Source: Chlamydiota bacterium
GTDB taxonomy: Bacteria; Chlamydiota; Chlamydiia; Chlamydiales; Parachlamydiaceae
Assembly: GCA_013287905.1 (NCBI GenBank)
Contig: JABDCW010000003.1
Coordinates: 8,921 to 72,920 of the forward strand
DNA: 64,000 nucleotides
Direction of reading: 5' to 3'
Below the pieces are notes generated by a model. That model was not told the DNA's origin. It saw only the letters and a program-made list of their open reading frames with translations, and searched no databases. Positions 1 through 64,000 of the stretch are shown piece after piece. The position numbers were made by a program, and so were the translations under genes. How positions within the stretch are numbered: position 1 is the stretch's first letter; each line of letters opens with the position of its first letter.

Positions 1-7865: not shown

Positions 7866-8384
7866 ATGATAAAAAATTTGAGTTATCTTCTGCTGTTTTT
7901 TGCAGCATTCATCCTTACTTCTCAAGTAGAAGCTAAGGAACATCGCACTTGTAAGAAAAATAAAACGCTATTTTCGGTAACTTACCAAAACTTAACCGGT
8001 TTAAGTATCTCGGGATCGGGTAGTGTTTCTCAGGAAATTGCCAATATCACTCAAGGAACAAAAATAATCGACGACCCTATCTCTTTTAACTCTGGAACAA
8101 CCACAATAGACTTCCCGAATCCCGTTCTTCAAATATCGGCTGTTGAAGGAGATACCGTTTTTGTTAATCTTGCCTTCTCTTTGAATCCTGGCTCTTCTGT
8201 TGTGAGTTCACAACCCATCATAATAATGACAAGCGACACGAAAAACTTTTCCACCCCTCAAACAAACTCTCTTCTCTCACCGGGAATCACCTTATCAAAT
8301 ACAGCTTCAGTAGTGGTTGGAACAGATCTTTTTGATTTTTTTACTGTTTTCCCGGCTCTAGGGGAACCTGTTTGCCATAGGTAA
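7866..8384 (+). CDS. secreted hypothetical protein
   Basis: 172-aa ORF with a GGAGGA RBS and the signal peptide MIKNLSYLLLFFAAFILTSQVEA. The mature part is Ser/Thr-rich. Confidence 0.65.
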   Translation: MIKNLSYLLLFFAAFILTSQVEAKEHRTCKKNKTLFSVTYQNLTGLSISGSGSVSQEIANITQGTKIIDDPISFNSGTTTIDFPNPVLQISAVEGDTVFVNLAFSLNPGSSVVSSQPIIIMTSDTKNFSTPQTNSLLSPGITLSNTASVVVGTDLFDFFTVFPALGEPVCHR

Positions 8385-8397
8385 ACTTTAGCAAATA

Positions 8398-8500
8398 AAT
8401 TCAACACAAAGGCACAAAGTCTCAAAGAAACAAAGAAAAATTTTACTCTCAGACATTTTTCTCTTAGTGTCTTGGTGACTTTGTGCCTTTGTGTTGAATT
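8398..8500. repeat. hairpin repeat, CACAAAGG-unit family
   Basis: Arms are aattcaacacaaaggcacaaagt / actttgtgcctttgtgttgaatt. The element is homologous over its full length, including the trailing aaagtctatactt, to 57308-57409. A variant lies at 29626-29704. It sits between convergent genes. Confidence 0.9.
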
Positions 8501-8505
8501 AAAGT

Positions 8506-8841
8506 CTATACTTGAGGGATAGGCACATTTGCACCGTCAACTTGCGGTAAAGAAATTGTGGCCTCAAACAATTTGAAGGCAATACTCGTTGTCACTCCAC
8601 CTGCAAATACTGTTAGGGTTGCCCCTAATCCAGCTATACCTGGGGAAACATAAGGGGTAACATAAAGTGTTGAGAATAGCGCGGAGGCTGTGATTTCACA
8701 AGTCGAGTAAAAAAGATTCCTCCATACTGCCACCATCCTTACTTTGCCTGCCAATTCCACGTTGCGTTGCTGCAATGCTTCATGATGCAGGATTTCCGCA
8801 AATCCCGGCACCAGGGCAACTCGTATTCTAAATAATGTCAT
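8506..8841 (-). CDS. hypothetical small membrane protein (weak)
   Basis: 111-aa ORF with a hydrophobic C-terminal half. No motif recognised. The last four codons lie in the conserved flank of the adjacent repeat. Confidence 0.3.
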   Translation of the reverse strand: MTLFRIRVALVPGFAEILHHEALQQRNVELAGKVRMVAVWRNLFYSTCEITASALFSTLYVTPYVSPGIAGLGATLTVFAGGVTTSIAFKLFEATISLPQVDGANVPIPQV

Positions 8842-8924
8842 TAAGGCCCCCTTCCGCTAGTGAAAAGCATACGAATTTACGCAATTAAACACTTGTAATT
8901 CCTCACTTCTAATAGCACCCTATT

Positions 8925-9089
8925 TATACCGAACGCGATTCAAAAATTGGTTTTTGACGGTGTCGGCTTTGCATCAAAATTTTTGTCTTCACTCGTGCCT
9001 TGGCCATAGGCAATGGTCACTCGTTCCAGACGAAAAATTTTGAGCAGCCTCCTTGCCAAAACCCCAATTTTTAAACCACCTACGGTATA
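8925..9089. mobile_element. 165-bp MITE-like palindromic element with TATACCGAA termini
   Basis: Terminal inverted repeats are tataccgaacgcgattcaaaaattggtttttga / tttttaaaccacctacggtata, and the interior is also palindromic. It is about 90% identical by eye to the reverse complement of 50914-51078. A TA dinucleotide lies at both junctions. Confidence 0.85.
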
Positions 9090-9442
9090 ACGTCTGTTCG
9101 CTGAATATGATAGACCGGATAAATATCAATACCAGGCTCCTCATAAGGATGGGCCTTTCTTACTTCTTCTACAATATGCTCCAGATCAGCGTACAAGCAA
9201 ATCGTTTCGATGCGCTCTTCTATAACCTCTTCTACGGTTCCCGCTTTTCCAAGATATGGATTGGCATCTGTATTAGGCATAAATCGGCCAATACCCTTTA
9301 TTGAATAGCTGCAATGGGAGTAATTGCCTACTTTACCAGCTCCCGTTCTTCCCAAGGCTTCCCTAATAGCGTCAGCATGAGTTTGCGGAACAGTGATGAC
9401 AATCGTTACATAATTAGAGACAAGTGCAGGCACATTATTCAT
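9080..9442 (-). CDS. COG3323 / YqfO-C-terminal-domain-like small protein
   Basis: VPQTHADAIREALGRTGAGKVGNYSHCSY..GRFMPNTDANPYLGKAGTVEEVIEERIE...AHPYEEP fits that family as I recall it. I prefer the ATG at 9442 (the upstream ATG at 9496 is possible). The last two codons and the stop lie inside the MITE terminus. Confidence 0.65.
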   Translation of the reverse strand: MNNVPALVSNYVTIVITVPQTHADAIREALGRTGAGKVGNYSHCSYSIKGIGRFMPNTDANPYLGKAGTVEEVIEERIETICLYADLEHIVEEVRKAHPYEEPGIDIYPVYHIQRTDVIP

Positions 9443-9501
9443 TATTCTCTCTTCGACTGTAAAACAAGATTGGCTGTTATGAATTGGAAAAAACATACAG
9501 G

Positions 9502-10158
9502 CTATTTCAATTGATCAAAAGAAACATCTAATGGGGGAAATCTGGTGTCATCCTGCCATCCTTTAAAATCAAAATGCCACCATTCATACAAGGCCACCTG
9601 AAACCCATGTTTTTCCATGATATCTCTAAGCAAGCTTCTATTAAATGCAGCAGTTTTTGATATGTTGGGATAATCACTATGCGCCTTTTCCGTAAAGTCA
9701 TCAAAATCAGTTGGCATTTCCAGCTCACACCCCTTGGAATCAACTAGGGTAAGATCAACGGCCGTACCCCTTGTATGCCTGCCTTTATTTTTCGCAGGAT
9801 TGGCTATATATCTTTCATCCTGAATAATATCCCACATGATTTGCTGCACAGACAATGGACGATAACCATCAAATACTTTAAGACCCAACTGCATTAACGA
9901 TAGTTCAGTTTGCACCAGATTCAAGCTTTCAGCTACTTCCCTTTGCAAGTAGCAGGCAGCTGTTGGATATACAGGAACTCCAAGAAAATTATTGTCTGTT
10001 GCATAACGTATATCGAGGATAATGTCCGGATTTGCGACAGAGAGGTCCACAAGATTAAAAATCTCTATTTTCTCTTTCGTCAAAGTCATGTTCTCTGCCT
10101 TTACATACATTTGCAAACCAAAAAGATAAATTAATAAAATACACACTCTAATCAACAT
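9502..10158 (-). CDS. ddpX: D-alanyl-D-alanine dipeptidase (VanX/DdpX, peptidase M15D) with signal peptide
   Basis: DIRYATDNNF, DGYRP, HTRGTAVDLTL and EWWHFD are the VanX/DdpX hallmark motifs. The N-terminal signal is MLIRVCILLIYLFGLQMYVKA. Confidence 0.85.
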   Translation of the reverse strand: MLIRVCILLIYLFGLQMYVKAENMTLTKEKIEIFNLVDLSVANPDIILDIRYATDNNFLGVPVYPTAACYLQREVAESLNLVQTELSLMQLGLKVFDGYRPLSVQQIMWDIIQDERYIANPAKNKGRHTRGTAVDLTLVDSKGCELEMPTDFDDFTEKAHSDYPNISKTAAFNRSLLRDIMEKHGFQVALYEWWHFDFKGWQDDTRFPPLDVSFDQLK

Positions 10159-10167
10159 TATCGAAAA

Positions 10168-10833
10168 TTACTTTTTACACATAGTCAAACTTGCCCAAAG
10201 CGAGGGTTGCTGCTCAATTTTAAAATCTTCCGACACCACAGAAAAATGTTGCGAAAACCCTTTTGACCGGTTGATGCGATAGGTAAAGCCCAAACGGTTA
10301 AACGATTGCGGATCATAGCCGACTAAACAACTGTGCGGAATGAAGATCTGCATCAGATAGTTACCCTTATCCTGAACCATTTTATGCTTCAGTTCTTCCG
10401 AATTGCATAATGGATGCTTGTCTTCCGTACGAAAGTGGGTGATCTCCCCGCGAGAAACCCCATCGACACCTTCCGGTAAAAAGAAAAAATGATGGCAAAA
10501 TTTTGTGTTAAACCCCGACGTCTTGACGTCTCTCGTATCAAAAAAAACTTCCACACTATCGCCTGATTCCACATTTGGATAGCAAGACTGTTTAAATGGT
10601 TTTTGGACACATAAAAAAATTTCTATTCCTTGGAAATGCCACCCGATAGCCATTTCAGCAAACACCGTTTCCCCGCATAATTGTGAGGTATCGGGAAGCA
10701 GATATTTGCGATAATTTTTTTTATTTAATGAAGGAAAATGATCACCAGCACCCTCCGGCAATTGAAGTATATCGGCACTCAATTGAAAAAAATTGATTGG
10801 GGTTATCGCTTTCAAATCATCAGGGAGAGTCAT
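10168..10833 (-). CDS. conserved hypothetical protein
   Basis: 221-aa ORF whose start overlaps the upstream gene end by 14 nt. DSVEVFFD weakly resembles CBM9/DOMON-type folds. No firm assignment. Confidence 0.55.
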   Translation of the reverse strand: MTLPDDLKAITPINFFQLSADILQLPEGAGDHFPSLNKKNYRKYLLPDTSQLCGETVFAEMAIGWHFQGIEIFLCVQKPFKQSCYPNVESGDSVEVFFDTRDVKTSGFNTKFCHHFFFLPEGVDGVSRGEITHFRTEDKHPLCNSEELKHKMVQDKGNYLMQIFIPHSCLVGYDPQSFNRLGFTYRINRSKGFSQHFSVVSEDFKIEQQPSLWASLTMCKK

Positions 10834-13210
10834 CGGGGTCTTCTTCTTTTGTTTGCGATAAATATTCTAAAGAAATCGCCTTTTTATCGACGATTTCTTT
10901 TAAAATCTGCTGCATGAGCTTTTTCTGTGCGTTATCAGATAATAACGAGCGGGCAGCAATAACGCCTGGAAAATTCTTATTTTTATCATTCTTTATATGC
11001 TTTTGCAAAAGATGGAAAAAATTCAAATCGCCGCCGGGTGTATTGACTTTTGTCCACTGACCATCTGACAGTGCAAAAACTTCCGTTTTATCCAATAAAG
11101 TATCGGAACTGTTGCGCATAATCCCATATGCCGCTTTTTGCAGCTTCCATTGGTCTTCCAAAGGTTCCCTTGGCTGCAGAGTATCTGAAGGTTCTTCAGG
11201 CGCTCCCTCCTTTCCGATATATTTAAGGGCAGATGACGGGTCCTTTTCAAACAATATTTTAACATCGCGCATATAGGGATATAAACGGAGTGTGGCGGCA
11301 TAATCCCCGATCATATTCTCCGGAGCTGCTTGTGGAGCAATAGCAGATGCATATATCGTCCGGATGTCTCTCAATAACTTTTCAAAGTACCGGTCGGCAA
11401 CAGCATTCTTCACATCCGCCAAGGCTTTCCAGCTTTTGTCTTCGCGCTGAAATTCTTTTGTGTTCGATTCGCGAATTTTTACATAATATTCTTCCAAAAT
11501 TTGGTCCAAAATCCGATCGAGTGCTCCCTCGTGGTCTGCCTCTGCAAAGGTAAGCACCTCCGGACCGTTTGCCCGTTCAACAAATGCGATTTTGTAATAA
11601 TGACGATGGTCCGCAGTGAAATGAGACAATTCAGGCGTTTCTTTTTTGTCCAAAAGCGCCATTAAAGCTTTTCCATCGGTCAAACCAATAATTTGCTGGT
11701 TCTTCCCTTTCTCATGAACTTTTAAGACTTGTCTGACGGGAGATGCGGAAAGGAGCGCCTGTTCGATCCACTCCGGATGTTGATCGACGATTGCCTCTCT
11801 TGCAAAATGATCGATCCGCGCGCGCGTTTTATCATCAAGAGTATCTAAAGCGGCATAGCGGGCCTGTACATTATCGGCAGGCAAGAGGCCCAATTCCGGG
11901 AATTGTTTTTTTAGGACTGACCAGTTTTGATCTTCCACTTCCCAGGCCCAGGTTTCTTTAAGAGAAACATTCCCCTCCAAAGACTTTTTATCAGCATGGG
12001 AAATATCGACTAAATAACGCTGTTGCACCAGTTCGGGATAGTTTTTGGAAACAACGGCCGCCGATGCAAATTTTTCAGGCAGCTTTAACTGGTTTTTTTC
12101 TTTATCTGTACGTTTTCCGACAATATCGAGGTAGGTTTCAAATTTTTGCAAACTATCGAAACGATTGAGCCGTACATCATTTGGCAAACGGTAGATTTCT
12201 CCCTCAATTGAAGCCAGCGCATATGTTTCATATCCTTCAAACATTTGAGGGTCGACAAACATGGAACTGCCCATGTCCTGGAAGAGGCGGCGAAATAATA
12301 AGACCTGTTGCCATACCCTTACAGCTGTGCTGCGGTCCATTCCAAGGTGGCGCAATTGCTCGTCAAAGTATTCGCGGCTATTTGCACTTCTGAAATTTGG
12401 ATTGGGTTGGTTTTGTTTAAAACTGACTTCGGCATTGTGCATTAAATCGGCCATTGCATCGGCCTTTGATACATAGTAGCCGCGCTTTTCTGCAATCTCC
12501 GCAGCGTTGATGATAAATTGGGCGGCCAAACGGATAAAGCGCGGACCAAACCAATCTTCCATCGTATGGTACCCAAAAATTGACAGATCGGTGTGATCGA
12601 GATTCTGGTCAGCCTTAAGCCAGCTGTACTGGGCTTCCTGAGATTTAAGGACGCGGCGCAAAAGTGAAGGGGGAAGCTGCCGTTGCATCATAAAAAGAGC
12701 AATGCGAGATTGAATAGATTCCGAAGACAAAGGATCAGTCGAAGCATGTAAATGATGATAATACCTGGTCATATCCGGCAAGAAATAATTCCAGGCCATT
12801 TCTGTACCAATAAAACGCGCTTGAGGATGACTGTAGAGGGTAAAACGATGCTCTTTATCCTGGCGCGTAGTCAAATCGGGAGAAACTTCATCCGCATAAG
12901 CGGTTAAAAGCATGGCAGCCAAAGGCGTTTGAAAAAAGTTTTTCGTGATCACGCCATCATTGAGGAAATTTAATCCCCAAACACCGCCAAAATATTGTTT
13001 ATCGTCATTATCCGTTGACAGGAAGGCAACCATTTCATCGAGTTCGTGCCTTGTGATATCTGTTCCTTCCACGGTCCTAAAGGCAATTTGTTCGCGGAAC
13101 GACCCTTGGTTCATGGAATTGTATGTCCCAAAAAATGAGAATGAAATGACAATAATGACCGTGATGATCACAAAAAAATAACGCTGGTGTCTGCGGAAAA
13201 AGTCAAGCAT
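10820..13210 (-). CDS. PpiD/SurA-N-like membrane-anchored periplasmic chaperone
   Basis: 796 aa. The N-terminus MLDFFRRHQRYFFVIITVIIVISFSFFG is typical of the PpiD-type anchor, and the periplasmic part is long. I did not see a clear parvulin signature. Confidence 0.6.
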   Translation of the reverse strand: MLDFFRRHQRYFFVIITVIIVISFSFFGTYNSMNQGSFREQIAFRTVEGTDITRHELDEMVAFLSTDNDDKQYFGGVWGLNFLNDGVITKNFFQTPLAAMLLTAYADEVSPDLTTRQDKEHRFTLYSHPQARFIGTEMAWNYFLPDMTRYYHHLHASTDPLSSESIQSRIALFMMQRQLPPSLLRRVLKSQEAQYSWLKADQNLDHTDLSIFGYHTMEDWFGPRFIRLAAQFIINAAEIAEKRGYYVSKADAMADLMHNAEVSFKQNQPNPNFRSANSREYFDEQLRHLGMDRSTAVRVWQQVLLFRRLFQDMGSSMFVDPQMFEGYETYALASIEGEIYRLPNDVRLNRFDSLQKFETYLDIVGKRTDKEKNQLKLPEKFASAAVVSKNYPELVQQRYLVDISHADKKSLEGNVSLKETWAWEVEDQNWSVLKKQFPELGLLPADNVQARYAALDTLDDKTRARIDHFAREAIVDQHPEWIEQALLSASPVRQVLKVHEKGKNQQIIGLTDGKALMALLDKKETPELSHFTADHRHYYKIAFVERANGPEVLTFAEADHEGALDRILDQILEEYYVKIRESNTKEFQREDKSWKALADVKNAVADRYFEKLLRDIRTIYASAIAPQAAPENMIGDYAATLRLYPYMRDVKILFEKDPSSALKYIGKEGAPEEPSDTLQPREPLEDQWKLQKAAYGIMRNSSDTLLDKTEVFALSDGQWTKVNTPGGDLNFFHLLQKHIKNDKNKNFPGVIAARSLLSDNAQKKLMQQILKEIVDKKAISLEYLSQTKEEDPDDSP

Positions 13211-13341
13211 GATATATAGTCCTTTTATTTATATTAGACCTCTTTCAAAGCTGCAGTTTTGAAAGAGGTTTATTCTCCCCTGAGAAAGAAAGCCTACCAA
13301 AAATCGATCTTTCCCACAAATTATTTTTGCAATTGCCCTTC

Positions 13342-14565
13342 TTAGTACAAAAGACCGAATAAATAGAGAGGAATTTTTCGGTCAAACCCCACCTTCACAT
13401 CATCCAATACGAGAAACGCCTTTGTTTGATCCCGAATTTGGTAATCGTTTTTGTTCTTCCCTCCGATCTCCATGATCCACTGATCGTCAATGATAAAATC
13501 GCCTTTGTCATGTAACCGCATTTTATGCAGGCCGTTCATCTGATTGACGAAAAAAGTCTCTCTTACACTTCCAACTTCAGAATCGAATTTCAAACTCCCA
13601 TTAATTGCCGATAATAGATTCGAGTTGTTCAGAAAGATCTTTCCAGGCTTTCGGACAAGATTATTTCCCTTCCCGTGGGGGAAAATATCACTCAATAGAC
13701 CTGAATGACGCAGGTACTCCAGACAATTGTAAACAAGCTCCCTGGATATTCCTAAATTTTTGCTCATCTTATCGATGTTAGGAATTAGACCGTTGGAGGT
13801 TGCAACCAGCCAAACCAGCTTCTTCAAAATCGGTAGAGTGGTTTGTTTTAAGTTATATACGACAGCTACATCTTCAAAGAGGACCTTCTCGATGACATTT
13901 CCCAATTTCGGGAAAAAGTCTTCTATCCCCTTTAGAAAGAAAGGGTAGTATCCGTGGTTCAAATACTCCCTAAAGTATTTGAGGATTAATGGAACCCCTA
14001 AATCTGAAGCAATCTGGAGATGATTTTTTAAGAGTTGACTTAACGTCAGGACCGGCACATCTTTTCCTTCCGCAAAGCTAAGATACTCACGAAATGAGAA
14101 TCCTTGCAATTTATGGTAGACAACTCGCCTCGAAAGATCCCCCTTGCTTTTATTCAAATCCAGTGAAGAACTGGCAGAAAAGATAACCTGTCGCTTTTTA
14201 TAGGTATCCAGGATATTTTTTATTTCAATCGACCAATCCGGATATTTATGCACCTCATCGATATAAAGGGCTTCTCCTCCCATTTCAAAATGACGTTTGG
14301 CAATATTTACAAGTCCGAGCGAAAGAACTTTAATATGATCTGCTGAAATATAAAGAGCTCTTTGAGGTGTTTGATACCTCTCTAAAAGATCTTGGCAAAT
14401 CATCGTCGTCTTTCCCACGCCCCTATCGCCTGTAATGCAAAGACCTGACGACCTCCAATTAATGTGAGAATATAAATATCTTTTTTTACTTCTTGGTGTT
14501 GTATTTATCACCTCATTATGAATCTCATAAAGTTCTTCGAGCATATCATTCCTTCTGTAAGACAC
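13342..14565 (-). CDS. AAA+ ATPase of the COG1373 (AAA_14 + DUF4143) type
   Basis: Walker A is GDRGVGKTT and Walker B region is ALYIDEVHKYPDW. Size and layout are as in COG1373 ATPases. Confidence 0.75.
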   Translation of the reverse strand: MSYRRNDMLEELYEIHNEVINTTPRSKKRYLYSHINWRSSGLCITGDRGVGKTTMICQDLLERYQTPQRALYISADHIKVLSLGLVNIAKRHFEMGGEALYIDEVHKYPDWSIEIKNILDTYKKRQVIFSASSSLDLNKSKGDLSRRVVYHKLQGFSFREYLSFAEGKDVPVLTLSQLLKNHLQIASDLGVPLILKYFREYLNHGYYPFFLKGIEDFFPKLGNVIEKVLFEDVAVVYNLKQTTLPILKKLVWLVATSNGLIPNIDKMSKNLGISRELVYNCLEYLRHSGLLSDIFPHGKGNNLVRKPGKIFLNNSNLLSAINGSLKFDSEVGSVRETFFVNQMNGLHKMRLHDKGDFIIDDQWIMEIGGKNKNDYQIRDQTKAFLVLDDVKVGFDRKIPLYLFGLLY

Positions 14566-14615
14566 ACTTTACACTTTTATATATTTATTGTCTAGTACAC
14601 ATTACAATTTCTAGT

Positions 14616-16811
14616 TTATTGCCGCTGATCGTCGATCAGTTCGTAAAGATGATCGCCTGTCATTGCCTGGACCCCGACATCGCGAAGCCACGCCGATAAG
14701 CCATAATCCCAGCGCGACCTTTCGCTATATGTATAGAAAATGTCGAAAGGCATGGAAATGCAAACTCCTTTATCGTAATAGGTTTTTCCATTGATCTTGT
14801 CGTGTCCATTTGTCAATGTGTACCAGATAGTAAGCCTAAGTCCGCTTGGAAAATACCGGGAAATTTCATTGCGCACTCCCCAGTCATTAGCTAAAAACTT
14901 ACCCACACTAATCTTGAAATCGAGGTGGGCCGGCTTGAAGTCATAATATAAATTAACCAACATTTGCGACCCTAAAAATTTGCGATAAGAAGGAATAAAA
15001 CCTGTAAGCTTTCGGACTTTATCAGTAAACCCAAGGCCGGTGTAGGTTCTCTTTTTCAAAACAGCCCCTTCAATTCCTATAGCCCAGGGTGAGGTAACGG
15101 GATAGTAAAGGAATTCAGCCGCAGCCCCTCCATATTCCACTTCGAAATAACCGGCAGCGACTCTGGCATAAAGTCCCCGGCCTAAATTCCAGTTCTTTTG
15201 TAAATATGCTTGAGTAAGAGAAACGCCGCGATGGCAATAATATTTGACAATATCGGAACGGACATGGATCAGTTGCGATGGATTTAAGCGGTCGATGCTT
15301 TGAATATGGCCAATATTCGAAATAAAATTCGAGCCCACTACAATCTGATAATAGACGTCGCCTCGTAAAAAACCATTAAATGCACAATTGAGGCCAAGAG
15401 CATACTTAAATTTTCCACTGGAACTCCCAAATAAAGTACGGGTATTTGGAGCAATTTCGATGTTATAAAGATGACGGCGGCGGGAAAATAAATGGGCGGA
15501 TGCATAGGGGTCCGGATAAGTCACCTCCCGTTCTTTAGTCAGGACATCCAATTCGTAAAAACCAATTTGTTTGTCTTCAAATGCACGAACAGCTTCCATC
15601 ATAAATACATATTCCTGAATGGGAAATCCTTCCGAATTAATGACAACATTCACTTGTGCAATATCTGAAGGCATTAAAGCAGCCAATAGACCATTAAGAC
15701 GCGAACGCACCTCGCATTCAAGACGGTATGTTTCATTCAGGACATTCAACCGCAATGATTTTTCATTGCACTCATTGTAAAATAGATGAATATCGAGCAA
15801 GGTTAACCCTTGTTCCTGAAAAGCGAAAACCAATTCTGAAACAAAAGTCTGCTGAGGCCGCAAACTTCCAAGAGCTTCAAAATTAACAGGAGATTTATAA
15901 GGTAATACATTGTCAATTTTCGGCAAAAACCCTGTCGTATACCCAAAATTATAAGAGGCCCCGGCAAAACAAGAGATGGTTTTCCCGCGCATATAGGAAA
16001 CAGACAGATCGAGAAAATCCCACAGCCGGTATTTGAAACCAAAGTTAATAGGTGATCTTTTCTCTCTTCCGTGAGGGTGCTTTTCGATTTTTTCGCATTT
16101 GTATGGGGTCGCATCGTATTCTGCAGTCACACAAAAAGAGTCTAACCACTTCCACTCCGTATTGGAAAAAGGGATCCAGCTGCACCCGCCAAAGAAACCC
16201 CGAATCCGTTTAACGCCATATCCTAAGCTAATTTCTAAATGATAGGGCAAAAACACATGGGTGAGCACAACATACCGCGCGTGAAATCCGCGTGTTCCAA
16301 TAAAATCCTCTATTCCAAATGAAAGCCCGGGCCACTGATACCCGCTCTCTTCGGGGGAGAACAATGAAAACTTAAAATTGGCTCCCTTATCAGACATATC
16401 CCCAAAGCCATGGGGAGATAAAATGGGATCCTCGAGGCCATGAAAAATGCGATAGTTTCCTGTAATTTCTAATCTGTCAAGAACCTGCGCACGAAAATTA
16501 TAGAGGCGATATGGCTCTACATATGCATATCCGATTCCTAAGTCCCCATCAGCCCCCATACGGGCAGAGGGCATGGCAAAATAGCCGCCTTGGTATAAAT
16601 GGTTATATGTAACCGGCATCTTTTCGTTAAGTCGTCTGTTCCAATAATCGACGACCAAAAGATCGTTCATTAAATTTTCACATGAATTTGGGCTCGCAGC
16701 CTGCAGGGAAATAATTTCCAATAAAATAAATAATAATACCCAAATGAAATGATGACATGAGAAATGATGCATAAATAGTAGGATTATGAGCGAAACCCCC
16801 CCTTTTTTCAA
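14616..16811 (-). CDS. YjbH-family outer-membrane protein (exopolysaccharide-associated)
   Basis: 731 aa. MPSARMGADGDL, GIEDFIGTRGFHARYVV, GYFEVEYGGAAAEFLYYP and KGVCISMPFDIF parallel E. coli YjbH along its whole length, as recalled. Confidence 0.7.
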   Translation of the reverse strand: MKKGGVSLIILLFMHHFSCHHFIWVLLFILLEIISLQAASPNSCENLMNDLLVVDYWNRRLNEKMPVTYNHLYQGGYFAMPSARMGADGDLGIGYAYVEPYRLYNFRAQVLDRLEITGNYRIFHGLEDPILSPHGFGDMSDKGANFKFSLFSPEESGYQWPGLSFGIEDFIGTRGFHARYVVLTHVFLPYHLEISLGYGVKRIRGFFGGCSWIPFSNTEWKWLDSFCVTAEYDATPYKCEKIEKHPHGREKRSPINFGFKYRLWDFLDLSVSYMRGKTISCFAGASYNFGYTTGFLPKIDNVLPYKSPVNFEALGSLRPQQTFVSELVFAFQEQGLTLLDIHLFYNECNEKSLRLNVLNETYRLECEVRSRLNGLLAALMPSDIAQVNVVINSEGFPIQEYVFMMEAVRAFEDKQIGFYELDVLTKEREVTYPDPYASAHLFSRRRHLYNIEIAPNTRTLFGSSSGKFKYALGLNCAFNGFLRGDVYYQIVVGSNFISNIGHIQSIDRLNPSQLIHVRSDIVKYYCHRGVSLTQAYLQKNWNLGRGLYARVAAGYFEVEYGGAAAEFLYYPVTSPWAIGIEGAVLKKRTYTGLGFTDKVRKLTGFIPSYRKFLGSQMLVNLYYDFKPAHLDFKISVGKFLANDWGVRNEISRYFPSGLRLTIWYTLTNGHDKINGKTYYDKGVCISMPFDIFYTYSERSRWDYGLSAWLRDVGVQAMTGDHLYELIDDQRQ

Positions 16812-16845
16812 CGATTAAATTTTCTACTTGTGATAGAATGGCAGT

Positions 16846-17487
16846 ATGCAGAAACTACGTATTCTTTTTCAAAATAACCGCGAATGGGTAAAAATCAAGA
16901 TCGGCAAAGATCCTGACTATTTCCGGAAAATGGCAGAAGCGCAAGACCCCAAATATCTTTGGATTGGATGTGCCGATAGCCGCGTTCCGGCGAATGAAAT
17001 TGTCGGACTTGAACCAGGCGAACTTTTTGTTCATCGCAATGTAGCTAACCTTTTTCCCCATACTGACTTTAATTGTCTTTCCGTCCTCGAATATGCGATC
17101 GACCTCCTTAAAATCGAGCATGTCATCGTCTGCGGTCACTATAATTGCGGAGGGGTGAAGGCCGCCATGGAGGACCACCAGCTGGGCCTTGTCGACAATT
17201 GGCTTCGCAATATCCGCGATGTACATGCCAGATTTAAAGAGGAACTCGAAGCAATACCCGACCCCAAGGAACGTTTTGATAGGCTTGTTGAATTTAATGT
17301 ATTGCAACAGGTGCTCAACATCTGCCATACGACCATTGCTCAAAAGGCATGGATGCGCGGCCAGGCTCTTTGCGTTCACGGTTGGATTTACGATCTTGCG
17401 ACAGGGGCTTTAAAAGATCTGGACTGCTGCATTTCCAGCATCGATCAAATCGAAGATATTTACCGGATCCGCACAAATTTTATTTAG
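16846..17487 (+). CDS. can: beta-class carbonic anhydrase
   Basis: GCADSRVP, FVHRNVAN and VCGHYNCGG are the zinc-ligand and active-site motifs of beta-CA. Confidence 0.9.
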   Translation: MQKLRILFQNNREWVKIKIGKDPDYFRKMAEAQDPKYLWIGCADSRVPANEIVGLEPGELFVHRNVANLFPHTDFNCLSVLEYAIDLLKIEHVIVCGHYNCGGVKAAMEDHQLGLVDNWLRNIRDVHARFKEELEAIPDPKERFDRLVEFNVLQQVLNICHTTIAQKAWMRGQALCVHGWIYDLATGALKDLDCCISSIDQIEDIYRIRTNFI

Positions 17488-17570
17488 AGAATCTTTCTTC
17501 AAAATTCAAATTGAAGAATTGGTTATGTGCCCGTGAGCGCATCCGATTACCCATAAGTCCAATAAGCAAT

Positions 17571-17843
17571 TCAACGCAGAGGCGCTGAGGCGCGAAGACA
17601 CAGAGGTAAACTGTATACAAGGAATCTAGAAAGCTTGATTTGATTCATTCACTTTTATCGGCAAGCCGATAAAAGTGAGACGCTTGGGCCGCAACTTGAA
17701 AGGCGGACCAATGGCATTTAAAGCATCCTAAAATCGCCTTTCAAGTTGCGGCCCACTGATGCCTTTTATTCTTTCTATTGATTCGAACTGGGTAATCAGG
17801 TTTAAATTTTCTCTGCGCCTCCGCGTCTTTGCGTCTCTGCGTT
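17571..17843. repeat. composite hairpin element, CGCAGAGG-unit arms enclosing a conserved double-hairpin core
   Basis: Arms are tcaacgcagaggcgctgaggcgcgaagacacagagg / ctctgcgcctccgcgtctttgcgtctctgcgtt. The core (17649-17753) has hairpin A tcacttttatcgg/ccgataaaagtga and hairpin B ggccgcaacttgaaaggcg/cgcctttcaagttgcggcc. It is homologous to 29193-29514. Confidence 0.9.
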
Positions 17844-17900
17844 TATCTATTGACATCACTTTGTAAACAAGTATTTTATGAGTTATGGGTAATAGGCTGC

Positions 17901-17987
17901 GTGAGCGTGCCCGTGCCTCCGCCCGGATCTACTTAACTCGAGGACGGCGGAATAATCTTTTTCGGGCACGGGCACGGGCACGCTCAC
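17901..17987. repeat. hairpin repeat, GGCACG-unit family
   Basis: gtgagcgtgcccgtgcc ... ggcacgggcacgctcac, with an extra GGCACG unit on each side of the right arm. A half-site, gtgcccgtgagcg, lies at 17527-17539. Confidence 0.8.
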
Positions 17988-18019
17988 GGGCACGGACCTG
18001 CTTCTGTTTCAGGATTTTT

Positions 18020-18742
18020 TTAAAGAGCTGGGATCTTTTCCAGGAAATTCCCGATATCCATTCCCTTGAACGATTCGAGCGTCAAATGCGCACGGGAAAA
18101 ATCATGCCCTGCCGTGTAGGCATTGGGCACAGCGATGGTAAAGCATCCGGCATCAACTCCTGCTGAAACCCCTGGTTGACTGTCTTCAACGACAATACAC
18201 TTTGATGGGCTTATTCCCAGCAATTTTGCCGTATGCAAATAAATATAGGGCTTAGGCTTATTTGTTCCTTCGGGATCGTGATAATCCTGCAGGTCATTTT
18301 GACCAGAAATGATGACATCAAACAAATGTTCAATATGCAAAGATCGTAAATTATTGAGGATCTCCCCCTTTGCAGAAGCCGATGCAAGCCCAAGTTTGAT
18401 CCCTAAATGTTCTTTTTCCTTAGCCAGCAGGGTCAAAAACATTACAGTGTCGGCAATGGGTGTGGCTCCCGAGCTTTGAGCAAGATGGCGATGCTCCCTT
18501 TTTTTATGAATTAATTCTTTGGCATTATCCTTCTGTAATCGCGATGCCAGGTATTGAGCAATTGCCTCAACGGATTTTCCCACCCAAACGCTATACTCTT
18601 CTAATGAAAATGGATGGTGATAGTCATGTAAACTATACTGCCAGCCCTGATGGTGAGAAAGCTCGCTATCGACTAGTGTTCCATCGCAGTCAAATATCAC
18701 TGCTTTAATGTTTTTTTGACGAATTAGTGCCTTTATGTCCAT
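18020..18742 (-). CDS. HAD-superfamily hydrolase (beta-phosphoglucomutase-like phosphatase)
   Basis: Motif I is VIFDCDGTLVDSE. LGLASAS, and a C-terminal VEDS..G..AG, are also present. Confidence 0.8.
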   Translation of the reverse strand: MDIKALIRQKNIKAVIFDCDGTLVDSELSHHQGWQYSLHDYHHPFSLEEYSVWVGKSVEAIAQYLASRLQKDNAKELIHKKREHRHLAQSSGATPIADTVMFLTLLAKEKEHLGIKLGLASASAKGEILNNLRSLHIEHLFDVIISGQNDLQDYHDPEGTNKPKPYIYLHTAKLLGISPSKCIVVEDSQPGVSAGVDAGCFTIAVPNAYTAGHDFSRAHLTLESFKGMDIGNFLEKIPAL

Positions 18743-18859
18743 CTCTTAGCCTCTGATTAGCAACAGGTCTTGTTTAAATGTGCTATCAATTTAACACAAA
18801 TTATTGATAAAATCAAGTACTGATACAACATTGCCTGACTTTAAAAAAGCAAATCCGCC

Positions 18860-19492
18860 ATGGCTTTATTATTGACAATGATTCCCATCTATGTTTTTGG
18901 CAATTTTCATTGCCTTGGGATGTGCGGCCCTTTAGTGATGATGATCGGACATCACCGTTTCCGCTATTGGTATTTCCTTGGCCGCATGATTTCATTCTCT
19001 CTTGCAGGATATATTGCCGGGGGTATTGGGGAAGTGGCGGGAATTGTATTCCATCATTATCATGTCAGTATGATGACAAGTGTTTTCTTTGGGGGAACGA
19101 TGATGCTTTTGGGAATGTTCACTCTATTGAAATGGCAGTATCCGGGTTATGCCTGGTTAGGCGCAAGGCTCGCAAAAACGAACCAGTCCCTCTCTCTTCT
19201 GCTTTTACAAGACAATAGGCTCTCGACTTTTTTGTTTGGCTCTCTTACTCTATTATTGCCATGCGGACAAACGTTAATTGTTTTCTCTGCATGCGCATTG
19301 TCGGGAGACGCAATCGTTGGGCTGATCAATGGATTTAGCTTTGCCTTGATCACCTCGCCTTCCCTATTTTTGGCCATGCAAGCGCACAAAATATTAAAAT
19401 ATGCAAAAAAATATGAAAGCAAGGTCATAGGGGTATCTGCTTTAATGACGGGAGCATTGTCGATCTGGCGCGGATTCCTCGAGTGGAGCTAG
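18860..19492 (+). CDS. DsbD_2 / UreH-like transmembrane family protein (COG2836)
   Basis: FHCLGMCGPL near the N-terminus, a second PCGQ motif, and about 6 hydrophobic helices. Confidence 0.7.
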   Translation: MALLLTMIPIYVFGNFHCLGMCGPLVMMIGHHRFRYWYFLGRMISFSLAGYIAGGIGEVAGIVFHHYHVSMMTSVFFGGTMMLLGMFTLLKWQYPGYAWLGARLAKTNQSLSLLLLQDNRLSTFLFGSLTLLLPCGQTLIVFSACALSGDAIVGLINGFSFALITSPSLFLAMQAHKILKYAKKYESKVIGVSALMTGALSIWRGFLEWS

Positions 19493-19511
19493 TCCTCCCA
19501 GGAGGGCTATA

Positions 19512-19700
19512 CAGGTGCCCGGACATTAAAACAATTTATTGAAACACAGAGATACAGAGGGCACAGAGAATTTCTTTTTTGCCGAAAAGCAAAAAAGAAA
19601 TAGCCTGTTTTTCGCTTCCGCGGAAAAAAAGATGTGCAATAGCTTGTCTCTGTGTTCTCCGTGCCTCTGTGTTTAAAATATTTGTTTTAATGTCCGGTCA
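19512..19700. mobile_element. hairpin element, CACAGAGG-unit family, flanked by a 15-bp direct duplication
   Basis: Termini are ccggacattaaaacaa / ttgttttaatgtccgg. Arms are aaacacagagatacagagggcacagaga / tctctgtgttctccgtgcctctgtgttt. It is the reverse complement of 53498-53656 plus an extra inner hairpin. cccaggagggctata occurs at both 19497-19511 and 19701-19715. Confidence 0.85.
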
Positions 19701-19703
19701 CCC

Positions 19704-19886
19704 AGGAGGGCTATAAGCCAAGTCTTGATCTTAATCTCGATCTTGATCATGATCATAATCTTGCTTTTCTTTAAGATTGTTTCGATGTTGATTGGATTGA
19801 TAAGAGCCAACTAGAGAGCGAAATGTGTGAAGAGCTAGATTAAGATCATGATCGAGATCGAGATCAGGATTGGCTTAAGGCCCTTC
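19704..19886. repeat. hairpin repeat, GATCTT/GATCAT-unit family
   Basis: ggagggctataagccaagtcttgatcttaatctcgatcttgatcatgatc ... gatcatgatcgagatcgagatcaggattggcttaaggcccttc. The same unit family occurs at 26157-26242. Confidence 0.85.
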
Positions 19887-20005
19887 TGATTGAGAAAAAT
19901 TCAAAAAATCGTTCTAATTTCCTGTGCCCTGGCAACAAGTCTATTGCAGAAACAATAAAAACCTATTACAATTAAGCTTACATACTAAAGAGATAAAGGG
20001 TAAAT

Positions 20006-20866
20006 ATGCCGCTAAAAATGATCAAGACTCCTGAAAAGAAAAAAACTGTCATACTCCCAACATACATTCTTGCCGTTGCTGCCGGAAAAGGGGGGGTGGG
20101 AAAATCTTCAGTAACGGTAAATGTAGCCATCGCTTTAAAACGCGCAGGGTATTCTGTTGGAATCATGGACAGTGATGTGTATGGCCCATCTGTCCGTCGC
20201 ATGCTTCCGGAAGAAACGGCGCCGGCTCAACAAGGAGAAATGATCCAGCCCGCCATATCCCACGGAATTAAGGTGATTTCAATGGCATATTTCAGGAAAG
20301 AAAACGAAGCTGCGGCTGTGCGCGCCCCGATTGCCAATGGAATCATTACCCAGTTCATCAAAAATGTCAATTGGGGGGTTTTGGATGTCCTGCTTATCGA
20401 TTTTCCTCCGGGAACCGGGGATATTCAATTGACTTTGAGCCAGCATGCCAATTTAACAGGGGCGCTTATTGTCACCACACCCCAGGAAGTTGCTTTAATG
20501 GATGTGCGTAAAGCGATCAATCTTTTTGACCAGGTAAATATTCCCATTGTCGGGGTGATTGAAAACATGAGTTACTATCAACCAACCCCGGATGGAAAAA
20601 AAACTTACCTTTTCGGCAAAGGGGGAGGAGAAAGGTTAGCATCAGAAATAGGCGCCCCGTTTTTAGGCCAGATCCCCATCGATGAAGAGATTTGCCGGGC
20701 AGGAGATGAGGGTCTGCCTCTTCAAGTTAAGGAAGGAATCGATTCCCCTGGCGCAAAGGCTTTTGAAGCCATTGCGGCAAACGCAATTGCAAGTGCCTCT
20801 TACTTAAAACGGATGGCTGAAGATACTCCTTCTACCTTTAATCTAATATGGAAGGAAATGACATGA
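20006..20866 (+). CDS. apbC: Mrp/ApbC/NBP35-family Fe-S cluster carrier ATPase
   Basis: The deviant Walker A is AAGKGGVGKSSVTVNVA. DSDVYGPS and DFPPGTGD are also present. Confidence 0.9.
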   Translation: MPLKMIKTPEKKKTVILPTYILAVAAGKGGVGKSSVTVNVAIALKRAGYSVGIMDSDVYGPSVRRMLPEETAPAQQGEMIQPAISHGIKVISMAYFRKENEAAAVRAPIANGIITQFIKNVNWGVLDVLLIDFPPGTGDIQLTLSQHANLTGALIVTTPQEVALMDVRKAINLFDQVNIPIVGVIENMSYYQPTPDGKKTYLFGKGGGERLASEIGAPFLGQIPIDEEICRAGDEGLPLQVKEGIDSPGAKAFEAIAANAIASASYLKRMAEDTPSTFNLIWKEMT

Positions 20867-21189
20867 CGCAAAATCTGCTGTTGATCAAGACAATCAAACA
20901 AAAAGATAACCACACGCTTTCGATCGACTGGAGCGATGGGATATCTCTCGATTACCGGTTGAGCGACTTGCAATGCAACTGTCCTTGTGCAGGATGCTAT
21001 GATGTAAATACGAAAACAAGAAGAAAAGATGCTAAACAAGTGGATGTAAATGTACGGGCCATAAGAATTTCCAACGTTGGCCGCTATGCATTGCGCATCG
21101 AATTTACAAATGGCTGCACCATGGGTATTTATCATTACAAATTATTAAGAAACTTAAACGCTCCAATAAAAAAAACCTCTCATGAATAA
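20863..21189 (+). CDS. DUF971 domain protein
   Basis: LSIDWSDG...YRLSDLQCNCPCAGC...ALRIEFTNGCTMGIYHYKLL fits DUF971. I prefer the ATG at 20863, which overlaps the apbC stop. This pairing with Mrp is common. Confidence 0.75.
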   Translation: MTQNLLLIKTIKQKDNHTLSIDWSDGISLDYRLSDLQCNCPCAGCYDVNTKTRRKDAKQVDVNVRAIRISNVGRYALRIEFTNGCTMGIYHYKLLRNLNAPIKKTSHE

Positions 21190-22207
21190 TTTATCTCTCA
21201 CCCCCCATTTTTTCATAAGATTTGGCCTGCTGTGCCTAATCGTTTTTTTCGGGCTTTTTGGTTCCGGATGCAGCGACACTGGCACTCATGAACAAGTCGA
21301 ATCATCCAGACAATGGATGGTCCCTAATGGAAAAATCAAGGTGTTTTCTACGATAGCTATGATCAACGACTTAGTCGAACGTGTTGGAGGCCCGCATGTC
21401 GATTCAGCCGTCCTGATAAAAGGAGAACTTGACCCCCATTCCTATCAACTTGTCAAAGGGGATGATGAAAAACTGGCTTTTGCTGAAATTATTTTTTACA
21501 ATGGTCTTGGGCTGGAACATGGTCGGGGATTACAGGATTACCTTATGCATCATAGTAAAGCGGTTCCTTTGGGAAACCGGTTGACCGATCAACACCCTGA
21601 GCTCATTTTGAAATACAAAGAGCAGCTCGATCCCCATATTTGGATGGATCTCTCTTTATGGGCGAAGGTCGTTCCCTATATAGTAGAAGCTTTAAGCGCG
21701 AAGGACGAGACCCACGCTTCCGATTACCAGGCCAATGGCCAAAAGCTCGTACAGGAGATGCTGGATGTGCACAAGCAAATCAAAGAAGAGATCCAGTCGA
21801 TACCGCAAGAACAACGCTATTTAGTGACCAGCCACGATGCATTTAATTATTTTGCCAAAGCCTATTTTCGGGAAGGTCAGGAGGGGGAAGAAAAATGGAG
21901 GGAAAGGTTTGTGGCGCCAGAGGGACTCGCGCCGGAAAGCCAGATCAGCACAGCCAATATCCGCAACATTATTAAACACATCAGCAGGTATCGGATCCAT
22001 GTCATTTTTCCTGAGTCCAATGTCAACCGCGACTCGATCCGCAAAATTGTTCTGGCTGCAAAAGAAGAAGGAATCAATGTCCGCATGGCAGATGCATTCC
22101 TCTATGCGGACGCAATGGGGAAAGCCGGTTCTGATGGAGATACCTATCTAAAAATGATGCAATATAACAGCCGCATAATTACATCGAATTTGAAGGACCG
22201 TCAATGA
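21182..22207 (+). CDS. metal (Zn/Mn/Fe) ABC transporter substrate-binding lipoprotein, ZnuA/TroA/YtgA family
   Basis: The lipobox is LFGSGCS. DPHSYQ, DPHIWMD and TSHDAFNYFA are cluster-9 SBP motifs. Confidence 0.85.
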   Translation: MNNLSLTPHFFIRFGLLCLIVFFGLFGSGCSDTGTHEQVESSRQWMVPNGKIKVFSTIAMINDLVERVGGPHVDSAVLIKGELDPHSYQLVKGDDEKLAFAEIIFYNGLGLEHGRGLQDYLMHHSKAVPLGNRLTDQHPELILKYKEQLDPHIWMDLSLWAKVVPYIVEALSAKDETHASDYQANGQKLVQEMLDVHKQIKEEIQSIPQEQRYLVTSHDAFNYFAKAYFREGQEGEEKWRERFVAPEGLAPESQISTANIRNIIKHISRYRIHVIFPESNVNRDSIRKIVLAAKEEGINVRMADAFLYADAMGKAGSDGDTYLKMMQYNSRIITSNLKDRQ

Positions 22208-22986
22208 AACAGCAAGAAGCTTTGGTCGTAGACCAATTAACAGTCAACTATGATAAAACTCCGGTACTTTGGGACATATCCCTGGCTGTTCCCTGTGGAA
22301 AAATCATTGGCATTATCGGACCTAACGGTGCAGGGAAAAGCACGTTCATTAAGGCAGTGCTCGGCCTGGTCGATTCGATGTCCGGCAAGGTGGAGTTTTT
22401 TGGACAACCCCTGAAAGAGGTAAGAAGGAGAGTGGCCTACGTCCCCCAACGAGAATCTGTTGATTGGGATTTTCCCATCAATGTGGGCGATCTCGTATTG
22501 ATGGGCCGCTATGGATCTTTAGGACTTTTTAGAAACCCAAGAAAGGCCGACATCACTGCGGTGGATCATTATTTAGAGCTTGTGGGTATGACTGCCTATA
22601 AAGATCGTCAAATCAGCCAGCTTTCCGGCGGGCAGCAACAAAGGGCATTTATCGCCCGCGCTTTGGTCCAGGATGCAGATATTTATTTTATGGACGAGCC
22701 TTTTTCCGGAGTTGATATGGCAACGGAATCAACCATTATGCAAATTTTACAGGAACTAAAACATAAAGGAAAAACGATTTTCGTTGTGCATCACGACCTT
22801 AACACCGTTGAAAATTATTTTGACTGGCTGATCATGTTGAATATGCGTCTGGTGGCTTTTGGCTGTGTGACAAAAGTATATAATGCCGACACTCTCAATA
22901 TGACCTACGGTAAAAGCCATGCTCTTTTCAGTGAGGCTATTAAGTTATCTCAAGCTAAAACACTTGGTACTCGATCGGATTTTTAG
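22204..22986 (+). CDS. metal ABC transporter ATP-binding protein (ZnuC/YtgB-like)
   Basis: Walker A GPNGAGKST, signature LSGGQQQR and Walker B IYFMDEP. An ATGA overlap links it to the SBP gene. Confidence 0.9.
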   Translation: MKQQEALVVDQLTVNYDKTPVLWDISLAVPCGKIIGIIGPNGAGKSTFIKAVLGLVDSMSGKVEFFGQPLKEVRRRVAYVPQRESVDWDFPINVGDLVLMGRYGSLGLFRNPRKADITAVDHYLELVGMTAYKDRQISQLSGGQQQRAFIARALVQDADIYFMDEPFSGVDMATESTIMQILQELKHKGKTIFVVHHDLNTVENYFDWLIMLNMRLVAFGCVTKVYNADTLNMTYGKSHALFSEAIKLSQAKTLGTRSDF

Positions 22987-23001
22987 AGGCTGTGAAACAA
23001 T

Positions 23002-26000
23002 TTGAATCCAAATAATAAACAGGCAAAACAAAAACCCGCTATCGATGATCCTGACTTTTATAAAAATGCGTTCGATGTTGCCGTACAGCAACGGAACTTA
23101 AGCTTTTTGCATGAGGGGGATAATTTTAAAAGGGTCTGTGCTGATGAATACAATGAATTGTCAAAACGGCTGGACCGGTCGGAAATTCAGGAAAGCTGCT
23201 CTGTGCGCAATGTTTTACGCACAAGGCGCCTCGCAAAATTGCTGATCAATGAACAGGGAATTATCAACCTTTCTGTCATCCCGAAATTACTGGTAAACCT
23301 CAAAAAAAACCTCCATTCCTTAGGCCCAAACCGGCAATATGATTCAAAACGCAATGTAAACACATATCACGCTTTGACTTATCTGGCCGAAAATAAACAG
23401 GCCGTCAACCTGATCCAAAGTGTCGACAAACCTCTCAATAATCCAAAAATCGATCAATTGATCCGCGATACTTTGTCGCTTTCCAGTTCACAAAACTTGA
23501 CAAATGCCCATGCCAGGAGAGCGGTGTTATCAGCCTGGTTATGCACATTAAGGCAAAATGTTGGATCATGTTTTGCAACAGCACCAGGCATTATCGTTCA
23601 CGACGAACAACCAGACGGCTTTCTCAACGATTTAATCTCATTGATCAGCACAGGGCAATTAAAGCGCACATTTGGAGGCGTCGAATATTCTGTCCCATTA
23701 AGCTTAAGCTGGGGGGCAGGGGATCTTAAAAAGCGGTTTCCACTGCAATTGGGGAGTGATTTTGAAGAATCTACTATTTTGGCGTCTCCTGGACTTGAAG
23801 CTGCCTTTGAATCGGCAAAACTCATCGATGCAAATCAAAAGGGAGAGGCAAAATTAGCGCAAATCAAAACATTGATCCGCTCCGCCTTTAAGGAAACTGA
23901 AGATCAGGTTAACACCATTTGGACGTCAGCCGAAGAGATCATTCGAAATGTTTTATTGAACATGCTGAACCTCACAAACCAGGATATTTCCGATTATGAG
24001 AACAGACCCAAAGCGATGATATATGGCAGCTTAATGATGCAATCCACTAAAGAAAGTGGAAAAACAGGATTGTGCAGCCAGTTTGTAACGCTTTTCTCAC
24101 AAGCATGCGATGCTTTTAAGGGGTTGAGCGATAACGCGCTGTTAAAGGCCTGGGAATTTTCTTTAGCTTCATTTGCAGAAACTAAGGCCCAATTTACCAA
24201 ATGGAACCTTTACTCAAGCCTTGGAATGGAATGGCAGGAGCCTTCCGGCATCGGATCTTGCATCTATGCAATTGTCCAAAACAAGCTGAATGAGGCAAAC
24301 CAAAAAGTTGCCGATATGCAATATGAGTACGAACAAGTCTTTCAACAGTTAAAAACGATGGAAAGCCGCATGCAAGGCGTTTCCAGTGAAAGAGAGGGGC
24401 AGTGGCTCCGGGTCGAGTATCAAAGTAAACGCAATGAATTTTATACACTGGAGCAGTTGAGGAACACCCTAAGTAATAGGGCGCATATATTAGCTAACCT
24501 GTACCAGGTATTGATAGAACGATATGACGGGCTATTTCCAAGTTACTTTCAAGAGGTCTACGATGCCGATATGCATGATGTGACATCGGGTCCCTATGAT
24601 GATAGTCCGGCCGGTTTTCGCCTCCTTTATAAACATGGAAGAGCCAATATTTCCCAATGGTCTTATATTAAAACGCCAACCGAATTTGTCGAAGCCCTGG
24701 TCGCTTTTTTTACATCGACTGAAAATGAAATCGTTTCTTTAGAAGAAACGCAAGGGTTGCAGGAGGATGTCTCAGCTATTATTACGGCAATTGTTTCCCA
24801 TCTGCGCACAAAAGAATTCTTAGAAACGGCCTTTTATAGAATGGCTGCAGCCCATCAAATGCCCATCGTTAAAGATCCCTTGAATCATTTGGAAAAGATT
24901 GAAAAAAAGCCGTGGGCCTATACATCAGGCGGAACTATGTCCACTTTGGTAAGCTGCTACTATAAATTGAATGATAAACCGACGGAAGTGAACAGGTGGG
25001 TCGACAATACATCAGAGCTATGTGCTTTTTTAGTCGATACCATGAAGTCCATTGCACCTAAAATCATGGAAAGATATCTTGGCAATTCCGCGACAAAATC
25101 GATGCTCATTCATTCTCCAACACATGCTTTTCTGCTAAAGCCGGGCTTGCCGATTTTTAAATCTGCCTGGCAAAGCGATGTTTACACTTATACCTGGATC
25201 AAGGATAAAGTTGTCGTTCCACAAAAATCCTTTTACGAAAATCTTTGGCTCGATGAGGAAATGATGAATTTTCTCATCGACAGGCTTACTCAAACGATTC
25301 CGCAAGATATTCGTCACTATTTTAAAAAGACATTTTCTCATTTGTATGGAAACAAACATCCGTCGTCTTTCAGAGCCTTGCTTGCCGAGCGCCTGCTATC
25401 AGATAAGGGCTTTATACGGCATGGCTATTATGCCGTGCATCCAGACCAAATCGATAGCATGTTATTTACCCTCCTTCCGCTGTTTCACCGCCATTCCCTT
25501 AAGGAACGCATCCAAGCCATTTTTTCTGCTATTCCCATTTTTTCCGAAGAAGATAAAGTGGGTCTGCTAAAACTCTTCGATGAGCTGTCATCGTCCTCTC
25601 AATCTACAGGGGTGATGGGCGCAAATGAATTGCAAGATATTTGCAAAGGGCTTATTTGCCTGTATTTCAATATGACACATTCTGAAGTTGATTTTCATGC
25701 TCTAATCAGTGCAACTGCCCAAAATCTTGGATTTGCGTCCCCGGCCCCATTTATTTTTGCAGACACGAATTGGGTTAAAGATGAATTTGGTTTTGTCGTC
25801 AACCCGGGCACGGGTGAATTTGAGTTATGGAGGGTAGACATCACAGGGCGGGTGGGATTTCCCATGTCGCCATGGAAAAAATGGCTGGACGGAAGCCATC
25901 GCCAGCCGACATGGGGGGTTTGCAATCGCCCCTATGAATATAGCTACAGTCCTTCGCAAATGAAAATAAGCGACTCGGGACTTATCAATAAGATGCGCTT

Positions 26001-26028
26001 CCTTCCAGAAAAGAAATTTTTAAAATAA
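23002..26028 (+). CDS. large hypothetical protein with a papain-like Q-x4-GSC[FW]A motif
   Basis: 1008-aa ORF with a TTG start. RQNVGSCFATAP covers Q185/C190 (the Cys codon is 23569-23571). Candidate His residues are in FHALIS (H899) or THAFLL (H708). ADTNWVKDEFGF covers N923/W924. No TM segment or signal peptide. Confidence 0.7.
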   Translation: MNPNNKQAKQKPAIDDPDFYKNAFDVAVQQRNLSFLHEGDNFKRVCADEYNELSKRLDRSEIQESCSVRNVLRTRRLAKLLINEQGIINLSVIPKLLVNLKKNLHSLGPNRQYDSKRNVNTYHALTYLAENKQAVNLIQSVDKPLNNPKIDQLIRDTLSLSSSQNLTNAHARRAVLSAWLCTLRQNVGSCFATAPGIIVHDEQPDGFLNDLISLISTGQLKRTFGGVEYSVPLSLSWGAGDLKKRFPLQLGSDFEESTILASPGLEAAFESAKLIDANQKGEAKLAQIKTLIRSAFKETEDQVNTIWTSAEEIIRNVLLNMLNLTNQDISDYENRPKAMIYGSLMMQSTKESGKTGLCSQFVTLFSQACDAFKGLSDNALLKAWEFSLASFAETKAQFTKWNLYSSLGMEWQEPSGIGSCIYAIVQNKLNEANQKVADMQYEYEQVFQQLKTMESRMQGVSSEREGQWLRVEYQSKRNEFYTLEQLRNTLSNRAHILANLYQVLIERYDGLFPSYFQEVYDADMHDVTSGPYDDSPAGFRLLYKHGRANISQWSYIKTPTEFVEALVAFFTSTENEIVSLEETQGLQEDVSAIITAIVSHLRTKEFLETAFYRMAAAHQMPIVKDPLNHLEKIEKKPWAYTSGGTMSTLVSCYYKLNDKPTEVNRWVDNTSELCAFLVDTMKSIAPKIMERYLGNSATKSMLIHSPTHAFLLKPGLPIFKSAWQSDVYTYTWIKDKVVVPQKSFYENLWLDEEMMNFLIDRLTQTIPQDIRHYFKKTFSHLYGNKHPSSFRALLAERLLSDKGFIRHGYYAVHPDQIDSMLFTLLPLFHRHSLKERIQAIFSAIPIFSEEDKVGLLKLFDELSSSSQSTGVMGANELQDICKGLICLYFNMTHSEVDFHALISATAQNLGFASPAPFIFADTNWVKDEFGFVVNPGTGEFELWRVDITGRVGFPMSPWKKWLDGSHRQPTWGVCNRPYEYSYSPSQMKISDSGLINKMRFLPEKKFLK

Positions 26029-26092
26029 TAGACTTCTTGCATAATTCACATCCTTGCCCGTGTCCGAACCGCGTTCTTGTTGTTTGTTATAT

Positions 26093-26293
26093 GGACAATG
26101 GACGACATGAGACAATTGCAGAATTGACAATAAAATAATTTAACAAGATCGTCTCCGGCAAGCAAGATTAAGATCATGATCAAGATCGAGATTAAGAACA
26201 TTCCTAATCTCGATCTTGATCATGATTTTAATCTTGCTTGCCAAAAAGCGTTTGAACTGGACTTTTACAATTGTCTCATGCCGTCCATTGTCC
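26093..26293. repeat. nested hairpin: GGACAATGG-family arms enclosing a GATC-unit hairpin
   Basis: Outer arms are ggacaatggacgacatgagacaattg / caattgtctcatgccgtccattgtcc. The inner hairpin (26157-26242) is ggcaagcaagattaagatcatgatcaagatcgagattaag / ctaatctcgatcttgatcatgattttaatcttgcttgcc. Confidence 0.9.
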
Positions 26294-26356
26294 TTAAAAC
26301 AAAAAGACTCTCGTGCTTCCTCTTAAGGCTCTGCGGTAAACTTGCTTAACAAGCGC

Positions 26357-27703
26357 CTAATTACCTGATGGAAGAGCAGCCCCCCAAAGCGCACAGTTCC
26401 CAAACATCTGATCGTTCTCCTGAGATTCAAGCCAGACAGCGACAGCATGACCTGAGGGACTGACCTTAACGCGAGGGGAATGGATCAATTTCTGTGACGC
26501 AAACAGATCTTCCGCAGGGGCCCACACCCCGTTTGGAGAACGTAGCGCCGTTTGGACAGTAGAATTTTTTCCATTTGTCTTTGTCCACAGGGCAACTGCA
26601 TGGCCTGAACTATCTACAGCAACACTTAATTCATACATCTGACCATTTTCAGATAGTTGAACGGGTGTACCCCATCCCTGATCAGGCACATAGGTACTGC
26701 ACATCACGCCGCCATTTTGCCCGGCTGATTCTATCCAAAGGGCAATTGCATTGCCATTTGGGTCCATGGCTATGACCGGCCACTGTGCATCTTTGGTTCC
26801 ATCAGACAGCGACTGAGGCGATGACCAGACACCTCCATGCGGTAATCCTGAAGCTAAGACAGCATAATGCGATTTATTTTGTAGTTCAGACCACAAGACA
26901 ATGGCATTTCCTTGATTATCCGTTACTGCAGAGGGGGTAATAGCAACATTTTTAGTATTGGAAAGAACGAGATTTTGCCCCCACGTCTTTCCATCAAATG
27001 CGACTGACCCAATATCGGAATAGAGAAAACCTTCATATTTCTGCTTTTCCGATACAGCTACAGCATTTCCATTACGATCAACTGAGACTGCGGGAAAAAG
27101 AGCCGCTTCTGAGGCGGTAGAAAGGGTAACTGGCAAAGACCACCCGGTGTTTTGTTTACGCACCGATCCTTGCAAAACGATGCTGCCATAGTTCTTAACA
27201 AGGCACCATACGGCGACAGCGCCGCCCCATTCTGAGTTTACTCCAAGCGCTAATTCGTTGGCATCTTCAAATAATTGATTAGGATCATCAAAGGTAACAT
27301 TCACAATATCAGACCACTTTCCTGATAATGGCAGTGTTGCACTCTGCACCTTGTGGTTGCCTCCGTTAGAATACCTCCATATAGAAATCGTATCTCCAAA
27401 GCAATCAAATCCGACTTTCGGCATATCCGACCCCGGCTGGGAAATGGCAACAGGAGAAGACCAGCTTCCATTCGCCTGCAGTCGGGAATACTGGACAACG
27501 TATGTCTCATACTGTTCTCCTGTCCGCCACACACATGCAGCATTGCCGTTTTTGTCGACAGCAAGATCAATGTCTTCTGCAAAGCTTGGCGCAATTTGCG
27601 CTGGTTTCGACCAATTAGCAGCAGATAGTTGCGACAACGATATAAAAAAACAAGCAAATGAGGCTTTTTTGGTTACACTTAATATTTTCTTAAAACCCAA
27701 CAT
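26357..27703 (-). CDS. secreted repeat protein (beta-propeller-like, about 8 repeats of D.NGNA.A.W)
   Basis: A signal peptide is present. Recurring blocks are DKNGNAACVWR, DCFGDTISIWR, WGGAVAVWC, DRNGNAVAVSE, DNQGNAIVLWS, DPNGNAIALWI, DSSGHAVALWT and SPSGHAVAVWL. Confidence 0.7.
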   Translation of the reverse strand: MLGFKKILSVTKKASFACFFISLSQLSAANWSKPAQIAPSFAEDIDLAVDKNGNAACVWRTGEQYETYVVQYSRLQANGSWSSPVAISQPGSDMPKVGFDCFGDTISIWRYSNGGNHKVQSATLPLSGKWSDIVNVTFDDPNQLFEDANELALGVNSEWGGAVAVWCLVKNYGSIVLQGSVRKQNTGWSLPVTLSTASEAALFPAVSVDRNGNAVAVSEKQKYEGFLYSDIGSVAFDGKTWGQNLVLSNTKNVAITPSAVTDNQGNAIVLWSELQNKSHYAVLASGLPHGGVWSSPQSLSDGTKDAQWPVIAMDPNGNAIALWIESAGQNGGVMCSTYVPDQGWGTPVQLSENGQMYELSVAVDSSGHAVALWTKTNGKNSTVQTALRSPNGVWAPAEDLFASQKLIHSPRVKVSPSGHAVAVWLESQENDQMFGNCALWGAALPSGN

Positions 27704-27756
27704 TTTCCCTCCTCTTGTAAAGCAGCTTTACATATCATCTAATGATAACTCGTCAT

Positions 27757-28137
27757 CTAGTGATAACTCGACTGTATCCCGTTTCCTTCATCGCCTGGGC
27801 CGCTCGGGTAAACGGTATCGGGATAATATGGGGTCGCAGGGTAATAACCCGCAGCACCGACCCCAACTGCTCCTGCAGCCCCTACTGCACCAGCAGCAGC
27901 TCCTCGATCATAGGCTGAAGCCCGGCTAAGGGCAGGTGTTCTTTGAAGAGGTCTGTCGTATGGTCTTCCGGCTGCACCACCGGCCGGACGGCCCATACCG
28001 CCGGGACCAAAACCTCCTCCCGGCCTGCCGCCTCTTAAGACTACATCATCTGTTTCCATTGAAGAAAAACCTTGTAGTATAAATAAAAAAGACAATAGGC
28101 ACAAAGCACAAGTTACTAATGCGATATTTTTATACAT
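27757..28137 (-). CDS. secreted Gly/Ala/Pro-rich low-complexity protein
   Basis: 126 aa with the signal peptide MYKNIALVTCALCLLSFLFILQG. The ATG shares one base with the upstream stop (TAATG coupling). Confidence 0.5.
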   Translation of the reverse strand: MYKNIALVTCALCLLSFLFILQGFSSMETDDVVLRGGRPGGGFGPGGMGRPAGGAAGRPYDRPLQRTPALSRASAYDRGAAAGAVGAAGAVGVGAAGYYPATPYYPDTVYPSGPGDEGNGIQSSYH

Positions 28138-29054
28138 TATTCCTCCTTGGAAACAGTAATTGGTTCTATATTCGGCAAAGCTTTATCGCCTATTTTTCGA
28201 TCGACGGAAGAAAACTTGTAGCTTTTGCCATTAACTTTTGTATACACATTTGTCATCGTTCCTTGGGTGCCATCGCTCAAAGTATAGTTCATACGGACGC
28301 GCCAATTATTCCCTTCCTGCGACCAAAAGCCGGCTCCAAAACCACCATCGGAATCATAAATCCATGAACGTATTTTCTTTTCAACAGGATCCCATCCAAC
28401 GATTTGAATCCCTTCCATGGCCGTCACACCATAAACTTTCATATTGAATCGTTGCATGATGAAGTTCTTAAACCGGTCCCACTCCGTTTTAAAAGTGATA
28501 TCGACATTTTCATCTTTATCCTCCCAATTCCCGATCATCCACTCTAATTCTTTTAAATGGGCGTACACTTGTGGCGCAGGAGCCACTTCGATGTCCCGGA
28601 TTGAATGAATGTACCATTCTCCATTTTTTTTAACCAATTGCGCCTCTCGGGCATTTCGTTGAATAAGCGCCCCTTTGTCAAAAAGTTCAACAACTCCTTG
28701 AACAGTTGCCTGATCATCTCCGGTAAATTCAGTTTTTGAAGGCTTGAAGACAAATTTTAGGCCCCTGGTTTGAATTTCCTGCATTCTGGGCCTAAAAAAT
28801 TGAGAAATTTCTTCCCTGCCTGAGACTGCCTCTCCGGTTGCCGGGTTAGTCACCTCAGCGTCTTCGGTAAAATAGGAAACGAAATCATTTAATTTCCCCT
28901 GATTCATTGCCTGAATAATATTCTGAAGGCGATCTGAAAGCTGCTTGTCAGACGCATTTTGCTCTAATGACGACAAGTTTCCAAATAGACACAGGAAACC
29001 CAAAATTCCAATCATAATATTGAACATATATACCCTTTTTCTATGGTGTGTCAC
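28137..29054 (-). CDS. secreted protein with NTF2/SnoaL-like (DUF4440-type) domains
   Basis: An N-terminal hydrophobic signal is present. LNDFVSYFTEDAEV...GREEI..FF...ATVQGVVELF...KKNGEWYIHSIRD is typical of the SnoaL/NTF2-like fold. The second half is similar. Confidence 0.6.
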   Translation of the reverse strand: MTHHRKRVYMFNIMIGILGFLCLFGNLSSLEQNASDKQLSDRLQNIIQAMNQGKLNDFVSYFTEDAEVTNPATGEAVSGREEISQFFRPRMQEIQTRGLKFVFKPSKTEFTGDDQATVQGVVELFDKGALIQRNAREAQLVKKNGEWYIHSIRDIEVAPAPQVYAHLKELEWMIGNWEDKDENVDITFKTEWDRFKNFIMQRFNMKVYGVTAMEGIQIVGWDPVEKKIRSWIYDSDGGFGAGFWSQEGNNWRVRMNYTLSDGTQGTMTNVYTKVNGKSYKFSSVDRKIGDKALPNIEPITVSKEE

Positions 29055-29132
29055 ATCAACAGCATCATTTCTTAAAAAATTGATTATGTCAATAATTTTA
29101 AAATATAAAATTGACTCCTATATAGGTGTTAT

Positions 29133-29610
29133 GGACAATGGACAACATGAGACAATTGCAGAAGTCTTTGGATTAAAAACAACCGATAATAATTCAACGC
29201 AAAGGCGCAAAGACGCAAAGATAATAAACAGCTTTCAAGGATATACGTCACAGACATGATCAACGATTATAACGATATAACGATAAAAACGATAAAGACT
29301 CTGTATAAGGAAATTTATAGCTTGATTTGACCCATTCACTTTTATCGGGTGACCCGATAAAAGTGAGACGCTTTAAGCCGCTACTTGAAAGGCGAGCTAA
29401 GGAGATTTAAAGCGCTCTGAAATCGCCTTTTAAGTAGCGGCTTAATTTGAGATACGTTAGAAGCCAATTCTTGAACTTGTTTTTATCTTTGCGTCTTTGC
29501 GCCTTTGCGTTGAATATTTTGCTAGCCCTGAATAATCTAAGACTTTTGCAATTGTCTCACATGGACAACATGAGACAATTGCAGAAGTCTTATAAACTGT
29601 CTTAGATTAC
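29133..29610. repeat. three-level nested repeat pile upstream of sdhC
   Basis: The outer arm ggacaatggacaacatgagacaattgcagaagtct (29133-29167) pairs with gacttttgcaattgtctca (29541-29559). Inside it lies the CGCAAAGG-arm element at 29193-29514. That element holds an AACGAT half-arm (29257-29298) and the double-hairpin core (29336-29442). There is an extra local hairpin at 29541-29590. Confidence 0.85.
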
Positions 29611-29625
29611 TGAAGGCAAAGAAAT

Positions 29626-29704
29626 ATTAAACACAAAGGCACAAAGACACTAAGGATTGAATTCTCTCTTTGTGCCTTTGAGCCTTCGTGCCTTTGTGTT
29701 TAAT
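29626..29704. repeat. hairpin repeat, CACAAAGG-unit family (variant)
   Basis: attaaacacaaaggcacaaagacac ... gccttcgtgcctttgtgtttaat, 30 nt upstream of the sdhC ATG. Confidence 0.85.
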
Positions 29705-29734
29705 TTGTTTGAATTTTAAATAGGTTCTTATTAG

Positions 29735-30559
29735 ATGACTACTTCCCAAAACATTACCCGAATGACTTCCAAAGATTTTTTATGGCACCGTCTCCACTCT
29801 CTATCGGGGATTTGGCTCGTCGTTTACTTATGTGTCCATTTATTTACGAATTCGCAGGCGGCCTTAACACCTGACGGATTTATCCGTTCGGTCAACTCTA
29901 TACACGAGATTCCATTTTTACCTGCGGTCGAGGTTGCAGTGCTGGCCATTCCCATCCTGATTCATCTGATCTGGGGAATCAAATATTCAAAAGCAAAATT
30001 TAATTCTTTTGGCAACACTGGCAAGGCACCATATCTTCCTCAATATCCCGTCAACCATGCTTTCACCTGGCAAAGGATCACGGCATGGTTTTTGATCCTT
30101 GGTATATTTGCCCATGTTGTCCATATGCGTTTTTTGCAATATCCCTTATCGACGCAAACTGACAATAAGCCTTTATACGCTGTACAAGTCACTCCTGACG
30201 AAAAATTAAATGATCTGGCCTCAAAACATGGCATCGAAATTTTAACACCCGTAGAAGCTAAAAAAATCTTTAAAGAGAAATTGAGCGGTACGGGACAGCC
30301 AATTGCCGTCGCCGACAACTTTGGCTCCGTTGAATTATTCATGCTGCGGGAAACATTTAAGTCGCCCTTCATGCTCGCATTTTATACTTTGCTTGTATTG
30401 ACTGCTTGTTTTCATGCGTTTAATGGGCTATGGACAGCTATGATTACCTGGGGAATCACTTTATCCATACGCTCCCAACAAATGATGCGCTATTTTTCAA
30501 ACGCTCTCATGTGCATTGTGGCGATACTAGGACTATGTGCCATTTGGTTTACTGTATAG
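29735..30559 (+). CDS. sdhC: succinate dehydrogenase cytochrome b subunit (B-type, 5-TM)
   Basis: 274 aa. FLWHRLHSLSGIWLVVYLCVHLFTNS and several further TM helices carry conserved His residues. The gene lies upstream of sdhA and sdhB. Confidence 0.8.
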   Translation: MTTSQNITRMTSKDFLWHRLHSLSGIWLVVYLCVHLFTNSQAALTPDGFIRSVNSIHEIPFLPAVEVAVLAIPILIHLIWGIKYSKAKFNSFGNTGKAPYLPQYPVNHAFTWQRITAWFLILGIFAHVVHMRFLQYPLSTQTDNKPLYAVQVTPDEKLNDLASKHGIEILTPVEAKKIFKEKLSGTGQPIAVADNFGSVELFMLRETFKSPFMLAFYTLLVLTACFHAFNGLWTAMITWGITLSIRSQQMMRYFSNALMCIVAILGLCAIWFTV

Positions 30560-31002
30560 GGAGTGTTTCCAAAAGTATTTGGATAGGCCGGATTTATTTT
30601 TTCAAGGGTATAATTTCCCTTAAGAGCAGGGTTATAACTAACCGTATAAGACCTATTTTCCGCTGGAGGAGATAAATCGCTAATGAATACGAATACATCG
30701 AAAATTGTCTTTATAGAAGATTTATCATCCTTTAGGTTTAGCCTAAATCCCCGAGAACACTTGCGATGAAAATTATTGGTATTTGCTTGTTTGGTGGGAT
30801 CGGCAACACAGAGCGACAGGATGTTTTTGAGCATTTTTAAAGCAGCTATATTAATACTTTCGACATATGCCTGGGCGCTTCTCGCGTTATCAAATTCGAA
30901 CATGATTGTCCTGGCATCGTCTACAATGTGAACTTTAGTCAAGCCGTTAATCTGGAAAGTGTGTTCTTTCCAATTAGTCTGGAAAACGGGTATTTGCAAC
31001 AT
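30490..31002 (-). CDS. hypothetical protein on the opposite strand between sdhC and sdhA (weak)
   Basis: 170-aa ORF that fills most of the 620-bp sdhC-sdhA gap. Its 3' end overlaps sdhC by 70 nt. No motif recognised. Confidence 0.3.
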   Translation of the reverse strand: MLQIPVFQTNWKEHTFQINGLTKVHIVDDARTIMFEFDNARSAQAYVESINIAALKMLKNILSLCVADPTKQANTNNFHRKCSRGFRLNLKDDKSSIKTIFDVFVFISDLSPPAENRSYTVSYNPALKGNYTLEKINPAYPNTFGNTPYTVNQMAHSPSIATMHMRAFEK

Positions 31003-31178
31003 GATCTTCCTCTACTTTTATACCGGAACAAATGAATTTATACCATACCAGTTAAATATTCTACAATGTTCCAATGCGATCCGGTATAAATTCAAGTTAT
31101 TTTTTCATTGGCTGAGACATGCCTTTTCAGATAATATTAAAACAATATGACCAATCATCAGTTACCGGGTAAATCCTA

Positions 31179-33074
31179 ATGAGTGAAAAAAATAAAAAAG
31201 CGATCGTTGTCGGCGGAGGATTAGCCGGACTTTCGGCAGCGATGAAACTTGCCGAAAACGACTGCCGCGTGCAAATTATTTCCGTCACTAAAGTCAGACG
31301 ATCCCACTCAGTATGCGCGCAAGGGGGTATTAATGCGGCAATCAATTTAAAGGGGGAAGATGATTCTCCGATTATCCATGCTTACGACACAATCAAGGGG
31401 GGCGACTTTCTGGCAAATCAACCTCCTGTCCTGGAAATGTGCCTGGCAGCTCCTGCAATCATTTATATGATGGACCGCTTCGGATGCCCATTTAATCGCA
31501 CTCCAGAGGGAAATCTCGATTTTCGCAGATTTGGAGGCACATTATACAATCGGACAGCCTTTTGCGGGGCATCTACAGGACAGCAGCTCCTTTATTCCCT
31601 GGATGAACAAGTCCGCCGCTATGAAGTGAAAGGAATGGTGGAAAAGTTTGAAAATCATGAGTTTTTGCGCCTGGTCCTTGACGAACAGGGTATTGCGAGA
31701 GGAGTCGTCATCATGGACCTCTTTAACTTAAAATTAGACGTTCTTAAAGCCGATACCGTTGTCATAGCTACGGGAGGCTGCGGGCTGATCTTTAAAAAAT
31801 CGACCAATTCGACTTTCTGCACAGGTGCCGCAAATGGCAGGTTATACCGGCAGGGAATGAAATACGCGAACGGGGAATTTATTCAGATCCATCCGACAGC
31901 AATTCCTGGAAACGATAAGATGCGCCTCATGTCCGAATCGATCCGCGGCGAAGGGGGGCGCATCTGGGTTTATGGCGATTCCACAAAGACTATTCTTACC
32001 GCAGATGGACGAACAATCCCCTGCGGTGTTACCGGTCAGCCCTGGTATTTTCTGGAAGAGATGTACCCGGCCTTTGGAAATTTAGTGCCTCGCGATATCG
32101 GCTCAAGAGAGCTTTTGCGCATTTGCGATTTAGGATTAGGGGTCGATGGAGAAATGCAGGTTTATTTAGATGTCTCCCATCTTCCGGAAGAAAAGAAAAA
32201 GAAGTTAGCGTCTGTTTTGGATATTTATAAAAAATTTACCGGCGAGGATCCTGCCAAATTGCCCATGCGCATTTTTCCGGCTGTTCACTATACCATGGGG
32301 GGCGGATGGGTGGATTGGCCTGCGGCAGATGATCCTGACCGCTGGTCAAGATACCGGCAAATGACGAATATCCCCGGTTGTTTTAATGTCGGGGAATCCG
32401 ATTATCAATATCATGGCGCAAATCGTTTAGGGGCCAATTCCCTGCTGTCTTGCATTTTTGCAGGGTTGATTGCGGGTCAGGAAGTCCCAAGATACCTCGA
32501 TTCTCTCTCCACTCATTGCACACAAATTCCAGATAATATCTTCTCATACGCAATACAAGAGGAATTACAGCTTCAGAAAAAATTGTTGGCCGGCAATGGC
32601 AAGGAAAATATCTATTGTTTACATGATGAACTTGCCGATTGGATGGTCAAATATGTCACTGTGCACAGAGATAACCGGACTCTTGAAGAAACTTTAGATA
32701 AAATCCAAACACTTAAAGAAAGGTATCAAAACATCTCACTGGACGATCATTCCCGATTTGCCAACCAGTCTCTTGCCTTTGCCATGCAATTTGGTCCCAT
32801 GTTAGATATTGCCGAAATCATTACGATGGGAGCCCTTGCACGCAACGAATCAAGGGGATCCCACTTTAAATCCGAATACCCGCAAAGACTCGATGAATGG
32901 CAGGTCACGACAATTGCAACCTATGATACGCAAACAGGGCGCCCGAAACTCAGCTATGAACCTGTCGATACCCGGCATCTCGATCCGGTATTAAGGGATT
33001 ACCAGCATGCGCATAAAGTGAAACCTGCATTAAAAAATATTCCTGGGGACATTGAGAGCTTGTTTAATCATTGA
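31179..33074 (+). CDS. sdhA: succinate dehydrogenase / fumarate reductase flavoprotein subunit
   Basis: The FAD motif is VVGGGLAGLSAA. The covalent-FAD His context is RSHSVCAQGGINAA. HPT, RGEGG and HYTMGG are also present. Confidence 0.95.
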   Translation: MSEKNKKAIVVGGGLAGLSAAMKLAENDCRVQIISVTKVRRSHSVCAQGGINAAINLKGEDDSPIIHAYDTIKGGDFLANQPPVLEMCLAAPAIIYMMDRFGCPFNRTPEGNLDFRRFGGTLYNRTAFCGASTGQQLLYSLDEQVRRYEVKGMVEKFENHEFLRLVLDEQGIARGVVIMDLFNLKLDVLKADTVVIATGGCGLIFKKSTNSTFCTGAANGRLYRQGMKYANGEFIQIHPTAIPGNDKMRLMSESIRGEGGRIWVYGDSTKTILTADGRTIPCGVTGQPWYFLEEMYPAFGNLVPRDIGSRELLRICDLGLGVDGEMQVYLDVSHLPEEKKKKLASVLDIYKKFTGEDPAKLPMRIFPAVHYTMGGGWVDWPAADDPDRWSRYRQMTNIPGCFNVGESDYQYHGANRLGANSLLSCIFAGLIAGQEVPRYLDSLSTHCTQIPDNIFSYAIQEELQLQKKLLAGNGKENIYCLHDELADWMVKYVTVHRDNRTLEETLDKIQTLKERYQNISLDDHSRFANQSLAFAMQFGPMLDIAEIITMGALARNESRGSHFKSEYPQRLDEWQVTTIATYDTQTGRPKLSYEPVDTRHLDPVLRDYQHAHKVKPALKNIPGDIESLFNH

Positions 33075-33092
33075 AAGCTCGAGGAGGCTATA

Positions 33093-33857
33093 TTGAATAC
33101 CTTTATCCTTAAAATTTTCCGGGGAACGCCCGGTAATCAATATTGGGAAGAATTCATCCTTGAAAAGCAGCCTGGTTTGAATGTCATCGCATGCTTAATG
33201 GAGATTCAAAAAAATCCGGTCAACCGGGAAAAGAAACGGGTTGCGCCGGTCGTATGGGAGCAAGGGTGCCTGGAGGAGGTGTGCGGATCGTGTTCGATGC
33301 TCATTAATGGTTTTCCGAGGCAGGCATGTACGGCTCTTATTGAAAACCTCCTGAAAGCAACGAACGGAAATGAAATTACATTAGCCCCCTTTTCGAAATT
33401 TCCCCTTGTGCGCGATTTGATCGTCGACCGTTCAATCATGTTTGACAATCTGAAAAAAGCCCATGCATGGGTCGATGTCGATGGACCGTTTGATTTAGGG
33501 CCTGGACCTAAGATCAGCCCCGAAAAACAAGAGGTCATGTACTCGATTTCAAAATGCATGACATGCGGATGCTGCGTGGAAGCCTGTCCTCAAAGCTATC
33601 AGGGTTCAAAATTCGTTGGGCCGTTCATTTTTGCACAGGTCCGTTTTTTTAACGATAATCCAACGGGTAAAATGAAGCAGGATGTACGCCTAAATGCCAT
33701 GATGGAAGAAGGGGGGGTCACAGGTTGTGGTAAAGCGCAAAACTGCCAAAAGGTGTGCCCCAAGGAAGTTCCTTTGGTCGAATCAATTGCAGCTCTGGGA
33801 CGGGATGTATCCGTGCAAGCCGTTAAAAATCTATTTAGTCTGCCAGACCGGGATTAA
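33093..33857 (+). CDS. sdhB: succinate dehydrogenase iron-sulfur subunit
   Basis: TTG start with a GAGGAGG RBS. The Cys clusters are CLEEVCGSCSM, CMTCGCCVEACP and CGKAQNCQKVCP. Confidence 0.9.
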   Translation: MNTFILKIFRGTPGNQYWEEFILEKQPGLNVIACLMEIQKNPVNREKKRVAPVVWEQGCLEEVCGSCSMLINGFPRQACTALIENLLKATNGNEITLAPFSKFPLVRDLIVDRSIMFDNLKKAHAWVDVDGPFDLGPGPKISPEKQEVMYSISKCMTCGCCVEACPQSYQGSKFVGPFIFAQVRFFNDNPTGKMKQDVRLNAMMEEGGVTGCGKAQNCQKVCPKEVPLVESIAALGRDVSVQAVKNLFSLPDRD

Positions 33858-33860
33858 GCA

Positions 33861-35093
33861 GTGAAAAAAAGCAGTATAGAAATCATTTCGATCGGCACTG
33901 AACTATTAAAGGGGCGGATCGTCAATACGAATGGCGCTGAAATCAGCCGTACATTAATGATGAATGGATTTCCAACGAGCCGCCACACTGTTGTTTCCGA
34001 TGAGCCTGCGCAATTGAAAGCGGCTTTTATCGAAAGCATGAAACGAAGCCAAGTCGTCATTACAACCGGAGGACTTGGGCCCACGTGCGATGATCTGACA
34101 AGACCAATTGCAGCAGCCCTCTTTGATTCCGATTTTTATCTGGATGAAACAATTTTAAAAGATTTACAGAAACGGTATGGCCCAAACGTCATCAGCCTGG
34201 AAGATCAGGCAACGCAGCCTAAAAATGCGATCATCCTCAAAAATGACTTGGGAACAGCGCCGGGATTAATTTTTCATAACGAAAAAAACACCCTGATCCT
34301 AATGCCTGGGGTATCGAAAGAAATGCGGGCAATCTTGCAATCCCAAGTCATTCCTTACCTCCTCAAGAATTTTACTCAAGAACATTACGACAGGCGTCAT
34401 TTGCATTTTTTTAACCTTAGCGAGACCCTGATCGACCCTTCTATGCGCGAATTGCAAAGGCAATTTCCCGGCATTGAATTTGGCATTTATCCCTCGCATG
34501 GGATTGTTTCTGTTGAGGCAATGGTAAGAGGTAAAAATAAAGACCTGTCCGAACAACTATCCGAGGCTTGTCAGAGCCTTAAAACTCGTTTTATAGATCA
34601 TTATTTTGAATCCGAGAATGGAAAAATAGAGGAAGAGATCCATCGAATTTTTATAGAAAACCACTTGACACTTAGCCTTGCCGAATCGTGTACCGGAGGA
34701 AGCATCGCTTCGAGGCTGACGCAAAAAGCCGGCGCATCGGCATTTTTTCTGGGGAGTCTGGTTTGCTATTCCAATGAGATGAAACATGAGATCTTGAGAG
34801 TGCCGAAAGATATTTTATCGCAATATGGGGCTGTCAGCGAACAAACGGTCTTATCTATGGTAACAGGCCTTCTTAAAGTCACGCAAAGCGATTTTGGATT
34901 AGCCGTTTCCGGCGTTGCAGGCCCGACAGGAGGAACTGAAAGAACTCCCGTAGGAACAGTTTGGGTTGGGGTTGGGAAGAAAGGTGCAAAGCCTTTTGCC
35001 AAGTGCCTGCATGCCACCGGCAATAGGGAGATGGTGATCGAGTACACTGTGAACTGTGCGCTTGGGATATTGCGAAATGCGGTTTTAGGGTAA
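33861..35093 (+). CDS. cinA: CinA-family protein (MoCF-like domain + nicotinamide-nucleotide amidase domain)
   Basis: IISIGTELLKGRIVNTNG, TTGGLGPTCDD and C-terminal LAESCTGGSIAS...GVAGPTGG. GTG start 3 nt after the sdhB stop. Confidence 0.9.
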   Translation: MKKSSIEIISIGTELLKGRIVNTNGAEISRTLMMNGFPTSRHTVVSDEPAQLKAAFIESMKRSQVVITTGGLGPTCDDLTRPIAAALFDSDFYLDETILKDLQKRYGPNVISLEDQATQPKNAIILKNDLGTAPGLIFHNEKNTLILMPGVSKEMRAILQSQVIPYLLKNFTQEHYDRRHLHFFNLSETLIDPSMRELQRQFPGIEFGIYPSHGIVSVEAMVRGKNKDLSEQLSEACQSLKTRFIDHYFESENGKIEEEIHRIFIENHLTLSLAESCTGGSIASRLTQKAGASAFFLGSLVCYSNEMKHEILRVPKDILSQYGAVSEQTVLSMVTGLLKVTQSDFGLAVSGVAGPTGGTERTPVGTVWVGVGKKGAKPFAKCLHATGNREMVIEYTVNCALGILRNAVLG

Positions 35094-35248
35094 GCGTCAA
35101 TTCGAAGGCCTTATTGCATAATTATATTTAGTATTATCTATTTGATTATTAATAATTTAACCGCAGAGATCGCAGAGCACGCAGAGAGGGAATAACCGCA
35201 GCAGGAACCAAGGGTAACATTTATCCATAAATATCGAGAAAAGCATGC

Positions 35249-35563
35249 CTATAGCAAACGCTCTTGCTGGCAGCTTTCCGCCCAATCCCGAAAAATTTGG
35301 AGTACTTCTGGTAAATTGATTGGGCCACATCGTCCTTCAAATTTATTATTTTCAATAAAACAAATAAGCCAGTTGTGATCGGAACACTCTTTTTCAATTT
35401 TTTGAAAATTCAGATCTTGCAATTCAGTATCTTCTAAATTAATACTAATGGACCAACCAGGATTATCCATTGAATCTACATGTATACCTTGTCCATGCTC
35501 CCAATCACCATTACAATGATCATAATACCATTTTAGCAACCATAAAAAAACATTTTCATTCAT
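35249..35563 (-). CDS. Imm53-like immunity protein (copy 2)
   Basis: MNENVFLWLLKWYYDHCNGDWEHGQGIHVDSMDNPGWSISINLEDTEL...IFRDWAE parallels copy 1. I prefer the ATG at 35563 over 35596. Confidence 0.75.
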   Translation of the reverse strand: MNENVFLWLLKWYYDHCNGDWEHGQGIHVDSMDNPGWSISINLEDTELQDLNFQKIEKECSDHNWLICFIENNKFEGRCGPINLPEVLQIFRDWAESCQQERLL

Positions 35564-35577
35564 AGATAGTATTCCAA

Positions 35578-35870
35578 TTAATCTGGTATTTCCCATAATT
35601 GAGGAGGTCTAATGCCACCTTTGAGGATGTTCACGTGGTAGCATCGTTATATATCAGGCCTTCAGCCTGAAGGCCTGAGTTATAGTGAATAGACCTGGTG
35701 AACATGTACTAATATATGGTTGTTGACGTAAGGGAGTTTTGCTTTGGGTTTAAAGGCTTCTAAATGAACATGGGGTCTCCAAGAATCATATTTGCCAAGC
35801 AACGAATTTCTCTAATGATCATGACATTCATACCATCAACGTGATTGTCTCCGGTTTCATGTTAGAAGGC
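35578..35870 (-). pseudogene. decayed orphan toxin tip (same family as 36190-36729)
   Basis: The end reads HVNILKGGIRPPQLWEIPD*, compared with MHDPLCAGGIRPPQLWEIPR*. Upstream, HLEAFKPKAKLP compares with HYETFKPQSNFK. The fragment is interrupted by stops, frameshifts and a small hairpin (caggccttcagcctgaaggcctg). Confidence 0.6.
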
Positions 35871-35874
35871 TTGC

Positions 35875-36186
35875 TTATGGCAAACGGTCTTTTTGGCATC
35901 TTTCCGCCCAGTCTCTAAAAATTTGCAGAACTTTATCAAGATTACAGCAACCACATGATGCTTCAAATGCATTGTTCCTCAGCAAACAAAAGTACCAATT
36001 CATTTCATCAATTTCAAATTGAACAGAAGAAAAAGGGACCCCCTCGCATTCGGTTCCTTGTAAATTTATTACTACATACCAACCAGGATTATCTACTGTC
36101 TCAATTTTAATACCATATTCATGTTCCCAATCTCCATCACATTGTGACTTATACCATTTCTGTAACCACTCAAAATTATTTTCCAT
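35875..36186 (-). CDS. Imm53-like immunity protein (copy 1)
   Basis: MENNFEWLQKWYKSQCDGDWEHEYGIKIETVDNPGWYVVINLQGTE...IFRDWAE is the Imm53 pattern as I recall it. It starts 3 nt after the orphan toxin stop. Confidence 0.8.
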   Translation of the reverse strand: MENNFEWLQKWYKSQCDGDWEHEYGIKIETVDNPGWYVVINLQGTECEGVPFSSVQFEIDEMNWYFCLLRNNAFEASCGCCNLDKVLQIFRDWAERCQKDRLP

Positions 36187-36189
36187 TTT

Positions 36190-36729
36190 TTACCTTGGTA
36201 TTTCCCATAATTGAGGGGGTCTGATCCCTCCAGCACATAGAGGATCATGCATATGGGGTGTTTTTATTTCCTTTTGAAGAATTTTATTAGTATGCCCTTT
36301 ACCATTTCCATCGTATCTTTTTACACTTTCCCAAGGATTTGGATTCTTAAAATTGCTTTGAGGTTTAAAAGTTTCATAATGGCTAATTTTACCAGTTATA
36401 GAATCACGTCTGAATACTGAATGGGCTCCCATTGCATTTGCATCTGCAACAAATCTGTTACGTCCAATTTTTTGAGCAACTTCCGTTATCCCCTTCCCCA
36501 CATCAAATGCTACTGCTTCTCCCCCTCTTAAAGCAGAAGTTCCCTTTGAGAAGCATGAAGCAAGTACAGCAAAGTCAAAAAAAGCTTCTCCATAAACTGT
36601 GCATCGCTCACTAAATGGTACAATTGAATCGAGATAATATGCCTTCATGCATCCAGGCGCAAAAGCACATCCTAGACTCTCGATGGGAGCTTCTCTGAAC
36701 CTTTGGGACAATTCACCCCATTCATTCAC
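36190..36729 (-). CDS. orphan RHS C-terminal toxin module (no N-terminal RHS body)
   Basis: Residues 2-80 are homologous to RHS residues just upstream of its variable tip (NEWGELSQRFREAP.ESLGCAFAPGCMKAYYLDS...RGGEAVAFDVG.G). A different ~100-aa tip follows. It begins with a GTG 2 nt after the preceding immunity stop and has no RBS. Confidence 0.75.
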   Translation of the reverse strand: MNEWGELSQRFREAPIESLGCAFAPGCMKAYYLDSIVPFSERCTVYGEAFFDFAVLASCFSKGTSALRGGEAVAFDVGKGITEVAQKIGRNRFVADANAMGAHSVFRRDSITGKISHYETFKPQSNFKNPNPWESVKRYDGNGKGHTNKILQKEIKTPHMHDPLCAGGIRPPQLWEIPR

Positions 36730-36731
36730 AC

Positions 36732-37199
36732 TTATATAAAATAAATTTTTGATATAATAAACGATGTAATTATTTGATTTTTTATACCAACAATTAAATC
36801 ATTAGAAATTTGAAAAAAGAGAGAATTAGAATCATCATCAGTTAATTTTATTTTTAGGATTCCTTCATTTGAATATTCATAAATTGGTATAAACCTAAAT
36901 GAATATCGATCGGTATTTTCATACCCCTCAAGAATTTTTAATAAACCAACTCTGCAAATTTCTGGAAGTTTTATTTTATCTACATATACCCAGTTTTTTT
37001 TATTTGTAAAAGCATCTAGTGAAATAAATTTTTTATTCAAAGAATTAAAGGTAATCGTTAATGTGTCATATATTAATAAAAATTGATCAAATATTTTATA
37101 GGAATTTGTTTCATATTCAAGTGAATATTCATTTTGATAATAAAATCCTTTTCCCGATTCCTCGTACTCATTTTCAAAAACACCTAATTTTAATTCCAT
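36732..37199 (-). CDS. putative cognate immunity protein of the RHS toxin tip
   Basis: 155-aa ORF starting 10 nt after the RHS stop. It is very AT-rich compared with its neighbours. No family recognised. The call rests on position. Confidence 0.65.
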   Translation of the reverse strand: MELKLGVFENEYEESGKGFYYQNEYSLEYETNSYKIFDQFLLIYDTLTITFNSLNKKFISLDAFTNKKNWVYVDKIKLPEICRVGLLKILEGYENTDRYSFRFIPIYEYSNEGILKIKLTDDDSNSLFFQISNDLIVGIKNQIITSFIISKIYFI

Positions 37200-37209
37200 A
37201 TTTAACAGC

Positions 37210-40200
37210 TCACTCGTAATGAAAATGAAATATTTTCTTGTCTACTTCACTATAAATAATATTCAGTTCATATTCTTTGTTGTTTTTGAATATGTTGCGA
37301 ATAATTTTAGTTGTGTTTGCAGTCATTTGGGGATCTGGTATTTTAGTACCACTATTAATTGCTTCAGCAAGAATATGACGTGGTACATATCGATTGGGAT
37401 TAGACATATGTTTCATTGTTGCGTGGGTGAAGTTTAATTCCTTGGCTAAGTTTACACTGGCCTCAACTTCCCCTATAAGTTTCACACCCCCCCTCCCCAC
37501 ATCAAAAGCTACCGCTTCTCCCCCTCTTAAAGCAGCAGTTCCCTTTAAGACGGATGAGACAAGTACAGCAACGTCAAAACAGGCATCACCATAGGCTGAA
37601 CAATGGTCAGCAAGTGAGGCATTTGAATCGAGATAATATGCCTTCATGCATCCGGGCGCAAAAGCACACCCTAGGCTTTCCATGGGAGCTTCTCGGAACC
37701 TTTGTGACAATTCACCCCATTCATTCCAGGTATTGTGCATTTTATTGTTGAGAGCGGAAGAGTCACCATAGTATTCATATTCAAAATCGGCGTTCAGCCA
37801 ATGACCCATATTGCTGGCGGAATGGAAAGCGCCTGCACCGAAGTTGTATGCCCCAGCTCCAAATCCTCTACAAAAGTTTAGACCTCCCTCCCATAGACTT
37901 TCCCCCCAAAGGCCATAAGCATCGATCCGGTTTAGAGGATTATTACATAAATAGGCATAGAGATTTAGACCATCTATAAACTCGGCAGGATCAGGAGAGG
38001 TCCAGCGGGCAATCTGGGGATCATAGTAGCGCCTTCCAAAATAAATTAGCCCTGTCTCAGGATCAAAACGTTTACTTGCAAAGCGCCAGGGGTTGAGATC
38101 TCTATTTTCGTTTAGTTCACTGCCAAACGAAGAATAGTGATACACTTTTGAGGGTTTACCGTCAGATGTCAGAAGCATTGAGACATTGCCGAAGATGTCA
38201 TGAAGGGGAATGAAGAACTCCTGGTCAAGTTTGATGGCTATGGCAGATCCATGTTCAGAACCATCCATGCTTAAAATGCGAAGTTCTTGCATCTTCCCAT
38301 TTCTGAACATCCCAATTTCATTTTGTCCATCATAGAGATAGCTCTCTTCGCCCTTTGAAAGGCGGCGATCAAATGGGTCGTAAACGTAATGAACCGATTG
38401 ATCAGGAGTTACGACAGAAATCATCCGGTTGAGGGCATCATAAGAATAATGGGTGATCTTTCCGTACTCATTTTTTTGAATGCGATTCCCATTGCAATCG
38501 TACGTGTATTTAATGTTATCCTGCTCCAGAAGCTGGTTTAAAGAATCTATTGCACAAGGGAGTTGATCTTTGGCAATTCGGTTGTGAAGGGAATCATAAG
38601 CAAAATCATGACTCTCTGCCCCTTCTTCAGATGTAAGCCGATAAAGATCATCGTAATGAAACTTTCTGGGAATAGTACCTGAAGAATCTTCCATTTGATC
38701 GGAAAGAACATTTCCCGCTTTATCAAAGCTTTGGATCGAATGCCGCAAAGCCGCATGGTTTAAGCTAAGCCGTCTTTGATTGCAATCATAGAGATAGCTT
38801 ATTGTGCCTGCTTGTTTTGGCAGAGTGCTTTTTAGGAGATTTCCCGATTCATCATAGGCATCAAATGTATGTGTCATTTCATTGCATGTGACCGACTTGA
38901 GGTGGCAGGCGTCATATGCAAAATGAACTTCCACATTTTCAGGAAGGATCATTTGCGTCTTTCTGTCCAGACAATCATAGGAATAGCCGATGTGTAGACC
39001 ATTTCCCAAAATTTCTTTTTCGAGCCGCCCTTCGGGGGTAAAGATCCGATAGGTTGTTTGGCTATTCACCGCATCTTCCACTGCAGTGACCTGGTCGTTC
39101 CGGTTATAGGTGTAACGATAAGAAATAGTACCGTCAGATGCAGATAGTGCGGAAAGCCTCCCTTTCGCATCATAGGCATGTAACAAAACAGTCCCATCCG
39201 GCTTTATGTAAGAAGCTTTTTGGCCGGATTGATTATATGAGTGGGTGGTTGTTCGCTTGTGTGGAGTATCGGGATTCTCGGTTTGCATGATCATTTGATG
39301 CATGGAATTATAGATCCATTCACAGACATATTGCGAGCGATAAACACCATCGATCAAATTCTCTTCTTCAATGCGCAGCAAGTCTCCTTCGAGATTGTAC
39401 AAGTATTTTTTCTGTGAGAGAGGCAGCCCATACGCATTTACTTTTTGCCTTTCGATTGTCCTTCCAAGGGGATCTTTTATCTCAATCGTTACATTTCCCA
39501 TTGGATCCATTGTATGAATCTTGGTGCCGACAAGTCCACCATCTAAGGGATAACGATAGTCGTACAGGTACTCCGTGACATTTCCTTCGGGGTCGATCTC
39601 TTTGAGAATTTCCTGACGGCTGCTATAGAAAGACTGGGAAAGGGACTTTCCCGTTTTCGTTTGAGTTTTCTGTCCAAATGAATTGTATTCGTATTCCGTC
39701 TGAAGGTAGATTCTGCCTTCCAGATCTTTAGTAACTTCTGAAAGAATTTGCCCTATTAAGTCGTAGGTATACTCCTTTATCCTTGCTTCTTGATCTGAAA
39801 TCCAAGAGATTTCCTGAAAAATGTTTCCAAGGGAATCGTATATGTATGTTGTCTTTGATTTTCCCGCTGTTTTTTCAATCAGGCGGGCGGCTCCATCGTA
39901 TTTGTAGATGGTCAACATCCCTTCCCCATCCTCTTCGGAAGTCAATAGGCCGCCCTTATAGGCCCTTTTACTTTGGCTTAAAAGCTGTCCTTCAGGACTA
40001 TAGAGTTCCTCCGAAACGATCTGATTTTGGCAGTCTCTTAGGTAAAGAGTATAGCTTTGATTTTTATGGACAGTTTTATATAGAGCCCCATTCAGGTAAT
40101 ATTCAAATTGCTCTTTTGTTCCATCCGGATAATTTATATGAAGAGTGTCGCCATTACTATTGTACTGTGTGTGCGTTGTAAATCCAAGTCTATCCTTATG

Positions 40201-42441
40201 CAAGATTTGATGACCTAACGTGTCGTAGAAAAATGACTCTATTGGCTGAACAACAGTGCCATTACTAACTACCGCAGGATAAGTGATGGATTGGAGCTTA
40301 TTCTCATCGTTATAAGAAAAATAGGTGGTATGCCCCTGATGGCCCGTTGTAGATATTCTATTTCCGACAAGATCATAGCAATGCCGGGTTTCAAAAGATC
40401 GCCCATCCTTGTGCCGCTCTTCTACCCGTATTAACCGGTTCATCAGGTCGTAATCATAGTGTGTAGCAAACCCGTGCGAGCCATTTTCTTCGAAGATCAG
40501 ATTATCGTTTTTATCGTAACTTCTTCGAATTTCCTCTTTAAGGGCATTGATCTCTTTAACGACATTTCCATGAGGGTCATATTCCCAATAGAGAGTATAT
40601 TGAAGGACATTTACAGCATCAAAGACTTCCTGCTGAATCAGTTTTCCATCAATGGCATAGCTATTGACAGTCCGCTTTAACTGTCTTTCCTCATTTGTCT
40701 TAAGATCTAAGAATGTCTCGGTGACTTGTTGAGGCAAACCAAAAGGGGCGCAAGCGGTGGGGAGAAAATGGGTGATTTTTCTGAAAGTGATTCCTGAAAT
40801 ATCTTCCTTATTGCTTGTAGAACCATCATCGACTATTTTTTTAGTAAGAAACAAATTCTCATCATAGTCGTTAAATTCCCTGAGTAAAATTTGGGTTTCA
40901 CTATTGACGACAAGCTTTGAAGTGACTGCGCTGCTGTTGGGGTAGTAACTATAGAGAATTCCTTTTCCATTACTTTCCCGGTCAGTGAGCACATCATTCC
41001 CGTCGCTGTAGGAAAAATGATGATCATAACAATCAGCGCCATTTGGGACGGGTTTAGAATTCCCATCCAGAATAATTTGTGGCGAATTTTTTCCTGTGAT
41101 ATTTCCGTAACTGCTCGACCTTGTTACATTGCCCCTGTCATCGTAGTCAAATACTTGCCCTTTCAAAATATTGGCATAGGGATCTCTTACATATTTGGCA
41201 AAGAGATTGCCATCCGATTCATAATAAAATGAATCCCTTGAAATTTCTTGGGCAAAGCTATTATAGCGAAGAACATGGATTAATCGTTCATCCTGGTCGT
41301 AAATGTAGGTCATCTTCTGATTGTAGGGATCGATAACATCTGTAGAACCAAATAGCAGTTTCCCTTGAGATTTATTGAAGCGATAAGAAAAACGATGCGT
41401 GGCAAGATATTCCCCATTTTTCCCAATAGGAGCTTGAATTTCTTTTACGCGATCAACCAAGTCCCCTCCCTTTTCATAATAGATAAATTTTAAACCTCTA
41501 CCTTCGGGGAGGGTTTTTTCATTGATGATTAAATGATGATCATACCGGCAGGATTTTGTGTAGGAGTATTTAACAGTTGGCTTTTCCGGATTTTCAATAG
41601 AATTTAAATACAAAGTTTCCCAGATTATCCCATTCTTATTTCGCTTTTTCTTTTCGAAATGATAGGTGACTTTTTTTCCTGTTGAGGAGTCAACAACGAG
41701 TTCCCTACCATGTTTAGGATAGGTAAAATTAAGTTTACCATAGACAAGAGTATCTGCCCGGTTCCCTTGGCGAATTTCTGCTATATCGAGATCTCGATTA
41801 TAGCGAAAATGTTTTTTTGTTCTGTCTGAATTGGTTTCTTCATAGAGAGCGAAGGATACCCAGCTACCCTCTCTTTGGCCCTGTAGAAAAAGTTGCGCGG
41901 TACCATCCCCAGAAATAAGCTCTCCTGAACATCTATATTTTTTGTCTCTATTATTGAAAGAAAGAATGTTGTTTTTGATATTTGTTTTGCCACTTATCTT
42001 TTTTGATCCACAGTTTGTGTACCCTTTAGTAGGAGTAAATGTAAAAGCTATTTTTCCTTTCGGTTTGTGTTTCAAACTGACTTCAAATTTCGCTCTTGCC
42101 CCATGCGGCGATGTTACAAGCGCTGTGCCTGTGCCTTTGGGGTCTGGCTGGTAATAAAAGATTGGGGTCGGTTCAATAAAATGCCAACTTCTGTATAGAT
42201 CGGCACCCGAGGTATCCCCACTGCAATATGTACGTTGGAGCATAAAAGGACGAGGGCCTGGAAGAACCAAATCCTGCTCGTGGATCACAAGCTCGCCGGT
42301 AATTGCAGACACATGGCCGGCGACAATTGAGCTCGACAACCCTTCTGTAGAGGCAAGGGAGTCTGTAGTCAGAGAATCAAATTCAGCTCCGGAAATCGTG
42401 GCAAATAGAAAAAGCAGCACACATAGTAATATTTTTTTCAT
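37210..42441 (-). CDS. RHS / YD-repeat polymorphic toxin with Sec signal peptide
   Basis: I prefer the ATG at 42441 (MKKILLCVLLFLFATISGAEF). There are dozens of YD repeats (Y.YD..G....). The core ends with RYYDPQIARWTSPDP...NPLNRIDAYGLW (W codon 37906-37908). A 231-aa C-terminal extension follows. Confidence 0.9.
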   Translation of the reverse strand: MKKILLCVLLFLFATISGAEFDSLTTDSLASTEGLSSSIVAGHVSAITGELVIHEQDLVLPGPRPFMLQRTYCSGDTSGADLYRSWHFIEPTPIFYYQPDPKGTGTALVTSPHGARAKFEVSLKHKPKGKIAFTFTPTKGYTNCGSKKISGKTNIKNNILSFNNRDKKYRCSGELISGDGTAQLFLQGQREGSWVSFALYEETNSDRTKKHFRYNRDLDIAEIRQGNRADTLVYGKLNFTYPKHGRELVVDSSTGKKVTYHFEKKKRNKNGIIWETLYLNSIENPEKPTVKYSYTKSCRYDHHLIINEKTLPEGRGLKFIYYEKGGDLVDRVKEIQAPIGKNGEYLATHRFSYRFNKSQGKLLFGSTDVIDPYNQKMTYIYDQDERLIHVLRYNSFAQEISRDSFYYESDGNLFAKYVRDPYANILKGQVFDYDDRGNVTRSSSYGNITGKNSPQIILDGNSKPVPNGADCYDHHFSYSDGNDVLTDRESNGKGILYSYYPNSSAVTSKLVVNSETQILLREFNDYDENLFLTKKIVDDGSTSNKEDISGITFRKITHFLPTACAPFGLPQQVTETFLDLKTNEERQLKRTVNSYAIDGKLIQQEVFDAVNVLQYTLYWEYDPHGNVVKEINALKEEIRRSYDKNDNLIFEENGSHGFATHYDYDLMNRLIRVEERHKDGRSFETRHCYDLVGNRISTTGHQGHTTYFSYNDENKLQSITYPAVVSNGTVVQPIESFFYDTLGHQILHKDRLGFTTHTQYNSNGDTLHINYPDGTKEQFEYYLNGALYKTVHKNQSYTLYLRDCQNQIVSEELYSPEGQLLSQSKRAYKGGLLTSEEDGEGMLTIYKYDGAARLIEKTAGKSKTTYIYDSLGNIFQEISWISDQEARIKEYTYDLIGQILSEVTKDLEGRIYLQTEYEYNSFGQKTQTKTGKSLSQSFYSSRQEILKEIDPEGNVTEYLYDYRYPLDGGLVGTKIHTMDPMGNVTIEIKDPLGRTIERQKVNAYGLPLSQKKYLYNLEGDLLRIEEENLIDGVYRSQYVCEWIYNSMHQMIMQTENPDTPHKRTTTHSYNQSGQKASYIKPDGTVLLHAYDAKGRLSALSASDGTISYRYTYNRNDQVTAVEDAVNSQTTYRIFTPEGRLEKEILGNGLHIGYSYDCLDRKTQMILPENVEVHFAYDACHLKSVTCNEMTHTFDAYDESGNLLKSTLPKQAGTISYLYDCNQRRLSLNHAALRHSIQSFDKAGNVLSDQMEDSSGTIPRKFHYDDLYRLTSEEGAESHDFAYDSLHNRIAKDQLPCAIDSLNQLLEQDNIKYTYDCNGNRIQKNEYGKITHYSYDALNRMISVVTPDQSVHYVYDPFDRRLSKGEESYLYDGQNEIGMFRNGKMQELRILSMDGSEHGSAIAIKLDQEFFIPLHDIFGNVSMLLTSDGKPSKVYHYSSFGSELNENRDLNPWRFASKRFDPETGLIYFGRRYYDPQIARWTSPDPAEFIDGLNLYAYLCNNPLNRIDAYGLWGESLWEGGLNFCRGFGAGAYNFGAGAFHSASNMGHWLNADFEYEYYGDSSALNNKMHNTWNEWGELSQRFREAPMESLGCAFAPGCMKAYYLDSNASLADHCSAYGDACFDVAVLVSSVLKGTAALRGGEAVAFDVGRGGVKLIGEVEASVNLAKELNFTHATMKHMSNPNRYVPRHILAEAINSGTKIPDPQMTANTTKIIRNIFKNNKEYELNIIYSEVDKKIFHFHYE

Positions 42442-42532
42442 ATCAGGAATTTCTTTGGATGAGTTGTGAATGAGATTATATATTGGCCAATAATAGTTCA
42501 AGAAAAAATTAGAACGTGCAGCAATTCTAATC

Positions 42533-43786
42533 TCAACCGTTATTAGACTTTTGAAGATCCTCATGCTCAAATGCAGAGGACATCCGATCGATTTCTGCTT
42601 TTTTTATTTTAAATTTCGCAGCCTCCTTTCGCCACAAAGCCGTAGCCCCACTCACTTCTCTCAAGATTTTTCTTGCCTCTGTGGAGTCGATATCAAAATA
42701 ATGGGCCACACTCAATGCTAAATCAATGGATGCACTGGGGTCTGTCAGATCGATGGCTGTGGAGAGGATTCTTGGTTTGATATCTGTTGGCACAGGATTC
42801 AAATCATAAGCGGGCGATATGCGCCAACCTTGCAAGCCTGAATAAAGAAATGCGTGATTACGCAAGTGGTCATCTACGTTAGATACCAAAACATTAAAAA
42901 CAATCCGGCGCCAAAGGGATGCTAAATCTTCTTTAGGGGAAGCACTCATTTGACGTATGGCATCTGCTATTTCAAGATAACTATGCATTTCATTATCTCT
43001 CGCAGAAAGAGCGCTCATAGCAGACAGGAATGGAATACGAAAGTAACCTTTTCGATCAAACCGCCTGGATATAAGAATTTGCTTGTGACCGATAGATTCG
43101 AGACGCCATTGAGGGACATCAATTCCTGCTTTGCCGGCTAGAGTAAGAGTAACCGCTTCCCATGCAATGATATTTATTTCATCGCTATCGCTTGGAAATT
43201 TAGCAATGCTTAAGTGCCCATCTTTATCCCTTACAGAAGCCTTGGGTCTGGCTCCGCCTAAAGATGATCCGGGAGCCAGCAATAATCGAAGGTCTTCTTC
43301 AGTATCCGAATCCTGCAAAACGTGAGTTGCTGCTGTAAGAAGTTTACCAACTGAAACTAAAGGGGGAATATGATTCTTATGATAAGTCGTTAGAAAAGGA
43401 CCCTGCTCACTCTCTTTAAAGCGGATGGCTCCTTGTCTGCCTTCGTCATCAACCATTAATAAGAAATCGATTTCTTTTAAAGCGCGCGGGGTTCTTTTCT
43501 CTTTTTCAGCATCTTTTCTCTCAGAACGCCGCATGAGCAGGCGTCCCCAACGATCAGGAGCAGAATCATCAATGGCTCCAAAAATCGGCTTATCAGCTGA
43601 TGCATGAAAAGAGCCGCCAGCTAATTTTAAAGCCGGGTCCAGTGAAAATCGGTTTGTATGCTGCAGCCACTCCCTGTCATATTCAAAGGACATACTTTCT
43701 CGTCCATTGCGAAAACGTCCCCAAAGCTGACCTACTTTTAGCGGGACTCCTAAGAGATCCACGTAGACAAGGATAGCCTGTTCCAT
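42533..43786 (-). CDS. hipA: HipA-family serine/threonine kinase toxin
   Basis: The N-terminal coupling domain has GQLWGRF...FEYDREW. DSAPDRWGR, the HipA_C region with GGARPK, and DDHLRNHAF (catalytic loop) are present. The ATG at 43786 lies 1 nt after the hipB stop. Confidence 0.85.
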   Translation of the reverse strand: MEQAILVYVDLLGVPLKVGQLWGRFRNGRESMSFEYDREWLQHTNRFSLDPALKLAGGSFHASADKPIFGAIDDSAPDRWGRLLMRRSERKDAEKEKRTPRALKEIDFLLMVDDEGRQGAIRFKESEQGPFLTTYHKNHIPPLVSVGKLLTAATHVLQDSDTEEDLRLLLAPGSSLGGARPKASVRDKDGHLSIAKFPSDSDEINIIAWEAVTLTLAGKAGIDVPQWRLESIGHKQILISRRFDRKGYFRIPFLSAMSALSARDNEMHSYLEIADAIRQMSASPKEDLASLWRRIVFNVLVSNVDDHLRNHAFLYSGLQGWRISPAYDLNPVPTDIKPRILSTAIDLTDPSASIDLALSVAHYFDIDSTEARKILREVSGATALWRKEAAKFKIKKAEIDRMSSAFEHEDLQKSNNG

Positions 43787-43787
43787 C

Positions 43788-44120
43788 TTAAGTACCACTA
43801 CTGTCTTTTTTGGAAATTCGGATCCGTTTCGGCAAATTTTCCTCTTCCAATTCCAGACCTAATTGATCTGATGCAGAGTCGACTAATTCAGCTAGTCGTC
43901 CGACCATGCCTAAAACAAATAAAACCCGGGCATATGCCCCCAATGAGACCCCCTCTTCCCCCCTTTCAATTTTGCTTAAAGTAGCGCGGGTAATAGACGC
44001 TCGTTCCGCAGCAAGTTGCATGGGGATTCGGCGTCTTTTTCTGGCATTGCAAAGATCCTGACCGAGCTTTTTCAAAGCTCGTTTGACAGGAATGGGTGTA
44101 TTTTTAATGTTCATATTCAT
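43788..44120 (-). CDS. hipB: HipB-like XRE-family HTH antitoxin
   Basis: The HTH region is LCNARKRRRIPMQLAAERASITRATLSKIERGEEGVSLGAYARVL. It lies immediately upstream of hipA. I prefer an ATG at 44120 or 44114 over the TTG at 44132. Confidence 0.8.
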   Translation of the reverse strand: MNMNIKNTPIPVKRALKKLGQDLCNARKRRRIPMQLAAERASITRATLSKIERGEEGVSLGAYARVLFVLGMVGRLAELVDSASDQLGLELEEENLPKRIRISKKDSSGT

Positions 44121-44151
44121 ATACCATACCAACTTTATTGTATAGAATTGG

Positions 44152-44281
44152 ATACATTAAGTCAATTTATCAGGAATAATAATCGAGCTCTTCATTTTTT
44201 TTGGTCCTATTACTCTCCAATTGAAGATCCTAATGTTCAAATGCAGAGGAGATCCGATCGATTTCGGCTTTTTTTATTTTA
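44152..44281. other. rearrangement scar: copy of the 3' end of gene 45058-45849 fused to a copy of the hipA 3' end
   Basis: 44152-44219 aligns to 45040-45111 as a direct repeat. 44221-44281 aligns to 42551-42611 (encodes KIKKAEIDRISSAFEH* versus KIKKAEIDRMSSAFEHED). Confidence 0.85.
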
Positions 44282-44370
44282 CCTAAATTTTTTTTAATTT
44301 TCATTGATCCGTCATTGTGATATTCTATTGGAAAGACGAGAATTTTCAGCAAGAGGCTGGTAAATAAGGT

Positions 44371-45021
44371 ATGATAGACGACATTTGCCCAATTTCTGGG
44401 GAGACTGTAAGAGAAGAACGAGTCAACCAATGGACGCATTTCATCGGATTGCTCCTAAGTATGTTCGGCTTTCCTATTTTGATTGTGTACAGTAGTTTGA
44501 AGGGCGATGCTTGGCATATTGCGAGTTATACCATCTATGGGGTGACGCTGATTTTACTCTATTTTGCTTCTACCTTCTACCATGGCTGCAAAACGTTGCA
44601 TAGCAAAAAACATTTAAGGGTTGTGGATCACGCTTGCATCTATCTTTTAATTGCAGGTTCCTACACTCCCTTCACATTAGGCCCTTTGAGGGAAACTAGC
44701 GGTTGGATTCTACTTACCATTGAGTGGAGCATTGCCGTTGTTGGTATTCTATTTAAAATTTTCGCTATCGATCGACTTAAAACGTTCTCTCTTATTACCT
44801 ATCTTCTCATGGGATGGTTGGTCGTTGTCAGTTGGTCGACGCTAATGGAAACACTTTCCACCTCCACTCTCGTCCTAGTGGGCATAGGAGGGTTATGCTA
44901 CACTTTAGGTTCTATTTTCTTTGTCTGGGAAAATTTGCGGTTCAATCATGGCATTTGGCATTTATTTGTTCTTGGGGGAAGTGGGTGCCACTACTGCGCC
45001 ATTTTATTTCTGCTAGCCTGA
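44371..45021 (+). CDS. hemolysin III / PAQR-family channel protein
   Basis: 216 aa with 7 TM helices. NQWTHFIG, FYHG, VDHACIYLLIAGSYTPF and HLFVLGG are typical of HlyIII/YplQ. Confidence 0.85.
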   Translation: MIDDICPISGETVREERVNQWTHFIGLLLSMFGFPILIVYSSLKGDAWHIASYTIYGVTLILLYFASTFYHGCKTLHSKKHLRVVDHACIYLLIAGSYTPFTLGPLRETSGWILLTIEWSIAVVGILFKIFAIDRLKTFSLITYLLMGWLVVVSWSTLMETLSTSTLVLVGIGGLCYTLGSIFFVWENLRFNHGIWHLFVLGGSGCHYCAILFLLA

Positions 45022-45039
45022 ATGTTCTCAAGATAAGCC

Positions 45040-45111
45040 ATACATCAAGTCTATTTATCAGGAATAATAATAATCGAGCTCCTCATTTTTTTTGGGTCCT
45101 ATGACTCTCCA
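45040..45111. repeat. direct-repeat partner of 44152-44219
   Basis: atacatcaagtctatttatcaggaataataataatcgagctcctcattttttttgggtcctatgactctcca. It overlaps the 3' end of the 45058-45849 gene. Confidence 0.85.
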
Positions 45112-45849
45112 GCATAAATGCAAGCCATTCGAATCATAATAAATTTGACCGAAATAAGAGTCTTCTTCACAAAGGTGAGAATCTACAGAAGAGAGGCACT
45201 GCTTGCCCGATGGGGTAAGATAGAAAAGAAATACAGGCCTGTCAGCCCCATGACGCAAATGTTCCAGGGAAATAACCCCTTTACTGCGATCTAATGTCCA
45301 TCGGAAAGTGTTGCTAAAGCTCACTTCCGTGCCTTGTTTGTCCTGCCAGCTTCCTTTTTCATGAAAGACCAGTATGTCAGGGCCTTGCCTGGTCAGGATA
45401 ACTTCTCCATACCCCTTTCCATTCCACCCCTGCTCATTTTTTGATTTGGTTTTTGCATGGAAAACCAATTTAGTCACCTTCTTAAGCTTTTCCCAAAGGG
45501 TAAGCAGTGTGTGGTTTTTATTGTAATTGATTGCGGCTTGAGCTAAATCCTCTTTTATGAGGTAACACTGTTTTTTTTCATGAGCCGCTAACAAGGTATA
45601 TGCCTTTTTTAGCAACTGCTCCAGTTCACTTAAAAGAGGATAAGAAGGATTAAACTGATAAAGCCTTGTCTTCCCCTCATAATAACTTGTAATCACTCCA
45701 CCTTTTTCTAATCGATCTAACGCCTTCTGGATAGGCGTAAGAGAAGTTTTGAAAGAGCGATGAAGCTGAGTTCCATAACATTTGCCGTTGACAAACAAAA
45801 AGATCAGAATTTTTGTGACATTTTTATTTCCACATATGACATCAAGCAT
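45058..45849 (-). CDS. winged-helix (MarR/ArsR-like) DNA-binding domain fused to an uncharacterised C-terminal domain
   Basis: The N-terminus ILIFLFVNGKCYGTQLHRSFKTSLTPIQKALDRLEKGGVITSYYEGKTRLYQFN looks like a wHTH. The C-terminal ~150 aa resembles DUF6314-type domains (weak). It is divergent from bioB. Confidence 0.65.
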   Translation of the reverse strand: MLDVICGNKNVTKILIFLFVNGKCYGTQLHRSFKTSLTPIQKALDRLEKGGVITSYYEGKTRLYQFNPSYPLLSELEQLLKKAYTLLAAHEKKQCYLIKEDLAQAAINYNKNHTLLTLWEKLKKVTKLVFHAKTKSKNEQGWNGKGYGEVILTRQGPDILVFHEKGSWQDKQGTEVSFSNTFRWTLDRSKGVISLEHLRHGADRPVFLFYLTPSGKQCLSSVDSHLCEEDSYFGQIYYDSNGLHLCWRVIGPKKNEELDYYYS

Positions 45850-46012
45850 AAAAAAACCAACCTTCGTTTAAAACATTATAAACTCTTTTCTAGTTTTTAA
45901 AAAAATGGAAGATCCAGAGGAAAATATCGAAATTTGCATTCAAATTAAATCTCATATCGGTTTATGTAAACCAGTTTCTAGTTTTTGAAATATCCAAAAC
46001 AATGGTTTTCCA

Positions 46013-46041
46013 TTGAAAATCCGGTTAAACCATCGATAATA
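46013..46041 (+). promoter_or_regulatory. candidate bio operon promoter with near-palindrome in the spacer
   Basis: TTGAAA (46013-46018), a 16-17 nt spacer, then gATAATa (46035-46041), ~30 nt upstream of the bioB ATG. GGTTaAACC (46023-46031) lies in the spacer. GGTTTAtgTAAACC lies at 45959-45972. Confidence 0.3.
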
Positions 46042-46071
46042 TTCATTTCAAAGCAAGAAAGGAAGTAAATA

Positions 46072-47040
46072 ATGTTGAAATATGATTGGACAATCACAGA
46101 ATTAGAAGAACTTTATCAATTGCCGTTCCTCGACTTGATTGCTAAATCCCACACCATTCATGCCCAATTTCATGAGGTGTCAGAAATTCAGGTGTGCAAT
46201 CTCATCTCAATTAAGACAGGGGGCTGTCCGGAAGATTGCCGGTATTGTGCACAATCATCCCGTTATCAGACCCCGGTTCAAGCAACAGCCATGATGGAAT
46301 ACGAAGCGGTTTTAAGCGAAGCGAAGAAAGCAATAAGCCGGGGGGCTACTCGTATTTGTTTAGGGGCAGCCTGGAGAGCCCCGCGCAACAACAAAGCATT
46401 TGACGAAATTATAAAGATGGTCAAAGGGATTACTGAGCTTGGAGTAGAGGTGTGCTGCACGCTTGGAATGATCGATGAAACCCAAGGAAAACGCCTAAAG
46501 GAAGCCGGCCTTTATGCCTATAACCATAATCTCGATACTTCTGAAAAATTCTATCCCCAAATTACTTCAACAAGAAGCTACCAGGATAGACTAAAAACTT
46601 TAGATGCCGTAGAGAATGCAAATTTAAGCGTATGCTGCGGCGGAATTTTAGGCATGGGCGAATCAGTACAGGACAGGCTGGAACTATTACTTACCCTATG
46701 CAAAAGAAATCCCCATCCGGAATCAGTGCCGATTAACCGCTTAAGTACAATTCCAGGCACGCCTCTTGAAAATCTTCCCCAGATTTCTATATGGGAGATG
46801 GTTCGCATCGTTGCCATTGCCAGGATCGTCATGCCAAAAGCCATGGTGCGCTTGTCCTGCGGCCGAATTGACATGACCTATGAAGCGCAAGCCCTTTGTT
46901 TTTTAGCCGGAGCCAACTCTATTTTTTCCGGAGAAAAGCTGCTCACTGTAGCCAATACATCGATCGATAGTGACAGAAAGATGTTTGAACTTTTAGGACT
47001 CAAAATGCGTCCCGCTTTTGCTAAGGCTGGTGCCTCATGA
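46072..47040 (+). CDS. bioB: biotin synthase
   Basis: The radical-SAM motif is CPEDCRYCAQS. YNHNLDTS and a GESVQDR-type region are present. Confidence 0.95.
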   Translation: MLKYDWTITELEELYQLPFLDLIAKSHTIHAQFHEVSEIQVCNLISIKTGGCPEDCRYCAQSSRYQTPVQATAMMEYEAVLSEAKKAISRGATRICLGAAWRAPRNNKAFDEIIKMVKGITELGVEVCCTLGMIDETQGKRLKEAGLYAYNHNLDTSEKFYPQITSTRSYQDRLKTLDAVENANLSVCCGGILGMGESVQDRLELLLTLCKRNPHPESVPINRLSTIPGTPLENLPQISIWEMVRIVAIARIVMPKAMVRLSCGRIDMTYEAQALCFLAGANSIFSGEKLLTVANTSIDSDRKMFELLGLKMRPAFAKAGAS

Positions 47041-48140
47041 CATTATCTCTGGAAAACCAGCTGCTTTTAAGAAAAAAGCAAAATAATTTCCGGCAATTGA
47101 CACCCGTTTTACCTTTGATCGATTTTTCTTCAAACGATTACTTAGGACTCGCCAGATCCTCTGATCTAATGGATTCAATTATTTTAGAACAGCATAGGCT
47201 GCCAAATGATCTAAAGGGGTTTGGGTCGACAGGATCCCGCCTCCTCTCGGGCAATTCACAATACGCTCAAGACTTGGAAAACACAATTGCCGCATTCCAT
47301 GCCTTTGATTCCGGCGTTATCTTTAATTGCGGTTATATGGCGAATGTAGGGCTTCTCTCTACTGTTGCAAGGCAAATTGACACCATTTTTTTTGATTCCA
47401 GGGTCCATGCTTCCACCCGGGACGGGATTCGCTTGAGCAGGGCGCAATCTTACCCATTCAAGCACAATAATTTGGCCCATCTCGAACAGCGTCTTAAAAA
47501 TGGGTCCGCAAAAGGAAATCGTTTTATCTGCATTGAATCGATTTACTCTACAAGCGGAAAAAGGGCCCCGCTCGTTGACATCTCCACACTTGCAAAAAGA
47601 TATGATGCTCATTTAATCGTAGATGAAGCTCATGCAGTAGGAGTATACGGCCCAAAAGGACGCGGGCTCGTTGCTGAGGCCGACCTGCACTCTAGCACCT
47701 TTGCCCTGATTGTTACCTTTGGCAAGGCTCTTGGTACGCATGGGGCCATTGTCCTGGGAAGAAGGGGATTGATCGACAGCCTCATCAATTTTGCTACCCC
47801 CTTCATTTATACAACTGCGTTACCTTTTTTTTCCTTCGCTGCCATTAAATGCAGCTATGACTATTTTCCGAAATGCGAACCAGAAAGATCCCGTCTGCAT
47901 CGATTGATTGATCAATGCAACAAGATATATGCAGAATCATCAGGCACACAAATCCAGTCAATAAAGATGAATGGAAATAAGGAAGCCAGGTATATGGCCC
48001 AAAAGCTTGCAAAGACGGGATTCGATGTCAAACCTCTATTAAGCCCGACAGTGCAAAGAGGGCACGAAATCTTGCGCATCTGCCTGCACTCTTTTAATAC
48101 AAAAAACGAACTGCAGACCTTAATGGAGATCGTTTCGTGA
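47037..48140 (+). CDS. bioF: 8-amino-7-oxononanoate synthase
   Basis: DEAHAVGVYGPKGRG and the PLP-Lys context TFGKALG. An ATGA overlap links it to bioB. Confidence 0.9.
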   Translation: MTLSLENQLLLRKKQNNFRQLTPVLPLIDFSSNDYLGLARSSDLMDSIILEQHRLPNDLKGFGSTGSRLLSGNSQYAQDLENTIAAFHAFDSGVIFNCGYMANVGLLSTVARQIDTIFFDSRVHASTRDGIRLSRAQSYPFKHNNLAHLEQRLKNGSAKGNRFICIESIYSTSGKRAPLVDISTLAKRYDAHLIVDEAHAVGVYGPKGRGLVAEADLHSSTFALIVTFGKALGTHGAIVLGRRGLIDSLINFATPFIYTTALPFFSFAAIKCSYDYFPKCEPERSRLHRLIDQCNKIYAESSGTQIQSIKMNGNKEARYMAQKLAKTGFDVKPLLSPTVQRGHEILRICLHSFNTKNELQTLMEIVS

Positions 48141-48763
48141 AAAACATCATCGTTGCAGGAATAGGCACTGAAGTGGGAAAAACAATTGCTGCAGCCATTT
48201 TGACCACTCTTTTAAATGGCGATTACTGGAAACCTGTTCAATGCGGTGTGGACGGTAATTGCGATTCGGCTATCATGAAAAAGTTGCTGTGTGCAAAAAA
48301 ACATCGCGTTCATCCGCCCGCCTATTCTTTAAAAATGGATGCCTCTCCTCACCATGCAGCCAGGATGGAAAATATTTGCATCGATCTGCAAGCAATTATC
48401 CCTCCTGAAACGACATCACCCCTGATCATCGAAAGCGTAGGGGGGGTCTATGTCCCCATTCTAACTGAAAGTTTGAGCATCGACCTGTTTAAGACATGGA
48501 AATGCCAGTGGATCGTCGTTTCAAAACACTATCTGGGAAGCATCAACCATACATTATTGACTCTCGATGCCCTAAAACGGCATCATATCCCAGTTTCCGG
48601 CATCATCTTCAATGGCGAGCCCAATATCGACAGTGAAACCGCAATTTTAAGGAACTCCCGGGTTCCATTTTTTAATAGGCTGCTTCCAGAAACTTCGATA
48701 AACAGACAAACAATTCAAAGGTACGCAAAACAATGGCAATATCAGCTTCCGCTCATCTCTTGA
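48137..48763 (+). CDS. bioD: dethiobiotin synthetase
   Basis: The P-loop is GIGTEVGKT. It overlaps the bioF stop and is 208 aa long. Confidence 0.85.
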   Translation: MKNIIVAGIGTEVGKTIAAAILTTLLNGDYWKPVQCGVDGNCDSAIMKKLLCAKKHRVHPPAYSLKMDASPHHAARMENICIDLQAIIPPETTSPLIIESVGGVYVPILTESLSIDLFKTWKCQWIVVSKHYLGSINHTLLTLDALKRHHIPVSGIIFNGEPNIDSETAILRNSRVPFFNRLLPETSINRQTIQRYAKQWQYQLPLIS

Positions 48764-50025
48764 GCCAGAAAGACCGCGAGTGTGTGTGGCACCCGTTTAC
48801 GCAAATGAAGACGGCACGCTTGCCAATCCCTATTGTCAAAGGTAAAGGACTATATCTTTATGATATAGATGGAAAACCTTATTTGGACGGCATTTCTTCC
48901 TGGTGGGTTAACCTTCATGGACATGCCCATCCCTATATTGTCGAAAAAATCAAATCTCAGGCAGGTCAACTGGAACATGTCATTTTTGCCGATTTTACCC
49001 ATGCCCCTGCTGTGGATTTAGCCTCCGGCCTTCTTTCCATCCTGCCAGGTAATATGTCCAAAATCTTTTATTCAGATAATGGGTCGACAGCCGTTGAAGT
49101 GGCACTCAAAATTGCCTTGCAATTTTGGCATAATCAAAATATTGATCGCACAAAAATCATTTGTTTCAAAAATAGTTATCATGGCGATACCTTTGGAGCC
49201 ATGTCTGCATCGGGAAAAAATGAGCTCAATCGACCCTTTTGGAGCCACTTCTTTGCTGTTGAAACCATCGACCCTCCAATTAAGGGAGATGAATCACAGT
49301 CCATTTATCAGCTTCAAACTATTTTAAGAAAGGAAAAGGTTGCCTGTTTTATCTTTGAACCTCTTGTCCTGGGATCTGGGGGGATGATCATCTACCCGGC
49401 AGATGGATTAAACAAACTCATCCAATGCTGCAGACAGCACGATGTATTAACCATTGCCGATGAGGTGATGACAGGATTTGGACGGACAGGCACTCTTTTT
49501 GCCTGTGATCAGCTTAAGCAAACCCCTGATATGATTTGCCTTTCCAAGGGATTAACAGGCGGCTTTTTGCCATTAGCAGCCACAGCTTGCACAGAGAGAA
49601 TATTTAACGCCTTTCTTGGCAATCATCTCTCTTCTGCCTTCCTGCACGGCCATTCTTATGCTGCCAACCCGATTGCATGCGTAAGCGCCCTTGCAAGCCT
49701 TGATCTTTTACTGAAAGAAAGCTGTTTTCTGCAAAGGAAAATGATTGCTTCATCCCACAAGGCTTTCTGCAAAAAATGGAACGGCCATCCAAAACTCAAG
49801 CGTTGCGAAGCCTTAGGAACGATTTTAGCTTTAGAGTATCAAACGAAAAAAACGACATACTTTCAATCGATCCGCGACAGTCTGTACAAATTTTTCATAG
49901 ATAGAGGCATTATCCTTCGCCCTTTAGGCAATGTCCTATATGTTCTGCCTCCCTATTGCATTAATCGGGATGAATTGGATTTTATTTATGATCACATTAT
50001 TCTTACACTCGAAGGAGATCTATGA
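48733..50025 (+). CDS. bioA: adenosylmethionine-8-amino-7-oxononanoate aminotransferase
   Basis: VWHPFTQMK, SYHGDT, DEVMTGFGRTG and SKGLTGG (the PLP Lys). Confidence 0.9.
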   Translation: MAISASAHLLSQKDRECVWHPFTQMKTARLPIPIVKGKGLYLYDIDGKPYLDGISSWWVNLHGHAHPYIVEKIKSQAGQLEHVIFADFTHAPAVDLASGLLSILPGNMSKIFYSDNGSTAVEVALKIALQFWHNQNIDRTKIICFKNSYHGDTFGAMSASGKNELNRPFWSHFFAVETIDPPIKGDESQSIYQLQTILRKEKVACFIFEPLVLGSGGMIIYPADGLNKLIQCCRQHDVLTIADEVMTGFGRTGTLFACDQLKQTPDMICLSKGLTGGFLPLAATACTERIFNAFLGNHLSSAFLHGHSYAANPIACVSALASLDLLLKESCFLQRKMIASSHKAFCKKWNGHPKLKRCEALGTILALEYQTKKTTYFQSIRDSLYKFFIDRGIILRPLGNVLYVLPPYCINRDELDFIYDHIILTLEGDL

Positions 50026-50666
50026 ATGGATTTATTTCTTTTGCTGAACAGTTGGAACCCTTGCTTGACCATATTGTCAGCTCTCATTTCCTGCATGCCA
50101 GATGGCTAAATACCCTTTCTTATCTTGAAAATTGCGGGGCCAGAAAAATTGCTGCCTGCGAACATCCGACTTTAGTCAAAGAAGAGATGCTCAAGCACGC
50201 AGCTGAAGAATTCCGCCATGCCCATTACCTGAAGAGGCAAATCGAAAAAATCTCCTCCGCCTGTTTAGAAGATTACTCTCTTGGCTCTATGCTGGGAGAA
50301 AGAAGCACATTGCATTATTTGACTGCGCTCGATGTAAAAGCATCCCGTTATCTTAAAAGTAATGGGTTTTCCAAAAACTCTATTAAAGAAGCCGCCTATT
50401 TACTCGTCACTTATGCAATTGAACTGCGGGCCGCACAGCTTTATCCAATTTATGACGCAGTTCTTCGAAATAGTCGTTCCGCTGTTGCTGTCAAGTCGAT
50501 TTTGCTCGAAGAAAAAGAACATCTCGAAGAGATGAAAGAGGGATTGAACAAGCTTTCTTTAGGGGATGTACACGCAGCCCATGTTTGTGCAATAGAAAGC
50601 GATCTATGTAAAAAATGGATCGATGCTGTCGGGAAAACTCTACATATTAAAAAAGCACCCAATTGA
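50022..50666 (+). CDS. ferritin-like di-iron carboxylate protein, fifth gene of the bio operon
   Basis: An ATGA overlap links it to the bioA stop. The ligand pattern is E36 (YLEN), E63xxH66 (AEEFRHA), E134 (AIELRAA) and E164xxH167 (LEEKEHL), as in acyl-ACP desaturase / aldehyde-deformylating oxygenase-type four-helix bundles. Confidence 0.75.
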   Translation: MNGFISFAEQLEPLLDHIVSSHFLHARWLNTLSYLENCGARKIAACEHPTLVKEEMLKHAAEEFRHAHYLKRQIEKISSACLEDYSLGSMLGERSTLHYLTALDVKASRYLKSNGFSKNSIKEAAYLLVTYAIELRAAQLYPIYDAVLRNSRSAVAVKSILLEEKEHLEEMKEGLNKLSLGDVHAAHVCAIESDLCKKWIDAVGKTLHIKKAPN

Positions 50667-50720
50667 CAGTAAAAATAATTGTATTTCATTTCTATCGGAT
50701 GGAAGATGAGCTGCTTGATT

Positions 50721-50753
50721 ATGTAAAACGGTTTTACATGAGTCGCTTTTTTT
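50721..50753 (+). terminator. candidate intrinsic terminator of the bio operon
   Basis: The palindrome atgtaaaac-g-gttttacat (50721-50739) is followed 7 nt later by a T7 run (50747-50753). Confidence 0.4.
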
Positions 50754-50913
50754 GGTGAATTTCAGACTTTCCGAGAATTTTAAGTGCAGTATACATTACT
50801 TATATCTATAAATTAAGTAACATATGATTAAAAATCGGGAGAATTTTGGATATTTCTGATTTCCAACTGACATCAACCGTCAAAATAAGAGAAGTTATGA
50901 TATAAGTTGACGA

Positions 50914-51078
50914 TATACCGAAGGTGGTTCAAAAGTTGGGATTTTGACAAGGAGGCTGCTCAAAATTTTTCGTCTGGAGCGAGGGGCCATTGCCAATGGC
51001 CAAGGCACGAGTGAAGACAAAAATTTTGATGCAAAGCCAACGCAGTCAAAAACCAATTTTTGAATCACGTTCGGTATA
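50914..51078. mobile_element. 165-bp MITE-like palindromic element (inverted relative to 8925-9089)
   Basis: tataccgaaggtggttcaaaagttggg...ccaatttttgaatcacgttcggtata. Its reverse complement is about 90% identical by eye to 8925-9089. A TA dinucleotide lies at both junctions. Confidence 0.85.
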
Positions 51079-51104
51079 ATACTATATAAAGGTTAGTAGC
51101 ATAA

Positions 51105-51803
51105 ATGAAGATGTACAAAAATGAATTAGGGCAACCAATAGGATACCCGGTTACAAATTATACCCCTCCTCCTTTACCAAATTTTTCTAAACTCGAAGGA
51201 TCGGCTGTTTCTGTTGTGCCCCTCACAGCGGCACATCTCCCTTCCCTGTATTCGGCCTTTTCCATGGATTCAACAGGGGCAAACTGGACATATCTGCCTT
51301 ATGGGCCCTTTAAAAGAGAAGAAGACTTTCACCAGTGGGCAATGGCGACTTGTTTTACGGAAGATACAAAATTCTATTGCCTAATCAGTGACAAGGGGCC
51401 CGCAGGTGTTGCAAGCTACTTAAGAATTGATCCCAAAATTGGATCTATTGAAATAGGCCACATTCATTTATCCCCATTATTACAACGTACTCGGGCAGGA
51501 ACTGAAAGTTTGCTGCTTATGATTGAATGGGCATTTGAAGCGGGTTTTAGGCGGATTGAATGGAAATGCGACGCCCTGAACGCACCTTCAAGACATGCGG
51601 CTGAACGGCTAGGTTTATTATATGAAGGAGTGTTCAGACAAGCAATCATTTATAAGTCCCGTAATCGGGATACCGCCTGGTATGCCGCTACAAGCCTTGA
51701 ATGGCCATTTCTAAAAAATGCCTACCACAAATGGCGCAATCCCAATAATTTTGATGCCGCGGGTCGGGAAATCACAAAACTCTCCAGTCTCACTAGAGCC
51801 TAA
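51105..51803 (+). CDS. GNAT-family N-acetyltransferase (RimJ/RimL-like, Acetyltransf_3 type)
   Basis: IEIGHIHLSPLLQRTRAGTESLLLMIEWAFEAGFRRIEWKCDALNAPSRHAAERLGLLYEGVFRQ is typical of this subgroup. Confidence 0.8.
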   Translation: MKMYKNELGQPIGYPVTNYTPPPLPNFSKLEGSAVSVVPLTAAHLPSLYSAFSMDSTGANWTYLPYGPFKREEDFHQWAMATCFTEDTKFYCLISDKGPAGVASYLRIDPKIGSIEIGHIHLSPLLQRTRAGTESLLLMIEWAFEAGFRRIEWKCDALNAPSRHAAERLGLLYEGVFRQAIIYKSRNRDTAWYAATSLEWPFLKNAYHKWRNPNNFDAAGREITKLSSLTRA

Positions 51804-51818
51804 GAACCTGTTCAAAAT

Positions 51819-52340
51819 CTAAGGTTCTAAAGCCATTTGCATCTCTTCTACCATCTTGTGTATAACATCTGGTTTTATAGGGCTGCTCAAGTTAGCCATA
51901 TACATTCTTATCATAAAACCAATGACAGAATCATCCCCTTCTTGCCGGGGGATATAATGAAAATGAACATGGGGCACGGTCTGCCCCGCCTCTTTTCCAT
52001 TTTTCTGCAGCAATAAATAAGATTTTGCCTTAAATACTTTTTGCGCAGCCATATCTACTTTTTTGATCACCTGACCAATTTGCATCAATTCATTCTCAGA
52101 CAGCCCCTCAAAACGCTCGACATGTCTTTTTGGGATAATCAGGCAGTGTCCGGGAACAATGGGCTTATGCGTTAATAAAGCTACAACAAGGTCATCTTCA
52201 TAAAATTTTTGCAAGTCTAATACTTTTGCATTGCAAAAAGGACAATCTTCATCCTGATTTTTCTGAGAGGATGAAAAAGAGAATAAAGCGGCTCCAAATA
52301 ATATCATGAAGGGAAGGAACCACTTTATTGCTCGTCTCAT
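51819..52340 (-). CDS. HIT-family (histidine triad) protein with N-terminal hydrophobic signal
   Basis: The triad is HVHFHYIPR, and PIVPGHCLIIPKRH is also present. Its start overlaps the upstream stop. Confidence 0.85.
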   Translation of the reverse strand: MRRAIKWFLPFMILFGAALFSFSSSQKNQDEDCPFCNAKVLDLQKFYEDDLVVALLTHKPIVPGHCLIIPKRHVERFEGLSENELMQIGQVIKKVDMAAQKVFKAKSYLLLQKNGKEAGQTVPHVHFHYIPRQEGDDSVIGFMIRMYMANLSSPIKPDVIHKMVEEMQMALEP

Positions 52341-53419
52341 ACTAAATCCAGATCGACAATGATATGTTTGACCTGTCTTTGGGTTTTTCCAGTGGCTGTC
52401 CAGGCATAGGTGACATGCAGGTGTCCTTGGGAATCAACAATTGCCGAAGGAAACTCTCCACATTTTTCCTCAAGATCGCACAAGCGGCTCCATGAATTTC
52501 CCCCATCTTTAGAAATCGCCATACTAAGCGGGTATCTCTTTGTGTGGGAATGATTGTAAAGCATTAAAATGCGATTATCTCCTAGCATAACGACTTCGAT
52601 ACCTGAATCTGGATTAGGCAGGTCAGTCTTTCTCAATGCAGACCAGCTCTTTCCTCCATCTTCCGACTCAGCCATCCACACCCATCCTTCAGACTTAATC
52701 CGGTTTGATCTGTCCCGGCATACCAACTTTAATGTCCCATGAATGTCCCAAAACAAAACCGGTTCGATGCAACCAAATCTTTTTCCCGGTATTTCAATTG
52801 GCCCAGACTTGGACCACTGATGATCCGAATAGGTTTCAACCCAGCATGCTGTTGCCTTATATTCATCATCCGGCTCACCAACCTCTACTGAAGAGCCGCA
52901 AATCATCTTTCCTTCGCTGTCGATAAGAGGCTTTGACCTTGTCGGTCCTATAATCCCTGCAGGCATAAGTTCTTCTTTTCCCCAAGTCTCCCCATTATCG
53001 AAGGAGCGTTTACACATGGAGGCAGCGCGTCTCGGATCTGGGCCTACACGATAAAATAAGAGTAATTCCCCATTGGGATGTTTCATCAATACCGGCGTCC
53101 AGCATACGGAATCTGGGACACCGACAATTTGCTTTGGACCATTCCATTCGCCATCTTTGAAAAAAGAGAGCCAAATCCCTACATTTTGCTTCATGTCCAC
53201 ATTACTCTGGCCTTTGCCAGGGCCTCCTTTCCAGGCAGCACATAATACCCCCGGAGAAATTTCCACTAAAGAAGAGCTGTGGCAGTCAAAATCTTCTTCT
53301 GTAGGATAGACAATGGATTCTTTGATGATCATCTGGTCTCGTGGCATAGAGAACAGAGTTAATGGAGAAGTAAGTAGAGCTAACATCAGCAAGGTGCAGG
53401 TAAAGCGACATAATGACAT
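52337..53419 (-). CDS. BNR/Asp-box repeat sialidase-like (GH33-like) secreted protein
   Basis: A signal peptide is present. The Asp-boxes are SFDNGETW, SEDGGKSW and SKDGGNSW. I did not see an FRIP motif, so activity is uncertain. Confidence 0.7.
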   Translation of the reverse strand: MSLCRFTCTLLMLALLTSPLTLFSMPRDQMIIKESIVYPTEEDFDCHSSSLVEISPGVLCAAWKGGPGKGQSNVDMKQNVGIWLSFFKDGEWNGPKQIVGVPDSVCWTPVLMKHPNGELLLFYRVGPDPRRAASMCKRSFDNGETWGKEELMPAGIIGPTRSKPLIDSEGKMICGSSVEVGEPDDEYKATACWVETYSDHQWSKSGPIEIPGKRFGCIEPVLFWDIHGTLKLVCRDRSNRIKSEGWVWMAESEDGGKSWSALRKTDLPNPDSGIEVVMLGDNRILMLYNHSHTKRYPLSMAISKDGGNSWSRLCDLEEKCGEFPSAIVDSQGHLHVTYAWTATGKTQRQVKHIIVDLDLV

Positions 53420-53497
53420 GAAATCAAATCCTTCTAATAGTTTTTGCGTCTATCTTAACATGCGAACTGTTATTTTGCAAAAGAATCCGGTATTTCG

Positions 53498-53656
53498 CCA
53501 GGTGACTGAGCATTAAAACAAATATTTTAAACACAGAGGCACGGAGAACACAGAGACAAGCTATTACACATCTTTTTTTTCGTGGAAGCAAAAAAAATCT
53601 CTGTGTCCTCTGTGTCTCTGTGTTTCAATAAATCGTTTTAATAAAAAGTCGCCTGG
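53498..53656. repeat. hairpin element, CACAGAGG-unit family
   Basis: ccaggtgactgagcattaaaacaaatattttaaacacagaggcacggagaacacagaga ... tctctgtgtcctctgtgtctctgtgtttcaataaatcgttttaat...gtcgcctgg. It is the reverse complement of 19512-19700 without the inner hairpin. It abuts the wzt stop. Confidence 0.9.
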
Positions 53657-62795: not shown

Positions 62796-63995
62796 TTATT
62801 TCAAATGTTCATTCAGGAACTCAAGGATCACACTTGCCGCTTTCATTTGATTTTGTTTTTTCAAAAATCCGTGTCCCTCATCTTCAAAAACGAGATACTG
62901 ATTAGGAGTTCCATTTTTGTTTACGGCCTCGATAATTTGATCCGACTCAATTTTTACAACTCTTGGGTCATTAGCTCCCTGAATAACTAAGAGAGGTTTT
63001 TTAATGTTTTCGGCATGAAAGAGAGGTGAAATATTATTCAGGTAATCAACCTCCGTTTCTGGGTTGCCCATTTTTTTATAAATGGCTTCTCTACGCGCTT
63101 CCCACCAAGTGGGAATGCCTTTAAGTGTCCGGATCCAATTCGAAATCCCACAAATATCTACTCCAACTGCCATTTCATCCGGTCTAAAGGTTAGAGCAGC
63201 CAAAGCAATATAACCACCATAGCTTCCTCCGATGATACCGATCTTGTTTTGATCAATATTGCCCGTTCCAACGAGGAAATGCTTAGCCCAAATACAGTCA
63301 TCTAAATCGGCTTCTCCATGTTTGTGATCAGCAGATTTAAAAAATGATTTGCCGTACCCTGAACTCCCTCGATGATTTACGCTTAAGATAGAGTATCCAT
63401 GGTTGACCAGATATTGGATCAGATAGCTATATCCGATCCGTGACTGACCACCGGGCCCCCCGTGCACCAATATAAGAGCCGGCCCCTTCTCCTCTGTTTG
63501 CATGTCTTTAGTTTTGTAATATAATGCAGGGATCAAAGTGCCATCGTAGGACTGATAACGGATGATTTGGGCATCCACAAGATCTTCAGGATCAATTTCA
63601 GGACTTAAGGAGTTGGTCAGTTTATTAACACTTGAGGTTTCAAAATGATAATAATAAAGATTATCAGGAGAACGATATCCATTAACATAAAATAACATTG
63701 ATTTTTCAGATTTAGAAATCCCCACATGGGTGATTTCCCCCTCCGGCATCTTGGGAAGAAACATTTTCTCATTAGTCTCTTGATTGTGAATATAAATAGA
63801 GGTTTTGCCATCTTCATTAACCCCAGTTACGCGATACTTGCCGGTATATGAAAAACTACAAAAAAATATATCCCAAGGGTGCTTTTCTATAATTTCAGTA
63901 ATTTGGGAGTCTATAGCAAAGCGTTTTAGATAAGTGAACTCATTATCCTGATCAGTGAGAAAGTAAAGATAACGGGAGTCTGTACTAAAGTTCAC
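62796..63995 (-). CDS. S9-family serine peptidase (prolyl oligopeptidase / acylaminoacyl-peptidase type), C-terminal part; gene continues past the window end
   Basis: The nucleophile motif is GGSYGGY. HGGPG is present, and DPRV and GHGF carry the Asp and His of the triad. A beta-propeller region lies upstream. The frame is open to the window edge. Confidence 0.85.
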   Translation of the reverse strand: MNFSTDSRYLYFLTDQDNEFTYLKRFAIDSQITEIIEKHPWDIFFCSFSYTGKYRVTGVNEDGKTSIYIHNQETNEKMFLPKMPEGEITHVGISKSEKSMLFYVNGYRSPDNLYYYHFETSSVNKLTNSLSPEIDPEDLVDAQIIRYQSYDGTLIPALYYKTKDMQTEEKGPALILVHGGPGGQSRIGYSYLIQYLVNHGYSILSVNHRGSSGYGKSFFKSADHKHGEADLDDCIWAKHFLVGTGNIDQNKIGIIGGSYGGYIALAALTFRPDEMAVGVDICGISNWIRTLKGIPTWWEARREAIYKKMGNPETEVDYLNNISPLFHAENIKKPLLVIQGANDPRVVKIESDQIIEAVNKNGTPNQYLVFEDEGHGFLKKQNQMKAASVILEFLNEHLK

Positions 63996-64000
63996 AGGTT

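Follow-up and report, generated by a model that had tools for sequence, protein, structure and literature searches.

A Sec-signal RHS toxin locus with probable stacked toxin/immunity cassettes in a chlamydial genome

The stretch of chlamydial DNA analysed here (the window, 64,000 nt) carries on its minus strand what is very probably a Sec-exported RHS polymorphic toxin, followed by stacked toxin/immunity cassettes that were displaced one after another. Domain searches confirm the order that an earlier note had read from the bases: an active tip with its immunity gene, an orphan tip with Imm53, and older remnants with a further Imm53 (Table 1). The Rhs main/orphan architecture of the locus is known; the host, a chlamydia, is unusual for it.

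The RHS scaffold and its linker

The product of the main gene starts, from its ATG, with MKKILLCVLLFLFATISGA..., and the reading frame stays open upstream to a TTG at 42570. By inspection, its signal peptide reads MKK, ILLCVLLFLFATI and SGA|E and contains no lipobox. YD/RHS repeats span the body of the protein (Pfam RHS_repeat PF05593, E=3e-36; YD_repeat_2x TIGR01643, E=2e-21), and the Rhs core (83.5 bits; cutoff 32.5) terminates in NPLNRIDAYGLW, with the codon of W1512 at 37906-37908. The motif at this end, the presumed autoproteolytic boundary, reads DAYGL instead of the DPxGL of the PxxxxDPxGL type. The initial reading of an RHS gene with a Sec signal, YD repeats and a core end therefore holds, with Pfam and TIGR03696 matches in an intact ORF, and the repeats, the core and a variable tip common to other scaffolds make the gene an Rhs/YD-repeat polymorphic toxin.

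Beyond the core lies a linker of ~139 aa that is conserved among the related RHS proteins of one clade; these bear different tips, and P0105, for example, ends in a barnase tip (PF00545). The first part of the linker consists of a Gly-rich GFGAGAYNFGAGAF followed by MGHWLNADFEYEY and is kept in homologues P0015, P0039, P0053, P0066, P0095, P0099, P0105 and P0156. Its 3′ part, 79 codons long, is the tract shared with the orphan. The main-gene copy (NEWGELSQRF...FDVGRG, with a hydrophobic helix CFDVAVLVSSVL) recurs in direct orientation, as had been claimed with coordinates off by at most 3 nt, and the two copies form a repeat of 238 nt at 85% identity (36490-36727 and 37489-37726) whose starts lie 999 nt apart. 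As protein the copies share 76% identity over 79 aa, and alignment bears out the observation that their first 34 residues are identical but for one. Along the DNA, identity varies from 93% in nt 1-102 through 59-79% in the central section to about 90% in the final part, and the longest identical stretch measures 31 nt, beginning at 37653 (minus strand) in the main gene. Another orphan, L084, also keeps the 3′ part of the linker, joined to a different tip.

Table 1 Features of the RHS locus and its borders, in positions of the window.
Feature	Position	Strand	Remarks
Full-length RHS polymorphic toxin gene	37210-42441	minus	1743 aa from ATG; single uninterrupted ORF
Sec signal peptide of RHS protein	~aa 1-19, ~42385-42441	minus	by inspection
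DUF6531	aa 43-87, 42181-42315	minus	Pfam E=3e-8
RHS-associated core domain and last core residue W1512	37906-38136	minus	TIGR03696, aa 1436-1511
Linker, first part, main gene only	aa 1513-1572, 37726-37905	minus	homologue conservation
Shared tract, main-gene copy (linker second part)	aa 1573-1651, 37489-37726	minus	direct repeat
Active toxin tip (tip A)	aa 1652-1743, 37213-37488	minus	92 aa, uncurated toxin family
155-aa putative immunity gene for tip A (imm155)	36732-37199	minus	GC 22%
Orphan ORF, 5′-truncated, 179 aa	36190-36729	minus	shared tract and tip B
Shared tract, orphan copy	36490-36729	minus	direct repeat of main-gene copy
Orphan toxin tip (tip B)	36190-36489	minus	divergent Ntox24
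Imm53 immunity gene for tip B	35875-36186	minus	PF15580 E=4.8e-34, full length, AAGG RBS
Third-tip fragment	35707-35811	minus	frame runs on to stop at 35680
79-nt near-palindrome	35627-35705		39-nt arms, 74% complementary
Last 12 codons of decayed Ntox24-type tip	35584-35619	minus	abuts second Imm53
Second Imm53	35249-35596	minus	PF15580 E=2.4e-34; intact
Left border	35161-35190		three 9-nt-periodic GCAGAG units
Right border, hipA	42533-43798	minus	HipA_C E=7e-47; outside toxin system
Right border, hipB	43788-44132	minus	HTH_31; outside toxin system

Active tip and orphan tip

Tip A belongs to a widespread family (286 cluster representatives at E<=1e-3) that no Pfam or NCBIfam model matches, 40 of its members giving no Pfam match. 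Homologues sit at the C-termini of RHS (P0017, P0047, P0075), PT-TG (P0027) and M23 (P0042) proteins. For the AlphaFold (AF2) model (pLDDT 88.7), the top Foldseek matches are all BECR proteins, namely CdiA-CT BWH57, MqsR, RelE and HigB2, each non-significant taken singly (E 0.075-1.8, best 0.075; TM 0.34-0.42). The best structural neighbour among them is a CdiA-CT BECR toxin (7M5F), and a profile search against the PDB gave a weak match to 5i4q (E=0.43). The resemblance of the model to RNases of the BECR/RelE type is weak, and tip A is a probable BECR/RelE-like RNase. R35, D54, N71, Y75, H90 and Y93 are near-invariant in the family alignment (A2) and are candidate catalytic residues.

The 155-aa gene that follows had been described as an AT-rich putative immunity gene, and it fits that description: its GC content is 22%, compared with 34% for tip A and 41% for the whole window. 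The low GC of both suggests that tip A and its partner were the last cassette to arrive. Homologues of imm155 are confined to chlamydia-like sources, Criblamydia sequanensis among them. In L086, an imm155 homologue (57% identity) comes immediately after a homologue of tip A (54% identity). L085 has an RHS-linked immunity array (Imm8, Imm53, Imm32) that also contains two imm155 homologues, and one of these two follows a remnant of a tip A tail. Because tip A and imm155 co-occur elsewhere, this conserved synteny supports an immunity role for the gene, which we regard as the putative cognate partner of tip A.

The orphan ORF opens with a GTG that sits 2 nt past the imm155 stop, with no purine-rich RBS ahead of it and no promoter signal above background. 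The earlier note had described this start correctly and went on to state that the orphan can be expressed only after recombination; the word "only" is an interpretation, as the GTG allows translational coupling and the NCBI and JGI gene callers both predict the 179-aa ORF. The tip of the orphan, tip B, had been considered not assignable to any toxin family. It scores 15.1 bits (E=0.03) against the Ntox24 profile PF15529, under the Pfam GA of 24; its homologue P0007 reaches 30.6 bits, above GA, and aligns to the orphan with E=1.2e-21. Y118, H103, H146 and H161 are invariant in alignment A3, and tip B carries the motifs HYETFKPQ, NPNPWESVKRYDG and PHxHDP. The homology to P0007, the conserved tyrosine and histidines and the adjacent Imm53 identify tip B by sequence as an Ntox24 domain, predicted to be a metal-independent RNase and assigned to a divergent subfamily because its score lies under the Pfam threshold. 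For Ntox24 itself, we found no demonstrated activity in the literature. The profile searches that had been proposed for the tips have therefore named tip B and left tip A without a curated model.

The first Imm53 begins 4 nt past the tip B stop, behind a good RBS (AAGG). Both genes previously called Imm53-like match PF15580 over its full length, scoring 116.4 and 117.4 bits where the GA is 25, and each contains DWEH and NPGW, which fit the W / WE / PGW / W motifs of the family. The pairing of Ntox24 with Imm53 is seen again in L084 and L087.

Older remnants and borders

Further downstream, what had been taken for a single decayed tip of the orphan's family combines pieces of two different tip families. 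Its last 12 codons (GGIRPPQLWEIP) are of the Ntox24 type, at 89% identity to 36196-36231, but the preceding fragment (RNSLLGKYDSWRPHVHLEAFKPKAKLPYVNNHILV) is unrelated and, along 35 aa, is 54% identical to the C-terminal end of a linker-bearing protein, P0019. An Ntox24 assignment for the P0019 tip was rejected, as it has no relation to the Ntox24 profile. The near-palindrome that divides the two remnants is unique in the window. The second Imm53, for which an alternative start at 35563 would give 104 aa, is 52% identical to the first; it remains intact though its toxin has decayed.

On the left, the border looks like one arm of the hairpin repeats that are scattered across the window. On the right, HipA_C and HTH_31 matches confirm the hipBA pair named at the outset. 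DUF648 is found among the window ORFs, and the SdhA of the window is at most 79% identical to those of Chlamydiota MAGs. Both speak for an uncultured environmental (soil) chlamydia of Parachlamydiales-like affinity.

Fused contigs

The earlier note had reasoned that recombination through the tract would delete tip A and imm155, and had suggested a search for recombinant variants. Two contigs match exactly such a product, though an artefact is possible: positions 1-5825 of L001 (JGI 3300021007) and L002 (Logan SRR8424012) over its whole length show 100% identity to the in-silico deletion recombinant. In both, the crossover lies within the sole 31-nt identical stretch: the seven diagnostic SNPs upstream of it match the main gene and all those downstream match the orphan. 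The fusion is in frame, joining RHS to the Ntox24 tip. Zero SNPs separate them from the window apart from the deletion, and the fused contigs therefore derive from the same genotype. No contig of the L001 and L002 samples was found to carry imm155. Another run, SRR8433217, yields a loop unitig (L003), as the window arrangement predicts; this begins and ends at the shared 31-mer, which therefore breaks k=31 graphs.

We place the chance that the fused contigs arose in vivo, by toxin switching within one population, only a little above one half; real switching and an artefact (MDA or k=31 assembly) are about equally likely. The locus could instead be a static fossil record of past displacements, the downstream part now serving only through its kept immunity genes and no switching taking place in vivo, a reading to which we give somewhat less than an even chance. 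Template switching at the direct repeats during MDA, or de Bruijn traversal of the shared 31-mer, would then have produced L001 and L002. The complete identity to the window, the position of the crossover and the ends of L003 all fit such an origin, and the Logan k-mer size of 31 equals the length of the single 31-mer shared at the crossover. Related MAGs stem from Nextera mini-metagenomes, a sample series from which we infer MDA-amplified sorted-cell mini-metagenomes as the likely source, and the end of L001 carries a second direct deletion (~890 bp, at imperfect microhomology) that removes sdhB and is biologically implausible. The short loop contig may also have dropped out of the JGI assembly by filtering. 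Yet true RecA recombination would likewise prefer the longest identical stretch and leave a 100% identical background. The fused junction moreover lies 2.9 kb inside L001, in an assembly of a kind that normally uses k well above 31, and L002 passes the 31-mer unbranched, with no imm155 contig on record for SRR8424012 and one recovered from another run.

Delivery, proposed mechanism and alternatives

Domain searches of the 40 other ORFs of the window detected no VgrG, Hcp, PAAR, TcA/TcB or TpsB domains, and the earlier statement that the window holds no VgrG, PAAR, Hcp or TcA/TcB partner stands. PAAR and prePAAR are absent from the RHS protein, as are an adjacent VgrG, Hcp or EagR chaperone from those 40 ORFs, so that within the window the locus does not look like a T6SS-delivered Rhs effector. 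Nor does it look like a Tc toxin BC (TcB/TcC) cocoon, as Pfam searches of the RHS protein and the window found no SpvB, TcB N-terminal or beta-propeller domains and no TcA partner. Sec-signal RHS toxins that lack T6SS or Tc partners are already recognised as a class, termed "T2SS" by Zhang et al. 2012 (PMC3482391), and the architecture is less novel than had been implied.

In the stacked-cassette reading that we prefer, Sec would export the RHS shell, and the core aspartyl protease would cleave past ...DAYGLW, with the linker and tip staying encapsulated. The linker, with its glycine-zipper-like stretch and hydrophobic helix, may work by analogy like a CdiA-CT entry domain. Cells without the matching immunity protein would fall to tip A, probably an RNase of the BECR fold, or to tip B, the predicted Ntox24 RNase, and the kept immunity genes would guard against relatives still firing older tips. 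RecA-type recombination of the direct tract copies would excise 999 bp with tip A and imm155, fusing RHS in frame to the Ntox24 tip. As counterpoints, a simple deletion would leave recombinants sensitive to the tip A of their siblings, and the homology available for recombination is short and diverged, at 102 nt with 93% identity and a 31-nt perfect run.

The RHS protein might alternatively be a host-directed (anti-amoeba or anti-eukaryote) effector, comparable to Tc-type or other RHS toxins in intracellular bacteria, its immunity genes merely shielding the producer before export. The producer is a chlamydia, presumably obligately intracellular, the window holds no bacterial contact-dependent delivery apparatus, and many toxins of intracellular bacteria have been argued to target hosts; the same study, however, links host-directed toxins to missing immunity genes (Zhang, de Souza, Anantharaman, Iyer & Aravind 2012, PMC3482391). 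Since an intact Imm53 has here outlived its toxin and related chlamydial contigs hold long multi-immunity arrays (Imm8, Imm53, Imm32 and imm155-like in L085), conflict between bacteria is the better supported setting; tips A and B also resemble RNase families of interbacterial systems, and we consider a host-directed effector unlikely. Slightly more doubtful again is that the orphan Ntox24 and Imm53 form an internal TA-like module, with the GTG coupled to imm155, that modulates growth or persistence inside the host. Such coupling is compatible with the 2-nt spacing and the called 179-aa ORF, Ntox24 is among the few polymorphic-toxin domains also present in type II TA systems (Zhang et al. 2012, PMC3482391), and PMC7043789 reports Salmonella orphan Rhs elements as TA modules. 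Besides the missing RBS and background-level promoter signal, the ORF nevertheless starts mid-linker, at the very point where its homology to the main gene sets in, as a displacement remnant would, and comparable cassettes in L084, L085 and L087 are truncated at arbitrary points.

Comparison with known systems

The closest parallel is the rhs-main/rhs-CT-orphan pair of Salmonella Typhimurium LT2, in which switching was shown experimentally and recombination was proposed to come after duplication (Koskiniemi et al. 2014, PMC3967940). [quoted passage not shown] The tract differs, with 522 bp at 95% in the Rhs core-coding region of LT2 and 238 nt at 85% in the post-core linker here; delivery is T6SS-dependent in LT2, whereas a Sec signal alone is found in the chlamydial host; and recombination was experimental in LT2, whereas here it is represented by those two contigs.

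WapA of Bacillus subtilis is reportedly a Sec-signal RHS toxin that is wall-associated in a monoderm. The chlamydial protein shares with it an N-terminal Sec signal, an RHS/YD shell without T6SS and a C-terminal RNase-type toxin with an adjacent immunity gene (both predicted here), but belongs to a diderm, with an outer membrane to cross before the target.

Ntox24 has been described as paired with Imm50 or Imm53 and by the signature residues "Y, H, H", and entries for Ntox24 and Imm53 include RHS carriers, "T2SS" (signal-peptide) trafficking and chlamydiae (Zhang et al. 2012, PMC3482391). Our orphan tip is likewise homologous to Ntox24 and stands next to Imm53; in the Imm53 row of that study, however, chlamydiae are tagged Ntox10 and not Ntox24, and tip B belongs to a divergent subfamily under the Pfam threshold.

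Orphan modules of cdi systems and the CdiA-CT entry domain are described in Poole et al. 2011 (PMC3150448) and PMC8616854, respectively. As in CdiA-CT, an N-terminal sub-domain common to different toxins precedes a small nuclease tip (predicted here), and as in cdi orphan modules, the downstream toxin/immunity modules keep some upstream homology. The carrier is an RHS protein and not a TpsA filament, and an entry function for the linker is an analogy, its sequence having no similarity to known entry domains. In Vibrio cholerae T6SS loci, arrays of immunity genes result from sequential effector displacement (PMC5361080). There too, older immunity genes stay downstream while the effectors are lost, leaving a historical stack; unlike those T6SS auxiliary clusters, the chlamydial stack belongs to an RHS toxin and also keeps an intact spare toxin gene.

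Organization of the RHS locus

The RHS locus has the layout that an earlier note described, with its elements on the minus strand of 35161-42441. By inspection, the N-terminus of the RHS protein is a classic Sec signal (MKK-ILLCVLLFLFATI-SGA/E, without a lipobox). The RHS-associated core (TIGR03696, aa 1436-1511; 83.5 bits, cutoff 32.5) has NPLNRIDAYGLW as its C-terminal end, beyond which lies an extension of 231 aa. The absence of a VgrG, PAAR, Hcp or TcA/TcB partner, claimed in the same note, holds in the window, where Pfam scans of 40 further ORFs found none of these and no TpsB, only housekeeping functions. No Pfam family matches ORFs 23002-26028 (1008 aa) or 26357-27703 (448 aa) at E<=1e-5.

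Features of the RHS locus
Feature	Position	Strand	Evidence or remark
RHS ORF, 1743 aa	from ATG at 42441	minus	RHS_repeat E=3e-36, DUF6531, YD_repeat_2x
imm155 ORF, 155 aa	downstream of RHS gene	minus	GC 22% (window 41%)
Orphan ORF, 179 aa	downstream of imm155	minus	GTG start 2 bases past preceding stop, without RBS
Direct repeat, 238 nt	36490-36727 and 37489-37726		85% identity, spacing 999 nt (repeat finder)
First Imm53 gene	3' of orphan	minus	E=4.8e-34
Fragment of a different tip	35707-35811	minus	54% identity to C-terminus of linker-bearing protein P0019
Near-palindrome, 79 nt	between this fragment and the Ntox24-like codons		repeat finder
Ntox24-like remnant, last 12 codons only	35584-35619	minus	sequence similarity
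Second Imm53 gene	3' of stop-riddled stretch	minus	E=2.4e-34
Lone repeat arm	35161-35190		GCAGAG x3, left border of locus

Domain searches confirm hipBA as the right-hand neighbour, and cinA/sdhCAB lies on the left, where the solo repeat arm, also reported earlier, looks like a single arm of the intergenic hairpin repeats. That family occurs window-wide (8394-8500, 17564-17848, 19514-19702, 29187-29711 and 57296-57409) and is built of ~9-nt periodic units, CAAAGGCAC / CAGAGxxxC. There is no tRNA in the window and no Rfam family at the island borders, and a promoter/terminator scan was uninformative (18 sites, 21 expected). A 61-nt direct repeat (93%; 42551-42611 and 44221-44281) brackets hipBA. 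In its second copy lies what is left of an earlier hipA, the 3' end (ORF 44230-44439, ending ...KKAEIDRISSAFEH), which suggests that the hipBA module was replaced or inserted. Direct repeats of ~55 nt (94-97%; 44152-44204 and 45040-45095) surround a haemolysin-III-family gene at 44371-45021. Elsewhere, a ~2-kb tandem duplication (2840-3007, 4021-4593, 4796-4962, 6008-6580) has left a pair of genes for peptide deformylase, 96% identical over 300 nt, each with an Acido-Lenti-1 RNA motif (RF01687; 2842-2887 and 4798-4843) ~1.2 kb upstream of its own def gene. Two inverted pairs are also present, one of 171 nt (92%; 8924-9094 and 50909-51079) with arms 42 kb apart and one at 19608-19702 and 53501-53595 (93%).

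SdhA matches Chlamydiota MAGs only (Parachlamydiaceae, Waddliaceae and others; <=79% identity), and the window encodes a DUF648 protein (Pfam), a family we take to be chlamydia-specific. Many of the related MAGs, and the samples with identical contigs, are JGI Nextera 'mini-metagenomes' (BWOrgHeat / BWMinHeated), presumably MDA-amplified sorted-cell pools from forest soil, a source that matters for judging the fused contigs described below. One Chlamydiae MAG (JABDCT010000009.1, 18-3886) carries a different RHS, 35% identical to that of the window and within ~10 kb of sdhA in its own genome; translations show, by inspection, an unrelated C-terminal extension followed by a possible lipoprotein gene.

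A conserved post-core linker precedes unrelated tips

The ~139 aa from the core to the 92-aa C-terminal tip of the main gene (tip A) are conserved in the RHS C-termini of eight database homologues (P0015, P0039, P0053, P0066, P0095, P0099, P0105 and P0156). Past this linker the proteins split into unrelated tips; that of P0105, for instance, is a barnase-type ribonuclease. Within the linker are a Gly-zipper-like stretch, GFGAGAYNFGAGAF, a hydrophobic helix, CFDVAVLVSSVL, and the motif MGxW(L/M)xADFxYE. The tract shared with the orphan comprises its 3' 79 codons, so the recombination handle would be a conserved post-core domain and not the Rhs core itself. Identity along the direct repeat is uneven (93% in the first 102 nt, 59-79% mid-tract, then ~90%), with a longest perfect run of 31 nt. 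Another orphan, on chlamydia-like contig L084, keeps the same 3' part of the linker before a different tip; this contig was the only match to the linker among those listed in a metagenome scan, the rest being spurious pattern matches that filled the list. A scan with the linker had no match in a collection of genome contigs that does not include the window's own species. By analogy with the two-domain CdiA-CT, which joins an entry domain to a nuclease, we infer that the linker may act in delivery or entry.

Tip A and imm155

A word-indexed protein search with linker and tip A returned the orphan only. An exhaustive HMMER search at E<=1e-3 found 286 cluster representatives of tip A, nearly all matching query residues ~145-231 at their own C-termini, on carriers that include RHS proteins, one PT-TG protein and one M23/PPC protein. 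Such a C-terminal spread over different carriers is as expected for a polymorphic-toxin tip, to judge from sequence. Neither tip A nor any of 39 homologues matches a Pfam/NCBIfam model, which rules out DUF4258 as its identity; imm155 and the linker likewise have no family there. The tip A consensus is LxFTxT..HM..R.VP..IL..AI..G...PDPQG......KNGK.Y.LEV.Y.....I.HF.Y, with R35, D54, N71, Y75, H90 and Y93 near-invariant in the family alignment.

AlphaFold2 with the family alignment predicts three helices and a four-stranded sheet (pLDDT 88.7, against only 39 from the single sequence). The best Foldseek neighbours of this model are CdiA-CT of Serratia BWH57 (7M5F chain C, 119 residues), MqsR, RelE and HigB2, all BECR-fold RNases (PMC8616854), at weak scores (E 0.075-1.8, TM ~0.4). 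A BECR-fold RNase is the identity we lean towards, on a predicted model that is suggestive only. A PDB profile search with tip A gave spurious designed-repeat matches only.

Homologues of imm155 are confined to chlamydia-like sources, among them Criblamydia sequanensis. Contig L086 has an imm155 homologue (57% identity) directly after a homologue of tip A (54%). On L085, two imm155 homologues share an RHS-linked array with Imm8, Imm53 and Imm32, and the final 19 codons of a tip A-like domain stand before one of the two homologues. This conserved pairing and the place in an immunity array support imm155 as the putative immunity gene of tip A. L085 itself (1-9400; JGI 3300037810, Ga0376277_0003931) is a chlamydia-like contig with an RHS gene and then a ~7-kb array of small genes, in which many further ORFs without family accompany Imm8, Imm53, Imm32 and the two imm155-like genes, an orphan/immunity stack much larger than the window's.

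The orphan cassette and its decayed neighbour

Profile searches of both tips and the 155-aa protein, which the earlier note had proposed, left tip A and imm155 without a model and led from the orphan to Ntox24, which gives a family to its tip (tip B), unassigned in that note. Tip B itself scores 15.1 bits against Pfam Ntox24, below the GA of 24, and its few database homologues share the motifs HYETFKPQ, NPNPWESVKRYDG and PHxHDP. One of these, P0007 (orphan match E=1.2e-21), scores 30.6 bits against Ntox24, above this threshold. A PDB profile search with the Ntox24 alignment found no match. According to Zhang et al. 2012 (PMC3482391), Ntox24 is an all-beta domain in which Y, H and H are conserved, a predicted metal-independent endoRNase that also occurs in TA systems and is carried by RHS and other proteins with 'T2SS' (signal-peptide) trafficking; its immunity is Imm50 or Imm53, and the taxa include chlamydiae. 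Given the P0007 score and this Ntox24-Imm53 listing, the orphan cassette is, by sequence, a divergent version of the known pair, which also occurs, as 5'-truncated remnants beside Imm53, on chlamydia-like contigs L084 and L087.

The decayed tip had been assigned to the orphan's family. Its last 12 codons are indeed Ntox24-like, whereas the fragment beyond the near-palindrome matches the C-terminus of P0019, a protein that has the linker and a tip not related to Ntox24; a common family for this fragment and tip B was ruled out by BLASTP and hhalign. The stack thus documents at least three displacements, with the tip A/imm155 cassette, to judge by its low GC, as the most recent arrival.

Fused contigs match the predicted recombinant

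The exact sequence of the first Imm53 retrieved two contigs, L001 (JGI 3300021007) and L002 (Logan SRR8424012), where the RHS gene passes directly, and in frame, into the Ntox24 tip. Positions 1-5825 of L001 and all 1085 nt of L002 are 100% identical to the in-silico window recombinant, so the predicted tract recombinant has sequence counterparts. Within the tract, all seven main-gene variants come first and all orphan variants after, with the switch point in a 31-nt identical run. Over its first 102 nt the orphan departs from the fused contigs at 7 sites, the main-gene copy at none. Had the window arrangement arisen by insertion into an ancestral fused form, the orphan copy would be the one to match upstream of the crossover. 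Insertion was therefore rejected as the simplest model; the best reading is that the fused form derives by deletion from a window-type arrangement.

We slightly favour an in-vivo origin of the fused contigs. The junction sits 2.9 kb into L001, L002 runs through the shared 31-mer with no branch, the records of their samples list no imm155-bearing contig, and L003, from a different run (SRR8433217), is the exact loop unitig expected of the window arrangement, with the 31-mer at both ends. The competing account, a static fossil locus with artefact contigs, concerns the dynamic part and has a substantial chance, somewhat short of even: there are zero SNPs between the fused and window forms, the source data are probably MDA-amplified, the crossover is one k=31 node, and short loop contigs may be filtered out of JGI assemblies. 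Moreover, L001 ends in a second direct deletion of ~0.9 kb (5826-5881; window 33796 joined to 32906), which leads, across an imperfect microhomology of 14 nt, from cinA-proximal sequence into the 3' part of sdhA and would remove sdhB. A chimera made by MDA or in assembly is the probable explanation of this end, which bears on trust in L001.

A proposed mechanism and its rivals

The sequences themselves show which domains are present, the order of the cassettes, the homology tract, the conserved pairing of toxins with immunity genes, and that fused contigs exist. In the proposed mechanism, the RHS protein would be exported via Sec and cleaved by autoproteolysis after DAYGLW, with linker and tip encapsulated. 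Tips A and B would both act as RNases, neutralised by imm155 and Imm53, the retained second Imm53 would protect against relatives, and tips would switch by RecA-type recombination. Taken jointly, real fused contigs, clonal cells with different RHS warheads and a linker that is an undescribed entry/translocation module make a rather unlikely whole. It would mean that a single clonal population of a soil chlamydia, obligately intracellular, switches tips by recombination through the conserved post-core linker, the linker serving Sec-exported RHS toxins of diderm bacteria without T6SS, and, if true, active, ongoing toxin warfare between chlamydiae in one host cell.

The orphan might instead have a TA-like role through translational coupling, to which we give only a slim chance; some TA systems contain Ntox24, and orphans of Salmonella are reported to work as TA modules (PMC7043789). 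That the RHS protein is a host-directed effector is improbable, with retained orphan immunity genes and multi-immunity arrays speaking against it.

Polymorphic toxins with immunity arrays are deemed rare in intracellular bacteria, where competition among conspecifics is thought seldom (Zhang et al. 2012, PMC3482391). A chlamydial RHS locus that keeps antidotes and an intact spare warhead, and that may have a natural switch variant, speaks for actual fighting among environmental chlamydiae. The fused junction offers a concrete, PCR-testable site, and the conserved linker may explain how Sec-dependent RHS toxins reach their targets.

Comparison with known systems

Sec-signal RHS toxins include WapA of B. 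subtilis. They form the 'T2SS' class of Zhang et al. 2012 (PMC3482391), which already catalogued Ntox24-Imm53 and RHS toxins in chlamydiae; beyond that catalogue, no paper describing chlamydial RHS orphan arrays was found in the literature searched. Architecture and switching logic are the same as in Salmonella rhs-main/orphan loci and cdi orphan modules, and the mechanism is already established in both. In Salmonella, experiments demonstrated the recombination (522 bp, 95% identity), and a preceding duplication of the locus, which would keep the main-toxin immunity, was proposed (PMC3967940); coexistence of both forms with identical backgrounds would fit that model, without proving it. Set beside these systems, what is new is one defined chlamydial case in which the spare tip is intact, an uncurated tip A/imm155 family (tip A alone has at least 286 cluster representatives), a conserved post-core linker as homology handle, and a candidate natural recombinant.

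Follow-up and report, generated by a model that had tools for sequence, protein, structure and literature searches.

A probable bioE gene in the biotin operon of an environmental chlamydia, and a candidate regulator beside it

Based on homologs, iron ligands, channel residues and gene order, we consider it very probable that the 214-aa gene at the end of the biotin operon in the 64-kb window (the whole stretch of DNA that was analysed) is bioE, which encodes the enzyme for the early step in the 'fourth' pimeloyl pathway. The preliminary description, made from the letters of the DNA, had suggested that a di-iron oxygenase produces the pimeloyl moiety through oxidative cleavage of a C-C bond in long acyl chains, as P450 BioI does, and this proposal is supported by the function shown for BioE orthologs (PMC12704756, PMC12915131). 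BioE, described in December 2025, is a ferritin-like diiron oxygenase that cleaves the C7-C8 bond of C14-C18 acyl-ACP or acyl-CoA to give pimeloyl-ACP or pimeloyl-CoA (PMC12704756, PMC12915131), with activity reported in Elizabethkingia and Chryseobacterium (PMC12704756) and in Chlamydia psittaci (PMC12915131). The orthologs complement E. coli bioH and bioC mutants, contain about 2 Fe per monomer and need O2 and a reductant; their products were identified by MS as pimeloyl-ACP/CoA and the C(n-7) acid, and mutating each of the six ligands abolishes function (PMC12704756, PMC12915131). The window protein is an environmental-chlamydia member of this already known family.

Positions 46072-50666 of the forward strand hold a tightly overlapping bioB-bioF-bioD-bioA operon followed by the 214-aa ORF (Table 1). 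According to the ORF coordinates, consecutive genes overlap by 4, 4, 31 and 4 nt, which confirms the successive overlaps described earlier; bioF overlaps bioB by ATGA. The overlap of the fifth gene with the bioA stop was likewise found at 50020-50029 (ctATGAatgg), where the ATG at 50022-50024 overlaps the bioA TGA at 50023-50025. BioB, BioD and BioA were identified by NCBIfam equivalog models. The BioF ORF scored below the curated cutoff of its best-matching model (302.8 vs 426.45 bits), and the position of bioF is kept in 60+ related loci. A TTGAAA-like hexamer was seen by eye at the corresponding place in related intergenic regions, and a terminator scan 3' of bioE gave nothing convincing.

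Table 1. Features of the biotin locus, with positions in the 64-kb window.
Feature	Position	Strand	Basis or remark
Candidate operon regulator, 263 aa, ArsR-like winged helix and DUF6314 beta-barrel	45058..45849	-	PF19834 35.2 bits; divergent from bioB
Operator-like palindrome 1, AAACTCttttcTAGTTT	45880..45896	.	31-47 nt upstream of regulator start codon
Operator-like palindrome 2, AAACCAgtttcTAGTTT	45968..45984	.	88 nt from palindrome 1; 29 nt upstream of -35-like hexamer
Sigma-70-like promoter candidate for bioB, TTGAAA-16-GATAAT	46013..46040	+	Consensus match only
bioB (biotin synthase)	46072..47040	+	Operon gene 1; TIGR00433 378.5 bits vs cutoff 225; Radical_SAM and BATS domains
bioF (8-amino-7-oxononanoate synthase; pimeloyl thioester consumer)	47037..48140	+	TIGR00858 is the best NCBIfam match; Aminotran_1_2 domain
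bioD (dethiobiotin synthase)	48137..48763	+	TIGR00347 98.5 bits vs cutoff 83.3
bioA (adenosylmethionine-8-amino-7-oxononanoate (KAPA) aminotransferase)	48733..50025	+	TIGR00508 526.4 bits vs cutoff 405
Shine-Dalgarno-like AAGGAG	50012..50017	+	Within bioA 3' end, 4 nt before bioE ATG; sequence reading
bioE ortholog, 214 aa, predicted ferritin-like diiron oxygenase	50022..50666	+	Homologs, ligands, channel residues, AF2 model, bio-gene synteny

The 214-aa protein carries the diiron motif E36 / E63-x-x-H66 / E134 / E164-x-x-H167, so that all six ligands named in the preliminary description are present, as are the strings LLVTYAIELRAAQLYPIY and ILLEEKEHLEE that it had singled out. Across 76 family representatives with 27-50% identity, H66 and E164 never vary, and conservation reaches at least 90% at E36, E63, E134 and H167; judged by this, the ligand set is not a matter of chance. 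In Pfam and NCBIfam scans no model matched the ORF above cutoff; sub-cutoff Pfam scores were 17.4 bits for COQ7 (cutoff 23.5) and 13.9 for Rubrerythrin, and neither database has a model for the family. The assignment therefore had to rest on homologs and the literature. The family is large and conserved: it has 1071 relatives among 90%-identity clusters and, at E<=1e-3, 551 among the representatives of 50%-identity clusters.

For the comparison with the characterised enzymes, those of Elizabethkingia meningoseptica (EmBioE, BBD33_16475) and Chlamydia psittaci (CpBioE) were represented by proteins of Chlamydia crocodili, Chryseobacterium and Chitinophaga, and all identities refer to these proxies. 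The C. crocodili ortholog has 17/17 of the residues named for CpBioE (PMC12915131) at identical numbers, and the ligand numbers of the Chitinophaga homolog (L042) are exactly those of EmBioE. Over 213 aligned residues the window protein shares 47% identity with the C. crocodili ortholog; its identity is 48-50% with two Chryseobacterium proteins and 53% with the Chitinophaga protein. Judged on the proxies, it falls within the sequence-homology limits of >40% identity and >85% coverage given for membership with EmBioE (PMC12704756). Its iron ligands align column for column (6/6) with the residues that are essential in EmBioE (E26, E53, H56, E125, E155, H158; PMC12704756) and in CpBioE (E41, E68, H71, E140, E170, H173; PMC12915131), and their spacing is like that of CpBioE (27, 3, 68/69, 30, 3).

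The acyl channel of CpBioE is lined by W33, L37, L40, I48, L105, V135, I139, L146, Y147, Y150 and L205 (PMC12915131). Identical residues were found in the window protein at 10 of these 11 positions (W28, L32, L35, I43, L100, V129, I133, L140, Y141, Y144), the sole change being W199 for L205, which is the Bacteroidota state, with W at this position also in EmBioE. The carrier surface of CpBioE is, by our reading of the alignment, partly kept: K46/K47 correspond to R41/K42, which match R31/K32 of EmBioE, whereas F39, K102 and Y103 are replaced by Y34, L97 and H98. EmBioE and CpBioE themselves differ in carrier specificity and oligomeric state (PMC12704756, PMC12915131), EmBioE being a dimer that also accepts acyl-CoA (PMC12704756). 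CpBioE comes from the same phylum as the window protein; the order bioB-F-D-A-bioE is common to the window and the C. crocodili locus, and a MocR-type BioL is absent in both. [quoted passage not shown] Unlike at the window locus, the genes there are arranged as bioE-bioF-bioD / bioB-bioA, and a divergent MocR-type repressor BioL with GntR and aminotransferase domains is present. Sequence, ligand set, channel residues and synteny together mark the window protein clearly as an ortholog of BioE, and we infer the same activity for it, probably with a preference for ACP over CoA.

A genome scan built on a 21-sequence alignment (A2) found 593 relatives. The best 80 of the 593 include Chlamydia crocodili, Chryseobacterium, Chitinophaga, Bergeyella and Paenimyroides, which are the taxa used to define BioE. 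Linkage of the family to bio genes elsewhere was found in 78 of these best 80 loci, in three gene orders, and the operon is conserved across 47 loci. In Chryseobacterium the homolog heads a bioE-bioF-bioD unit, and in Chitinophaga it stands directly beside bioB alone; BioL-type genes were found in Chryseobacterium (L072) and in the Chitinophaga locus L042. The nearest loci belong to MAGs of Chlamydiales, Rhabdochlamydiaceae and Parachlamydiaceae, and related loci extend to Verrucomicrobiota-labelled MAGs. One homolog (L041) lies away from bio genes, and another relative (L048) has a truncated second copy.

The preliminary description had also stated that the locus has no known gene for pimeloyl synthesis. 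Pfam searches of all substantial ORFs in the 64-kb window found no SAM methyltransferase (BioC), BioW, P450 (BioI) or KAS-III (BioZ), and the sole alpha/beta-hydrolase, at 62796-63995, is an S9 peptidase, with no BioH-like gene in the window. Fisher et al. 2012 report none of these routes for Chlamydia genomes (PMC3459881). Within the 64 kb the statement stands for these five types, but it is now untrue as a whole, since bioE itself has become such a gene. No gene for a reductase partner was found near bioE. The Bacillus P450 BioI is a functional analog, which splits long acyl-ACP oxidatively at C7-C8 to yield a pimeloyl moiety, but its fold is unrelated and so is its cofactor (heme-thiolate P450).

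The AF2 model of the 214-aa protein (pLDDT 95.4, pTM 0.91) is all-helical with seven helices and places the ligands on predicted helices 22-45, 54-77, 118-150 and 158-177, in agreement with a ferritin-like helical bundle with its ligands on four core helices. All Foldseek matches against the PDB belong to the ferritin-like superfamily and are weak (best E 0.25, TM <=0.52). Chains of the cyanobacterial aldehyde-deformylating oxygenase (cADO) appear at ranks 22 and 41 with TM 0.41-0.47, scores similar to those of YciF, AetD, MiaE and Dps-like proteins. The best PDB sequence match is a generic ferritin-like diiron-carboxylate protein, TM1526 (E=0.007), and the best cADO match in the PDB sequence and profile search is marginal (E=0.016). 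PDB sequence and Foldseek searches found no deposited BioE structure. cADO was stated to be the closest solved structure to BioE (PMC12704756), which Foldseek did not clearly reproduce, all matches being weak. The likeness to acyl-ACP desaturases and aldehyde-deformylating oxygenase noted earlier holds for the shared E/ExxH/E/ExxH motif; beyond that it is only remote, with no match to either family in Pfam at E<=1 and the cADO values given above. cADO, MiaE, COQ7 and acyl-ACP desaturase all have this diiron motif on a four-helix core, and cADO and other ferritin-like diiron oxygenases have in common with BioE a hydrophobic acyl-chain channel and dependence on O2 and a reductant. Their chemistry differs from that of BioE, which cleaves C7-C8 to give two carboxylates.

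Taken as BioE, the protein would be co-translated with BioB, BioF, BioD and BioA, and its bundle would hold two iron atoms by E36, E63/H66, E134 and E164/H167. A C14-C18 fatty acyl thioester, in chlamydia most likely an acyl-ACP from type II fatty-acid synthesis, would enter the hydrophobic channel with its omega end first. With O2 and an external reductant, the C7-C8 bond may then be cleaved in a multistep, overall 10-electron oxidation to pimeloyl-ACP and a C(n-7) fatty acid. BioF would condense pimeloyl-ACP with alanine to KAPA, and BioA, BioD and BioB would complete biotin.

A protein of this fold could instead be an accessory of the late pathway, such as a protein that supplies iron to, or repairs, the sacrificial Fe-S cluster of BioB, and no source of pimelate. 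This would fit its co-transcription with bioB, the Chitinophaga homolog beside bioB alone and the generic character of TM1526 as the best PDB sequence match. We regard it as highly improbable, and an accessory role to BioB, which the preliminary description had left as an alternative, was rejected on the biochemistry of the orthologs, which restore E. coli mutants whose block lies ahead of pimeloyl-ACP and form pimeloyl-ACP/CoA in vitro. The acyl-channel residues required for pimeloyl activity are also kept in the window protein, and the Chryseobacterium gene heads a unit with bioF and bioD. That the protein is a BioE-family oxygenase of other specificity, in chain length, use of acyl-CoA or free fatty acid, or cleavage position, with a product that BioF does not use directly, we find very unlikely as well. 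The carrier-contact residues unlike those of both characterised enzymes, W199 in place of L205, the BioF score under the equivalog cutoff and the differences that already exist between EmBioE and CpBioE are consistent with such a divergence. However, bioA and bioE are strictly coupled in translation and the operon is conserved across the 47 loci, which argues that the product feeds BioF, and the channel is identical to that of CpBioE at all but one position.

Many chlamydiae rely on biotin uptake by BioY/SMVT, and with the truncated second copy in L048 this might suggest a decaying, non-functional remnant in a biotin-importing organism. The chance of this is close to nil: the ORF is intact and full length with all catalytic residues and a Shine-Dalgarno sequence, the operon is complete with its other four genes intact, and many relatives are 65-76% identical to the window protein over the full length.

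Upstream of bioB the window locus has a divergent wHTH-DUF6314 gene and paired palindromes, whereas the Chlamydia locus has a FabI-like gene. The N-terminus of the 263-aa product resembles SqrR/HlyU and its C-terminus a nitrobindin / Rv2717c-like barrel (AF2 and Foldseek); Pfam found no aminotransferase domain in it, and a MocR-type BioL does not adjoin the window operon. The gene is in the same position in 29 related loci. Palindromes 1 and 2 are the only two matches at <=1 mismatch in the 64 kb, where 0.16 are expected, and the unit AAACTA-N5-TAGTTT is conserved across loci upstream of bioB, where it co-varies with the wHTH-DUF6314 gene. The BirA operator has the consensus TGTAAACC-N15-GGTTTACA, and TGTAAACC occurs at 45966-45973. 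A BirA operator was rejected as the identity of the palindromes because the conserved unit differs from this consensus and co-varies with the wHTH-DUF6314 gene. We lean slightly towards the view that in environmental chlamydiae and some Verrucomicrobiota this undescribed one-component regulator controls the bioE-containing biotin operon via paired AAACTA-N5-TAGTTT candidate operators about 88 bp apart, between its own gene and bioB, and that its barrel senses biotin or a pathway or fatty-acyl intermediate.

Where chlamydiae get the pimeloyl starter had been unanswered since at least 2012, when Fisher et al. found no pimeloyl pathway in them (PMC3459881), until BioE was described in December 2025. 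The locus described here indicates that environmental chlamydiae use the BioE solution too, with the gene in the same operon position; neither they nor the Verrucomicrobiota-labelled MAGs are discussed in the BioE papers (PMC12704756, PMC12915131). In practice, the locus is of value for annotation and for widening the set of sequences that defines a family which Pfam and NCBIfam do not model. Potentially new biology is limited to the candidate wHTH-DUF6314 regulator and the conserved pair of operators that goes with it. In Elizabethkingia, overexpressed BioE is toxic; it would therefore be instructive if another lineage used a dedicated regulator that is non-homologous. If the proposal is true, the wHTH-DUF6314 protein would stand in place of the MocR-type BioL of Bacteroidota and of BirA, BioR and BioQ elsewhere, and would add a fifth type to the regulators of biotin synthesis, in a phylum reported to be without any.

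Five successive ORFs on the forward strand (46072-50666) each overlap the next, by 4, 4, 31 and 4 nt in order, and the first four encode the biotin enzymes BioB, BioF, BioD and BioA. An AAGGAG lies 4 nt 5' of the ATG of the fifth. The preliminary description had read this fifth ORF as a di-iron protein coupled to bioA; all residues and strings that it quoted were found in the ORF, and the overlap with the bioA stop was seen. An NCBIfam scan of the fifth ORF gave no match, and a Pfam scan gave only sub-threshold ones (COQ7, 17.4 bits against a cutoff of 23.5; Rubrerythrin, 13.9 bits). The protein has 1071 relatives among 90%-identity clusters, and a search of the 50%-identity clusters gives 551 matching representatives at E<=1e-3, 385 of these at <=1e-10. 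In an alignment of 76 representatives with 27-50% identity, H66 and E164 were invariant and E36, E63, E134 and H167 were at least 90% conserved, which makes the ligand motif a signature of the family and not a chance occurrence.

A full-text literature search turned up two papers, both from December 2025, on the pimeloyl-forming enzyme BioE. BioE is a ferritin-like non-heme diiron oxygenase that binds about 2 Fe, depends on O2 and on a reductant, for which PMS/NADH serves in vitro, and cuts acyl-CoA or acyl-ACP of chain length C14, C16 or C18, not C12, between C7 and C8, giving pimeloyl-CoA/ACP and a C(n-7) acid; E. coli mutants without a pimeloyl pathway are complemented by it, and changing E26, E53, H56, E125, E155 or H158 of the Elizabethkingia meningoseptica enzyme (EmBioE) to alanine abolishes function (PMC12704756). 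The Chlamydia psittaci enzyme (CpBioE) is monomeric and accepts acyl-ACP only, with ligands E41, E68, H71, E140, E170 and H173 and eleven named residues in the acyl channel (PMC12915131).

All 17 CpBioE-named residues occur at their published numbers in a 219-aa Chlamydia crocodili protein, so that it can stand in faithfully for CpBioE. The window protein shares 47% identity with this proxy and 48-53% with Bacteroidota homologs, and the ligand numbers of the Chitinophaga homolog are exactly those of EmBioE. Compared with CpBioE, the window protein keeps six of six ligands and 10 of 11 channel residues; the channel residue L205 is W199 here, the Bacteroidota state. The carrier-contact residues are kept in part, K46/K47 being R41/K42, K102 being L97 and Y103 being H98.

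The genome scan, with one genome per GTDB species, gave 593 relatives, and the best 80 loci were compared. These came from Chlamydiota and Verrucomicrobiota MAGs, C. crocodili, and many Chryseobacterium, Chitinophaga, Bergeyella and Paenimyroides genomes, the nearest being Chlamydiales, Rhabdochlamydiaceae and Parachlamydiaceae MAGs (65-76% identity). Bio genes stood beside the BioE homolog in 78 of these 80 loci, as bioA-bioE in 47 (mostly in bioB-F-D-A-E order), bioE-F-D-B-A in 21 and bioE-bioB in 10. One of the two others (L015) is a contig end, and the sole clear exception among the 80 is a Chlamydiia MAG (L041) in which a full-length homolog (9977-10630, 58% identity, all motifs) is adjoined by membrane and acyltransferase-like ORFs, with bio genes absent within 10 kb. 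A Parachlamydiaceae MAG chromosome (OY969795.1; L009 and L048) carries two bio clusters, one with a full BioE and the other with bioF-D-A and a BioE match over residues 1-133 only, which may be a truncated duplicate.

The AlphaFold2 model, made from the 76-sequence alignment, was confident (pLDDT 95.4, pTM 0.91) and all-helical, with predicted ligand-bearing helices at residues 22-45, 54-77, 118-150 and 158-177. Foldseek matched it to ferritin-like proteins only, weakly (TM <=0.52), and with the helical model this supports a predicted ferritin-like fold class. The top PDB sequence matches were also weak (TM1526, E=0.007; cyanobacterial aldehyde-deformylating oxygenase, cADO, E=0.016). With cADO at Foldseek ranks 22 and 41, its published place as closest structure was not clearly reproduced in the PDB/Foldseek comparison.

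Upstream of bioB, a divergent gene encodes a protein that joins a winged helix to DUF6314. None of its 1101 relatives is characterised, and a literature search found no mention of DUF6314. The gene holds the same divergent place in 29 of the related loci, whereas in Chryseobacterium and Chitinophaga this place is filled by the MocR-type repressor BioL, which is missing from Chlamydia (PMC12915131). In C. crocodili (L058, 4890-5738, +) the place is taken by a FabI-like SDR gene for an enoyl-ACP reductase (adh_short_C2) directly upstream of bioB and on its strand, so that a fatty-acid-synthesis gene adjoins an operon in which the first enzyme has long-chain acyl-ACP as its substrate. In an AF2 model of the DUF6314 protein (pLDDT 74), the N-terminal part matched the ArsR/SmtB-type repressors SqrR and HlyU (TM ~0.7, rmsd 2.2 Å) and the C-terminal part nitrobindin and the FABP-like beta-barrels Rv2717c/Rv0813 (TM 0.5-0.55).

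The 222-nt regulator-bioB intergenic region (45850-46071) contains two copies of AAAC(T/C)N-N5-TAGTTT, as palindromes AAACTA-N5-TAGTTT, the only matches at <=1 mismatch in 64 kb (0.16 expected). Thirty such intergenic regions held 50 sites, against 1.6 in shuffles, at a density about 140-fold above the rest of the same loci, usually two per region and most often 86-90 bp apart. Nearly all sites at <=1 mismatch across related loci sit in this region, and upstream of bioB they also occur in four loci that have no adjacent regulator gene; the C. crocodili and Bacteroidota loci scanned, where the gene is missing or replaced by BioL, have none. In L033, a related locus, a one-mismatch copy (AACCTAATTTTTAGTTT, ~3463) lies not in the bio intergenic region but ~1.6 kb past the regulator gene, and may be an additional target or chance. 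Gene and sites, conserved together in about 30 related loci, form the pattern classically left by a dedicated transcription factor with its operators; the putative binding could repress or activate. The distance of site 1 from the regulator start codon suggests autoregulation. We lean slightly towards the DUF6314 protein and the paired palindromes being an undescribed regulator of the biotin operon.

Elsewhere in the window, a tandem duplication of roughly 2 kb (2803-4598 and 4760-6585) carries a peptide deformylase pair, two related small ORFs and two Acido-Lenti-1 RNA motifs. A Rhs toxin/immunity array includes two Imm53 immunity genes, a 155-aa ORF without a family match after the toxin (36732-37199) and an orphan toxin C-terminal cassette (36190-36729) that matches 37489-37726 at 85% identity in its 5' part. 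A HipBA-type toxin-antitoxin pair was also found. Dispersed intergenic repeats (70-170 nt, 82-93% identity) include an internally palindromic, MITE-like copy between bioE and the next gene, and one pair with its copies on either side of the HlyIII gene, which itself stands just upstream of the regulator.

Features of the window and their supporting matches
Feature	Position	Strand	Detail
BioB, ORF 1		+	TIGR00433 (NCBIfam equivalog), 378.5 bits, cutoff 225
BioF, ORF 2	47037-48140	+	top NCBIfam match TIGR00858, 302.8 bits, under curated cutoff 426.45
BioD, ORF 3		+	TIGR00347 (NCBIfam equivalog), 98.5 bits, cutoff 83.3
BioA, ORF 4		+	TIGR00508 (NCBIfam equivalog), 526.4 bits, cutoff 405
Fifth ORF, 214 aa	50022-50666	+	ATG overlaps bioA TGA
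Winged helix-DUF6314 gene, 263 aa	45058-45849	-	PF19834, 35.2 bits
Operator-like palindrome, site 1	45880-45896		31-47 nt from regulator start codon
Operator-like palindrome, site 2	45968-45984		29 nt upstream of -35-like TTGAAA
Peptide deformylase pair	4021-4598; 6008-6585		95% identical
Acido-Lenti-1 RNA motif, two copies	2842-2887; 4798-4843		RF01687, 40.1 and 42.2 bits
Rhs toxin/immunity array	35249-42570	-	RHS-repeat polymorphic toxin, 1786 aa
HipA-like kinase and overlapping XRE-type HTH gene	42533-44132	-	HipA_C, 160 bits
Dispersed repeat pair	8924-9094; 50909-51079
Dispersed repeat pair	19608-19702; 53501-53595
Dispersed repeat pair	8394-8513; 57304-57422
Dispersed repeat pair	17632-17752; 29319-29441
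Dispersed repeat pair	44152-44219; 45040-45111

Previously, neither a pimeloyl pathway nor a known biotin regulator had been found in chlamydial genomes (Fisher et al., 2012; PMC3459881). A Pfam scan of all substantial ORFs in the 64-kb window gave no BioC-type methyltransferase, BioW, P450 or KAS-III, and the sole alpha/beta-hydrolase was an S9 peptidase; this absence is weakly informative, as the scan covers the window alone. The earlier proposal that a di-iron oxygenase supplies pimelate by oxidative C-C cleavage of long acyl chains was right in substance, the same function having been published for the family in late 2025. By its score, the operon BioF belongs to a divergent lineage, possibly linked to the use of BioE-derived pimeloyl-ACP. 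For the window protein, activity as a BioE, preferred carrier and oligomeric state are inferred. With high probability the gene product is BioE, produced in step with BioBFDA; a C7-C8 cut in long-chain acyl-ACP, made with O2 and some cellular reductant, would then give the pimeloyl-ACP that passes to BioF. The gene adds a member from an environmental chlamydia to a BioE family that was already known.
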